In this document: positions 1-64,000 of the stretch, in pieces | Layout of the letters: each line of letters starts with the position of its first letter | Position numbering within the stretch: the stretch's first letter is position 1 | Assembly (NCBI GenBank): GCA_000320545.1 | Contig: ADNK01002544.1 | Coordinates: 1-64,000, forward strand | Origin: Bigelowiella natans CCMP2755 | Lineage: Eukaryota > Protista > Cercozoa | Direction: 5' to 3' | Length of the DNA stretch: 64,000 nucleotides | Position numbers and translations under genes: made by a program | The notes under the pieces: generated by a model | Databases searched by the model: none | What the model saw: only the letters and a program-made list of their open reading frames with translations | What the model was told of the DNA's origin: nothing

Positions 1-164
1 AGAGGAAAATCGCGTGCCTGCCCTTTCTCTCCCGTTCCCCTCGTTTCATTTCATAGAACGAATTTTGTGAGAACCAAAAACTAGATTAGTCCTTATCATC
101 CGCACATTGATTGACTATTAAAGCGCTGTTAGCCCCTGTAGGAGGATAACAATTTATGTATTCC

Positions 165-208
<44 letters not shown>

Positions 209-1064
209 GTGTCAAGATATGGGACTTCTTCCAAGGCACCCCCCCCCCCCTTCCCTCCCCTGCTATCCCTCTCGCAGCAAATTACCGGGCGAAGATCTTC
301 GGTGTACGACGTCGTGAAGGGGAGGGTGCTGTGTCGTTAGGAAGATTTAACATTCCATTTACAACATGTCTACAGAGTGGCTTGTTTCTATTGCTCGTCA
401 CTGTGTTTTCAAATTCAAATGCAAAGTACATTGCTAGCCTATCTACCTACTGCAAACATGCTCTTAGACCACATATGAGCGAGAACAAACTGCCTCCGTC
501 TTCTTCCAATTTTCTCTTGACGGCATAAACTGAAGGAAGGATTTCAGCATGATGATGATGATGATGATGACGAGTGATGTAGTGGCTGGTAGACGTGGAC
601 AACACCACTGAACCTCCAAAAGCTAGAAGGACAAGGAGAGTTGCAACCAAAAAATTCAAAAAGAGCTTTGCTTAGCACACACACACACACACACATATAT
701 ACACACATATGTATATATATATACATATACATATGTACATGAATGCATGTACATGTACGTGTACATGCATGAACAACAGCATCGTCATTTTTTTGATTTG
801 TTACTCAAATTTACATGAAGCGTGTAGCCATGTCAATTGACTTTCAAAAAAGAAATAGCATTTTCCTTCCTTGTCATGTCATGATACATTTCTACACTGG
901 CAGCTGTGTGCTAGCACAGACATGTGTATGCGTGTACGCGCGGGAGAGCGTGCGCACGCACATGAGCCAAAATATTTGGCGGTAGTGCATACGTATTTAC
1001 ACATGCAATGTGGACAGCATGGCACGTGGCATTTGCAAACGATTCTCTTGTTAGGTGTGAGATC

Positions 1065-3605
1065 GACGGATGTGCAATGAAGTGATGCTAAATCTTTTCA
1101 ATGGTCATCCTAATCTAGCAACTTGTGGTGTCGCATGTGACACATCGCTATGTTGTGAAGGCACAGCAGCCTAGACAATTGTGCACGCACACACGCGCAT
1201 GCATGAGGTCATTAGCAGCTGCTAGAAAGTGGCGTGCGTGCACGCCAACTGCTAGACAACGCACAAATGCATTCGCGGCACACACGACACATGTGCATGC
1301 CACACATCTGTGCACATGCGATGGACAAATTTGGAACACTCGATGGTGAGACCTCAGAAAAGAAAAAATCTGAGGCATGCATCTCAAAATGGAGAAATGT
1401 TTGCAAACCACATCCATCAGACGAAAAAAAATCGAAATTTTCACAATGAAACCGAGAACTGGAGAAACACCTTCAGAGATGGAGAAGACAAAAAAGTTCA
1501 CAGCGACTCCTGTGATGGAGAATTCACCATGGAAGAGCCAAAAAAAATGCTCAATGCAATGTCTCCATGCAAGTCCCCAGGTGATGATGGTGTTCACCTC
1601 AATGTGCTGAAGAAAAGTGCCAAGTTGCACGAACTGTGGATGGAAGTCTTCAACACATCACGTGGATGGGGTGCTCGAGATCGTTCACGCAAAGCGGCCT
1701 TGTTTTGTCTCATTCCAAAACCTGGCAAAGAATTGAACACCCCTTGGAACGGAAGAACGATCCCCCTTCTCCAAATGGCTTCAAAAGTTGAAGACAAACT
1801 CATCGAACTTCGCCTCCGTGAAGCAATTCCACCGGAAAACATTGGCAAACATCAACATGCACTTGTGAAAAATGGATCTTGCGAAACAGCTTTGACCAAG
1901 ATGACACAGAGAATCGAAGATGGGGCACACAATGAAAAGCTTGCAGGTGCAATGTTGTTCACAGATGCCTCCAAAGCACATCCGAAGGCCTGGCATTCCG
2001 GCATGATGCGCAAATTGTGCGAAAAACATGAAATCAGGGGTTCCTTGTTGTCATGGATCGATGACTGGCTCAGAGATCGCACTGCCAGATTCAAACTTGG
2101 CAACACTGTGTCTGAGCACATGAATCTGGAGAGTGGAGTTCCAGAAGGCTCTTCCCTTGGCTGTTTTCCACTTGCAACGTGCCATGATGCACATGAATGC
2201 ATGAAAAGTGCTGATTTTCAAGTGCACTGTGATGATGTCACTCCATGCAAATCACTTTCTCCAAGGAGGTGGGGGAAAATGCAAAATGACATTCAGGAAG
2301 ACCTGACCAGAATGACAGAATGGTGCATGAAATGGCGGATGCGATTCAATGGAGACAAGAGCGGACATCCAATCATTGATGGAAGAAACACACCCCACCA
2401 ACGCCAAGCTTCGTGGAACATCAATCTGAATCTCCAAGGAAAGACAAAAAGGGTCGACAGCGGGAGGTGTCTGGGATTGGTCTTTGATGAAAGGCCAACC
2501 TTTGAAAAACGTGCTCTTGCTGCACACCTGAAGCTGCAGAAGAAGAGAAGGTTTTTGTCAAGATTGTGTTGTTCGAGATCCCTTGTGCCATCAAGTGTGA
2601 GATTGAAGTTTTGCAAATCATGGTTCATTGCGACCAGTGGTCAGTGGCTCCCACGTGGAGATCTCGAAAAAACTTGCGAACACAACAGGTGGATTCATTG
2701 GAATCACAAACTTTGAAAAGAATTTCAGGATCACCTGGCTCTGTTCCCAATGATGTGCCTCACGTTCTCAGCGGTGCACTGCCACCACGATGTCGTGCAA
2801 AAGTGCAATGTGCCAAGTCTTGGTTGCGCACTGGTGCTTGGATCAATGATGGTGATGGACGTGAAGCATGTGAAGAAATGTGCAATTGGAGCAGTTTTGG
2901 TTTTCACATTGAAGAATTCCAAAAACGCTGGAATGAAGCATCTCCACATCGCCGGCTCAGCTCAATTTCAAACGACTCACTGGATGATGAACCTCCTGCT
3001 GTTCTGACAACAAGAGAAGCACTCAAGAAAGATCTTGAGAAGCGCTCACAAAGTGATCAAATCCTCTGCATTCTCTGCCTTTGAGGAAGAATGGTCTGAT
3101 GATTTGGAGAGCCACGCAGCTGAAAAATCTTGGATTTCTCCCATCTTCTCAAATCACTGGCATCAGATCAAAATCACCAAGCATTGCAATCACATGGATG
3201 CGTGCCATTTGTGGGCTCGACAATCTTGGCAAATTCACGTTGTCCAGAGGACAATGTGAAGAAGCAGATGCCACACGTGACGTGTGTGGAGTCGTGAAAG
3301 ATGTGGATCATCTCCTTCAATGCGAGAAACACGAACATCAACAGCTCAGATTTCGCAATCAATTGAACGCACACCATCATGAATCGAAACGATGAGACAA
3401 AACTGCTTTCTGAGACAGAAAAAGAAGCAAGAACTGCTGCGCGCACTGCAAGACATCGACGACCGGATGTAGATGCTTTCAAATGCATGAAACACATGAT
3501 GGAAGAGACAAATAGATGCAACATGAGCGCTAGCTGTAGGCGCTGCTTTGCATAGCTACATTAGGATGACCATTGAAAAAATTTAATCAATTCATTACAT
3601 CCGTC
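1065..3605. mobile_element. Imperfect ~50-bp terminal inverted repeats (1065-1119 and 3555-3605) bracketing LINE copy A; probable non-autonomous DNA transposon hosting the LINE
   Basis: The reverse complement of 1065-1119 (GCTAGATTAGGATGACCATTGAAAAGATTTAGCATCACTTCATTGCACATCCGTC) aligns with 3555-3605 (GCTACATTAGGATGACCATTGAAAAAATTTAATCAATTCATTACATCCGTC). A third copy of the right end lies at 32130-32206. Confidence 0.7.
1320..3525 (+). mobile_element. 5'-truncated non-LTR retrotransposon (LINE) copy A: degenerate RT plus C-terminal zinc-knuckle region
   Basis: ORF 1310-2716 has LINE RT motifs (KSPGDDG, LIPKPGK, FTDASKAH, GVPEGSSLG, HCDD for YxDD, RCLGLVFD for KYLG). It continues through frameshifts in ORFs 2566-3084 and 3081-3395 (xDVCG..DVDHLLQC). 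It is collinear with the copy starting at ~61945. Confidence 0.95.
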
Positions 3606-4208
3606 TCATATGTACGCAAGGCAGCAGTGGCTGCTACAGCGCCTGACATGTATGTGTATGTGTATGTATATATATATGTATATATATATACATGTACATG
3701 CATATATACATATATCTAATTGATGAACCTAGTGCATGTATATGTTTAGAATAAAATAAGAAATCTTGGAATAAATAAAGTATCTCTATTTCGCCGACTC
3801 AACTCAATTACAGACAACCTACTAGCTAGATGACATGAGCTTCCTGCTACATTATTCGAACGACAACAGGAGCACTTAATTAGCTTGTGTCTGCTATATA
3901 AGCTAGATTTAATTATAGGTTTTTTAAAATTCGTAATCTGGCTAGTATAAGAAACAATTTTGCTATCACAGCAACATATATGGCGTAACTCTAACTGAAA
4001 ATAACAATGATTCACAAGATTTGTAAAACTATTTGGTTGAAAATTGGCATTTAGGAGGAAGCCAATTACCACCAGCATGCCGCCACGCTTACAAATATTT
4101 GCGAAGAGTGGCATTGTGGCATTGCATGTGTTCTGTCTTTAGATCATGCATGACCTGGTGTAGGAGATTCTCTGTGTTGTCACTTAACAAATAAGCAGAT
4201 TTAGTAAT

Positions 4209-7200
4209 TCAGCTGACCACGCAGCATTTCTTAAGGTCTTCACAGCCGCAGCAACTACAGCAACCAGCTTTACAGAGGCAGTCACAGCACGTACCATCAA
4301 TTTCTTCTGATTCCTTAGTGTCATAGCCGGCTCTAATTCCGTCTAAGCACTTATATCCTTTTTTTTCCAGTTCTTCCACCCAACATGGATGTACCCAGTG
4401 CCAAGTTTTGGCGTCAGGGGACTGAACCCTAGCAATTTTAATACCCACCAATTGTTTTAAAGTTTTCTGTTATAACACAGCAAATTGTTACTTGTTTGAT
4501 GGGGAAACCCTTTTTGCAACGCCAGAATAACACAAGAGAACTTGTATCGTAAAACATTTTGAATTTATTTTCATCAACATAGCTAAAAACAATAAAGCTT
4601 GCATTTTTAATAATATGCACATCTGCACTGACCCCATCAGTTGTTCTCGGTGTCTTCTTCGTGTCTTCTGGCTCCAGCAGCATTTTCATCAATTTGTATG
4701 CGCCACCAACAACTGATAAGGCTTTATTTTGCCCCATAATATTATTTACCATGGCACTGGTTGGAGCATCCTCGTCCAATTCGTCCTCCATCTGGTCTTC
4801 AATGTCACCCTGGCGTGGGTAGAATTTTCGAATTGTAAGAAACGTGGATGTAGGTGTGCAATCGTAGCAAATAGAAGAAGAATGTTATCTGTAATATCGT
4901 GTGAGTTAAAATAAAAATGCGACCTTTTGTTCTTCAATGAGAGCTGAAGAGTTCATCAAATCTTTTGCCATTCTGCGACATTCTTCGCTATCTATGTTCA
5001 CTTCACCCAATCCTGGAATCTTCTGAGGAAACAGTGCACCAACACCGACAACGGTTGAGGCAGCTTTTGCCAGAAGAAGAATAGCATTGAGAACTTGAAT
5101 AAGAGGCAATAGCCTTGTGAGGTTCTTCCCAGGTATTTGAAGGTTTATAGGTTCATGCAAAGGGTTTTTTAAAGGAGGCTTATTTAAAAGTTTTGGACCT
5201 TCGTCGCATGCGTAAAGATGAAAGCTTTTATACAGATCGAGTTTATCTAAAGCTTTTGCTTTGAGCTTATTGAACCATTCCATCATCCCTTTTTCCTCAG
5301 CTCGTTCGGGGATGATTATTAAGTAGGTTGGTATATACTGAGATTCCTTATTGAGTGTACAATTGATGATCGTATCGCAAACCTTCGCTAATCCCTCTTC
5401 CAAAGCGACTTGCACTTGATCGATACTATATTTCATGCTACTTAAAGCTTCCATAATTTTTTGTAGGTCAGGGTTTTGAGCGAATTTCGGATTCGCCATT
5501 ACATTCGATAAAAGATTTTGGACATAGGTCGTCGATTGATAAAATTGAAGGTGCTGGTCCTTGTGGATAATTTCCTGAATTTGTAGCTTGTGAATGCGAT
5601 TAGTAATGATCCAATTTTCCATCTTGATATTTACCATCCTGACTTGGCACCGTTCAATTACCTGATACACAATCTTCCGGTCAATCTGTGTAAGTTTACC
5701 TCTATCGGCCTCTGGAATCTTGTCGATATCGTCTTTTGAAAGGCAGGAAACTAAGCTTAGCAAAGCTTGTAACGCGTTGTAACCTAAGCGGTTAATTTCT
5801 GGTTCAATTCTCCAACTCCAGAAGAAACGAATGGTCGGGGCAGTCAACCCAAGAATTCCATCATCGTCTTTAAGTTTTTTTTCGAAGTCTGACAGACTTA
5901 ATCGCCCTCTTCCCACTAAATTCTTCCAATAATCTCCGTTTATAGGATACCGCAGAAAAAGGTGCTTGACTATGATAGTAAGAATTCTAGCATGGCTGAA
6001 CCCCTGCGCTATTTCGCCTTTGAAGTGATAAAGAAGCAACGCCCAGAGCTCTTCAAAGTTCTCAAGCCTCACTTTCGATTGAGGTCTGAATAGCAAGAAC
6101 CACATTTGACGAAGCTCGTAGTTGAATTCCTCTGAGTCTTTGTGCTTCATATATTCTTCATAAGTCAACAGCTCGGTGTTTTTCTTTGTAAACCCCCTCC
6201 ACCAGATTCCTGGGGACCTGTATTCATGGATACGAATCCAGAGGTGGTGCAGGAGGTCCTTTTTGTCAGCATCTTCGACAGTTCTATTCAGGTATTTTTT
6301 TACTTGCGTGGCATAGAAACACGAAAAGGTCTCAAATGTGATGCGCTCCTTTCCCTCTCCTGCCTGGTCTCCTGCAAACCTCGTTAGAGCTTCCCAAATC
6401 CCATCGACAGTTTGTGAATCTACCATTTTGAAATTGGTCAAAAGATCGGAGAGGCATTTCTTGTCGTTGTTGGTGAGCGTTGACATTTTGCGAAGATTCA
6501 TAGATTGCCAGACCTTTTTGGACGTGTTAGCCCGTTTATACCACTGACGATATAGGACTACGTATCTATCCTTTTCGAACCATTCTTCCGGGTACGCTAT
6601 TCCATGTCGACTGAGTGAGTAAGCCCACCAGTATGAGAAATATTGCTTTTGGATAAACAAATCATTAAATCGAATTTTCCCCAAAATGTCCTTGAAAAAT
6701 TCTTTTCCTGGCTTTAAAACAACGCCAATAGTTTTCTCGTCACCAATCATTTTTTTTAGATCCTGAAACGTATTAAGAATTTATTGCATAAAGCATGGAT
6801 GTAAATTTACGTGCGCAAGTAACCACAAGGAAAATAATCATACACACACATGCAGCAGTGCCCCAACACAAATCATTGCGAGGACTTGTCAGCATCCTGA
6901 TGGCGGTGAGTATCACAATAGGCTAATATTCTATGGTAGATAATTGGAGCATTACTTATTGGTAATAATGATACAGACCTTTAGGATTCTCTGCTCTTGG
7001 CTAACGCCTGGTTTTTTTGGGATCTTATCCCAAAAGCTCTTTCCAGTTATGTCACCGTCAAACAGTTTGAACAGCTGTTCGATTATTTCCTTGTCCTTGA
7101 TAATAGTGATCAGAAGAAGTTAGCGCCTCATTAAAGCAAATTACACACGTGATATGCGTAGTAGCAAAGCGGATTAAATTAGGAAGCATTTTAATTGCGA

Positions 7201-10200
7201 ATCCCAGGGTTGGTAAATTACCTCGGTAAATTTTGCTTTTGGAACACCGGGGATTGGGGTTTCTCCAAGATTTGGTTTAGGCTTAGGTTTTGTACCTTTT
7301 TTCCATTTCCTGTTATCATGTGATCATTTTGAGTAACTAATCGAATTTGATGAGATCTCAATGTGACAGATTCGAAAATAAGCCATGGAATATCACGAAC
7401 TACCATCACCGAAATCGTATAGTACGCCTCATGTGATACTACACTAACCTGATCATTTCGAGCTTCTTCCTTGCTCTATCTTTCTTTTTCTTTAATTCAT
7501 CCTCCTCACTGTCATTATTGCCGGGGGGGTTTTCATTTTTTGGATCTTTTTTATCATCTTTATCTGCACTTCTCGGATCAGGAACCGCGCTCGCAGCAGC
7601 TATCCTAAGGATAGCCTCCTTCGTTATTTTAGAAGTGCATTTTTTGCCTCCGCATTGAGAGCCGAGGGCACGTAGTACCCAAGTTCCTTCATGGTAACCG
7701 AGCTCACAAAAAATCAATCCCCGAGTTTCAATATTGCCGTCTAATTTCATTTCGCGCTGAGCACCATGCATCAGAGATTAGAAATGTGAATCTAATCAAA
7801 TTTCTACTATACTGGGTATTGTATAGATCAAGATTGTTGCGACCCAAAAACAAAAAATGATGCATAATATCGATAGTTGTCATCGTCTCCCTAGTGGCAT
7901 GATCGCAATAGCACAGTATTTAATTCAATATCTAAGAATCTTCAGTTATGGTATTCGTACTTACCACGATCTTAGGCTTGTACTTCGCAAGGACGCTATC
8001 TTTTACCCCCCCAACCATTTTCACATATGCTTTCCTGACTGAATTCCTGAAAGACTTGTTGTCGTCGTTAAATATGTTAATAACAGCATAGAGCTTAACA
8101 CCATCCTCCTTTTCATCAAGGGCTTTCTCAACTGCGTCTAGATCAACTGTGATGGTTTCCAAATCGCCAGTTCCCTCGCCAGATATGTTATCTCCAGAAA
8201 AACTTATTCCATACTGCTCGCTCTCCGGGTTACCAAAGTAGACACTCTCCACAATTAGGCCTTTACGGACAATCACCAAACCCGAATCCAAGTCGACTCT
8301 CTCATCACATTTCCATCCTAATGCCAAGCGGAATCGTTTTAGCCCAGCTGGAAGTGTAGCTTTATCCTTCTTACGCAAAATTAGAGGGGTTTCCGGGTCT
8401 AATGGAATTGTAATGCCGCCGGGATGTGTTGGGGTATTAGGTTTGTCTTTCGTGTCCGAGTCCGTGTCCGAGTCCGTGAACGAGTCGATGACATTGTCAA
8501 CATAATCGGTATTTCGAACGTATGAAACAATCTGAAGGAATGTGATGAACATCTGCATCGATATCTTACCGATCTGCTGTGTGTCAGCCCACTTCCAAAG
8601 AACGAGAATTTCCTTTTCGTGACTCGGCGCGATACCGCAACAGCAAAATATACCATCTCTAAACTGGGTATATCTCAAGTAAGGCATATCGAAAGGGCGA
8701 TCGGTCAAGAAATAATGCTCCAACTTTTCTGAGGAGTCTGAGATCTTTGCAATAATTCTATAAAAGGTATAGTCCTTAGCATAGTCAAGCATATCCTGGG
8801 TTACTATTTTATCGCTGAACATGGCGGAGTGAATCTGCTTATAGATGAGAGTTCGGAGTAATTTAATCCATCGCTTGAACTCAAGGAGAGTAACAAATTC
8901 ATGAGTAACGACGCCGTCCGAATTGGCAAGCTCCCACATTTTTGTCATGATATTGTTATCACCCACCCCGGCTTTGGTCATAGCATCTTTTAATTCTATG
9001 AATGACAACTTGCCGTCGTTGTTTTCATCGCTTTTCCCGAAGGCATCAGGGCTATACAGGCTCCTGAGTATCTTTCGTGCAGCATCCATGAATTGCGAGT
9101 CATTGATATAATCATCCTGATTGAACTCAAACCTTATTTCATTGTTGTCAATGGTAGATTTGGGCTTGGGGTCATCCAAATCGATTATATATTTGCCCGT
9201 CAAAAATTTTCTGATTCTTCGAATCCACAATTTGAAAGTATTATACTGAACTCTTCCCCTTCCGTCTGATAGGTTTTCCCAGATCTCATCTCTTAACTTC
9301 GACGTCAGTTCGTTTTGATTGTGCGAATCTAAAGCTCTGTGAACTTCATTTCGAGTAATAAGACCTCGAGAATCCGTGTCAATCTCTAAGAACGTAGCGC
9401 GAGGGTTTTTCATCCATTTTGGAATAATGGTTTCTAATGCATCTCGACATTCCCGGGTCATATACGGTGGCAAATCTACGTTGAAGACCATACCTAGATA
9501 CGTCTCAAAGGCTAGGTAATACCACCGGTAAATCTCAAGTTTGCTCGCGACTTTCTCATGGAGAAGCTGTATATTTAAAATTATATTGTTTCAAAAGGAT
9601 TGATGTAATAAAATACTAGAATCTGTAAGGGTTTAGTATTACCACACGGCTCCATAGTAACTCTGTAGTTTCCCTAGTCACTCCCAGGACTCCAGTTGCC
9701 TTCAAATTGGCAGCAAAAACTTTAACATCGATATCGTCCTCGGAGCTTCCTTTAGATAGGTCTTTCCATGCATCTGCTGGGGTTTTCCAAATCTTTGATA
9801 GCTGATGTGTAGCAAGAAATTCAAAATTCTAACTTAAACCAAGGTATCCCATTTAATATTATATCAGCCGACAAAAATAACCAACTCATAAATGCGTTCA
9901 TTCTGTAGGTAACTAACCTGTGTCACTACGCTCACACAAAGCGTATGCGCATCTAAATCGGGATCTTTTACTCCAAGATAATCGAACAAAATTAGCTTAT
10001 ACCACATGGTAATACCCTGAATTTATATGATACCAAAATATCGTCACGGAGAGCTTACATATCGGCACCGCGAGTATATTCCTTGGTTTCATTATTAAAG
10101 GGAGAGAATATTTAATTTTACCTTCTTAGATACTTCATCTTCAAAGTTTGAACAGACGTAGGCCCATAGAACTTCCTCAGTTTTTTCATTTATTGGCACT

Positions 10201-11221
10201 CCTACACGTATGTCACTGTTATAAATTCTAAACGATTTAAGGTGAATTCCAGTGTTTATTCTACGAAAATCAATAAAATTAGAAGATATTTAAGAACCTA
10301 TCATGAGCCAGGCTTTGTGAAATTCATCCCGCTCGATGTACATTTTCGTCCTATATTGTGCTTCTTCCATAGCTTTCCAAGCATCAACTGGCTTTTTCCA
10401 AGTCTTCGACATCTAATTGAGTGAAAAAAATTATAATAAATCAAACATTCTTCTTGCATGTCTTGGAAGACTACTAGTACGTTAAAAAAAAGAACCTGAT
10501 CCACACATTTATGAACTTTACTTTTATCCTCTGGGCTAAGCTTGAAGGGATTTTTGTGCAAGTTCGCTGATGAGCTTTTACGATCCAGGATATTCCTCCC
10601 GTGCATATTTCCTCTGTATTTTAGGCCTTTCATCGCTTTTTTGAAGTGCTGAAATATAATTAACGTTAGGATAAACTCATATTATTTGTAAAGATTTCAT
10701 GGCAACCTTCAGCGACATTCCTTCTTTACCAATTTTGTTTTTTTTTCCCTTTTTATCCTTTTTTTCTGCTGCCTTCCAGACCATGTCAACGATGTTTTTT
10801 GCAGTCTCAGAATTGTATAGGTCGGAATCTATCGTAAAGACCAAAAAAAAATTATTTGTTTAGGATCAAAATAGAACTGCGGGTGTAACCTCGGCGGAGA
10901 GCTTGCAAGAACTCCTTTTTCGTGAGCCGGCCGTTGCCGTCCTTGTCGATTACCTGGTGGGGAGGGTTAAACGGGCGATTATACAGTGCTAATGTCATGC
11001 TTCCCTTCGCATCAGATTAGTTGTAGAGTCTCTTTACCCGGAAAGATGTAACCACTGAACTCCATCTTTGCATGAGCTGCGGAGAGGATGTGCACAACAG
11101 AGGGTGAGTTTTTCAGAAAGCTACATGCGAATATAAGCATGGCGAGACAGCAGGGGCTGATGCACGTGGCACAGACATCATCGAGGCATTCTTCCTTGGT
11201 GAAGGTCTGCGTAGAGGCCAT
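4209..11221 (-). CDS. Multi-exon gene: EF-hand repeats + TerD-like domain + long helical region + Cys-rich tail ending in a CaaX box
   Basis: EF-hand loops DKDGNGRLTKKE (~10920-10950), DTDSRGLITRNE, DENNDGKLSFIE and DTQQIGKISMQ. TerD signature LALGW..VDLD...VYFGN...SGDNISGEGTGDLETITVDLD (~8340-7960), completed by GLIFCELGYHEGTWVLRALG (~7730-7660). Large exon 4921-6763. Last exon ends KKCCVVS* (TGA 4209-4211). GT-AG junctions link the exons; exact 5' exons are uncertain. Confidence 0.75.
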
Positions 11222-11528
11222 ATTTTCCCAGCTTGCTTCCGTGGGTGATGTGAGCGAGGTTGGGCGTCGGCAGGGCGAGCTGGTGTTTCGCGGTTTGGTA
11301 GTCGTTTTTCCTCAGAGGCCAAATTGTTGGCAGACTAGCATACGAATATATCTTGTTTTATGAACGTTTCGTTTCTTCTTACGTTTCCGATTTATTACGT
11401 AGTAGAAAGTAGAGAGCTATAAGCAAAACTAGTGTCGAAAGCGAAATCTTTATGCAAAAATAGTGTCAATTGGGATCACCGAGGATTTACCGGGGATATA
11501 TACCCCTAATTTCCCTAATTTCTCCATC

Positions 11529-11725
11529 AAGAAATAACCAGGTTGTCGCAGTAAGAAAATACTCTATTCGGAAAAAAAGAAATAACCAGGTTGTCGCAGT
11601 AAGAAAATGCTCTATTCGGAAAAAAAGAAATAAGCAGGTTGTCGCAGTAAGAAAATACTCTATTCGGAAAAAAAGAAATAAGCAGGTTGTCGCAGTAAGA
11701 AAATACTCTATTCGGAAAAAAAGAA
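11529..11725. repeat. Minisatellite, 4 x 48 bp
   Basis: Unit AGAAATAA(C/G)CAGGTTGTCGCAGTAAGAAAAT(A/G)CTCTATTCGGAAAAAA repeated head-to-tail with no spacers, about 300 bp upstream of the EF-hand/TerD gene. Confidence 0.95.
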
Positions 11726-11869
11726 GTTCGGAATCTGCACTTCTCTCACTCTATCCTTTCCCTCGGTCTGTGCTCACCCCCCCCAATGCCAGGTAAATTC
11801 TATCTCCAAACAAGGCACAGACAAGGCATACAGTATATTTTTTAACGGTTTATGCTAAAGTTGTCTATC

Positions 11870-12419
11870 TATTATATGGTGTAAAGTTTATTTTGATTTT
11901 TGTGTGTAGTATCCTATGATAGCTATCTTTTTAACCCATCCTTCCCCCTCCTCCCTCCCCCGTCCCCCTCCTTTCCATAGTCCTACTCTCTCTCCTCTTC
12001 TTTTTCTGCCTTTTTTTTCTCGAAAATATACTAGAAGTATATCTAATGTAATTCATTTTATACGTATATATGTATGTGTGTGTTTGTGCGTGTGTGTGTG
12101 TGTGTGTTTATGTGTATGCTTATGCTTGTATGTGTACGTTTACTTGTTTCTTTTTATGACATAGAAGACCCCAAGTCCCTCTCGCAATATATTCTGTACA
12201 ACAACTAAATCACATGATATAGGTAACAAATAAATATACAATGGAAAACCATGATACGTGTAGCATAAGAAGATGATAGCTATTTTTTTTTTAATTCCTC
12301 TCTTCCCCCTCCTCCTCTCCATACTCCTACTCTCTCTCCTCTTCTTTTTCTGCCTTTTTTTTCTCGCAAATATACTAGAGGTATATCTATCTGATGTAGT
12401 TGATTATATATGTAAATTG

Positions 12420-12496
<77 letters not shown>

Positions 12497-12779
12497 TGTG
12501 TGTATTGTGCGTTTACTTGTCTATTTTTGTGATATAGAATAGCTCAACTCTCTCTCGTAATATATTCTTTACAACACCAAAAATACCCCTTATAGGTAAC
12601 AACTAAATGAACACTGGGAAATCATTATGCATGTAGTATAAGAAGATGATAGGTATCTTTTCATTTCTAACCCCTCCCCCCCTCCCCCTCTCACGCTTTT
12701 TTTGTTCCTGCTTCTTTTCCTCTACTTTTTCTGCCTTTTCTTCCTTTAAATATTCTAGAGGTATATCTAATGTATTTGA

Positions 12780-12842
<63 letters not shown>
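11870..12842. repeat. Three degenerate tandem units of ~360 bp, each containing a microsatellite
   Basis: ATGATAG(C/G)TAT.TTTTT...CTTTTTCTGCCTTTT...TA(C/TT)CTAGA.GTATATCTA recurs near 11916, 12273 and 12646, each followed by (TA)n and/or (TG)n. Confidence 0.8.
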
Positions 12843-12843
<1 letters not shown>

Positions 12844-12950
12844 CTGAAGCAGAAAAAGAGGCCAGAACTACTGCACGTACTGCACGACATCGACTACCGA
12901 AAACAGATGCTTTTAAATGCATGAAACATATAATAGAAGAGACAAAATAC
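12843..12950 (+). mobile_element. Short 3' fragment of the same LINE family that retains its TpA sites
   Basis: Aligns to ~3410-3515 (EKEARTxARTARHR...DAFKCMKH..EET) and directly follows a (TG)n tract. Confidence 0.85.
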
Positions 12951-13670
12951 GCGACTGAACACGTTTTCCACCATTGATCTGTGTCTGCTGAACTCCGTGT
13001 TCCATTGTCGTTGGGCTTGGGTGAGAGACTGGTTCCTCTTTTTTCTGTGTGGGCACATTGTTTCTGGGTCTTTTTTGCAAAGGTGAGCTCCATCCGCTCC
13101 TGTTCGTTCGAAAAATTTCATGCCCTCCAATGATCCATCTCTTCGGGTGATCGTCAAGTCTCCCTTTGATCCAGCTGGATCACCTTCAGACACCCAACAC
13201 AAGTCTCCAGTCGTGACACTGACTGCTGTTCCACATCTGCAAGCGAAAGACCTTCGCTTGAACGTCCAGTGCCTTTTTTGCTCCTCTTTGGTTGCAGGTT
13301 TGGTCACACAAAAATCGGCGCAGTCAGTCATCATGCTGCAGCACGATGCAGGACCATGGAGAATGATCCTGTCTTTGAACCTGTTTTCTTTCTTCACCTC
13401 ATTGTGTCTCACGACTGTGCCGAGTGTGCCCATCCCTGAAAGAGCTTTGTCAGCGCACGTTTGTCTGCAATGTCGCCACACAGCAGCTCCTTCTTCAGTC
13501 GTCGGATGTCTCCATGCAAAGTGTTGAGTCAACGTGCAATGTTCAATGCCCATCCCGTTCGGCTTTGCATGCCGAAAACACAAGTGCAAGAACTCATCCA
13601 TTGTCAACCCCACGATTGCCTTGAATGTGCCATGTCCACGTCTGAAGAAGTGACGCTTGAATGTCCTCAA
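12950..13670 (-). pseudogene. PIF/Harbinger (IS5-like, DDE_Tnp_4-type) transposase, 3'-truncated and hypermutated
   Basis: Motif series MTDCADF..KP, QKRHWTFK, GDLCWVS.GDPAGS..DLTI, GADGAH (ADxGY with Y>H), P.RK....LT..Q..WN..FS..R..VENVF. The frame runs into the LINE fragment just after the catalytic E. No Tyr occurs in the transposase part. Confidence 0.8.
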
Positions 13671-15143
13671 AACGTCAGTGTTTTGACACTCTGTGCAATT
13701 TCAAGGAAAAAAGTGACAATGACAAAAACAATGAACTGCAACAAAAATGACAATGAAAACACAAACAACAAAACAAAACAAAAAATTGAACAAGAACGAC
13801 CATTCATTTTTCCCCCAAAAAAATGAGTTTCCGAGCGCACAAAACGTGGAAGTGTCTCTGTGGTCGTCGGCACAGACCATTCTGGTGTGGCTTTGTGTTT
13901 GGCAACTGCGTGACCGACCTCCGTTGCAATGGGCGCACAGCCACGCGACCATGCCCGTTGCAATGTTTTCCAGCCACACAAAGTGACGCGTTGAAGATGT
14001 CCACACTGAAAGCACCTGAAAAAATGAGCAAGGTGCAAAGGCGCCAAAAACGATTTTTCAAAAGTTTCAAAAGGAACACTCAAAATGCCATGTCAAAGTC
14101 TCGTTTTGAAATTACAGAGAATCATGCCACGTTGTTGACAAGCGCACACTTGCATGTGCTGTGGACAAGCCGCTTGTGTGCATGCTTTGCACAGCATGCA
14201 TTAGCAATGTGCGCATTGCAAAAAGAGCTAATCACTTTGTTAAATCACGCGGTACAAAAAGGCCGGGCTGTGGACATGCAGCAAGCAAAACCTAGAAAAC
14301 GCGCATTGCTCATTGCTGTCATGGATGTAGACATCATTGCGCTGCGCTGCATGCGCTTTTGTGTGCACAGCTAGCACCGCATGTGCAAATAAATTGTTTC
14401 CTCAGCAGCGCTGCAAGGCATCTAGCAGCATGTACGCAATGCATTCTGCAAATTGCGGCTATGAAATCCATGCTAAGAATTTAAGCGTTTGTTTTGCATC
14501 ATGCGATGACATGTAAGCGCTGCGCCGCATGTCTAGATGTGATTACCACCGCAGCAAGCATGCTTTCAAATGCATGATCGAAAGACACACAATGCAAGCG
14601 ACTGTTAAACATGAGCGCGTGCGCTGCAGCATGTAATCGCTGCGCTGTTGTGCGATGGCTTTGCGCGCCAGGCATCGGATGACGCCATGCGCACATAGCA
14701 CATAACACACATAGATCGTATACATATAGTCACAGTATTTAGACATATTTGTAAATCCGATTTACATTTTACATTCATTTACATGTACACGACACTCTTT
14801 TGAACATGTACAATGTAGCATGTATGCAGCTAATGCATGCTTATCAGCGTCTTTTGTTACTCCAATAATGAGTCTTTTAATCACAGATTCAGAACGTGGG
14901 AAGTGGGCGCGGCGCGGAAACGTTGAGCGAAACAAGTGGGCGCGGAAAAGTTGAGCGAAACACCTTCCCTCCGAACACACGTGGGCAGTGTCAACAACTG
15001 CGCAATCGATCAGGCAAGTGCGCAAAACTCAAACGCGCTCAGCTCTCAGGTGTTTGCACTTCTCTGACCTCTCCAACCTTGACTCCAAGCCTCCGACCTG
15101 AACAAACTGGACCCAAACCAACCCCCGCAGAACGAAGTGGACT

Positions 15144-15830
15144 GTGGAAAACACGGAAGTGCTTCGAAAGGGGATTGCCATGGTTCCGGAGAATTGCCCA
15201 ACTCCTTGGAAGTGGATTGGCACCAACTCACTCAATGGAAAACTTGCGAGCGTCCAAGTGAGGAACAAAGCAACACGTTTGGATGTTGATCTGAAAAAAA
15301 GAAAGCAGCCAAAGTCTTCCGAGCACCCTCACAAACGATCCAGACCAAGCATTGAACCCCTCAAATCCTCAAAGGAGGAATTGAACAACGCGACAATGGA
15401 CTCGCGTTTGGATGACCTTGAAAAAATGTTGAACAATGGTCCCCAGCCTTTCAACTTGAAAGGAAGCGGGGGGACGTGGTTGATGTGGCAGAAAACACCA
15501 CCAATCAAGTGCCAATTTGTGATGGAGCCACTTCACAGCACGGTGGAGGTCAGAGCAACTTGCAAACCTCCAAAAATTGCAAAGGATTTGGGCAAATTCG
15601 GGAGAAAAGGGCAACAGGCCGGCGACACAAAAGACACATTGCGTTGCATCGATCGCCACTTCACCGGGAACGTGACACACAATTTCGCGACAACGGTGCC
15701 AGGTGACTTGCTCCTGACCTCTGCCACCTGTGCGAAAAATGACCATTGGGCAGGCGTGGATGTCCCATCAGTCACAAAAGAACAAACGATTCCAGGAGCG
15801 TCTGACGATGACGACGAACCAGACTTTTGA
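15144..15830 (+). pseudogene. Unknown 228-aa ORF inside the transposon block, possibly an accessory or cargo gene
   Basis: Protein-like composition with an acidic C-terminus (SDDDDEPDF) and no Tyr, oriented divergently from the transposase. No family recognised. Confidence 0.4.
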
Positions 15831-18735
15831 CAAACCCCTTCTCATCCCGTCATCCCCACGCGAATGAAGACTTCATTGCCTCGACCACCGCAGAGACAGA
15901 CGCCCACGTGTTTCCTGAACATTGAACAACCTGAGCTCGACACTGTGCACAAGGAACTGGTTGCATTGAAAGGTGATTTTTCTGTTCCTTCTTCGCGTGA
16001 GAGTGGTGATGACGAATGCGAACACTGTAACGGCGGAAAATTTTGGCAGAGACAGAAGCCGACACTGGGAGGATGCTCTCAGTGGTCGCAAACACGACGA
16101 TGATTGCGACCCACACGAGGCATCCGAGGACCACAAGAGCGGCGATTGCGACGACAGCAGCGCCACTCTCGGTTCCGCGGATTCTCTCTGCAGCTTGGCC
16201 TCTCGGCCCTCTGAATCTTCCTGTCGGCCCAGTGACGAGGAGAGTGTGATTTCCAACAACCGAAACGACAGCGGTTGTTGGGATGATTGCAGCAGCCAGA
16301 GGGCCCAGAGACCCACCCACAGAGAGAGAAAGGCTCTGGAGGCTGACGCAATTGACCTGATTTCATCGTCTGGATCATCGTCAGACGATGATGCCATTTT
16401 GTCATCCATGGGTTTCTGACAAAGCCCGCATCTGCACCACGAATCCTGATGCAACCATGTTGTGCACGTGCGTGAGCCAAACCTGCTGGCTGTGATGCAC
16501 TGCAGTGCACGCAGACGCGCGCGCGCCCGTCTGCCCGTCGTCTGGCCGTTGGAAAAGGATTGGCCGTCAGATCGGTGACAGTCGTCACAACTCGTGCTTC
16601 AATTGACACCCAATGGGCCCAATGCCGACTGACCGATTGCGCATGCACTTTGCCCCCTTCCCGCTCGATCAATTGTGAGCGTTGCGAATGGCACACGCTG
16701 GCACGCAACGCAAGCGCACAAAACGCAGCAAAGCGCTCGATGTCATCAGAGGCGAAGAGAAAGTGGCACGAATGTGAGGCACGCAGAAGCCACTTTGTGT
16801 CAAAACAAAAGTGCGAGATGGCTGGCCAGGTGCGCTGTCGTGAGGTGACAATGCGGTGAAATGAGCACATGCATGCTTCCCGCGCCCATCAAACCGACGT
16901 GCAATGATCAAAGGTCAACATCAACGACACATTGCGCCCTTTTGGCGCTGGAACGCGTGATTTGACAATGCCCATTGAAAACAAAACACTCAAACCCTGA
17001 TGATGAAAATGCATTGTGAGGAGCTTGAGCATGCATGCCAAAACAAGCTCCCAAGAGGACATTGCCGCTCGCACGCGGGTCTTTCAACTTCACCGCTCGC
17101 ACGCGGGTCTTTTGACTTTTGAGTGTGCGTTTCACTTTGCTTCAACTAGCTTGGTTGAACACATCACATCACGCCATTTTTGGATTGAAAAAACAACATT
17201 TTTTCCCAACATCATTTCGCTGACTTGTGCTGCAAAAGTTCCCTTTTGCAACCCAACTTTTTCCATGTCGCACTGGCCCAAGCGGGGCCAAAATGCCAAA
17301 ACTTGCCAACTGCTTTCGCACTGGCCCAAGCGGGGCCAAAATGCCAAACTTACCAACTCATTTTGTCCCCCCAGCATGATCTGACACACTGCTGCCAAAA
17401 CCAAACTACATCACAAATGCAAGCACACGCTTGGTGGTCATGACCGACCACACTGGTGGCAGCTGGAGTGGCCCAGATTGCCCAACATGAATGACGAAAA
17501 TTGCACTCTTCAGATTTGGGGTGAAATCAAAAAAAATTCCCTGGCTGACGCCGGCTAGCCGGGGCAAAACCGACGAACATGACACGGATCAAAAACCGGG
17601 GACTGAAACCCCCTTGCTAGCTTGCACCAGCTAGCCATGATGGACATGTAATGTGTTGTGCACATTGTGCATGCACCACATTGCTGTGTTGGAGTCCATT
17701 GTGAGCATTGCTGTGTCCATCACAGCCAGCTAACAGCTCACGCTAGCATGTGCAACTGCAAAATTGTGCAATGAACTCCAGAACTCAGCAGGTTAGCAAG
17801 GCACACATGTCCTCAAATGTCAAATGCGTTGCGATTGCATGCTCTCAAACAAATTAGTCATCACAAATGGTGCTGATCCAGCTGGTGGACAGTGGACACA
17901 TGCAAAACGAGGCAGTGCACATCAGATGCCTTTTATTCCATTGGTCGGAGCATTGTACGTGCAGATGTGCTTGTCGCATGTGACCCAGATCTCTCGTGGT
18001 GGTGCCTGGCTCATGCTTTGCGATCATGCAACAACGAGACACCAATGGTCAAAGTTCATTTGCAGAGTTTTAATTTCATCCACAATTAAATTATAAAGAT
18101 CATTTTGTGCTAGCATTTTACATTGGGTATGTTGTCTTATTCGTTTTGGGCACTTCTTTCGTCGTCGTCGTTTTAATTGTTCCCGTTCTCATCATCATCT
18201 CCAAGACCACCAGGAAGAATTGACCTACGGCAACAACGTAAGCATAGCATACAGGCACTTTAGAACTTGTACAGCACTGGACTTTGCCGCTTCTGCTAGG
18301 AGATAAAACTACGGATGCATGGCACAATAGAACAGTACGTACTACCTCAGGATTAAATGCAAAAAGGGTAATAAACACAGAAGAAAACATGACAACTGTA
18401 GATCATCTTTATGGCTGGAGCAATGAAACTATACGACAAAAGTACGGGATAATGATGATAACAATAATGATAAAAATTAGCAATGCTATATATGAGTTAT
18501 GGCAGTATTAACGACAGCAGTAACCTATCAATCCCCCGTGCTTTTTCTTCTTTCATCTATTAAAAACAAGGACAAAGACAACTCATACCACAATTCTCCC
18601 CTTTGTTATTTTCGTCCCTCATATGATCATCATAATCATCATTATTTATCATATCAGTGATGATGAATAAAGCAATTGGCTAGCAAGAAGTACCAATAAC
18701 TATTACAACATAACAGATGAATCGATGCATACAAC

Positions 18736-19700
18736 CTGCTCAATCCACTCGTCCGGTACTTTCCTAATAGTGATAACATCATAAAAATACAACAAAAGAA
18801 TCATACATGAATATCATTGCTTTCTAACCCTCTCTGCTAAAATTGCTACAACTACTACAACTACTGTAGCATCAATTGTAATGGAATAGATGAATTGTGC
18901 TAATATACTATTCCAAATCATTTACAACAGCAGATCTACATGCAACTGTGCTACTGATAAGGACGTATTATTATTACTATTATCATTATTTATTACCCAC
19001 ATACAGAGTCTTTGAGCCTACCGACTATGGGGTATTTGTGCAAGAACATGCGTATCCACTGCAAAAACACGATACAACACAAACACAGAACAACCGCATA
19101 GACCCTCATCATTTTGGTACCGACCGAGCGATTACGAATACATTTTAAATGCACATTCCTTTGAAAAGCAGCATCATCTTTATCTTCACTACTACTATTA
19201 CTATTACTATTACTATTACTACTACTACTACCTGATCTAACGTCTCTGTCTCATAGTCATTGAAGTCCTTGATATCTCTCCTATCACAGTCCTTATCAAT
19301 AGTATTAGTATACGTTATAATTTGCGTTATGTTTTGTTATCTGCGGGTTTGTGAATGGATATGGTACATGCAGTTGCTTCGGAGTATAAAAGAAATATCG
19401 TGCAGCATTGCCTCAAATAGTATTAATCGTCTCCTCATAGGAAGACAAGAAAAGGAAAGATATGTAATAATACGAGTTGAGCTATGGGTATGGTTTTGTT
19501 CTCCCAGTTTAGTATGGATATAATCAAACATCTAGGGCACGCATGCGTGATGATGATTATGAAGATTCTCAAATCACTATACTCGCTTTTTCATTTTTTG
19601 CTTGAGTGTGTAAATCTCATTATTTCGACATAAGATTCTGCTGCTGTACTTACTTCATCATCCAATGACATTTTCCCAAGACCACGTGATGCGTCTCGTC

Positions 19701-19740
<40 letters not shown>

Positions 19741-21256
19741 CGAAACTAGGTATTGGGCGCTGGTGTTGTCTGCATTGTGTGAATAATGTATGTCGAGTGT
19801 ACTACATCAAAGCATATGTATATTGTTTGTTAGCGTGTTGGGATGTGTTTATTATCTGTGTGTCTGTGTGGTGCCTACTACCTCCAAATACACCGTATCC
19901 TTTGCAGTGGTAGGAGTAGTTGTAGAAATAGTATCACCAAAGTAATAAACAACAATAAAACAACAATACATGAAATACGTAATGAAGAAGGAGGAGAAGC
20001 GATAAGGGAGAGAAGGGAACCCAACAGAAATGGATGATGGCAAAGAGATTACCAATCCTAATATCGTACTGCCCTTACTTATTCATTCAGAAATATAATT
20101 CTTATTTATAATATTTTGATGTATGGTTGCGCTTCAAATTGCGGCAGGTGCTACTACCTCCATCAGGCCCATAGCTGTCAGGATTAGTGGATACATCGAA
20201 TATTATATCCCTGTAGTAGGTATATAATAGGCAGCAGAAGGAAGACTCATGAAGAAGAAGATGGTAATAACGACTTAAAATTATATCATTGTAGCTAGGA
20301 ACACACACTCTCTCACACACACACACACCCTTGTAGTCGATATAACAAAAATATCAATAAATACACGTATGAATATGTATATGTCTTTGACAATGTAGAA
20401 TATGTTTACTAACTTACAGATACGTTAAGTAGGAATGACTCTATTTATACATGTGCGATGTATTTATACATTTGTGTGTGTGTGCGTGTGTGTGTGTTTT
20501 TGAACGCTGGATGCTGTGATAAAAAAAGTTGAGCGTATTTATATCTAAGCAGCAAGCACCTTGTTGCAAGAAAAATAGGCTGATCGTTCTCCCCATTATA
20601 CTGACGTAGTTCTTTCGAGGACATGTCACGGTAGAGTTTCTTCCTCTCCTAATGGACATAAGTAGCATATAATCGTTATGATCATGAAAATAGGTGTTGG
20701 TAAAAGCTAAGTTGTCTTTCTATATGATGTTCCGTGTGACGAGGGCCAACATAAATCATAGCACGTCACCTCACCATGAAAAAAATTTCATAACTTCGCT
20801 CCAACCTCTGCTCTTAGCGTTTGCCTTTTGATCTCCATCTCAATTCGCTCGTCCTCAGCCTTCTCCTGAGAAGTTTGTACATCAACAACGATTACGATTA
20901 TAAGTAATCATTAGTCCCTAAGGATTGCTCCTAAAGACAAATAACGTCAATAACTACTAAGACCCTCCTTTAATACACGGCACAAACGAAATCTTCGAAA
21001 GGTGCTCTCCTTAGATCCCCAATTTATACTGATGAATCGTCATCATCATAATCAGCGTTTAACAACCTGTAGGTAGGACTTATACCAATTGTAGACAACA
21101 AGAAGCGCCGCTGTCGCTAGCAGAGCCCTGCAAACGTATGGTATAGAGGGTAGGAAGGACGCGAATCACATTGCAAAATAGTCTGTGACTGCAAATCAAC
21201 ATACAAAAGGCCATGGAGTTGTTGTGGTGATTGGGCTACCAGGTGACTGGATCCAT
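18736..21256 (-). CDS. MAPR/PGRMC-like cytochrome b5 heme/steroid-binding membrane protein (many micro-exons; 3' end not resolved)
   Basis: Manual splicing from ATG 21256 gives MDPVTW-ALLATAALLVVYNW (TM)-LLNADYDDDSS-EKAEDER...-MSSKELRQYNGENDQPIFLATR (20560-20650)-DIIFDVSTNPDSYGPDG (20157-20210)-GYGVFG-GRDASRGLGKMSLDDE (19655-19700)-...TETLDQ-WIRMFLHKYPIVGRL (19005-19060). This matches the MAPR consensus. Confidence 0.9.
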
Positions 21257-21641
21257 TTTATTGGAAGTTTCGATTTTAAGACCTTATACTTTGTTTTCGA
21301 AAAGGAATAAGTCCTTCTTGACCCTAGAATTTACTGTATGCGACATCACATTTGCTGAATAAAGCCTGAAAGTTGCAGTAATATATGTCTACGTCGATGC
21401 ATGATTTAGATCGTTGATGTAGATTGTCGGGCATCGAAGAAACATCCAACAGCATTTTCTCAAAATGGATTATTAGACTTAAACGAAGAAGGCTACGAAT
21501 CAAAGCAATATTAGACCTAAAATTACCCCAGAAACATCTTAGTGATAGAGATTGTTTAATCATATTCTATTGTAATATTAGGCCTAAAATTAGGCCAGAA
21601 ACATCTAAATACTGAGAATTATTTATTCAGATTTAACGAGC

Positions 21642-23905
21642 ATGGAAAGGAATGGAGGCCGCTTCCGGCCCCTGATAGGGTTCTACATATTTCCTGCCCC
21701 TCCTACCGATTTGAAGGTTAGGATGGCAATGACAATTCTAATTGTAATACATAGGCTGGGCCTTGGTTTATCGACGGTGGTTTTTCTCTCTACTACCACC
21801 ACTACTACTACTACTACATGGCGGCACCACCGCCCTCCCCAAAATTTGAGGCTTTGGATTCATAAGAGGAGGGGGATTCCAACCGGTAGTCTCATTGAAG
21901 GTACGTTCCGTCCTGCTCTTTTTTTCTAATACTGTGAGTTTGTGTTTTTAAGTTTGCTGCCATTGTGTTCGTGTCCCATCCAATACTGTGAGTTTGTGTT
22001 TTTAAGTTTGCTGCCATTGTGTTCGTGTCCCATCCACGTTTTTACTCTTTCTATGGCTTATCTATATCCAACTCGCATGCATAGTTATTAGTACTCTAGC
22101 TCGTAAGCTTCTGGTATTCCTAACCTATATGCTATATAATTATCACATTCATAGCTGGTGAGCCGCCACCATTCAAAGGCCCGCCAAAGACATGGGTATT
22201 TGACCTCTCGCCTCCCTCCGCTGATAATATCAACAAACACTTCTTATCTGCTGATTCAAATTTTGGCAAGTGTTTTTGCATCAGGGTTGAGGTGTGCGTG
22301 ATTTATTTTTCCATGATCCTGCCTAGAACACTTAAATGCTTAATGATAATTCCTTGGATGTTGTTGTTACCTCTTAGGACAACCTCGTGCAAGATGTATA
22401 CAGGATGAGAACTCTTACGGTTGTAGCTGCGTATGTAGCACCTAATAATACTGCAATTTAAGCGCAATTAGGGAGCTGTGCAAAACAGTGTTATGATTCA
22501 CGTATAGAACTAGCCTCTGGGCAGAGTAAGAAATGATGCTATCTACTAAAGCATTCAGATATAGCGGTGCTTAATGATAATTGTAATTCAGTATCGTGTA
22601 TTACCTATACCTCAAGGAAATACACCAAAGTGGCTTTCAAATGGACAACGCCAGTCTCGAAATCATGAAACATGTACGTATTTATCTATGGCAATTCGAT
22701 ATTGGTTCTAACATTATAAAAACGACTCATCAATACACCCATTTATGTTCTCAGGAAGAGAGAATAATGCGAGATAAAGGACCAATGTGAGCAAGATATT
22801 CATCGAATAATTAAACACATTGTTGTTTCTACTGATGCGGTAGGTTAGATGCTGCTATTTGTTGGTATGGTGATAACAGGGAGAAGCTGAAGGAGCAATA
22901 TTGGGAGAAATTGAAGAAGATAAATCCAGAAGGTACATCGCATACAAGCAACATCGTGATGATGATTTGTTACCATTCATTCCAAAAGTTCTCTTCAAAA
23001 TTTAGAAGTGCTAGGACTATTAGAATAGCGCATCGATGATATTACCTTCTGCATGATCTTATTGCTTGCAGAGTCATAACATAACATACATATATCATCA
23101 TCTATCTCTGGCATCATCATCATCATCATCATATAGTGGGGGACCTGGAAAAGAGGATAGACAGGGAGGCTCACAGAATCATGGCTCGTAAAGCGGCTGC
23201 ATACTCTCCATTGGCCGACGATCAAGACCCACTTAGTAACAATAGCAGCAGCAATTCTATGATGCCAACAGAGCGATCTTTGGAGGCTAAGATGAAGAAC
23301 CTTATTCATAGGTTCAGAGAACATCATTTCGTTTGATTCTTCTTTGCTGTAACAATGATGATTATTGGAAGTACGATATTGTGTTACAACCTCCCTCATA
23401 TGCACCAGAGCCAACTGCTCCATACAGCTGCACATAATACTTCTTCCACACTGATATGATGATAGAATAATATAAACCTGTACTGGTAGATGCTATTTAT
23501 CATCAGCATTTCAGAAATTAAGAATTAGTTTATAGCCCATTGCTTCTACCCTATTCTAATAGCATTCTCATCGTCATCAGCACCGCTGCCATTTCAGTCA
23601 CTCCTAGCATAAAAATCGCACTATTTATTACTATTATGCCTTTTAGGTTAGCTATTGAAGAAATGAGGTTTTTGAAGATGCTCAATGCCACGTCTTCTCT
23701 GAACACCATCGACGATATTGCTGCTATGATTCGGTTGTATTATTTAGCTAAGTCCTTTACCGTTTCAACAGCATATATTGGTACAACAATATGTATTTGA
23801 TTGTGTGTGTGTGTGGGTTTCTACTTTAGTTTCTTACTCCTAGAAAACATGAAGAAATCGTCCATTGTTGATGTACTACACTTATTAATATATTTTTGTT
23901 TCCTT

Positions 23906-23940
<35 letters not shown>

Positions 23941-26088
23941 TCTCAGGAAACACAATCCAGATGCGAATATCACTGATAATGTACGTAAGAATGTAGTCAA
24001 TCATAAGAACAAAATACCACGTATTTGAGATGATGATGATGATGATGATGCTTTTAAAGCATGTTGTATAAAAAAACAAGTTGTACACATTGCTAGTCTA
24101 TTATTTTCTTATGTCTGTTTGTAACATATTTATCAACTTGCTCCTATTCTTTGATGTGTTTCTAAAGGACATATTTGGTTTATATCAACGTGGGTACGAA
24201 GACTTGATCATGGTAACACATTATTATTCTCTTGTAACTAGCAAATCATAGGTGCAGAAGTGTTTATCTCCCCATCATCCCTCCCCACTTTTATAACATG
24301 AGATTATCACCACCACCACAATTATCGTCATCATAATCATCATCATCACCACAATATTGAAACATAATATTGTCATTGTCATTAGACATCTGATGACCCC
24401 AAAAGCTTGGTTAAGAGAGCACGTGCAACGTTAGATTCTACCTATCATCAGACAAATGTCTTTAAGGTGATGATGCTGACGACTTTCTGTTAATGAATGA
24501 ATGAATGAATGAATGAATGTGTGTGTGTTTGTCTGTGGGGTTAGTGTGTTTGCTGATATAGCATTTGTGTTATATCACTCGATGTCCTACTAAGCAATGC
24601 AGTGGGTGGTGTTGTGGGGGGGGAAAGAGAAAGGAGTCAAGATTTACCATCGAGGAGGAGGAGGAGGAGGAGGAGGAGGAGGGGGGGGATCAAGGATTTA
24701 TCCATATTTCGCTAAGAGCGCTTTTGTGCTAACAAATCAAATAACCTGATTGTCTTCAATAAATTATTAGCACATCGATGCAGTTAATGAAGAACGTTTG
24801 AATGAAATGGGGATAATGGAACCTCTACCACCATCATTATCATCACTATCATCACAGAATAATACTACTGAGAATAAGAGGTAGTAACAGCAGAGACGAC
24901 GCATAGAGAGTAATATGCATAATAGTACAATGCTGTTAGCACCGCGATTTATGAAGTGATATTTTTTTATCTAGCTAGTAACGAAGAATAAATAAAATAA
25001 TAAAAAAGGCCTGGTAGTATGAGTATATGCATTTCTCAATTATTTATTTGAATATGGCAATAGCATCGGTCGTGTTTCAATAATTGTATACTTTCTCATC
25101 AATTCATCGTGATTCTAGGAATGAAACCAGGGGATTGCGTTTTGATGATTTCGAGAAGAGATTCTCACGATATTCCAAGAAGTAAGTAGGTTTTTTGACG
25201 AATAATTTGTATTGCACATACAAGTCTTTCATATTCATATGTAACGCATCGAATTATATTATCGAGACGCTGTAACCAGATGGTGTACGAGTCTATTTCT
25301 ACTTGTAAAATCATCATTTATTCATCTTTCTTCTTTTTATCTTGAGGTTACTATGTTGATTGATATCTTTAATACTGTCAGCTTTCCTTCATTTGGGGTT
25401 GTGGAGAGAATTGCCGGAAAAGAATCATCAAGTCATTCGAAATTAACGTTGATGATGATGTTTCTTGGGCATGAGTGAAAGAAACACTCAACATACTACT
25501 CTCTATTGATACACATAGTTGTTGATGGATTAAGAAGAAACACTCAACACTCAACATACTACTCTCTATTGATACACATAGTTGTTGATGGATTAAGAAG
25601 AAACACTCAACACAAATTCTACCAATACCGACTTGTTTGCGTTGTTCTTATTGATATATCTACTGGTGGTTGGTTTGGTGGTCAATCTGGTTATTGATAA
25701 TAGGCGGGTTACGTGGAACAAAGGATGGGATAGGTACCAACAAACACACGCACTATTACTATGATTCTTTTGTTTATCTTGACAGTTTCATGATCCTGTC
25801 TTTATAATGTGGTGGTTTGTTGTAAGGCAAAAACCTAATAATATCATTCATTGATTCATTATATCTCATCATCAAAAGGGTCCAAAGCAAGATTCCACAG
25901 TCCTTATGGTATAGCACTCTTCTCCAGGGAGGGAGAGGGGGGTGATGCTGCTAACGATGTGCAAAATGAGGACCTTGGAATAATGCTACTGACTGACAAC
26001 GCTGCACAAGTTATAAGGCGTATCGAAAAGGTGATGTTTCCCAGCAGCACCCTGCCTCCTAATCATATAGTTAAAGGAAAGAAAAGAG

Positions 26089-26136
<48 letters not shown>

Positions 26137-26625
26137 AGAGAGAGGGTTAAAATCTGTATATCCACCACTGATTTTACAAAAAATACATATTCTCTCACAA
26201 AGAAGGAAGGGAATCATGATCCAATCAACGTTTGACTGACGAATGTTGTTTTATAGTTGTGCACTATGCTAGCCTACACACACACATATTCATAAATTCT
26301 GTGATAAACCTTGCATAGTACTGTCCTTCAATGTTCATCAGCCTAAAAATAGTAAACTCACTTGTCGCATTTTGTCTTGTGTTACTCTGTGTGTGCTGAC
26401 GACCATTATTAGGATGGGATTGTTACTACATTAGCAGGAAGGAGAACAAAGAAAGGAGGGGGGTAGGATCATCATTCTCTTCAAACATTTCATCTACATT
26501 AGCATAGTAACATGCTAATAATTCATTGGTAATGTTATGTGTGCAGATATCGAGATGGACCGTTTTCTAACGCATTGTTTGGCGGTCTTAGTGGCATAAC
26601 AAGAGGAAGGTGCTAATTCTCATGA

Positions 26626-26662
<37 letters not shown>

Positions 26663-28932
26663 CTATTCATTTATATATTTGTGCGTGTGCATGTGCGTGT
26701 GTTTGGTTTTGTGGTTATTTTGGTGCTACTACTATGTCAGGAATAACGATGAGTTCTTCGTATGCGACTCTGGCAATTCTGTCATTCGAAAGCTCAACCT
26801 CAAGACAAAAGTGATATATTTGCGCATCAAACTAAATTCCTCTACTTCATCCTCTAAAACCCAATAATCTAACGTATTATTTCTTGTTTCTTCTTTGTTT
26901 TGTTTTTCGAAACGTTAGGAAGTCAGCACTTACTTCGGTATACCTGACTCAGTTGATAAGATGCATATCATAGCTATGAAGGTAGGGCAACTTAACATCT
27001 TACCTCGTCCTTATCGTCAAAACAATTCTTTTACTCAATATGATTTGCATCGTTCTTCTCGTAATCCCCCCCCTTCCCCCTCCCCCCAAAGAGAGAGAAG
27101 GGGGGGAGTGGCGGATAGTTCTCTTACACAACGGTGGTATTTCGTCGCATTGTTGTCCTGCTTGATAATGATTGACGATTCTAATTCGTGTTGTTGGTTG
27201 GTGGTTATAAGGGTTATTTGACGGCAGAGGATCAACGGTATCTTGGATTTGATAAGGAAGAAGAAGGAGGAGGAAGAGGAGGGTAATCTCAGATGATGCT
27301 TGGCCACGCATAAAGGAACTAATTCACTCGTCCATTCTTGTACTTTATGGCATGTGTTAATAATAGTTATAATAATAATCATCAACAATGCGTAAATTAG
27401 ATATAGAAGTGTAGCTCTCTAATTACAATAACACCGATGTGTGTGCTGCTAATTCCCTTTTTTTGGTTAATTCACAAGAAGATTATACTCTATGGAAAAG
27501 ATACAAGATTTTGGTAGTAGATATTGGTGTTAAACTAATCCATCAAATTCGATATTAAGATAGCTTAGTAGTCATACTTATTTTCTTCATGATCATATAC
27601 TTCGCATAATTATCAATTCCACATCACAGAAGATGTCCAGAGGGAATTTAACATCACACAGCAGTTGATAGCTCAAAAGCCAAAAGAAATGCTATTTCAC
27701 CCTGACGGTTAACTGCCTTCCTAACATTTCTTTGTAGTCAATTATTCAAATTTGCAATCCCTTTAGTGATTGTTTGTGTGTACTGCTCTTGATGGCAAGC
27801 AACTTGATTTGATGATGATGGTTCTGATTTCGCACAACACTCCTCTTTCCTCCTCCTCCTCCTCTTCCTCTTCCTCCTCCTCCTTGCAGGTGTTGCTTAT
27901 GGCTCTCACGATGGTTGGCTATACGTCAGTGACACATTGCACAACAGAATCGTCAAGGTGATAGAAATATTAGTTTGGCAAAGTAGAAGTAGCACAAGTT
28001 TGATCTCCAAGTATGTGCATGAATATACTATATCTTCTTATTGTTAATAACATTACAGCTCTGATAGTATTCTCCATCACAACAACAATCATATCTCTAT
28101 TTGAATAATTATATCTTAGATCAAGCCCCACAACGATGACGATCTCGATTATGGCTCGCATCTATACGATGTCGCAGGTTTTACCACCACATGCGGTGAT
28201 GTTGTTGTTGTTGTTGTTGTTGTCGTATTTGTGGGTGAATTTGAACCTCATCGTGTAACTGCATGGTTCCTTTAACGTTATAGTTATCGTAATAGCCATG
28301 TATGTTCTTTTACCGTGTCTGTATTTACCCTACTTAGGAGGATTGCTTGAAGGCACTAACGACGGTCCATCCAGTATAGCCAGGCAATACTGTGTGTGTG
28401 TGTGTGTCCTTATGTTGTTAATCGAAGAGAAGGAGCATGTTTGTTGTAAATAATAGTTGATTAGTAAGTATTTCAATATGAGCTAAGAAAATCCAACCGC
28501 CTCCTAATAATATATAAAGATGCTAACTTTAAGGCCTACTACTTCACTATCACTCTCTTCTACAACAAACAACAGGTTTCACTTTCCTCACGGAATTGCA
28601 TTCGGACCTAGGTATTCATTCTTTTCCCTCGTTGTTTTCCATCTTAACAACTTAAATTTTGCAATATCATCATCATCACTCATTTTAATACTACTACTAC
28701 TACTACTACTACTACTTGCATAATGGCAGCTACCCGAATGCTCCTAAAGATGAGGTCATATCGTCATTTCAATAAGGCAAAAGCAGATACGTAAAGCGTC
28801 TTATCACGATTTTTTGGGTGCATGATTACAAATACTGCCAGGTGTCATTGTACATATGCGACACGATGAATGATAAGATCCGCAAGTTAGATCTTAAAAA
28901 CGGCATCGTCACATCGGTAAGTATGATCTTTC

Positions 28933-28969
<37 letters not shown>

Positions 28970-29362
28970 CTACTTTTCAATTTAAAGTAACAGTATATAT
29001 AAAACATACTCATGTGTATGTAATATACAAAAACTACATATGTTTTAGATAACACAACCGACAGCTCCTGAGCAAATGATACACTCCTATAGCCTTAAGA
29101 ACAAACCAGGTGGTATTATTATGGTGCCAACACTTGCGACGATATCAGCAACAATAAGGAATTAGTAACATTGAGCAATTTTGTAGTTTTTGCTTTTATA
29201 GATGGTTCTTACATGATAATATTTGGGTATCATTTAGATTAAAATATAATTTTAATAATTATTTTCAATTCAGATGCATATAATAGTACACATACTCACA
29301 TTAGCTTCACATGAATGTGTGTGATATACACGTCCTTTGTGCGTGTGTATCTATATGCGTGC

Positions 29363-29407
<45 letters not shown>

Positions 29408-30276
29408 TAATGTTTGATTATGCAATATGGTTTGATGAATCTTCTCAGTTAGCAATATTTTGAGTGTTGCGGTTGATCCCGTATCTGCAAGGGTCTACTT
29501 CTCCAGAGAGCATTTTATGGTAAAAGCAGTTGTAGCAATAGCAATAGTAATAGTAGTAGTAGTAGTACTACGTCAATACCAGCAATATCAACAAACAGCA
29601 GCAGCAGCAAAACAGATATGCGAATAAAACGATTACGCGCGCGCACACTCACGCACACAAAGAGAGAGAGAGAGAGCGAGAGAGAGAGAGACGGTTGATA
29701 TTATATTATTCTACATCAGCAGCTGATGTGTGATTTAGTTATTCATATAGACAGTCTTAATACACTGCATTTGAGCTGTTTCTGACTTTGTGTCTGTCGC
29801 GTATTGGTGTTGATATCTATCATCTGTTTGAATTGTTTCTAATATTAATACACTACTACATTCTTTAAAGGCTCTTTATTCCGTTTGTCATGATGGTAAC
29901 AATCTGAACATAATTGCTGGAAATCAAGAGGTGTGAGCACTGTCTTGCATCAGTGTGATGCCATTTTCAGTGTAAATTGAATAATAACATTTGTGTGTGA
30001 TTTGTGTTTTCTATGGTATTGCAAGTAGGGCATGATGTATTGATATGTGTGTATAATGGTATAATAACGATGATGATGATGATGACAATGATGACAATGT
30101 TTAGGTTGGGGGAAATGAAGTAGGAGAGAGTAATGAAGCGATGTTTACTTCTCCTTGGTATTATCTTGCCCAATAACTACAAAAACATTAGTTACATATT
30201 TCATCAAAATGCATCTTGATTTATCTTAACATCGATGTGATTTCACGTTCATGCACACACACACACACATAATAAC

Positions 30277-30316
<40 letters not shown>

Positions 30317-30588
30317 TTGCTGTATTGCTATGTATATTTACCAAAGGATTTGTACACAGTTGATGAGTTTAAAATGTAGTTGTTAGAGGAATATTTAACG
30401 AAGGCTGAATTGTGAGTCTTTGTATTGTCGTTCTTTGACGTGTATTTTGTGTTATATGCGTATATTAGTGGGATTGCATTAAATACAAGGCAGCATTCAT
30501 TGTTTATCTGTGACGGGGGAAATCAAGACTTAAAGGTTATCAAATCATGCGCGTGTGTATCTTTATTTTTCTCGATCTTTTTCCTCCT

Positions 30589-30656
<68 letters not shown>

Positions 30657-30670
30657 GCTTACTAACTCAA

Positions 30671-30707
<37 letters not shown>

Positions 30708-31310
30708 ATTGATATATTTAAGTATATATGTATATAAAACAAGAATGAAGAACATGATGTGTATGTATACTTGTTTATACCCAGGTTTTGAGGCTGCATA
30801 GAAATACAAAGGTATGATTACCAGAACATACCAACAATTTGGTGGTGGTGGGGGTGGTGCTGAGGAGGAGGAGGAGGAGAATGAGATTGATAGTTTTTGC
30901 TTTTTTTTGGTATCAACGATAGGCAAATATTTGGAGTGATTGTAGTCTAATGTGTATTCATATTAAATGTGTTTGCTATACTATATTATATCCAAAAGGA
31001 AATATATCAAGCTGCAGCTTCTGTGGTATCTTCTCCATCCACAGCATTGCATGATAATAATGATGGCAGTGGGGAGGACACCGGTTCTCTCTCAGAAAAT
31101 CAAATGGAAGAAATACATCAGGTAGATAACCACACAAAGATTTTAATCTTAATTATGAGTAACAATAAACTACTTGCAAAATATGATCTTCAATTAAGCA
31201 GCTTTGAATCAATTTGTGATGTTGCTCTGTGTTATGATCAGATGGCTGATATAATGAAGGCAATGCACAACGCAACCATGGACTCTTCCAATGATCTAAA
31301 GCGGCCTTGA
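21642..31310 (+). CDS. NHL-repeat (beta-propeller) protein, multi-exon; N-terminal exons (21.6-25.2 kb) tentatively the same gene
   Basis: Exons encode SKARFHSPYGIAL..LLTDNAAQVIRRI (25880-26030), IVTTLAG, YRDGPFSNALF, FFVCDSGNSVIRKLNL, LYVSDTLHNRIVK, GTNDGPSSIAR-FHFPHGIAFG, LYICDTMNDKIRKLDL and GIAL...LFICDGGN. These are typical NHL repeats. Putative stop at 31308-31310. Confidence 0.75.
21928..22035. repeat. Intronic tandem duplication, 2 x 54 bp
   Basis: AATACTGTGAGTTTGTGTTTTTAAGTTTGCTGCCATTGTGTTCGTGTCCCATCC occurs twice in tandem. Confidence 0.9.
25480..25613. repeat. Intronic tandem duplication of ~60 bp
   Basis: CACTCAACATACTACTCTCTATTGATACACATAGTTGTTGATGGATTAAGAAGAAACACTCAACA occurs twice. 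Confidence 0.85.
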
Positions 31311-32129
31311 AGTAGTTACAACGATGAAGAAGAGGAGGACGATAAAAACAATGAGTATTATAATGTAATGAATTATGAAGAAGAAAACAATGATTATGAT
31401 TATGATGAGATCTCAAACTAATTACAATTTATGATAGCGACCCTTTAAATGATAATGTATTCGAAAGAACCATTTCAATTTAAATTTACATATAAAATGC
31501 CTTGCTCAGTAGATGATAACATGTTTAAGGAGGTTTCACATAATCAATGCAACAATTGCAACAATTGCAATGGATGATCTCTATTCCCCTATACAGACAG
31601 AATCGAATGATCTGTCATCTAATGCTAGTTATAGTTATCTGGAAAACGCATTATGTGAAGAATGATGCCGTATACTTTACATACTAAGTACGTTTGATCA
31701 GTATCTGCACGCAAATCGTATATTTTTGTGAATCTACAGTAAGGCATTATTATCGGCCTCGCTATTTCTCACTACTTAGCTGTTGGCCATGCTTTATACC
31801 GCTTGCGATTTCCGTGCGTTGTGCATGTACTTACACATTTTAACGACTTCAATGTTTTGTCGTACTATTATGAGATCAAATGCATTGCAAAGTTTGACCA
31901 ATTGCGCTAGTACATTGATGTTCGCACGAATGTGATTTGTGGATATTATGCATGGATGGAGTACTAGAGTAAAAGATTCATGAAGCCAGCTGCACATATG
32001 TACGTTGACAATGCAGGAAAAAGAGCTTGCACCGCTGCGCCAAAATAAGCACGATATGACCGACCAAATTGCGCAATGCTTTCACATGCATGCAACACAT
32101 GATACCGGACATAAACAGACACAACTTGA

Positions 32130-32206
32130 GCTCTGTAGCCGCTGCTTTGCATAGCTACATTAGGACGACTATTGGAAAATTTTAAACATTTCATTATACA
32201 TCCCTC
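32130..32206 (+). mobile_element. Solo terminus of the TIR family seen at 3533-3605
   Basis: CTGTAGCCGCTGCTTTGCATAGCTACATTAGGACGACTATTGGAAAATTTTAAACATTTCATTATACATCCCTC aligns to 3534-3605. Confidence 0.8.
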
Positions 32207-32239
32207 TTACACGTTGTTAGCACTCTAATTACTATTTTC

Positions 32240-32370
32240 AGTGCACACATGGGAGGATGATAGACATGTAATATAATACATATATAATATATAATATACA
32301 TAGTATTACTGTGTTTATTATGGGGGTGCATGACAATAGACTCGAGTCTATTGTCATGCATGTGTGCACT
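32240..32370. repeat. Tiny element with 12-bp inverted ends and a perfect 34-bp palindrome (32327-32360)
   Basis: Ends are AGTGCACACATG and CATGTGTGCACT. The internal TGCATGACAATAGACTCGAGTCTATTGTCATGCA is its own reverse complement. Confidence 0.8.
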
Positions 32371-32892
32371 TATTCCAGCCGTCGTTCAAGTCATTATACG
32401 TTAATGTTTATGATGTAAGGAACAAATTGCGCCGCAATTTTCATTGATTCCTTTAGACCACAATGATTCATGTATCATATTTAATACATGTTAATACATG
32501 CTGTGTTTACTGTGTCTATAGCCAACATTTGACTGATGCTAAGTCCAGTACCTATACCTATCTCCATTGTATGCATATTTTCACGTGAAGTTTGGCTTCG
32601 TTTTTTATTGTGGAATCGAGAGGTGATAAAAATAGTAACGCCAAGCACGCTACAACTCATACACGACATCTACTATTTGCGCGAGACAAATAATATATGA
32701 ATAATTACAATTACAATGTTGGACATTCATAAAAAACTGTAAAAATAAAGCAATAAATACTGAGGAGATATGTGAGGAGAAATTCATTTATTGATCTGTC
32801 TTACATATCCAGTACATTGTAATTTATACAATTAGAGTTACTACTTTTTTGCTTTGAACTACTATATGTTGACGATAGTATCTTGATGATCA

Positions 32893-33554
32893 TCATCTCC
32901 TAAATGATCTTGGTTGTCGTCGTATGTGTGAGGCCGATGATGGGATTTCTGCTGAAGTTGACGCATTTCTATCGCACGATCTTTCTTCTCCGTTGTTGCA
33001 GGCATCACCACTAAAGTAGGCCCTCTGTTGTGCTGATATTACATATGAAAATGAATGACAAACAACGAATTATCAGGCGGTGGCCCGACACAACTACACG
33101 CACTCATTAGCAAAAACGATAATCAATCCATCGGCATTTAAGTCTTATTATACGTTTCCGGTGCCAACTGAAGAGATGCGCGCGTCTAGCGGCAATGGCT
33201 CTTTACACATCACGCTCATGTCTTTGAAGTCATACCTAGTAATTGTTATGAACGATTGCTTCTTATAAGAAATCTAGAGATAAATAGAAAGATTGAGAGA
33301 GAGGGAGAGAGAGAGACTCGCTCTTGCATGATCTTATCGTTCGAAGTTTGATAATTAAAACATTAAGATCCTACGCTTTGAATTGCACGGAAGGTGTTGG
33401 CTGGCGGTGCAAACGATTAGCATTGTCAAAATGATGATCCTATATGAGGGGGAGAAAGATGGTATAAAAGAGGTAAAAGACATGAATCCATGCAAAAACT
33501 TTATTAAAGACATACTTATAAATAAACCTTTTTTAAAATTCATGTACGTGAGCA

Positions 33555-33588
<34 letters not shown>

Positions 33589-34566
33589 ATTATGTAAATG
33601 TATGATCAATTAATAATGACACTTCTATATTTTCAGAGACAAATTAAATTCCTTGAGTACCATATAGAATATTATTAAGTTGTCTTCGTTTGAACCGATA
33701 TAATTCTTTTTTGTGCTTAGCATACTTGTTATTGCTTTTATTGTTTCTGTTGTTATTGTTATTGTTGTTGTTGCTGCTGCTGCTGCAAGAAATTGTCTCT
33801 ATATCTTTGAATGGATCATTAGAAATCACCGTGTTTCCACCGCTTTTAAATATTCGATCACTTAAAGGCGATTGATTTCCAGGCTTCATGATGCGGCTCA
33901 TATTCTTCATTCGATACGCTTTATATTGCATGGATGGACTCCTATTCAAAACAAAACACATGGCGCGTATCTTCATATCAATATTTTCTTTATAGGTTGT
34001 GTGGAGTGATGGGCATTAAATGAAAGTGTGTGTACAACTCTGTGGAGAGAATTAGTTGCAATATCTTCAAAATGAAAGAAATTCGAGGTACTACTTGAAA
34101 TGGTTTAGATGGGGATTTCCGCTATTAGCACCGCCTGGCTTATGGTCATCGTCTTGACCACTGTAATGATGTGGAGATACTGCCAACACGCTTGAGAGTT
34201 CAGATGAATGAAGCCTAGCATGACGATTGAAACGACTCTCTTGAATGTTCGAATGCATTGCTGATGCCATTGGAGATGGAGACACCTCTCCTTGAACAAC
34301 TCCCACACTGCATAGTATTGTACACGATATAGCAGCAAAAATGAGAAGAAGAATCAGCATTTGATGAGTATTTATGTGTATGTTCATCGTTCATTTTTGT
34401 CTATCTAAAATATATGGTCAGCATTTTCCCAGCAGCAGCCTATTTCATGGATTAATTGAATGATAATAGCGACACTAGTTCTAATCTTTCTTTATTGATT
34501 GAATGATAATAACGACCCTAGCTCTGATCTTTCTTAGGATAGATACTTAATCATACTCACTGCGCG

Positions 34567-34607
<41 letters not shown>

Positions 34608-37600
34608 TAACATACATGCCAGTAGAGGCACCTGTTATCTGAAGAAGCATGGGACCTCAAATTGCCTCTAATAGGTTGTTGCTGCTGATTACGCATTACT
34701 TGATGACGCTGCTGTTGATGTGATTGGTGCCGCGTTTTACTAGCATGATCCGGGTCAAATATTCCATGGAAGTCACTCAATTTGAGTCCTCGCAGGTGAT
34801 CTGTTCTACGATGTCCTGTACCACATATGGAGTGGCTGCAAGTCCTTGCTATTCCCTCACAACAACAAAGGATGTTTGGAGTGCTGGTAGATGACTGGGC
34901 AAGTGGACCTGTAAAGGAAAAGAAAAAAATGCCACCACCAACAACAATGGTATAAATTGAATGCTTAAGGAAGCAACAGCCTTTTTGCTTAAAGCGGACT
35001 ACAAATATTGAAAAGAATAAACTTTTCAAAATCAATTGTTACCTTGAAAATGATTCTTTTCCTTGGTACCTTTACTGGATTTGGCTTGACCTGCTCGGTG
35101 TCTAGCAGGTCTAAAAGAGCCTCTTGTAATCTGTAAGCCCCCCACGATAACTGGGTTCTCCGAGCCATCCACCGGGACATTTGGATTAGTTGTGGATGTT
35201 CCCTTATTATGGTGAATAAATGTTTAGCAACGTGTACGACTTCTATTATTTGATATATCTGAAACACGTTTTCAACTCTGTTTCTTTTTTTCTTATTCGT
35301 CAGCGTGTCTTTCTCACCGTCTTCACCTTTGAGTCGCCACTATCTTTCATCTCTCGTACAACCTTTGTTATTTCAAAAACATAATATGTTGTTATACCGT
35401 AATATTCTGTGGTACATATACATATATGTTGGCGTGCAAATTCTAGTACTTGAAGATGGTAATTACGATAGCTTGTCTTTTTCTATACTTAAAACATACT
35501 GAATTTGTGCTTTGCGTCGAGAATTTATGTTTGGCGTGATTTTCTTGTAAAACCGCCAGAGCATTAGCTCCCCCAACTGGAAGTTAATGTGAAAATACAA
35601 AAGAAATCAATAAGACGCCATAGGAACAAATGGATTTGAATGAAAGCATTTCAAGTCATGCTTGTCTGGTTATTGATCTATAGATGGAGATGTTACTAGT
35701 AGCAATTAATTTTCACATTGATTTCGTAATAGAATCATACCACTGTTTTTCAGTCTTGTGGGGCGTCTAGACCTTGAGGATGCTTTCCGTTGCATCATCT
35801 CCACAACCTTACTCTTACTGTTCTCATCACTTATCATTTTCATTGCTTGGAATGATGTGAGAGACCCAATCGAATCCTACAGAGAAATGTGGTGTACACA
35901 AGGGTTATGATTATTGTTATCATTATTGGAATATATCGTGAGAGACACACATTTTCCAATCAAAGGTTCAACTACAACATCCCATCCTCAACCACATAAG
36001 AAGACGTGCTTTTTGCCTCACACACTACACTCAGCAAATCCACGCACAATACAATTTGACTACATGAACGGTCAAATCCTTCAAGCTTCGAATCGAAGTC
36101 GATCTGATCAGGTATAATTATTTTTTAACTATAAACAACAACTTCCAAGCTATAACACGACTTTATTTAATTCGTAATGCCGACAGATGCCAACAAATAT
36201 CTATTCCTAACACGTAATAGTGAAAAGGTAATTCTCACCCTGATCCAAATGAACCAGGCAGCAATATGTGCATCTGAAAAGCATAAAGTAGTGTCGGGAC
36301 GGCATTTATGATGCTTAGAGCGGCCATAGATGCCTCCTCAGGATAAACGCAGATCTAATTGGTCATTGTAATTTAAGGAGTTAGATACGAACGAAGAAAT
36401 GATCAATCAACACTGAAATATCGAGAAGAGTAGCTCCAATATGATTTATTTTTATTCCTCTTTAGAGTAGGTTAGTACGCATTCGATATATTATGAATGT
36501 AATAAAGATGAAATGAAAGTGTATATCATGGTAATTTATCTGTCTTTGTACTATGCATTCAAACTACAATACTATTCATCTGTGTTTTGCAATGTACGCA
36601 TAATTTTCGTTGTTTATACCCATATCAGACTGAAAAGGACCCAGAAACAATCATCTCCCAGCTTGAGCAGTGTCAGTTTCAGAGCTCCTCTTGATGGAAG
36701 ATTGATACCACCTTCATAAACCCAAAACACGTATAACTTAATTTAGTTTTCAATCCAAAAAGAGTAGTAAAGAGGAAATCATATATCAGTGTGCTGTGTT
36801 TAGCTTCACTACTATTAGCCAATCTTAAAACTAATATTCAGGACTACGAAACTGCACAAATTCACGCACACAATCGCAAACATCACGCTAAATATACCTC
36901 CAAGAGTAGAATATCTCCATGGAAAGAAAGCTAACGCATCAGGCGTAAACATGCATAGAACTGCACACGTGATCCCCGAAAATGTGAGAATATCCTCGAA
37001 TATGATGTAGCTCCGGGCCAGATTGTGGTACATTATGCTGATGAAACTACCAACAACAATAACAACACGTACACTAAGCCATTCGGCATGTCCCACATTA
37101 TCATAATTACAGCCAGAATTGTCATCATATCATCATCATACGAAACTCCTTCCTATCATTGTTGGCACCTACCCGATCAAATATGTAACCCTTGGAATAA
37201 CGAAACCAAACATGGCGAGGATGAAAAATGCTGGTGACATCTTGTACAAAAGCAAGGCCACAGCCAGGTTGAAAATCGCCCCGATAGCACTCCAAAGAAC
37301 AACAACCATCTCTGCAGACTAGAAATATTATCACGTAAAATTACAAAAATAATTAGAAGTCATCTAATTTCGATAACATTGTTTAACGAATGTTAATCTA
37401 CAACAATACTATTTTGTATTCGTCAAGTATGCTGTTCAGTATACCCCGACGATGTTGTTTGGAAGACTCGCTTTTGCGGCTAGAAGCACGAAAAAAGTAA
37501 TGGCTCCGATGAATAGTCCCGTCAGCAACAATACCAACTCTTCTTCTGTTAGATTCTCATCTTCAACTTGAGAATTTGATCCAAAGTTTCCCGGTTGTAC

Positions 37601-38353
37601 CAACGTAACGCCTTCTACTAATGGAGTTCCATACCTAATAAAAAGGCAAACAACTGATGATGAAGTATTCTTGTAGAGATGAAGTCTGGAGAGCCAAAAC
37701 CAGATGCATAGTAATAATCTAAAAGGTTGAAGAGAAGAAAAACATTTCTGTGTGGATACACTGCTATCGTGTCGTCGCTCTGGTTTTATTCAAACATACA
37801 CAACATCTACCTTTCTTGAGAAAAACCGTTTTCAGAGCTAAAAACCCCCGAGATACTTGCAGGAGTTTGCAATTTCCTTGCGAATTCACTGGCTTTGATC
37901 TGCTGCTGCTCTAGTGATATTGAATGGCTCGTGCCAGCTGCAGAACTATCCTCTTCCCCAACGAAATCTACACTTGCAGCTACTAGAACACTGCCGCATG
38001 CCAACGATAATTCAACGGCTGTATAGGTAAAAGGATGATAATAGTTACTTTTCGAATAGACACCAAAATAGCAGACGACGCTCATGCACATACATCTTGT
38101 GAATATGTGTTTATGCCGTATCTGCTCACTTTAATAACTTCATCACCTTCAATTGGCACAGAGGCACTATTAGCAATAGCTAAAGTAACATTTTCCCTCA
38201 AATTCTGAGCCGATGAGGGTGTGACAAGAACCACGCATGATAAATTAGGGAAGGAAGCTTCGAACGACACGGAAAAACCTGTTGAAAAATATATTTCATC
38301 AGAATGAGAAATAGCAAACCTACAACTAATATCATATGCAAATGAGTGAGAAG

Positions 38354-38393
<40 letters not shown>

Positions 38394-41343
38394 GACAGCT
38401 GTAGGAACAAACATGGTGATGTAATTGTAGAAAGATATATACAAACTCGCGCACAATTATAAACACAATACGTGTATTTGGTATTGAAGCTGCAACTATT
38501 CATTGTTTGAGTATACTACTTGTAACAGCAGCAGCAGTCGGGGAGAATGTGACGGGGGAAATAGTCAAAGGCGAAAGTGTAGTAGTCGCTAATGCAATTA
38601 TAATCAAAACAGGAGTAATTGCGATTGGTAAGAAGAACCAATATCAGTTGCTGGACACACTCTTAATAATATGTAATAATTCTTTGATATTGCCACGTGA
38701 GCCGCAAACGAGGCCTTCCAGTGAATATAAACTCAAATAATTCTCTCTCCTTTTCTCATTACAGAATATGATCATTGCACTGATCATCAGGGCTACAATG
38801 ACAACCAAAATAATGAACGTTATGGACACAAAAGAAACATCGTAACAAGTAAAAACATCATTCATGATTGTACTACTTGGAGAAAGCGAAGGAGAAGTGG
38901 TCAGCGTAATCGTCGGAGATGTTGATGGTGATTTTGTATTTGGAGATGATGTTGGTATTGATTGAGGTGTGATAGTCGGAACATTTGAAGAAGTAGAAGG
39001 AGAGTTTGTAGAAGGTATCGCAGTTGCTGTGGGGCATTCACTTGGAGAGATTGACGGTTCTTGCGTATTTATCTGCGAAGGAGATGTGGAAGATGGCGAC
39101 ATGGAAGGCGTGCAGCTTGGAGTTGAAGATGGATAATTAGATGAAGGAGATGTTGATGGCATTTGGCTGTGTGTTGGACAAGTGGAGGGAGATATCGAAG
39201 GGCTTTGAGTTGCTGTCGGAGTTGTTGTCAATGGGGATATGGATGATGGATGCACAGTTGCTATACTACTTGGACAAAATGATGGGACCTTGATTGTTGG
39301 GCATGTAGATGGTGAACATGAAGGCCTTTCAGTCGCCATTGATGGACAATGTGATGGGCTCGATGAGGGAGAATATGTAAGCGTTGGACATCTAGTAGGT
39401 GTCACTGATGGAACGCTCGAAGGAGATATTGTGGATGGGTTATGCGTGTTGTTGGCGAACATCGAGGGTGACCTCGTTGATGTAGGACAACTTGTGGGAG
39501 ATATCGATGGATTCATTGTTGTCTGCGTTGGTGATAGCGATGGTGATGAGGAAGGATTCTTTGTATCTGTTGGACACCTCGAAGGAGATACCGATGGTAG
39601 TTGCGTTGAAGCACTAGGAGCGGTTGTGGGATTCAATGACGGTGAGACAGTAATTGTAGGACATCGCGTGGGAGATACAGATGGATTTAGTGTTGTTATT
39701 GTTGGGCAACCAGATGGTGATGAGGAAGGATTCCTTGTTGTTGTTGGACATCTCGAAGGTGATACAGACGGTTGTTGCGTAGTCTCAGTAGGAGCTGCGG
39801 TTGGACCAATCGAAGGTGAAACCGTTATCGTAGGACAACGTGTGGGAGATACCGATGGATTAGTTGTTGTTCCTGTAGGCGTTAAAGATGGAGATGAAGA
39901 AGGGTTTCTTGTCATTGTTGGACACCTCGAAGGTGATATAGACGGTTGTTGCGTAGTCTCAGTAGGAGCTGCGGTTGGACAAGCCGAAGGTGAAACCGTT
40001 ATCGTAGGACAACGCGTTGGTGATAGCGATGGTGATGAGGAAGGATTCTTTGTATCTGTTGGACACCTCGAAGGAGATACCGATGGTAGTTGCGTTGAAG
40101 CACTAGGAGCGGTTGTGGGATTCAATGACGGCGAGACAGTAATTGTAGGACATCGCGTGGGAGATACGGATGAATTTAGTGTTGTTATTGTTGGGCAACC
40201 AGATGGTGATGAGGAAGGATTCCTTGTTGTTGTTGGACACCTCGAAGGTGATATAGACGGTTGTTGCGTAGTCTCAGTAGGAGCTGCGGTTGGACCAATC
40301 GAAGGTGAAACCGTTATCGTAGGACAACGCGTTGGTGATAGCGATGGTGATGAGGAAGGATTCTTTGTATCTGTTGGACACCTCGAAGGAGATACCGATG
40401 GTAGTTGCGTTGAAGCACTAGGAGCGATTGTGGGATTCAATGACGGTGAGACAGTAATTGTAGGACATCGCGTGGGAGATACAGATGGATTTAGTGTTGT
40501 TATTGTTGGGCAACCAGATGGTGATGAGGAAGGGTTTCTTGTCATTGTTGGACACCTCGAAGGTGATATAGACGGTTGTTGCGTAGTCTCAGTAGGAGCT
40601 GCGGTTGGACCAATCGAAGGTGAAACTGTTATCGTAGGACAACGCGTGGGAGATAACGATGGATTAGTTGTTGTTCCTGTAGGCGTTAAAGATGGAGATG
40701 AAGAAGGGTTTCTTGTCATTGTTGGACACCTCGAAGGTGATACAGACGGTTGTTGCGTAGTCTCAGTAGGAGCTGCGGTTGGACAAGCCGAAGGTGAAAC
40801 CGTTATTGTAGGACAACGCGTTGGTGATGCTGATGGATTGTGTGTAGATTCCGTAGGACAGACAGACGGAGAAGACGAAGGAGTTTTGGTTATTGTTGGG
40901 CATTTCGAGGGAGACACTGATGGTAGTTGTGTAGAAGCACTAGGAGCTGCAGTAGGACTAACTGATGGTGAAACCGTAGTTGTTGGACAACGTGTAGGCG
41001 ATATGGATGGATCATGAGTCGATTCCGTTGGGCACACAGATGGAGATGATGAGGGGGTCCTTGTTGTTGTTGGACATGCCGAAGGAGACTCTGATGGCAG
41101 TTGCGTTGAAGTACTAGGGGCAGTAGTTGATGGTGAGAGCGTAGTCGTAGGACATCGTGTTGGCGACAGAGATGGATTATGTGTAGATTCCGTGGGACAG
41201 ACAGACGGAGATGATGAAGGATTCCTTGTTGTTGTTGGGCAAGTCGAAGGGACTTTACTTGGAGAATCTAAGTGAATTTGCAGAATATTTAAAGACAAGG
41301 ATAACACTTTTGTGCGAAACTTCTATATATGAAGTTATTAAGA

Positions 41344-41382
<39 letters not shown>

Positions 41383-42377
41383 AGATGAGTATTTCAGCAT
41401 CCGTATGCATTATAAAGAAAACATCAAACCACAGGGAAATGAAAGTTGACTAGTATATGTATGAAAATTTGTATGTAACAATAATTAAATCCTCAATTCA
41501 CGACAACCTGATGGCCTGATCGTTGGTGCATTCGTAGGGTGTAAAGTAGTTGTTGGATTTTCAGTAGGTGATTGACTAGGTGAGCTACTTATAGGTCCAA
41601 GCGAAGGAGAATCACTGGTGGGAGAGCGAGACATCGATGGAGATAGTGTAGGGAATACAGACGGCGAGAAAGAGCTTGGAGATTGAGAAGGAGAGGTAGT
41701 TGTCGTAGGTGCTACTGATGGGCTGTGTGTCGGTGTATTCGTCATTGGACAAGCGGAAGGTACAAATGTAGTTGGGGTTGCGCTAATTGAAGGTGAAAGA
41801 CTAGGGCAATTCTGCAAAGAAACAAACACCAAAACCATAACTATATGAAAATGATGCATTTTGACGGCGAGGATGAATCAACAATAATGGCGATCGAAAG
41901 ATGTAAGATAGAATATTTTCTAAAAACAAATAACTATAGCTGGAGTGTGTGAGTAAAAAGAGCTGTGAATCAAATAGCACCATGTATCATCATTATTGCT
42001 CAAATTACGCTGAATTGTTAATACCGTTGGAGCATTTGATATTGGGGTTGTTGAAGGTGCTGTGGTGATGGTAGCTGTAGGTGATAAGGATGGTGAAGAA
42101 GATGGCGAGACAGAACTTGTAGGTTCAGATGTAGGTGATAGACTTGTTGGAGAATAACTTGATGGGGACATCGATGAGGGGCTTTTCGTAACTGTCGGGG
42201 AAATGCCTAAAACGTCAGCAAAAACACGACAAACAAAATTAAATTAGGACTATTTAGAATATCTATTTCATCAACCAGAGTAGCAAGAGACAAACAAACA
42301 CCTGAAAGGAAAGAAAGAGATGGAGAATCGAGGGAGAGAGAGGGGGGCGGAGATATAAAGATAAAAAACGAGAAAGA

Positions 42378-42413
<36 letters not shown>

Positions 42414-42617
42414 TATATGAGTGAGGAAAATAGAATGAAGATGACATCATTACTTGGAGAAACAGAAGGTGAATCGGAATTAGGGGAAAGTGATGGTATC
42501 GACGAGGGAGAACTCGTTGGTGATAGGGATGGACAAATCGTCGGCACCTACGATTACAGTTATAGCATTACGTGCATCTTATCTTTGTATAATAGCTTTA
42601 TTAATTGGAGAATAGAA

Positions 42618-42652
<35 letters not shown>

Positions 42653-45280
42653 ATTTAGCCATAAATTATCAAGAAGGTATGGAGAAAAGGAAAGAATAAA
42701 TAGGAGGGGGTGCAAGATTTAGATAAACAAGCTGACTACCTCAGTAGGCGTTGTAGTAAGAGAAGGACTTAGGGTTGGGGTGATGCTAGGAGCAATAGTA
42801 TTAGGGTTTTTGGACGGTGCATTTGAAGGTGATATCGAGGGGGAGAGGGAGGGAGATGTTGAAGGACAATTCGTCGCTATTGAAGGAGAAATGGTTGGAG
42901 AAGGGGTAGGCGCATTTGTAGCTGCTCGATTTGGTTTTGGAGGGAAAATGATGGTATCCCAGTCGGATGAGCAGCAAAATTAGAGCAAAGACAAAGAGCA
43001 ACGAAATCAAGAAATTAAAACAAGTTTTAGGGCAATGATATAGTTGGCGAAATATTCATCTGATACATCTTCACACGCTTTTCGAATACTAAATGATCTT
43101 TAAACTTTCTCTCTTTGGTGATTTTCTTTGTGTTTGATTCTATTGCGAAGAATTGCAAGCATTGGTATTTTCTAAAAAATAAGAATAAAAAGATTAAGTG
43201 TGTACTGACAAAGAGTTGGGTTCTGAGAGGGGGAGGTAGATGCGGGAAGAGAGGGAGAAGCAGAAGGAGAACTCGTAGGAGTAGTTGTCAAAGGAGCTGC
43301 TGAATTTGGAGATGATGTGGGAGATACTGAAACTGGGCTGTCAGTAGGATTTGTGGTTGGAGATGAGGAAGGAAGAAGAGATGGTGACACACTTGAAACA
43401 GAGGGGCAGAGTGTGTTGGGAGAGGCAGAAGGGCTATGGGTTGGAGAGGTTGTTGTTGGTATCCTGCTCATCAAACAAACACACATCAGCATACTTAAGG
43501 AAAGGAAGAAGATGGGCATACACAATTCGAAACAATCATCAAGAATCCATCATCATCATCATCATCACCACCACCATCATCATTATACACAGTCCTCCTC
43601 TCTGCTCCTATTCCTCTTTCTTCTCCTCCTTCTCCTCCTCCTCCTCCCTTTGTGCATCATATATCTCCACCTTGTTGGTGAATGGGACGGACTTGATGAG
43701 GGTGCTATTGTCGTTGGATGGTGCGACTTTATAGTAGGAGATGTAGTTGGAATATTGGTTGGAGAATGTGTTGGAGATGACACCGGTGTAGCTGATGGAG
43801 AGCTACTGCTGGGATGCAGCGTTTGGGGACATTTTGTCGGTTGAATGGTTGGAGTGCTAGTCGGTACGTGTGTTGGAGATTTCGTTGATGGAGATGATGA
43901 AGGAGATAAGGGAGACCTGCTGGGTGAAAACGTTGGACACGCTGAAGGTTGATAACTAGGATTATTAGTCGGTGTGCTTATCGGTGATCTCGTAGATGGC
44001 GATGTTGAAGGAGAACTACTGGGTTGGAGAGTAGTAGGAAGCTTTGTTGGTGATATCGTAGAGGGTGATACCGAGGAGGGAGATTGGGAAGGATGAGGCG
44101 TGGGGTATTTCGTTGGCGAGTTGGTCTCTGGTGACGACGTAGGCCGATATGTAGGAGCTGCTGAAGGCTTGTATGTTGGAGTCTTTGTGGGTGCAGTTGT
44201 CAAAGGGCTTTTGGTTGGAACATCCGTAGGTGATGTTTGAGGATTTTGAGAAGGCGGGGGAGTGGGATATTTAGTAGGCGATGTTGTCGAAGGACTCAGA
44301 GAAGGCTCGAGGGTTATTGGCGCTTTTGTTGGGGAAAGTGTTGGATACTTTGTCGGTGATATTGTCTGCGGACTTTGAGTGGGTTGTTGAGTTGGAAAGC
44401 TAGTTGGCTCGGGTGTGGGAAACTTCGTAGGTGATGTTGTTTGAGGGCTCTGAGAAGGGTCGGGGGTAGGATATTTAGTAGGCGATATTGTCGAAGGACT
44501 CTGAGAAGGATGCGAAGTTGGGAAATTTGTAGGATCTGGTGTTGGGTACTTCGTCGGTGATATGGTTTGAGGACTCTGAGAAGGATGCGAAGTTGGGAAA
44601 TCTGTAGGGTTGGGTGTTGGATACTTCGTGGGCGACGTTGTCGAAGGACTCTGAGAAGGGTGTGGAGTTGGAAAGTTTGTGGGGTCAGGGGTTGGATACT
44701 TCGTCGGCGACGTTGTGTGAGGACTCTGAGAAGGGTGTGGAGTTGGAAAATTTGTGGGGTCGGGGGTTGGATACTTCGTCGGTGATATTGTGTGAGGACT
44801 CTGAGAAGGGTGTGGAGTTGGAAAATTTGTGGGGTCGGGGGTTGGATACTTGGTCGGCGATGTTGTGTGAGGACTCTGAGAAGGGTGTGGAGTTGGAAAA
44901 TTTGTGGGGTCGGGGGTTGGATACTTCGTCGGTGATATTGTGTGAGGACTCTGAGAAGGGTGTGGAGTTGGAAAATTTGTGGGGTCGGGGGTTGGATACT
45001 TTGTCGGCGATGTTGTGTGAGGACTCTGAGAAGGGTGTGGAGTTGGAAAATTTGTGGGGTCGGGGGTTGGATACTTGGTCGGCGATGTTGTGTGAGGACT
45101 CTGAGAAGGGTGCGGAGTTGGAAAGTTGGTCGGATCGGGTGTTGGATACTGCGTGGGCGAGGTTGTAAGAGGACTTCCAGAGGGTGCAGGCACAGGATTT
45201 CCCTTCGTTACACCCATGCTAATACCAATTATGATAAAGGACAACAATTGCATCGAAGGATGCGGCATCGTCCACAGCAT
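32893..45280 (-). CDS. Very large mucin-like surface protein: signal peptide, P/S/T repeat stalk, SEA-like segment, several TM helices, long low-complexity tail
   Basis: Hydrophobic N-terminus (MQLLSFIIIGISMGVTKG). PT/PS repeat exons span 38.5-45.2 kb. Exons at 37.8-38.3 kb include LACGSVLVAA. Hydrophobic exons at 37450-37540, 37170-37310, 36870-37090, 36630-36720 and 36240-36355. Phase-compatible hydrophilic exons run down to ~32893; joining of the tail exons is tentative. Confidence 0.65.
39470..41250 (-). repeat. Higher-order coding repeat of Cys-containing mucin units (PSxSP[ST]RCPT)
   Basis: Near-identical blocks of a few hundred bp are reused in varying order within ORF 38644-41307. 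Confidence 0.9.
44490..45150 (-). repeat. Coding tandem repeat, 75-bp unit (PHPSQSPHT[T/I]SPTKYPTPDPTNFPT)
   Basis: GAGGACTCTGAGAAGGG recurs at 75-bp spacing (44719, 44794, 44869, 44944, 45019, 45094). Confidence 0.95.
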
Positions 45281-46207
45281 CTCTCCCCAATCTGTTCAGA
45301 ACGATATTCATTCATCACTGAGATAGTGTCAAATTTCCATATAAAGAAGGAAACCCATAATTTGTCAACCTCACCGGGTTTCATTATCTTACATGTACTA
45401 TTGAATAAGAATAAAAGCATGGTTCCATTGGTCTACCGTTGGGTCTCCGCGAGGGAGGGGAGACGTGAAAACTGAGATAACCTCCTGGATAACTCTGTAC
45501 TTTTTCTTGTCCGTACTACATCTAAAAAACAATTCGTAAATCTATTTATAGATGCTTATTCATGTGAAGACTTTCTCTACGATGATGCACCACCTCTAGA
45601 TATCTTCGTACGATGTTTACAGCATTAAAGATATTCTAAATTGAGATGTTACAGTACTTGTCAAGGGCTGCTCCTTGTTAATATACTCCTGGAAGTTCTG
45701 CACACAAACCAGCAGTAGATCTAATAACAGCACCAGATCGAGCTAGTAAGTTACTAGTAACTGATTTGCACACGTGCCGGAATCATCAGTTATCAATGAC
45801 CGTAGGTTAATGCTTTGACTTACAACTTTACATGTTGTCGCAATCAATAAATGCAACGGAATGTCTACTTCTATGAGTAAGCTCTTAGACATTTCTTCTT
45901 TTTGGTTGTCGCACGTAAAGAACAGAGAGCATTTTAATTGTGCTGCTTGAAGTTCCCAGTGTGGGGGCGCATCCCTGCTCTCCTCTAGTAGATCAATACA
46001 CATCACACTCTCTGCTTCATGGTGGAGTGGTGGTGGTGGCGATGAAGCCGGTAGCAGGAGCACTTGCACAAAGTCAACGAAATTGGGTTAAAACTTGGCG
46101 CTTATCTCCTCTCCACCTTAAAAAAGGGGGGGGATTCCACACTACAAGACGATTTCCCCAGAATAAGAAGGAAACGAGTTGACGCTGATTTCGCCTGACA
46201 GCAAATA

Positions 46208-47031
46208 ATGGGGGTTTCTAAATGGCTTATCACCACGATATTGCAAGTCGGAGCTTCGTTCGCATTATTCATCCTAAATTTAGCACAGGTAGGAGACCAA
46301 TCCTGCAAAAAATCGATAGGATGCTCCTCATAACTTTCAATACAAAAATACCCCAGTTTATATTTAACTTAGTGCAAAACAACCTGATCATCTATCGTTT
46401 GATGTTTCTGTGGCTGTGATTACAGGTTTGGAAGACTAAGACCCCAAATAGGGGAGCACACCGACATTCACAAACTAGATCTTCGAGGATTTCGGGAGGA
46501 GCGGCAAACACCAAAAATCAACCAGCTTTCAAAGTCACCACGCAAAGAATGAATCTAGTTTCCTCAATTATCCTCCTAACATTCTCGGTAATGATAGTAC
46601 TATCCATTGCAATAGGTTTTCGTTGTTTTGAGTGGTGTAGTAATTGTAAATGTGAGAAATGTTTATACACTAAGTACGGAAAATAAGTTGTTGGATGCCA
46701 TTGTTCTTAAAACTGTTCTTTCAACCATCTCTTGCTATATATTCCCTTCCCCTAGTTAAGTGTGTTGATTCATGGCGAAGCGATGTATGGTGTCTTATCT
46801 CGTATCTATACTTTGTATATTGGTATTGTATTGATGGGTGGTGTTGTTGTTGTTTCTGCTACAGTTTGATCCTTCTGGGGCTCACAACATGATAAATTGG
46901 ATCTTGCGTATCGCTCTTATGTCCTTATTGGAGGTATACACTCGACATTTTCCTCGGTTGTGTAATTATCTTTCTTGATAGCGTTTTCAGTTCTGATGCA
47001 ATTCAGTAGATTTTATCGTTTTAAACTAAAA

Positions 47032-47077
<46 letters not shown>

Positions 47078-49559
47078 TATGCGTGTGTGTGTGTGTGTGT
47101 GTGTGTGTTGTTCCTGCTGTGTGTATTTATGTAGTCGATCGTGTTGATTACAACGATATATCTAGTGGTCAGGCTATTAGTATCAACACTCAGGGTACAT
47201 CTTTTGTAGTAAATCTAGCTGTCGTAGATCTTTGTGAAAAAAAAATATTTTGAGTTGTAATTAATACTAATGATGATTTTGTTTGAATACTACACTTACT
47301 AAACATATAACCATCGAGAATGATGTTCTGTGTATAAATATAAATGTAATATTGGGAAGTGTCATTCTCTAAACTGTGGTACTACCATCAACACAACAAC
47401 AACTACTACTACTACTACTACTACTACAATACAATCTTCAGCTTCATCAAGTCTACACTGCTCCGCAACTCTATAGATATGAGAAACGTCTTTGTGGTAG
47501 TAGCAGTACTTCACTAGCAATAAAAACACTCTGCTAAAACCTGTGATAGTACGTGACTGCTTATACCGGTAGCAAACATTAAATGATGACACCAGTAATG
47601 AGACTAAATGTTGTGAATTATCTTGGCATTCTGCCAATTTAAAAAACCGATGATTCTCTAAGGGTTCTGAAGATAATGGTAGTATTGTAGATTTATTCCT
47701 AGTTGAGCATGTTCGTTTCTTATTAAATAGGTGGAGTTCTCATTGGCCATCTAACTGCTTTTTGCATTGGTATTGCAACGGCATCGTATTCGCTATTCTT
47801 TGTATTTTCTGGACTCACAAATCTTGCCACCGTTATAGGTAGTAGGAACATTTATTCTGTAGCATTCGTTGTTAGAGTTGTTGTTTGGTAGAAATAGTAG
47901 TACAGGTAGCTGCCTTCATTTTCATCCACTTTTTAGCATGTGAAGTTTTTCTTGTAACATTAATCATGAGCACCTGTAGCAGAAGCAGCAGCAGCAGGGA
48001 TCTTACACTTTTAGCTAATGACAAAAGGCTTTATGTTTTGTTGTGTTTTTGGTGGTTTTGTGGGTTGCTACTTCAATAAACTTATAGTATCAATAAAGAA
48101 AAGTCAGGGCATAACTTTGTAATAAGAGATGCATTTATATATGAAAATAGACGATAATAACTACTTTTCCCCCCCTCATCTCTTTGCTTCTTTGTTTTCT
48201 GTATTTCTCTTGATGCTACTACTCACAGGGTTTGGATCGTTTGGGTTGCGTGGTGTGTACTTCTTGAGTACGGTACTATCAGCATGATGCGAGTCAGGAG
48301 GAGTATATATGCCGAATAATATCACAAGTCACGATAAATGTAGTTATAATCGCAAGGCTGATGATAGAATGAATGGATGGTTTTTCCAAGTAGAAGGAAG
48401 TTGGTGGTGATGGTGTAAGTAGAACGTACAAGTATTGCTATGTATAATTTGACTGCTGTGGACTCCAACATAGAATTTAGAAGAAGTCTTGGTGGAGACG
48501 ATAAAGAAGCTGAAAAAAGGGTAATAATGCGTGGTAGTGAAGAACAGCTATAAATAGTGATGATTAATACCAAACGCCCCCACGCAATTCTATTTGCAGG
48601 ACGATGCGTGCAAAGTCAAGGCTACGCATCCAGATACTTCGATACCATAAAAATCAGAAAACGGTCATTTTCCATCATTTGCTTTCTTTCTTAGTAGAGA
48701 AAATACAAGTGGTAGTAGTAGTAGTGGTAGCAGCAGAAGAAGAAGGTCAACGCAATTATTCTTGATTATGATAACCGATGAAAGAAATGCGGGTCATTGC
48801 TTTTTAGGAGTGATAATGTATCATGGGGGGGGGGGGAAGGAGATATAATAGCACACTTTACAATTGTTTCACCTTTGAAGTAAAGCTCGATCTTGTTGTT
48901 GATGATACTCAGCTGAAGACTAGCTTCTGGTTATGGTCTACGACTGTGTCAATATGGGCAATTGGAAGTAAATTATATGTAGCAACCTTCTTTGTTAATT
49001 TTTATAAAAAGAAGAAGAAGAAATACGAATCCTACAGATGAGAGGAGGAAACTTACTATGTGCGTGTGTTGTTTTAGGTATAATGCGAATTCTGTCATTT
49101 ATGGATGATAGGCGACTAGACGATCAAGGGTAGTAGTAGTAGTGGTAGTAGTAGTAGTAGCAGTATTTGTGTGAAAAGCAGCAGCCGCAGCATCAATTCG
49201 AAACTGTTTTCTCATTATCATAATCATCGTCATGTTGGAACTTCTATCAATATATTTTATTGTAGTGGCAATGATGATCTGCTCTGCATTTGATAGCAGA
49301 TAGGCATGCAGGATAAAATATCAGTAAATGTATATATTGCCCGCTAATCTTTACAGACATCAAGATTACAATATATTAACTGCAGTGGTTCCTTTCGGGT
49401 AGTAGTAGTAGTAGTACTAGTAGTAGTAATAGTATTTGTAGGAAGAGACATTTTGCAACAACAAACAAACAAACAACGTGACTACTACTGGTGTCAGAGA
49501 ATGACTGTTATTATTCCCAACTAACAAACCAAGCAACCGACCAACAATAGCAGCTGCCG

Positions 49560-49594
<35 letters not shown>

Positions 49595-49743
49595 CAGTCT
49601 TTTTCCACTGACATTATTTCTTTCTTCATGCTTCGTTAATTGCGCAAAATCGCCACATAAACAATAATATTTATATCTTTCATAGATGCACATTTACTTC
49701 CTGAGATCTCATCTTTATATTTCTATGATTTCTAATGTCTACC

Positions 49744-49777
<34 letters not shown>

Positions 49778-49922
49778 GTCGTCGTCGTTGTCATCGTCAA
49801 TATTATCACAGTCATTCTCATCAGTACGATGTATTTGCTCCAGATATTGTGTATCAATTCTATCTCTGATGTATTACGCGTGGACACCATTGGCGAAGCA
49901 GAATGCAGCAGAGAATACAATC
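46208..49922 (+). CDS. Multi-pass (about 7 TM) membrane region, GPCR-like topology; multi-exon
   Basis: From ATG 46208: MGVSKWLITTILQVGASFALFILNLAQ | ...QRMNLVSSIILLTFS | FDPSGAHNMINWILRIALMSLLE | SIVLITTIYLVVRLLVSTLR | GVLIGHLTAFCIGIATASYSLFFVFSG | VWIVWVAWCVLLEYG | SFWLWSTTVSIWAIG-IMRILSF | ILTAVVPFG-YCVSILSLMYYAW, bounded by GT-AG. Confidence 0.65.
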
Positions 49923-50319
49923 CATGTATTATTAGTATTATAGTCTTGCAGTTTACTGCAAGTATCATATTATCAGAAACAACAAAGTAGTATTTAAAAA
50001 TAATATTCTTAAATATTCTGAGAAATGCAAGATAAAATATTTTAGGTAGTGTAGAATGTAGCGTTATGAAATTTGACACCTTTATAGTAGAAGTCATTAT
50101 TGAGTTCTGCCATAATCTACAACCTGTTAATTTGTTTATAATGATGATTAACGGCACAATATATTCCTCTACAACGTTACACCATAGGAGGATGCACATC
50201 AAACTCGAGAGCAAGCCAATGATAGTACCCAACACCATCAAAGACAAACGTCGATAAGTAAAGATGAGTTTGTCCGCACACAAGCAAGAGCAAAGGTTGC
50301 GGTGAATGCGTGCGACTAC

Positions 50320-50350
<31 letters not shown>

Positions 50351-50516
50351 CTACTGCATGATGATGGTAATTTGCACACCTGTGTCGTTGTGAGATATGA
50401 TCGTCTTATGAGACTTTAACTATCTACCCACAGTTTTGCCTTCTCTTTCTTTCTTTCTCCCTCTCCCTCTCTCCCACTCTCTCGCTCGTACTCTCTTTCT
50501 ATGTTTCTTTCTAATT

Positions 50517-50554
<38 letters not shown>

Positions 50555-51400
50555 CATTAATGCGGTATAAATCGAAACATGGCTCAAGGGTTGATGATAC
50601 GTCCTTCAATGGTAGTAGTAGTAGTATTAATAGCGAGTTGTAGCATACTAGTTGTGGCGGTGGTAGGCAGTGCAAACCGTATTGCGCGAAGCACAAGAAC
50701 ACTCCTCAATAGGAGCTCTTGCATAACACTAGTAGCTGCTCATAAATTGGTATGAATAAGAATGTGCTCACGTGTGATTTGGTGGTGGATTAGAATATTT
50801 GGAAGATGGTGGTGATGATAATGATGGTGATGAATCAATACAAGTGATATCTCGTCAATGTTGTTGTCGTGCCTCAGCAACAATAGACTCAACATCGTCG
50901 CCAAGCATACGACTTCGATATCAAGGGGGGGGGGATGAATCTCCAATCGGAAGAGGAGGAGCTAATCAAGTATAGTAGTAGTGCCTTGTTTTGATGGTGA
51001 TGGTGATGATGATGGTGATGGTGATGACATTATTATGATTGTAAAGATTAACGCAGTTGTCGCTGCCTGCTGCTGGGGCTTAAAAAAAGGAGTTATGACC
51101 ATAAATACATGTATGCATGAGCATAAATTGTAATATTCAAAGGGGTTGCAGTGGTGTTGGTTTGAGCCGCCACTCAAAGGCCCCTCTACCACTGTTTATA
51201 AAGATGAAGTTTGTTTGTTGATGAGTGAATGGTGGGGTGCTTTGTTCGCTCAAAGCTAATATAATCGACTATGATACGATATCACTCTGCCTATCAAATT
51301 ACCACCAAATTTATCAAAATCATCAGCTGTTACGCGAGACTCCCAGAGGTGTTGCAAATCCCTATATGGTTTCAAAGGTATTGTGTTATCAATATAACAC

Positions 51401-51438
<38 letters not shown>

Positions 51439-52936
51439 CGTCTTGAGTGAATTGAGCATATTCGGTATGTTCAATTTTAATGATAAATTAAACAAGCGAA
51501 GGCAAACATATTAAATACCAATGTGGGTACATGAATATATATATATGTATATATTAATATATTATTCGTATATCATTATGATTGATGATACACGTTGGCT
51601 GAGAAAGCATGTCTCTTTATTATATGCTACATCCATTACACCGTATTAGATCACGCTCTTTGTTTCTTCTTATTATTCTTTTTAACTTTGTATTGCACAG
51701 AATTCCTTCCAAAATCCTTTCCTACAAAGTGCAGTAGCAGTCGGAGCTGTAACGAGAGAGTTTAATGACGCTCACGGCAATGACAAAAAGGACGTTAACC
51801 TGAGAAACAGAGGGGGGGGAGGGGGGGGAGGAGGAGGAGGAGGAGAGCGAGATCAGAAAGGGTTGGAAGGTTATTCTGGAGACATAGACAACAATTTGCC
51901 AAGAGTTTCTCTCGATAGAAAACAACAACAACAACAACGAGGACTATTTCATGCTAAAGGGGAGATACTACGCAATGACGACGATAACGAAGGGAAACAC
52001 ACCACCACCTCCTCCTCCTCCTCCTCAGTTACCAACAGCAATTGTGCTTATAGTATGAAGAAGAAGAGGCTACAGCACAACGCCCCATTACAAAGGGGAG
52101 GCGCAGTAGAAGTAGAAGAAGAAGAGGAAGGAACAGTTATTGGTCTTGAAGGCAGTAGAGGAAAAAGAAGAATAACAAATCCTCATTATATTCCACAACA
52201 AGAACAACAACACCTTCCTATAGCAAAAGCTCAAGATTTAGGTATATTATGTTGATTGCTATCACTGTTTTATGCGTATGTTACTATGAGTGTCCGTCCC
52301 CTTGAATACGACGCCAATGCATTTGCACGAGTAGATAAGGGGAGCAAGAAACGGAGAGAGAGATTATAGCTTTTCTTGTGTATAATCTAGTATTCCACGA
52401 TATATCCTCAAACGTTTCTTCTCTGACAATACGACAAAATCCATCAATACAAAAAGAACAAAATGGCACTGAACGTCCCAGCATTTCTCTGAAATTCGGC
52501 AATGCACGGAGAAGAATGATGATGAGGAGGAATAATCCGCCGAGAGCATCACCATCTATGAACAATGTCAATAACCTGGCGATGAGGCAGTCAATTGATC
52601 ACGTCGAGGCAAAACTCTATACAATCAAAGGTTTTGAGTAGAAACTATGGGGCTATTATTTCGTGATGCAAACGACAACAACAAGAAGAAGAAGAAGAAG
52701 AAGAAGAAGAAGAGAGAAAGTAGATAACATTTGCTACTATGATATGAATTGAATAAATAGATTGTATTGTTGATTCAAGGTTCAACGGTAAGTGTAGCAA
52801 GAACTTCGGATCATTCTTCCACGAATAATGACCTTACAGCAGCTGGAGGTGAGAGGACAATTAGTATACAATAAATGGGAAAGCTGCTCATGTTGACTTT
52901 ACGAATTGATGCCGTATTATACATTGATCTTTATAT

Positions 52937-52975
<39 letters not shown>

Positions 52976-54209
52976 TATGTATTCATATATTTACATATTT
53001 ATACACATATAAAAGTAATATTTATCAACATCGATATACGTGGGTGTAAAAGGATATGTGCATATGAGCATCACCCAAACTGAATGTAGATTTCGAGTAG
53101 TTTCTTACAAAACTGAGCCAAGTATTCTATCGTGTGATCGTTCTCTGTTAATTTGCCGCACGTCACGTGCTACTACTACTACTACTACTACTACTACTCT
53201 ACTACTTCTACTGCTCCTTAGGAGTCACCGAAGTTGATGTTAAAGGAACAGAGGGAGGACATAATACCCCTGATAGATCTCGTAGAGCACAACCCGTACC
53301 AGCGGGCAAGCTGCAGCAAGAACGACGCACTACAATAGTAGTGACAGGTAGCTGCTTGTGAGTATCATCATTCATTCGAAATAGGAGAAGGAGACCACAC
53401 TAGCAGCTACTTCTTTATTTTGTTGTTTGCCATTTAACAATGCCACCACAAAGCCACTATCTCTCTCTCTCGCTCTCTCTCGCTCTCTCTCTCCTTCTCT
53501 CTGAAAACTGAAAAATATTTGTGCTGTTGTTTCAATTATTCTTGTTGTTCTTCTTCTTGATGTTCTTCTTTCACTTTGTCATTAATTAGATGGGCATGGT
53601 GCCCTCACAGATGCTGCTGCTGAACAGCAGCGAAGGAGGACAATGAATGTCGGGGAGCAAGAACGTCACACAATAGCCATGACTGATGATGATGGTGATG
53701 GTAATGGCAGCAATCCTCTAGTTGCTAGTAGAGATACCATGATAGTGGGAGGAGGAGGAGGAGGAGGAGGAGGAGGAGACTACAACAACGACGAAGCTTT
53801 GGATAGAAAACAGCAGCAGGGATTGGGGAGAGGGGAAGAGGATCCTTTTGATCAGCTCGCATCATTTCGCAAAAGAATTCAAACATACAACAGGTGATAA
53901 TTGTAGTTAGGAGGGGGCTGGAATAAGCGTGACACTATGTGTGATAGGGAAGCAATAAAAATAAAAATAATAATAATAATAAATAATAATAATAATAATA
54001 ATAGTAACAGAGTAGTAACAATCAGTAGTAGTTCTATAAGTTGTAGCATCAACCGCCAAGTAATTTCAAGTCCAAAATCGCAATTTCCTATTGATCGGTT
54101 TGAGTGCCTCCTCGTCACCAGACTGTTCTCATTCTTCTTCTTCTTCTTCTTCTTCTTCTTCTTCTTCCCATACCATGACCACTACTCTTGTTGTTCGTTT
54201 ATCATCAGA

Positions 54210-54702
54210 GTCTGTGCAGAGATTAGGCAATCAGAGAGTACCTACGTGGAAAGTCTGCGAACAGTCGTCGATTGTTTTGCCAAACCCTTTCTCAATTCTG
54301 TCGAATCTAATGATTCCAAAAAGAAAGGGAGGGGGGTGGTGAGTAGTCCCGCTATCATCGAGAGGCGTGATGCTGCTATGTTATTCAACAACATCGAAGA
54401 GATCTTGAATCTTCATGAATCAAAGTTGTCGCAGCTAATAAATGCTCCTAATGAGGAGATACACAAGCAGTTTGAAACATGCTCGTCGCTAATGGCACGA
54501 GTGTATTCAAGATATACAAACGGATACGGTATATAATGTTGATATAATTTGAATATAGTTATATTTGTATACGGTGATGGTTGCACTGTTTTAGTGCATG
54601 AAGAAAGGGGTAGCTTTAGTTAGCGATAATGATGTTCTCAATTGCCATCCTGTATTTGAAAAGAAGAAATAAGATATTCGTCCTTGTGTCTCTATATTAA
54701 GG

Positions 54703-54733
<31 letters not shown>

Positions 54734-55326
54734 GGGGATGATGCTAGTTGTCCTATATGAGTATTTATCTCTCTGTTTGATGTAATTCTCTTCTTAGAAA
54801 AGCTACTAACATTGCTCCTTCAATCGTTTTCTACTACACCTAACAGAAAAGGCTATAGAAGTTGTGCGCAAATATGAGGCAAATTCCAAATTTCATGGGT
54901 TACTAGAAGATGCGTGCAGAAAATCAAATAAATCCTTGGGGTTAATGGCATATCTTATAATGCCGGTTCAGAGAATACCCCGCTATGCTCTTTTATTTAA
55001 AGAGGTGAGCAGCTTGCTAGGAATGATGAAAATGTATAAATAAACACCAAACATTATGTTGATAATCAACTACCTTTTCCTTCATCGTCTAACAGTTATC
55101 ACTTCTTTTATGCGTGCAACACAAACAACACAAACGCAGCTTTTGAAGTCCACTAGTGAAGAGCAAGCTGACCAACGAAAAAGCATACAAAATGCTCTAA
55201 GAAACGTAAGTGTGCGTGAGATCGATTATGTTAATATTTCGGGTGTGTTTGTACAGGTTTGTATGAATGTGCATGCGTACATACAAATGAGATTATTGGG
55301 TTTCTTTTGTAGATGTGTAAGTAAAT

Positions 55327-55400
<74 letters not shown>

Positions 55401-55750
55401 CATATATAACTTCACAGTTGTTCTATTCTAACAGATAGAAGAGATTGCGACAGTTATCAATGAGAAAAAACGTCGTTTTGACAACAAAATCAACCTTTGT
55501 GCAGTTCAGGCAAAGGTAGTAGTTGATGATGATAGTAGACCCTGTGTTTGATATGAGTAGTGTCACTCTGACCTCCTCCTTTCTACCCAAATCATCAGTT
55601 GGGGAGATCTATTCCACGACTTTCTGATGGAGGAGGGCTCTTGTTCGACTTGCATCTTGATGGCCGCTCATTTTTATTTGAGGGAAAAACGAAACAACTC
55701 AAACAACACTCACACCACGTTAAAAATCGGTAGTAGTCATGTGTATTGAC

Positions 55751-55818
<68 letters not shown>

Positions 55819-56179
55819 ACAACAGCAGCATGATATCTGCCTCATGGATGTGTTGATGAAGGATACTGCCATAACATAAGCTACATACGATCGCAGATAG
55901 ACCGACAGATAACGCTGCGTGTGTTATGTTTACTAGTAAGAATACAATATGATGAAGAGGATAATGCTTGGTTCAACGTTGTTGTTGTTGTTGTTGTTGT
56001 TGTCAGAGTTGTGGTTTTGTTCTCGGATGCGATGTTATGGGCTACGTTCCCGGCCTATAAATATAAAGGTTGTAAGACTCTTTTTCAATACTAAGAGAAG
56101 GAAGAAACGGGGATTTCGTAGACCGAGAAAGACAGCTTATACCACTAATTCGAATAGTACTGCTACTACTTCTACTACC

Positions 56180-56216
<37 letters not shown>

Positions 56217-57250
56217 TTACCACTGCTTTGATCCTTCACATCTACTTTTAATTGTTTCATGTGAAGTACTACTCCTATCATATTTTTTACGTTCTCAATA
56301 TCATATTTTCTTTTCGATGACTCATTTCTTCTGTATTTCATCTTGATGATGTTGTCCAAGGCCACCGTCTTTACAAGGATATGCTGTTTAAAAGAAGTGA
56401 ATTTGCCAAAACTTCTTCAAGCACCTCGGTCTTTGTCTTCGAGATTCTTCCCAAAAATGTGGAGTTGAAGAAGGAGAAGGAAGATGGTGGTAGTAGCAGT
56501 GCCTATCAAGAGGACCGAATCATTTTTTTTGAGGAAACAAAGGCAGCAAGAGACGCATGGGTAATAACAGCAATTCAAAGCAATCGGTTGGTTTGCAACA
56601 ACAGTCTGCTTCGAAATAGCATTGCTTTGTTCGTGTCAAATGCCACTTACCAACATTGTCATCATTGTTGTTGTCGTGATTCTCATCATTATCATCATCA
56701 TCATCATCATCATCATCATCTTGTTTATCGTTGTTGATATCACTCACATGCGTGTCTTCATCAAAGGTGAATCGTTTATTACAAGCCGGGGTTGTGGAGA
56801 TTTCCCAGTCAGAAGGGCTAAGAAGACGACAAGCAAAACGAAGAGGGGGAGGACAAAAGAATAAGCGTTGGAGTTTACGCTATTCCATTTTCAAGCCGAA
56901 GAAAGGAACGATTATTCTCGATGATGATGATGAAGAAGAAGAAGAAGTACAAGTAGAAGTAGAGGACAAAGGTGGGTGTCACAGTAGTAGAAGTTAGGTA
57001 TGATTATAAGTAGTTTTAGGTAGTAGTTTTAGGTAGTAGTAGTAGTAGTAGTAGAAATAGCAACTGAATAGGAAGATGAATGACATTGCTGCATACTTAT
57101 TTACTTCCTGGCGGCTAGTGAGTTTGTCCATGTTTTGGTATATATTCTGACTTATCTTCTTCAGATGTAAACAAGAAGAAGGACGGTTTAGAAGCACAAA
57201 GTAGAGCTAATGTCCTATTTGGTGGATTGGATCAGCAGATGGGAGTGTAA
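54210..57250 (+). CDS. Rho guanine-nucleotide exchange factor DH + PH domains (3' part of a multi-exon gene)
   Basis: EIRQSESTYVESL...LFNNIEEILNLH...VYSRYTNGY (54210-54528), LMAYLIMPVQRIPRYALLFKE (54848-55003), LLKST, IEEIATVINEKKR, then a PH-like FVFEIL...FFEETKAARDAW. Last exon ends QQMGV* at 57250. Confidence 0.92.
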
Positions 57251-58688
57251 TACGACGATGTTCTTCCATCACTGTGTTGTCTGTTAGTGACATTACAAAG
57301 ATACTTTGTGAAGTGTAACTGATATAAACGAGCTATAATTATGTTAATGGTGTGTTTTCTTTCCTTCCTCATGTGTTCATCATGTGAATAATGTCAGGAT
57401 GCACATCAAAATCTAAGAAGGAGCATCAGCGCAAGAAGAAGGCATCAGGAATAATGTATATAGCAAGGGGACAACTTGATGACCAAAATGACGGTATTAG
57501 CCATTTTGAATGAGTTTCATTGCACTAATAACATAGTAATATTCTCGTCGACGTCGGCCGAATGCCATGCATGTAGTGATCGCAGCGGGAAGAACTTTAT
57601 GCTGTATATATGCGCAACGTTTGTATGACTTCAATGCTAGAATGCTGCCAAATGGTCTAGTAGTGAATAACACGCGTGTAGCTAGCTCAATGGCCACGTC
57701 AAGATGCATGCTCTAATGAGTATGTCTAGATGTCTAGGACTGAATAGCCGCAATGGTGCCCAAACTCATTACCTACGGTTGTACGCGGTATGCGTGCTAT
57801 AATAAATACAACGCATGCATCGTGTGACAATCGCTGTCATTACAACCGCCAATAAAACGTGGGTAATCTTAGACCCGGCTAGCTGGCGGCTAACTTTTCT
57901 AGCTAACTAGATGTGCACACAATCTAGCAACATGCACAGCTGAAAATTATCACTATAAGATCACTAGCTAGCTAGATCACAAAAAAATGCAAAGTCGTCA
58001 TTCACGCATGCGATTTTTTGGGGGCGCTAAGTAAATTGTGAACATTTGCCTTCTCTAGTACGTCCTCTGGCATCATTGCGGTGTGAGTCTGTTTTTGTGC
58101 ATTTCACGGCACATTTGGCCTAGCAGCGCGCAGACTAGCAGCTGACGAGCTAGCGAGGGCGATCAGCACATGCATTGCACGCACTAGTGCATGACATTGC
58201 ATGTCTGTGCATGCTTGCCTCTTTTTCTGCGTTGGTTAGTAGCTTTGTTTCATCGTTTCGATTCACAATGGCGTTCAATTGATTGCGAAATCTGCGTGAG
58301 CTGTGGGTGTTCGCATGCCAGCATGTCTCGCATTGCGCAGGAGATGATCCATGCCAGCATGTCTTTCACGACACCACACAGATCATGTGAAATGATGGAC
58401 ACACATGCACATGCAACTGTCACATTTTGACCAGAATTTGTCCATTTTGCGCACGCAAATTCTGCACAAACATTGTCTGTGCGCGGGCAACATGACGCGA
58501 ACGAAGCAACAGCATGCAGCAGCATCGCAGCAGAGCCAACTGATGCACGCAAATGTGACTTGCAAGGCTGCAGGAGGCACATCAGAAGGCATTTTTGATG
58601 GGTCATTTGGAGCGATTTCAAGCACCTCGCATGCATGCTAGCAGCGCCTCACGGGCACCAAAATCATTTTGCGAGCTCACAATGACCT

Positions 58689-59118
58689 CACAAGTCCGTC
58701 AAACCTGCAACGAATCGCCAGAATGTGCATTTGGAAGCTTTTGCGCGCGACCAAGCGCGTCACAATGTGATGCGACAGAGATTGGATTTGCTCGCATTTC
58801 TTTGAAATTTTTCGTGCATGTCACATTTGGTCACACGCACACGCAAAAACATTCAAAATGTGGCAGAGAACAAACGCGCAGCGTGCATCCGCTACACAAC
58901 GGGTGTGGCTTTTCACACTTTGCGCGCTCACTGAGGCCTTGAAAATGGACATTTTGGTCAACATTTCGGTCATTTTTTGAGGTTTGGCCATCGGACAAGT
59001 TCTGATGACTTTTCTTTGACTGACTGCAACTGCCTGCTAGCCTGCATGCTGCTTCAAAGCGCGTCGCAAGCGCTGCACTGTTCACAACCCCGTCGTTGCC
59101 GGGTTTGACGGACTTGTG
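58689..59118. mobile_element. ~430-bp MITE-like element with ~26-bp TIRs
   Basis: CACAAGTCCGTCAAACC-TGCAACGA (58689-58713) matches the reverse complement of 59093-59118 (CACAAGTCCGTCAAACCCGGCAACGA). The right end is partly duplicated at 59119-59131. Confidence 0.75.
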
Positions 59119-59131
59119 TGACGGACTTGTG

Positions 59132-59218
59132 CATGTGTTTCATTCATGCATTTGAAGGCTAGAAGGCATCCACATCCGGTTGTCGATGTCATGCAATGAG
59201 CGGCAGCAGTTCTTGATT
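59132..59218 (-). mobile_element. Inverted 3' fragment of the LINE family
   Basis: The reverse complement reads CAAGAACTGCTGCCGC...GACATCGACAACCGGATGTGGATGCCTTC...AAATGCATGAA, matching ~3428-3495. Confidence 0.75.
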
Positions 59219-59257
59219 GTGGACACAGTAATAGCACATGCATTATGTGCATGATCG

Positions 59258-59301
<44 letters not shown>

Positions 59302-59346
59302 CAAACGGACTCATGGCCGCGCACAAGTGAAACATTGCCCACCGTG

Positions 59347-60776
59347 ATGATCACGCGCAGCGCGCGTGGCAACAACAAGCACCAGACACCCAAAAAGGGA
59401 AGAAAGCACAAAAAGAACCAACACGCAACGTTGGATCTCGATTCAGAATGCAATGATGACGACTGTGGCTCTGACAGGAAAAGTCATGATCTGTCTCAAT
59501 GCCTTCGCGAAGTTACTTCAACACTGTCTGCAACAATGGAACGCAAAGAAACTCCTCAGTGGAACACAATGAAAAAATTGTGTGAAATGCTGACCACAAT
59601 GGTCCAGTTAGTTGATGAGAAACAACAACAATTGCAGCAAGATCAAAAAGACATGCAGGAGGAAAACGCTGGGCTTGAAAACAAATTGCTGAAACTTGAA
59701 GAAGAACTGACTTGCATCAAGGAACATCAGAAGAATGGCACAATGGAAGCTCAACCCTCCTCGATGCAACGGACCTCGAGAACTTGCGCTAGTGTCACAA
59801 CCTCATCACGCGCTGATGAACCTCATGGTCGAGATGAATGTCCTGAAGCAGAAGTACAAAGACTAGCTGAGCGAAAGAATGGCCAGAGTTGGCAAGTTCC
59901 AAAAAGTCACGCCAGGAATCAAAGGAAATGCAACCGGAAGTATGAACAGAACGTGCTCATGTTGGAACTTGACAAAAAAGCCATGCTGCAAGCGGGGGGC
60001 GCCATTGTGGCCTCCGGCGACCCATGTCGCACTGTTCTCACTGGCAAAAAAAACATGCCAACGAACCAACAAGTGAGGAAACAAACACAGCAGATCCGAG
60101 GGATGAAAACCGCGACACACTGACAGAAGTTAACACCGAGGAAGAAGAGACTAAATGCCTAGCCGGAAAGAACGTAGAGGATTTGAACCCATCCAGTGAA
60201 AAAAAAGATGTTCCAGATATTGGGAAAAACCTGTCCAAAATAACTCCAAAGTTGATCGATGCACTAGGATTGAACGAATTCCAAATGCACGTAGCTTTCC
60301 AAGCGAAATATGGGAAGGACTTTCAAGGAATCCAATTCAAATCTAGGAATAAAACCCACCTAAAAGTGTTCTTCAAAGGCTCCAGAGAATCTAAGATGGA
60401 TGCTTACCTGGATCTGCTTAACACCGAACATCAGTTAGGACAAGGATCATTCCTTCCCTCACTCTTTGGATTAGTGACCACAGTCAGAGCAGCTAAGTCA
60501 AGGCCAAGTAAGCACTCTGTAGTTCTGAGAGGCCCAAGGCTGGGACCTAACGAGCAGGAAAAATCAACACGAATTGGAATCATCAAGCAGATAATCGAAA
60601 CCAACATCGATGTAAAAGTCGCAGCAATAGAACCTCTCGGCAAGGGCCCTCTACTTCAGCTGTTTGTGCACTCGCATGAAGAGGCCACCAAACTGCTGAA
60701 TTCACAAATCACATATCAGGGCAGCTACCTACGATTCAGGGCATATGAAAACAGAAGGACACGTAAATATGGTTAA
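59347..60776 (+). pseudogene. LINE ORF1 (coiled-coil nucleic-acid chaperone) with one frameshift
   Basis: Starts MITRSAR and has a Q/E/L-rich coiled coil. ORF 59245-60123 shifts to ORF 60024-60776, probably at the A run near 60046-60053. Confidence 0.75.
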
Positions 60777-63700
60777 TCATTTGAATCTCCCCTACTACTA
60801 CCAAAACATACGCAGTAAAAACGGAACTGAACAAGGCAGGCAAAGAATAAATAGAAGATATAATATGTTAAAAGAAATGATAACCACCAACAACATCGAA
60901 CTCGCCTGGTTTGGGGAAGGCCGCCTCAAAGAATCGGAGAGGCTGCATCCTCCAGCGGGATACGAAGTGATTCGGACGAGCGGCTCCTCTGGGAGCTTTG
61001 GATTAAGAAAAAAGAACACAGATATAATTCATATACCTATAGATGATAACAATTACGATATTAGTTTTTTCATACACAGCATTGAAAAATATGCTGTCAT
61101 AATGGTGTACCTCCAGCCACACCAAAACATCTCACATCTGAAAGAGAGATTAGATTTCATAATGAACATCATTCGGAAACAGAAATGGAAAAAATACATC
61201 ATCGTGGGGGACACTAATGCTAAACACTCCACCTACGATGTCCGAAACCAAGAAGATAGACGTGGCAGATACCTACACCAGTGGTTGTCGGATAACAACA
61301 TCATGATGGTCAACCCTGGGGAAGCCACATATTTCAGAAAAGGAAACACAAGCACACTTGATCATGTGCTGTGCTCCTCAAACTTCGCACACCAAATAGA
61401 ATATCAGATGGCCAACACCACGACAAGTGACCATTTCGGTATCCACTTTGGAAAACCTGTGGCAATCCATCAACAGACTTCACCAATGATATATGACATC
61501 GACAAATTCGATGTAAAACGATTTGACGAAAAATTGAATAATATTACCGAACGCTTGCACCAGCGCATACTAAACGTTCAATCGGAGGCTGATGCAAAAA
61601 AGCTTGAACGCTGGTTCTGGGACTTTACCGGAAAAGCTTTTAATAGCTGCACACCAAAAAAACGACAACGTTGGAGTCCAATCAAGCCATACCAAAACGA
61701 CAAAAAATATAAATCCATCAAAGATCAACAAGAAAAATTATTTAGATCCTTGAAACACGAAAGGAAATTTCGGAAGAGAAAATTATTAGAAACCAAGATC
61801 CAAGAAATCAACACCGAACTTGAACGAACCACCGAAACCCTTCAGTACGAAGCATGGCAATTATTCTTGTCTCGCTTCGAAAAATACAACAATGGGAATC
61901 ATACCAGAATGCTGTACAAATTATTCCAAAAATCCAGAGGGCGGGATAAATTCGGAGGACTCGATGGCGAAACCTCTGAAGAAAAAAAATGTGAAGTGTG
62001 TGTTGCCAAATGGAAACATATCTACAAACCACACCCGTCAGACAAGAAAAATCGAACCTTTCACGCTGAAACTGAGGCCTGGAGAAATACCTTCAGGAAA
62101 AATGAAGACAAAAAGATCCACAGTGTTAATTCACACAACAGAGATTTTTCCATGCATGAACTAAGAAACGTGATCAACAAAGCATCACCGTACAAGTCTC
62201 CTGGCGATGATGGTGTTCACCTAAACATGTTGAAAAAAAGCAAGAAACTCCATCAACTGTGGTTAGCTACATTCAACACGTCATGTAGATGGGGTACCCG
62301 AGATGGCTCACGCAAGGCGGCCATTTTTTGTCTCATCCCTAAGGCCAACAAAGAACTTGACACCCCTCTCAACGGGAGAACGATTTCTCTCCTACAAATA
62401 GCTTCAAAAATGGAAGACAAACTAATAGAACAACGGCTCCGCGAAGCTATACCCCCCAAAAACATCAGCACACATCAGCATGCATTCATGAAAAATCGAT
62501 CCTGCGAAACTGCACTCACAAAGATGACGCAGTCAATCGAGGATGGAGTGTGTGACAAAAAGCTTGCAGCCATCCTGTTGTTTACAGATGCCTCTAAAGC
62601 TCATCCAAAAGCCTGGCATTCCGGCATGATGCGCAAGTTACATGACAAACACGGAACACGAGGCTCGCTATTGCTGTGGATCGACGACTGGCTCAGAGAT
62701 CGTACCGCCAGATTCAGATTTGGCAATGCTCTCTCTGAGCACATGAACCTTGGGAGCGGCGTCCCCGAAGGATCATCTCTCAGCTGTTTCCTGTTCACAA
62801 CCCATTGCGACATTTACGAACATGTTGCCAACACAGATTTCCAAATGTGCTGTGACGACGTTGCCCCCCACAAATTGTTTTCGCCAAACCGATGGGGGAA
62901 AATGCAAGATGATGTCCAGGCCGACCTAAACCAAATGACGGACTGGTGCATGAAATGGCGGATGCGATTCAATGGGGACAAGAGCGGGTGCCTTGCAATT
63001 GACAAAAGAAACAAAGCCCACCGACACCAAACCTCCTGGAACATCTCTCTCAATCTCCAAGGAAAAATGAAAAGAGTCGACAGCGGCAGATGTCTCGGAC
63101 TGATCTTCGACAACAAATTGACCTTTGAAAAACATGCTCTTGCTTCTCACCTGAGATTGCAAAAGAAGCGAAGGTTTTTGTCAAGGTTGTGTTGTTCCAG
63201 ACACCTTGCACCGCTAAACGTCAGACTGAAATTTTGCAAATCATGGTTCCTTGCATCCAGCAGATGCGCTGCTCCAATGTGGAGATCACGAAGAAACACA
63301 CGAATGAAACAGATGGATTCCATGGAATCCCAAACCCTGAAACGCACATTGGGATCACCTGGATCCATCTCCAACGACGTCCCCCACGTCCTCACTGGCA
63401 CGTTGCCACCCCGATGTCAAACTGAAGTGCAGTGTGCTGAATCATGGTTGCGCACCAACGCATGGATCGACACAGGCAGCGGTCCTCAAATCCATGAGGG
63501 AACAAATGATTGGAGCAGTTGTGGCTTCATCATTGAAAATCGAAAAATGTTGGATGGCACATCGTGGATTGATGTGGCCACACACACGTGGAACAAAGCA
63601 TCCTTGTTTCGACGGCTCAAATCGATCACTGACGACTTGTTAGGTGACGAATTGCCCACCGTTTTGGCGACAACAGAGGCGCTGAAAAAAGAACTGAAAA

Positions 63701-64000
63701 AACATCACAAGGTGATGAAATCTTGTGCTTTCAACGAATTCGAAGAGGAATGGTCCAATGATTCATTGCGCGCTGTGCATCTCAAGAATCTTGGTTTCCT
63801 CCCGTCATCTTCGATCACCGGCATCAAACTGAAACTTCCAAGTGTTGCTACATCGTGGATGCGCGCCATCTGTGGTGTCGGCAATCTTGGCAAATTCATG
63901 CTGTCACGTGGACAATGCACAGAGGAAGATGCCACGTGCGATGCATGTGGCATCCTGAAGGACATGGATCATCTCCTGCAATGTCCAATGCATGGTCGAG
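60769..64000 (+). CDS. LINE ORF2: APE endonuclease + reverse transcriptase + CCHC knuckle; open to the window end but RT motif mutated
   Basis: Absent from the supplied ORF track, probably because it has no stop in the window. Manual translation from ATG 60769 (overlapping the ORF1 stop) is uninterrupted: YYQNIRS, IVGDTNAKH, TLDHVLCS, SDHFGI (APE); KSPGDDG, DASKAH, GVPEGS, CCDD, RCLGLIFD (RT); CDACG..DMDHLLQC. Confidence 0.95.
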   Translation, partial: MVNHLNLPYYYQNIRSKNGTEQGRQRINRRYNMLKEMITTNNIELAWFGEGRLKESERLHPPAGYEVIRTSGSSGSFGLRKKNTDIIHIPIDDNNYDISFFIHSIEKYAVIMVYLQPHQNISHLKERLDFIMNIIRKQKWKKYIIVGDTNAKHSTYDVRNQEDRRGRYLHQWLSDNNIMMVNPGEATYFRKGNTSTLDHVLCSSNFAHQIEYQMANTTTSDHFGIHFGKPVAIHQQTSPMIYDIDKFDVKRFDEKLNNITERLHQRILNVQSEADAKKLERWFWDFTGKAFNSCTPKKRQRWSPIKPYQNDKKYKSIKDQQEKLFRSLKHERKFRKRKLLETKIQEINTELERTTETLQYEAWQLFLSRFEKYNNGNHTRMLYKLFQKSRGRDKFGGLDGETSEEKKCEVCVAKWKHIYKPHPSDKKNRTFHAETEAWRNTFRKNEDKKIHSVNSHNRDFSMHELRNVINKASPYKSPGDDGVHLNMLKKSKKLHQLWLATFNTSCRWGTRDGSRKAAIFCLIPKANKELDTPLNGRTISLLQIASKMEDKLIEQRLREAIPPKNISTHQHAFMKNRSCETALTKMTQSIEDGVCDKKLAAILLFTDASKAHPKAWHSGMMRKLHDKHGTRGSLLLWIDDWLRDRTARFRFGNALSEHMNLGSGVPEGSSLSCFLFTTHCDIYEHVANTDFQMCCDDVAPHKLFSPNRWGKMQDDVQADLNQMTDWCMKWRMRFNGDKSGCLAIDKRNKAHRHQTSWNISLNLQGKMKRVDSGRCLGLIFDNKLTFEKHALASHLRLQKKRRFLSRLCCSRHLAPLNVRLKFCKSWFLASSRCAAPMWRSRRNTRMKQMDSMESQTLKRTLGSPGSISNDVPHVLTGTLPPRCQTEVQCAESWLRTNAWIDTGSGPQIHEGTNDWSSCGFIIENRKMLDGTSWIDVATHTWNKASLFRRLKSITDDLLGDELPTVLATTEALKKELKKHHKVMKSCAFNEFEEEWSNDSLRAVHLKNLGFLPSSSITGIKLKLPSVATSWMRAICGVGNLGKFMLSRGQCTEEDATCDACGILKDMDHLLQCPMHGR

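What the first reader, a model, noticed from the sequence alone, without database searches (positions are those of the whole stretch)
60130..62450. Unmutated island in the middle of a hypermutated LINE: clue to the targeting rule
Seen: within one element, the 5' part (59300-60120) and the 3' part (from ~62460, nearly complete after ~62900) are TpA-poor. The ORF1 end, APE domain and linker keep normal TA and Tyr content (YYYQN, KKYII), with graded transitions. The 3' mutated zone lies within the part shared with 5'-truncated copy A, which starts at the equivalent of ~61945. The 5' zone abuts another depleted TE block. Known: 5' truncation makes LINE 3' ends the highest-copy part. Inference: targeting depends on copy number or homology (as in RIP or small-RNA guidance), or spreads a limited distance from nucleation sites. 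It also shows the element's native composition is TA-rich, which serves as an internal control.
Basis: partly seen in the sequence, partly recalled or inferred. Interest (0 to 1): 0.85.

Follow-up and report, generated by a model that had tools for sequence, protein, structure and literature searches.

The report
Half-mutated LINE copy with untouched middle
One young retrotransposon copy in what is very probably the alga Bigelowiella natans has had the TA steps at both ends rewritten to TG or CA while its 2.1-kb middle is untouched, which shows how this alga's recently reported TA-specific mutator chooses its targets.

Summary
The LINE (window 59301 to contig position 64261, bracketed by an 11-bp target-site duplication) has about 12 near-identical sister copies. 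Against them, this copy differs almost only by TA>TG or TA>CA. 16 of 21 ancestral TA sites are converted at 59314-60006, 0 of 103 at 60131-62127, 17 of 36 at 62134-62727 and 35 of 38 at 62798-63520. Only 7 of 4555 other positions differ.

The process is the TpA-specific A:T>G:C hypermutation reported for B. natans in a 2026 preprint. This scan has met it before on other DNA of this genome.

New here:
- The island is not immune; other copies are saturated across it.
- Repetition alone is not the trigger; about 12 identical full-length copies are clean.
- Saturated copies stop at their own element edges and taper within 150-300 bp of them.
- Clean sisters carry stray hits only at 63193-63520 and 64182-64190, and the family's ends are already TA-eroded, so the ends are hit first.
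- In the graded zone fast contexts are converted and slow ones are not, a sign of partial exposure in place.
- Strand choice is independent from site to site.

Copy depth tracks TA loss only in the 3' half. The 5' tract lies in the lowest-copy part. Phasing by reads was not possible.

The parts
59246..59256 (+). Left copy of the 11-bp target-site duplication (GTGCATGATCG). The right copy lies just past the window, at contig 64262-64272.
   Evidence: The same 11-mer stands before the A run and directly after the LINE 3' end, so 5' end and 3' end belong to one insertion.
59257..59300 (+). Run of about 44 A (plus a C) between the left duplication and the LINE 5' end. These are extra nucleotides at the 5' junction.
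   Evidence: Two sisters checked (C2179, C3306) carry 5-7 extra bases at the same junction.
59301..64000 (+). Young full-length APE+RT LINE. It continues to contig position 64261, for 4961 bp in all.
   Evidence: Pfam PF14529 and PF00078. 11-12 sisters are 98.3% identical overall and about 100% identical in the island. The 3' end was defined by more than 30 copies.
59347..60776 (+). ORF1. It is 486 aa and uninterrupted in sisters. Here it is frameshifted by an A8/A9 homopolymer difference at about 60046-60053, which one sister (L005) shares.
   Evidence: the insertion row at 60045.
60745..64000 (+). ORF2, open for 1179 codons with the stop at contig 64237-64239. It is still open but carries 42 amino-acid changes (Y>C 10, Y>H 6, I>M 6, I>T 6). 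The APE domain at 61093-61443 is unchanged. The RT domain at 62338-62994 has 22 changes, including YCDD>CCDD at 62848-62859.
59314..60007. 5' hypermutated tract. 16 of 21 ancestral TA sites are converted (12 scored as TA>TG and 3 as TA>CA). Fast contexts 13/14, slow contexts 2/7. The two CTAG sites are spared.
60008..62133 (.). Unmutated island. 0 of 103 ancestral TA sites are converted (0 of 62 fast-context sites). It holds one private non-TA change (61813, G>A at a CpG).
62134..62727 (.). Graded zone. 17 of 36 TA sites are converted, with fast contexts at 15/21 and slow contexts at 2/15.
   Evidence: (Fisher p = 0.0008; the context classes were defined on other copies).
62798..63520 (.). Saturated 3' zone. 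35 of 38 TA sites are converted (fast 22/22, slow 13/16). 63193-63520 is also the only stretch, apart from two sites in the tail, where otherwise clean sisters carry stray conversions (24 of 302 site-copies).
63521..64000 (.). TA-poor tail inherited by the whole family. It runs to 64261 and holds 5 TA in 741 bp in clean sisters (TA o/e 0.10, TG 1.80, CA 1.51). It was not made in this copy.
58238..59256 (.). Older TA-depleted block abutting the LINE 5' end. It contains a 430-bp high-copy repeat (58689-59119) that is TA-poor in every copy examined. Parts of the rest (58214-58389 and 59132-59218) resemble, in reverse orientation, the sequence at and just beyond the end of copy A's aligned part.
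1323..3322 (+). Copy A, a 5'-truncated and saturated member of an older subfamily. It is 71% identical to 61944-63983.

Best explanation
The island is the unexposed interior of a recently inserted, full-length LINE. The copy has been partly processed, in place on the chromosome, by the TpA-specific A:T>G:C hypermutation already reported for Bigelowiella natans.

Exposure in this copy is domain-like. One domain covers the 5' 0.7 kb. Another covers the 3' 2.1 kb and is strongest at 62800-63520. Both decay over roughly 100-300 bp at their inner edges, and the 2.1 kb between them received less than about 1/50 to 1/300 of the dose.

Shown here:
- The changes are private to this copy.
- They hit both strands, site by site and independently.
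- They follow context-dependent kinetics.
- The island is not intrinsically protected.
- Repetition alone does not trigger the process.
- Fully mutated copies are bounded by their own element edges.
- The family is hit from its ends inward, above all from the 3' end.

Inferred, not shown:
- A locus-specific, switch-like mutable state is set up on individual copies. It could be a chromatin or small-RNA-guided state.
- It is nucleated preferentially near the 3' end and, separately, at the 5' end or from the neighbouring old mutated block.
- It spreads only a short way, and in time fills the whole element.
- A DNA adenine deaminase then acts on TpA within that state.
For: Signature and privacy of the changes:
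- There are 68 conversions at ancestral TA sites, against 7 differences at 4555 other positions.
- No other copy in the genome shares these conversions. The best non-self matches are clean sisters at 98% (5' tract) and 96% (3' tract).
- Conversions are 42 TG to 26 CA. Runs tests give z about 0 in all 10 mutated copies.

One intact insertion:
- An 11-bp target-site duplication brackets the whole element.

The island is not immune:
- Copies C3251, C1487, C574 and C2777 are saturated across island-equivalent sites.

Repetition is not sufficient:
- About 12 full-length copies are clean.

Element-bounded tracts:
- TA density returns to normal within 0-200 bp of the edges of saturated copies.
- Conversion is 78% in the first 150 bp of five truncated copies and 99% beyond 600 bp (p = 8e-7).

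Ends are hit first:
- Stray hits in clean sisters number 24 of 302 site-copies at 63193-63520, 3 of 118 in the tail, 1 of 239 in the 5' part and 0 of 2129 in between.
- Clean sisters already have eroded ends.

Partial exposure in place:
- In the graded zone, fast contexts are converted 15/21 and slow contexts 2/15 (p = 0.0008).

Same process as published:
- The preprint reports only A>G and T>C, only at TpA, in integrated DNA during a mutation-accumulation experiment, and in only some lines.
Against: - No read-level phasing across the two boundaries was possible. All available runs are kept as contigs, which drop rare variants, and at most private sites only the sister allele was laid.
- The 5' edge is abrupt, as a recombination breakpoint or an assembly join would be.
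- The window copy is the only mosaic among about 25 informative copies, so 'ends first' rests partly on sparse stray hits. Some of those are shared between sisters by descent.
- Copy depth and distance from the 3' end are confounded along the element, so copy-number guidance of the 3' domain is not excluded.
- There are no chromatin, small-RNA or expression data.
Confidence: 0.7

Rival explanations
1. Copy-number or homology guidance. The dose at each position follows how many homologous copies or derived small RNAs exist, so the 5'-truncation gradient makes the 3' end the main target.
For: - The depth proxy is flat from 59300 to 62100 and rises from about 62120, where the tract starts. Spearman rho is 0.77-0.86 over the 3' half in three runs.
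- Candidate places number 39 for the island, 64-67 for the 3' tract and more than 40 for the last 260 bp.
- Stray hits in sisters sit in the highest-copy part that still has TA sites.
Against: - The 5' tract is in the lowest-copy part (19 candidates).
- The island has 12 or more perfect homologues yet is untouched.
- All sisters share the same copy-number landscape and stay clean.
- Truncated copies taper at their own 5' edge regardless of element position.
- The published giant-virus target is single-copy.
- Bins along the element are autocorrelated, and contig depth is a poor measure of copy number (warning).
Confidence: 0.12
2. Gene-conversion or ectopic-recombination patch. The copy was once mutated throughout, and its middle was later overwritten from a clean sister.
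For: - The island is identical to the sisters apart from one base.
- The 5' boundary is abrupt, falling between 60007 and 60131.
Against: - The 3' boundary alternates many times between converted and unconverted sites over 600 bp. The unconverted sites are the kinetically slow contexts, which a context-blind conversion tract would not produce.
- The family-wide ends-first pattern predicts this mosaic without any conversion event.
Confidence: 0.08
3. Assembly chimera. The middle of this copy was filled with reads from clean sister copies.
For: - There are twelve or more identical 5-kb repeats, and several contigs end inside LINE copies.
- Independent runs gave no contig that bridges a boundary.
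Against: - The target-site duplication shows one full-length insertion.
- No orphan contig with a young mutated island exists among all 39 island matches.
- The island carries a private CpG>CpA change at 61813 that is absent from all 12 sisters.
- The graded zone follows context kinetics.
- Window-allele contigs at about single-copy depth are present in independent runs, at 59944/59961 in X1 and at 62134/62151 in X12. The second pair lies right at the 3' boundary.
- No deletion joint from about 60100 to about 62100 appeared in any run.
Confidence: 0.05
4. Editing before integration, of the LINE RNA or of its first-strand cDNA during target-primed reverse transcription. This would give a gradient anchored at the 3' end.
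For: - The changes are private to this insertion.
- The dose is highest near the 3' end, which is copied first.
Against: - Both strands are hit, in interleaved order and without strand-coordinated runs.
- A separate 5' tract exists.
- The published process acts on long-integrated DNA during culture.
- Edge tapering occurs at truncation points.
Confidence: 0.05

Closest known systems
TpA-specific A:T>G:C hypermutation of integrated viral DNA in Bigelowiella natans (Mettrop et al., bioRxiv 10.64898/2026.01.13.699255)
   Same: - Almost only A>G and T>C changes.
- Only at TpA, and on both strands.
- Regional, and orders of magnitude above background.
- Aimed at foreign or mobile DNA.
- Switch-like: seen in only some lines there, and in only some copies here.
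- That paper also finds reverse-transcriptase and endonuclease-RT domains enriched among TpA-poor coding sequences.
   Different: - The paper describes a 186-kb giant-virus region and a 25-kb virophage region.
- A text search of it finds no mention of retrotransposons, boundaries, small RNA or CTAG.

This locus adds:
- a single 5-kb element with an untouched interior;
- per-site ancestral states taken from sisters;
- element-bounded tracts with edges of 150-300 bp;
- an ends-first order of attack;
- context kinetics;
- independence of strand choice between sites.
Repeat-induced point mutation (RIP) of Neurospora and other fungi (from general knowledge)
   Same: Dinucleotide-specific transition hypermutation that cripples transposons in the genome, sometimes with leakage into the flanks.
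   Different: - RIP changes C:G to T:A at CpA and so creates TpA. Here TpA is destroyed.
- RIP is triggered by duplication and hits the duplicated copies. Here about 12 identical copies are clean and a single-copy virus is a target.
- RIP makes stop codons. This process cannot create a stop in a sense codon: it only turns TAA into TGA and removes TAG, so ORF2 stays open.
APOBEC3-type cDNA editing and ADAR-type dsRNA editing of retroelements (from general knowledge; PMC4866542 for APOBEC footprints in LTR elements)
   Same: - Deaminase-like transition clusters recorded in retroelement copies.
- ADAR prefers a 5' U, which matches the TpA motif.
   Different: Those act on one strand of an intermediate and leave strand-asymmetric footprints. 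Here both strands are hit in random order, after integration.
Somatic hypermutation by AID (from general knowledge)
   Same: A deaminase-driven mutable domain of 1-2 kb whose intensity decays with distance from a start point.
   Different: AID targets C in WRC motifs, depends on transcription and acts on immunoglobulin genes. No transcription data exist here. The only hint is the TG excess in the 5' tract (12:3).

Membership tests
B. natans TpA hypermutation (Mettrop et al. 2026) | Almost exclusively A>G / T>C transitions | tested here: met
   There are 68 TA-site conversions to TG or CA, against 7 other differences in 4555 positions.
B. natans TpA hypermutation (Mettrop et al. 2026) | Mutations fall only on TpA dinucleotides | tested here: met
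   Every private transition in the tracts lies in an ancestral TA. The exceptions are 61813 (at a CpG), 62793 (T>G), 63855 (A>G in CATG) and three sites that are polymorphic among sisters.
B. natans TpA hypermutation (Mettrop et al. 2026) | Both strands are affected (TpA>TpG and TpA>CpA) | tested here: met
   42 TG to 26 CA in the window copy, interleaved, with runs-test z = -0.29.
B. natans TpA hypermutation (Mettrop et al. 2026) | Sharp local elevation over the genomic background | tested here: met
   68% of TA sites are converted in the tracts, against 0 of 103 in the island and 0.15% at non-TA positions.
B. natans TpA hypermutation (Mettrop et al. 2026) | Acts on DNA already integrated in the chromosome | tested here: inconclusive
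   - Supported indirectly: the changes are private to this insertion, there is no strand coordination, and there is a context-kinetic gradient with edge tapering.
- Direct proof exists only for the viral regions in the paper.
B. natans TpA hypermutation (Mettrop et al. 2026) | The organism is Bigelowiella natans | not testable with these tools
   - Genomes and runs are unnamed or coded.
- The assembly has 91.4 Mb. The paper's callable genome of 85.0 Mb is stated to be 90% of the genome.
- The mutational signature is identical.
- Earlier scan notes reached the same identification.
RIP (fungal repeat-induced point mutation) | C:G>T:A at CpA, enriching TpA | tested here: not met
   The direction is the reverse: TpA is lost and TG and CA are gained.
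RIP (fungal repeat-induced point mutation) | Triggered by sequence duplication; the repeated copies are mutated | tested here: not met
   About 12 identical full-length copies are essentially clean. The island is repeated 12 or more times yet is untouched.
Pre-integration editing of retroelement RNA or cDNA (ADAR / APOBEC type) | Strand-asymmetric footprint | tested here: not met
   Both directions occur and are randomly interleaved in all 10 mutated copies.
APE-type LINE (non-LTR retrotransposon) | Apurinic-type endonuclease plus reverse transcriptase in ORF2, an ORF1, target-site duplication, 5'-truncated copies | tested here: met
   - PF14529 (6.5e-18) and PF00078 (2.7e-14).
- ORF1 of 486 aa and ORF2 of 1179 aa in a sister.
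- An 11-bp target-site duplication.
- Many copies with a shared 3' end and varied 5' starts.

The most novel reading that the evidence does not exclude
The TpA mutator is aimed by a graded signal intrinsic to the element, for example small RNAs or transcripts concentrated at LINE ends. This signal sets up mutable chromatin domains of 1-2 kb with edges of about 150-250 bp on individual copies, in a switch-like way. Active LINE lineages survive by carrying ends already stripped of TA, which would be an arms race written into transposon codon usage. This locus would then be a natural reporter, with a built-in control, for dissecting the guidance step of a new eukaryotic genome-defence system based on DNA adenine editing.
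Probability: 0.3. Interest if true: 0.75.

Novelty: new member of a known kind. Interest (0 to 1): 0.55.

Why it matters
The TpA hypermutation of B. natans was described only in 2026, and only for two integrated viral regions. How it picks its targets is unknown.

This LINE family supplies ancestral states site by site. It also supplies copies at every stage: clean, a few 3' hits, this mosaic, and saturated. From these come concrete constraints on targeting:
- It is not repeat-induced in the RIP sense.
- It is bounded by the element.
- It is domain-like, with short edges.
- It starts at the ends, above all the 3' end.
- It shows a roughly nine-fold context effect on rate.
- It shows no strand processivity.

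The data also show a distinctive way of disabling genes. The process makes only missense changes (Tyr to Cys or His, Ile to Met or Thr, and loss of the RT catalytic Tyr). It cannot create new stop codons. Mutated elements therefore look like intact ORFs and can mislead annotation.

The mosaic copy is a ready-made test locus for long reads, mutation-accumulation lines, small-RNA profiling and chromatin profiling.

Tried and rejected
- **Fetching more copies.** Later searches returned tables only. Copies C255, C1920, C778, C814, C607, C994, C1883 and C160 could therefore not be read.
- **Read-level phasing.** All 24 runs are kept as contigs. The laid contigs are dominated by the sister allele and drop the single-copy branch at most private sites. 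Neither boundary could be bridged. Depth served only as a rough proxy, against the tool's own warning.
- **Independent assemblies.** A look-up of the window-specific 292-aa ORF found nothing on record.
- **Strand-coordinated clusters.** I looked for runs as a sign of a single-stranded intermediate and found none.
- **Shared descent with C584.** The window and C584 agree in conversion direction in the 5' tract (11 of 13, p = 0.02). C584 differs at 14% of non-TA positions, so I rejected shared descent. I attribute the agreement to a sense-strand or site bias.
- **Copy A as the determinant of the 3' tract.** Rejected. Copy A is 71-73% identical, belongs to an older subfamily, and its homology starts 190 bp before the tract.
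- **The 60045 indel as a join artefact at the 5' boundary.** Rejected. It is an A8/A9 homopolymer difference that sister L005 shares.
- **CTAG sparing.** Only 2 informative sites exist in young copies (0 of 2 converted) plus two spared sites in the window tract. That is too few to add to earlier notes.
- **Method note.** Column majorities of the sister copies were used inside scripts only to call the ancestral state of each TA site.
Full report
**What is there**

The window shows discrete stretches with almost no TA and an excess of TG and CA. Between 59301 and the window end lies a LINE with an apurinic-type endonuclease and a reverse transcriptase. Matches of more than 30 copies place its 3' end at contig position 64261, 261 bp past the window.

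An 11-bp target-site duplication stands at 59246-59256 and again directly after the 3' end. The 5' and 3' parts therefore entered as one 4961-bp insertion. In a sister copy ORF1 (486 aa) and ORF2 (1179 aa) are uninterrupted.

**Checking the observation against sister copies**

The same genome (91.4 Mb, 3736 contigs) holds about 12 copies that are essentially identical to the window copy over 60130-62450 and 98.3% identical overall. An alignment of the window copy with 40 copy fragments gives 203 ancestral TA sites. The window copy's state by zone is:

| Zone | TA sites converted |
|---|---|
| 59314-60006 | 16 of 21 |
| 60131-62127 | 0 of 103 |
| 62134-62727 | 17 of 36 |
| 62798-63520 | 35 of 38 |

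Practically every private difference is TA>TG or TA>CA. Only 7 of 4555 non-TA positions differ.

Two corrections apply. First, the TA poverty of 59304-60130 and of 63521-64261 is partly or wholly inherited by the family. Clean sisters have TA o/e of 0.41 and 0.10 there, against 0.65-0.72 in between. Second, the 5' edge is abrupt, while the 3' edge is graded.

**What process it is**

Earlier notes of this scan pointed to a 2026 preprint, which I read. In a mutation-accumulation experiment, Bigelowiella natans accumulated almost exclusively A>G and T>C changes in two integrated viral regions. All fell at TpA, at about 1000 times the background rate, and only in some lines. The paper also found reverse-transcriptase domains enriched among TpA-poor coding sequences.

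The signature here is the same. The scan has found this process before on other DNA of this genome. The phenomenon itself is therefore known.

**Are the changes made in this copy?**

No other place in the genome shares the window's conversions. The best non-self matches to the 5' and 3' tracts are clean sisters, at 98% and 96%. The direction of conversion agrees with other saturated copies at only 50-62% of shared sites in the 3' part. The changes are private to this insertion.

**Is the island protected by its sequence, or by low copy number?**

It is not protected by its sequence. Copies C3251, C1487, C574 and C2777 are saturated right through the island-equivalent sites.

Repetition is not a sufficient trigger either. 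The island exists in 12 or more perfect copies, and those full-length sisters are clean.

A rough depth proxy from public runs is flat from 59300 to about 62100 and rises from about 62120 to the 3' end. It correlates with the converted fraction over the 3' half (rho 0.77-0.86). Candidate counts rise in the same direction: 39 for the island, 64-67 for the 3' tract and more than 40 for the last 260 bp.

Both quantities simply run along the element, however, and the tool warns against reading contig depth as copy number. The 5' tract also lies in the lowest-copy part (19 candidates). In addition, the published giant-virus target is single-copy. Copy number may modulate the process, but it does not define the target.

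**What does define the pattern?**

- *Element bounds.* Saturated copies return to normal TA density within 0-200 bp of their element edges.
- *Tapering at each copy's own edge.* In five 5'-truncated saturated copies with different truncation points, conversion is 78% in the first 150 bp, 93% at 150-300 bp and 99% beyond 600 bp (p = 8e-7). The dose tapers at each copy's own edge.
- *A 3' hot zone.* In otherwise clean sisters, stray conversions occur at 63193-63520 (24 of 302 site-copies, 14 distinct events, some with opposite directions at the same site) and at 64182-64190 (3). There is 1 in 239 in the 5' part and 0 in 2129 site-copies between 60131 and 63182. Together with the inherited TA-free tail and the eroded 5' end, this shows a family-wide order of attack from the ends inward, above all from the 3' end.
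- *All-or-nothing states.* For 62700-63560, copies are either at least 99% or at most 96% identical to the clean state. Once begun, the process appears to run quickly to saturation, which makes a mosaic copy rare.

**Kinetics**

Using only other copies to define contexts, ATAT, ATAA, TTAA, ATAC and ATAG convert almost always. CTAA, CTAC, GTAC and GTAA lag (83-96%).

In the window's graded zone, fast contexts are converted 15/21 and slow ones 2/15 (p = 0.0008). This is what partial exposure in place predicts. A context-blind conversion tract or a mixed assembly consensus would not give it.

Treating conversion as first-order gives these rough doses for fast sites (inference from the counts):

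| Zone | Dose (fast sites) |
|---|---|
| 62798-63520 | about 14 |
| 62466-62727 | about 2.4 |
| 62134-62450 | about 0.7 |
| 5' tract | about 2.6 |
| Island (0 of 62) | below 0.05 |

With the preprint's numbers (211 mutations, 6169 TpA, 3132 generations) the rate is about 1e-5 per TpA per generation. Saturation would then take about 1e5 to 1e6 generations, a time in which neutral divergence stays far below 0.1%. This is an inference. It fits the youth of this copy and of the saturated copy C1853 (0.42% non-TA divergence).

**Strand behaviour**

TG and CA outcomes are interleaved, with no excess of runs in any of 10 mutated copies. Double conversions to CG are rare. Each TpA is therefore hit once, on either strand, independently of its neighbours. 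This argues against a single exposure of one strand, such as cDNA or RNA editing before integration.

The 5' tract leans to TG (12:3). The clean family's 5' end has TG o/e 1.84 against CA 1.16. This may point to a sense-strand bias near the 5' end. I did not pursue it.

**Consequences for the element**

ORF2 stays open over all 1179 codons but carries 42 substitutions, mostly Tyr>Cys or His and Ile>Met or Thr. The catalytic YCDD has become CCDD, and the endonuclease domain is untouched. The mutation type cannot create stops in sense codons. It only turns TAA into TGA and removes TAG, which explains the long spurious ORFs in TA-free blocks.

**Rivals**

*Assembly chimera.* Not excluded by reads, since only contigs were available and they drop the rare branch. 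Several things argue against it:
- the target-site duplication;
- the absence of any orphan contig with a young mutated island among all 39 island matches;
- a private CpG>CpA change at 61813 inside the island;
- the context kinetics;
- window-allele contigs at about single-copy depth at 59944/59961 and at 62134/62151 in independent runs;
- no deletion joint across the island.

*Gene-conversion patch.* It fits the abrupt 5' edge, but not the context-sorted 3' edge or the family-wide pattern.

*Pre-integration editing.* It fails on strand symmetry.

**Verdict**

The finding is real and gives a rare intermediate state of a known, recently described process. The copy-number rule is at most a modifier of the 3' domain. 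The guidance mechanism itself, whether chromatin state or small RNA, is inferred and not shown.

Noticed in passing
window 58689-59119: A 430-bp repeat with at least 186 candidate places in the genome. All 11 copies examined (88-92% identical to the window's) hold only 0-6 TA in about 405 bp. The family seems to have spread after being stripped of TA, or from a TA-poor source.
   Followed up: partly
window 59257-59300: A run of about 44 A lies between the left target-site duplication and the LINE 5' end, not at its 3' end. Two sisters checked (C2179, C3306) have 5-7 extra bases at that junction. The element itself ends without a poly(A) tail.
   Followed up: no
G000 contig C255 about 96788-98334 (not fetched): A cluster of rearranged LINE pieces. 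It holds the last 261 bp (minus strand), 62983-63254 (plus strand), and a mutated 5' 817 bp (minus strand; 97% to a clean sister, 95% to the window) that ends near position 60118. That is close to the window's 5' boundary. The cluster has no island sequence.
   Followed up: no
window 44457-45175: A tandem array of a 75-bp unit, 9.6 copies at 89% match, on the G-rich strand. It explains the CA o/e of 0.27 in that kilobase.
   Followed up: no
window 1224-3513, 12935-14202, 14867-17351: Three further stretches of 1.3-2.5 kb with only 2-3 TA each and balanced TG and CA excess. The first is copy A of an older LINE subfamily.
   Followed up: partly
window 59304-60130 and sister copies: There is a sense-strand bias at the LINE 5' end. 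The window's 5' tract has 12 TA>TG to 3 TA>CA, and clean sisters have TG o/e 1.84 against CA 1.16 there. In the rest of the element the two directions are closer to even (30:23 in the 3' tract).
   Followed up: partly
all mutated copies of the family (alignment): When the two strands of a TA site offer different neighbours, the A in T-T-A-C is chosen 71% of the time and the A in G-T-A-A 29%. So the base two positions upstream influences which strand is edited.
   Followed up: partly
window 60046-60053: A8 in the window and in one sister, against A9 in the other sisters. This shifts the ORF1 frame, and public runs show the A9 form as dominant. It may be a real polymorphism or a homopolymer error.
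   Followed up: partly
contig C1193 64262-64560 (locus L031): The DNA directly after the LINE, which was continuous with the old TA-free block before the insertion, has about normal TA density (4-5 per 100 bp). The LINE therefore landed at the edge of an older mutated tract.
   Followed up: partly

Follow-up and report, generated by a model that had tools for sequence, protein, structure and literature searches.

APOBEC3 and ADAR enzymes act on single-stranded cDNA or RNA, and the clusters of changes that they leave are strand-asymmetric, strand-coordinated and set at copying. Fungal RIP, according to established knowledge and PMC3318451, converts CpA to TpA (C:G to A:T), enriches TpA, makes stops and is triggered by duplication before meiosis. 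The closest described process comes from Bigelowiella natans itself, where a mutation-accumulation experiment (Mettrop et al., bioRxiv, April 2026, doi 10.64898/2026.01.13.699255) showed that integrated giant-virus (NCLDV) and virophage regions mutate ~1000x faster than the remaining genome and that the de novo changes, nearly exclusively A>G and T>C, all fall on TpA. In the same study, reverse-transcriptase, endonuclease-RT and DDE domains were over-represented among the TpA-depleted coding sequences (CDS) of B. natans, an ADAT2 homologue with residues linked to DNA editing was identified, and an ADAT2/3-type adenine deaminase acting on DNA was proposed; ADARs, according to its discussion, prefer a U preceding the edited A. 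Nowhere in the main text of that preprint do the words CTAG, context, trinucleotide, retrotransposon or tyrosine occur, and our literature search found no further paper on the TpA process. TpA hypermutation in B. natans is already known, and the footprint on LINE retrotransposons that we describe here is real and not a new system.

We analysed a window of 64,000 nucleotides from B. natans CCMP2755 (assembly GCA_000320545.1, contig ADNK01002544.1, positions 1 to 64,000 of the forward strand). The ratio of observed to expected TA was 0.09 over 1101-3600 and 0.10 over 62501-64000, compared with 0.8-1.0 where the window consists of unique sequence. Five TA-depleted islands were present, with TA rho values of 0.09-0.17, CA values of 1.3-1.5 and TG values of 1.8-1.9, and CG was not lowered in them. 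Two LINE copies, A and B, lie at the two ends of the window (Table 1). Copy B belongs to an APE-type non-LTR (LINE) family, as it combines, in one ORF, an AP-endonuclease with a reverse transcriptase (RT) carrying YxDD, has 5'-truncated relatives and lacks LTRs. Pfam placed Exo_endo_phos_2 at residues 117-233 and RVT_1 at residues 532-751 of the copy B ORF, the YCDD position being residue 702. The 5' end of the element is defined by at least 11 copies that match at 99% and all start from query position 1502-1503, and its 3' end by the point at which the copies diverge, 21 nt past the ORF stop and outside the window. Besides copy B, the genome holds at least 10 other full-length copies and many 5'-truncated ones, the latter with a single common 3' end, and a 1179-codon open frame is kept in 8 of 10 full-length copies. 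Within the element, identity between the young copies exceeds 99.5%, with 12 informative sites in 3121 columns.

Copy A, by comparison, belongs to a different subfamily and has a single relative in the genome, a partial copy (L032, on contig C436) that is 85-87% identical over part of its length. It is saturated with TA conversions, and not one TA is found between 1254 and 3469 (2.2 kb). Upstream of it, all TAs between 1052 and 1253 lie in CTA or TAG contexts, and on the 3' side of the copy the hypermutated domain stops at the unconverted (TA)n-like microsatellite behind it. An Rfam search of the window gave no match. A dinoflagellate origin, with 5hmU at TpA, was considered at first and rejected; a spliced-leader relic was looked for in vain.

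Table 1. Features of the window, with coordinates, strand and basis of each assignment.
Feature	Position	Strand	Basis or remark
Inverted LINE 3'-end fragment upstream of copy A, in the same TA-poor island	1065..1119	-	blastn against element B 4956-4907, 82% identical
Copy A, 5'-truncated LINE of another subfamily, 72% identical to B	1323..3608	+	blastn against element B; list of TA positions
RT active site of copy A, HCDD (CAC-TGT-GAT-GAT)	2225..2236	+	
3' end of copy A with nine surviving TAs, 7 in CTA/TAG and 2 DTAH within the last 25 bp	3470..3600	+	
(TA)n-like microsatellite directly after copy A, unconverted	3609..3720	.	
Copy B, full-length LINE of the young APE+RT family	59302..64000, running on ~260 bp to C1193:64260	+	copy matches; Pfam
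5' part of the family-B element, TA-poor (10 TA, rho 0.19) in every copy	59302..60200	+	TA counts; siblings 99% identical here
ORF2 of copy B, intact 1164-aa frame	60745..64000, stop at 64239 beyond the window	+	same ORF open in L001 and L002
Hypermutated patch of 1.4 kb, private to copy B	62134..63521	.	holds 45 of the 47 converted TA sites
RT active site of copy B	62845..62859	+	M-CCDD against I-YCDD in all nine siblings (ATA-TAC to ATG-TGC)
RCLG motif ('KYLG' box) of copy B	63088..63099	+	Cys in copies B and A and all siblings; no private change at 63091-63093

A sequence-only reading of the window had proposed that codons reading CAy in one LINE copy and TGy in the other go back to an ancestral TAy (Tyr), each copy having been mutated independently on both strands. 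All the codons on which it relied were located: CAC-TGT-GAT-GAT at 2225 and TGC-TGT-GAC-GAC at 62848 in the RT active sites, TGC at 2246 against CAC at 62869, GCA-CAC at 1925 against GTG-TGT at 62548, and a run of seven codons starting at 2180 in copy A and at 62803 in copy B. The same holds for the places where copy B retains TA (CCG-TAC-AAG, ATC-TAC-AAA and GAA-CTA) and copy A has CCA-TGC-AAG, GTT-TGC-AAA and GAG-CCA, respectively. When 1320-3400 was globally aligned with 61945-64000 (1998 columns, 73.3% identity, 350 transitions and 183 transversions), CA/TG turned out to be the commonest dinucleotide difference, occupying 54 columns compared with the 7.8 expected if adjacent columns are independent (Poisson p = 2.5e-27); the remaining double-transition classes accounted for 0 to 16 columns each. 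Ten codons were reciprocal His/Cys pairs. Copy A and its relative L032, 87% identical, again differed most often by reciprocal CA/TG (32 columns), which indicates that copy A was hit independently of this relative.

Reciprocity of CA and TG between copies is also the classic pattern of CpG decay, in which such columns descend from CG through deamination of methyl-cytosine, and CG/TG plus CA/CG columns (56) even exceed TA/TG plus TA/CA columns (18) in the A/B alignment. We polarised the changes with nine near-identical siblings of copy B on other contigs (L002-L010), using the majority state of each column; a PDB sequence search with a sibling ORF gave no match, which left YxDD without an outgroup among solved LINE RTs. 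At 52 positions the nine siblings agreed with each other and copy B differed. Of these private changes, 28 were A>G and 22 were T>C, meaning that 50 of 52 ran from A:T to G:C and not from C:G to T:A, and 46 of the 49 with readable context sat in TpA. The multiple alignment contained 66 A/B reciprocal columns, at which the siblings carried TA in 23 cases (all nine of them), the same state as copy B in 42 and CG in none, and at the ten reciprocal His/Cys codons they had Tyr seven times, His three times and never Arg. While CpG decay requires an ancestral CG and a depletion of CpG, the ancestor here was TA, and these elements have retained an observed/expected CG of 0.8-0.95 while their TA has dropped to 0.02-0.4. 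CpG decay is refuted for the polarised columns, and its probability as an explanation of the footprint is negligible.

The siblings also allowed the predicted ancestor of the RT active site, YCDD, to be read directly, as all nine have I-YCDD, from which copy B departs through two A>G changes of its own, at 62847 and 62849. The proposal that mutation followed insertion, independently in each copy, is supported, with a restriction. It holds for the 52 changes that are private to copy B, but at 42 of the 66 reciprocal columns the state of copy B is common to all siblings and was consequently inherited from the source element rather than acquired after insertion in B. TA is a possible ancestral state at these 42 columns. 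The TA-poor state of the 5' part, which all copies of the family share, was likewise inherited from the source element. We also considered whether the TA rho of 0.57 in young ORF2 reflects past hits and rejected this for the body of the ORF, where the TpA frequency of ~0.044 is ordinary compared with the 0.041 found in B. natans CDS (Mettrop et al. 2026, doi 10.64898/2026.01.13.699255).

The A>G/T>C spectrum, the TpA context, the islands poor in TA and rich in CA and TG, and a rate orders of magnitude above background are all features of the TpA process described in this organism. With a probability of about 0.9, both LINE copies bear the footprint of this B. natans TpA-specific A:T-to-G:C hypermutation. 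As in the mutation-accumulation experiment, TpA is changed to TpG or CpA depending on the strand, and the process is local and not genome-wide; the difference is that the preprint measured NCLDV and virophage inserts and not individual retrotransposon copies. What the LINE copies add to the preprint is per-copy polarisation, limits set by the element, an all-or-none state with a single intermediate, random strand choice and a slow reaction at CTA and TAG. The changes arise after insertion and copy by copy; they are strand-symmetric, limited to TA, modulated by the flanking bases and bounded by the element.

Altogether, 47 TA sites were converted in copy B, 27 of them to TG and 20 to CA. None of the 81 TA sites in 60444-61943 was converted, and in consecutive 250-bp bins over 61944-63693 the converted fraction was 1/8, 3/13, 10/16, 11/14, 9/9, 8/9 and 4/5, giving a patch with graded edges and a nearly saturated centre. 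Relative to the sibling majority, 48 of 160 TA sites of copy B were changed as against 8 of 3453 other positions (0.23%); in one sibling, L017, the corresponding figures were 56 of 63 TA sites and 7 of 1737 other positions (0.40%). That the patch and the untouched 5' half belong to one copy is taken from the reference assembly, and in a family with more than 99.5% identity misjoins are possible. The patch might accordingly be an assembly chimera, or the product of gene conversion from a hypermutated copy, instead of an intermediate formed in situ. The public Logan contigs (three DNA runs and one RNA run, the latter with 32 reads) collapse the family and mostly display sibling alleles; around 62793-62847, however, the alleles of the window were found at approximately single-copy depth in contigs of an independent run from 2025. 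In addition, the patch is graded and not saturated, and none of 11 saturated copies shows more than 50-65% agreement with its pattern of TG and CA, no two copies sharing a pattern. A chimeric or converted patch is for these reasons very improbable.

When we extended the comparison to 30 copies, the state of conversion was bimodal. Among the young copies, 15 of 17 were unhit (0-4 conversions), the exceptions being L017, which is saturated, and the window copy, which is intermediate. All ten copies with at least 2% non-TA divergence, on the other hand, were saturated, with 76-97% of their sites converted (Fisher p = 8e-6 for young versus old); L013 and L014, for example, had lost 139-143 of 150 ancestral TA sites to conversion. 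Inside the saturated copies TA rho was 0.02-0.18, and in their flanks mostly 0.7-1.6, while two unhit siblings lie in TA-poor surroundings. Since flanking DNA and the (TA)n tail are spared and copies within TA-poor DNA can be unhit, the process follows the element and not the region. Repetition alone is not the trigger, given that the near-identical young copies are mostly untouched. The process resembles fungal RIP in making dinucleotide-specific transitions on both strands, in saturating mobile DNA and in largely sparing the flanks, but it differs from RIP in that it runs in the opposite direction, leaves at least 15 near-identical copies untouched and makes no stops.

The bimodality of the copies and the restriction of the changes to the element, sparing its flanks and tail, would also be accounted for if the LINE RNA or first-strand cDNA were edited during retrotransposition by an ADAR/ADAT- or APOBEC-like enzyme, so that copies arrive hypermutated. 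The TpA process has in common with APOBEC3 and ADAR hyperediting a deaminase-type hypermutation that disables mobile or viral sequences. Single-stranded substrates, though, predict asymmetry, and we observed strand symmetry: the TG:CA outcomes in three copies were 27:20, 73:66 and 70:67, that is, sense-strand A>G and T>C at approximately 1:1, and the two outcomes were interleaved at random (runs-test z of 0.9, -1.6 and 0.4). In copy B, the claim that both strands are hit independently is upheld by the 28 A>G and 22 T>C changes in random order (z = 0.9). The state of a copy moreover tracks its age, with 2 of 17 young copies hit compared with 10 of 10 old ones, and the same changes accrue in resident single-copy viral DNA in culture (Mettrop et al. 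2026). In contrast to APOBEC3 and ADAR clusters, the changes accumulate in resident DNA, and we consider editing at the time of retrotransposition highly unlikely. Because RNA or cDNA intermediates would give a strand bias, the substrate of the TpA process is probably double-stranded resident DNA.

The bases flanking TA influenced conversion. Within the patch, 37 DTAH sites were converted and 7 were not, compared with 7 converted and 15 unconverted sites that have C at -1 or G at +1 (p = 5e-5). In the saturated copies, every surviving TA with readable flanks was CTA or TAG, and CTAG made up 27% of the surviving TAs in the islands of the window versus 2.8% in the background (p = 1e-14). Over their last 150-650 bp hypermutated copies look spared, but an effect of position was rejected, as most of the survivors there are in CTA or TAG contexts. 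Table S2 of the preprint points in this direction too: G comes after the mutated A in 23 of 236 cases (9.7%), where ~18.5% would be expected, an approximate expectation that we took from the background of the window and not from the region studied there. At flanked sites that had nevertheless been converted, both outcomes were equally frequent, with 29 TG and 27 CA for CTAH and 16 of each for DTAG. This 1:1 outcome implies that the flank slows down the whole duplex site and not just one strand.

An equal flank effect on both outcomes fits any enzyme that reads the duplex, and, TA being a palindrome, T>C on one strand is indistinguishable from A>G on the other. The footprint could hence stem from a different chemistry, in which the thymine of TpA is modified (5-hydroxymethyluracil or base-J type), mispairs with G and gives rise to T>C. 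A genome search found one A_deamin locus and no match to Tet_JBP, which is weak evidence, as a missing match does not show that such a gene is absent; the ADAT2 homologue with DNA-editing-linked residues (Mettrop et al. 2026) likewise speaks for the deaminase. Thymine modification is unlikely in our view, though it deserves more weight than editing during retrotransposition or a chimeric patch. More probably, adenine is deaminated in double-stranded DNA at a site read as the duplex palindrome D-TA-H.

The consequences for the encoded proteins followed the expectation of a missense load in place of stops. Compared with its siblings, copy B has 13 synonymous and 41 missense codon changes and no stop; among the missense changes are ten Y>C, six each of Y>H and I>M, and five I>T, and 16 of 39 tyrosines are lost. 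The saturated copy L013 retains 2 of ~39 tyrosines and has no stop in 1184 codons. Tyrosine is lost so heavily because both of its codons contain TA, and sense codons do not give rise to in-frame stops because a change of TA to TG or CA cannot create one. Applied to stop codons, the same change either removes the stop or turns TAA into TGA. The stop of the element is indeed TAA in the older subfamily and TGA in the young one, and L007, L020 and L027 carry CAA at the stop position, which extends the open frame of L007 to 1255 codons. As to the two conserved tyrosines that were thought to have been removed, the statement is correct for YxDD, which is YCDD in the siblings, CCDD in B and HCDD in A, but not for KYLG, as this box has Cys already in the siblings. 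A cysteine in the RCLG box is compatible with recent amplification. Judged from the altered codons, the missense load would be expected to abolish RT activity.

The numbers of the preprint (211 mutations, 6169 TA sites and 3132 generations) give a rate of ~1.1e-5 per TA site per generation. At this rate the patch would have required ~1e5 generations, during which ~0.1 background mutation is expected in the element; this matches the near absence of other private changes in copy B. Taken together, the copies show that TA in the chromosomal copy is converted to TG or CA after insertion, copy by copy, and that the two strands of each TA are equally likely to be changed, the choice varying at random from site to site. 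The action is confined to the element and spares the flanking DNA and the (TA)n tail, and a copy is either untouched or driven close to saturation, copy B of the window being a rare intermediate. A C before or a G after the TA slows down conversion, leaving CTAG as the typical survivor, and frames stay open despite a heavy missense load in which Tyr gives way to Cys or His and Ile to Met or Thr. Targeting could rely on a switch-like mark that is delimited by the element, such that a locus is switched on and then driven to saturation.

More tentatively, and as a composite that we regard as possible but rather doubtful, the mutator may read the duplex D-TA-H as one unit and then change a strand chosen at random, within a switch-like, element-delimited domain that has been caught part-way in copy B, with source elements surviving and transmitting partial hits. 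That source LINEs would have passed on such partial hits is suggested by the young copies, which are TA-poor at their 5' and 3' ends, have RCLG in place of a box containing Tyr and show the change of the stop from TAA to TGA.

The footprint on these LINEs is a natural confirmation, at the level of retrotransposons, of a recently reported eukaryotic mutator that resembles a genome defence and runs opposite to RIP. It places constraints on the mechanism, namely strand symmetry, a flank rule for the duplex site, limits that match the element, all-or-none kinetics and an onset that does not follow from copy number alone. For annotation it means that hypermutated elements keep long open frames, so that gene finders will call them as genes. 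If source LINEs do transmit partial hits, the outcome would be an arms race that pushes active elements towards TA-free coding.

Beyond the two LINE copies, two further islands of the window were depleted in TA, and CA and TG stood in them at observed/expected ratios of 1.4 and 1.8, respectively. Long open frames ran along both strands of these islands, in which a Pfam search matched nothing, and five of the 18 TAs surviving in the longer island lay in CTAG, the context in which TAs typically survive. The islands are probably other mobile elements that have been hypermutated, with TA turned into TG or CA on either strand.

Features of the window, in order of position
Position	Strand	Feature	TA observed/expected
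3609-3720		(TA)n-like run 3′ of copy A, the 5′-truncated LINE
7932-9491	-	Open frame, 519 aa; EF-hand domains, then TerD domain
12901-14300		TA-depleted island	0.11
14901-18100		TA-depleted island	0.10
38000-46000		Region of very strong GC skew
58101-59301 (especially 58689-59120)		Low-TA stretch immediately 5′ of copy B, the full-length young LINE
59302-60200		TA-poor end, young LINE	0.19
60700-64000		Stretch used for contig depth
63522-64000		TA-poor end, young LINE	0.06
64237-64239 (window-equivalent)		LINE stop codon

Two other regions of the window stood out. The region of strong GC skew (+0.31 to +0.40), where long open frames of 887 and 592 aa overlap on both strands and a PT-repeat was matched, resembles a repeat gene or repeat array of low complexity, with no relation to TA hypermutation. 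Elsewhere, the pairing of EF-hand and TerD domains within one frame is an unusual combination.

The low-TA stretch upstream of copy B contains a repeat of ~430 bp, present in more than 25 genomic copies at 88-92% identity; across 58101-60200, CTAG accounted for 10 of 23 surviving TAs. Both ends of the young LINE were TA-poor in all copies of this family, unlike the ORF2 body, whose TA content was ordinary. Possibly, the source element withstood partial hits, which the young copies then inherited.

TCTCA forms the 3′ terminus of the LINE copies (L001-L030), and short (TA)n-like runs come after it; in many copies these runs were scrambled mixtures of CA, TG and CATG, and in others (L013, L016 and copy A) they were still mostly TA. 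These tails represent either a TA microsatellite carried or targeted by the element, or a record of partial conversion. The older subfamily terminates its ORF with TAA, the young one with TGA, while L007, L020 and L027 had CAA at the stop position, extending the open frame of L007 to 1255 codons. These differences, in a comparison that also took in L013, are the mutator working on the stop codon itself.

Regarding candidate enzymes, the genome assembly contained a sole match to A_deamin (ADAR/ADAT1-type adenosine deaminase), at 14438-15741 of contig C2414, and a search of the same assembly for Tet_JBP found no match.

In one public run, summed contig depth rose from ~1950 in the 5′ part of the stretch examined to >18000 near its 3′ end, against ~128 for window-specific alleles, which suggests ~15 full-length copies of the LINE family and >100 3′ fragments. 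Two young 5′-truncated copies lie ~16 kb apart on contig C1853: L016 is untouched (1/69 TA sites), whereas L017 is saturated, with 56 of its 63 TA sites converted. They would form a good natural pair for locating the targeting mark.
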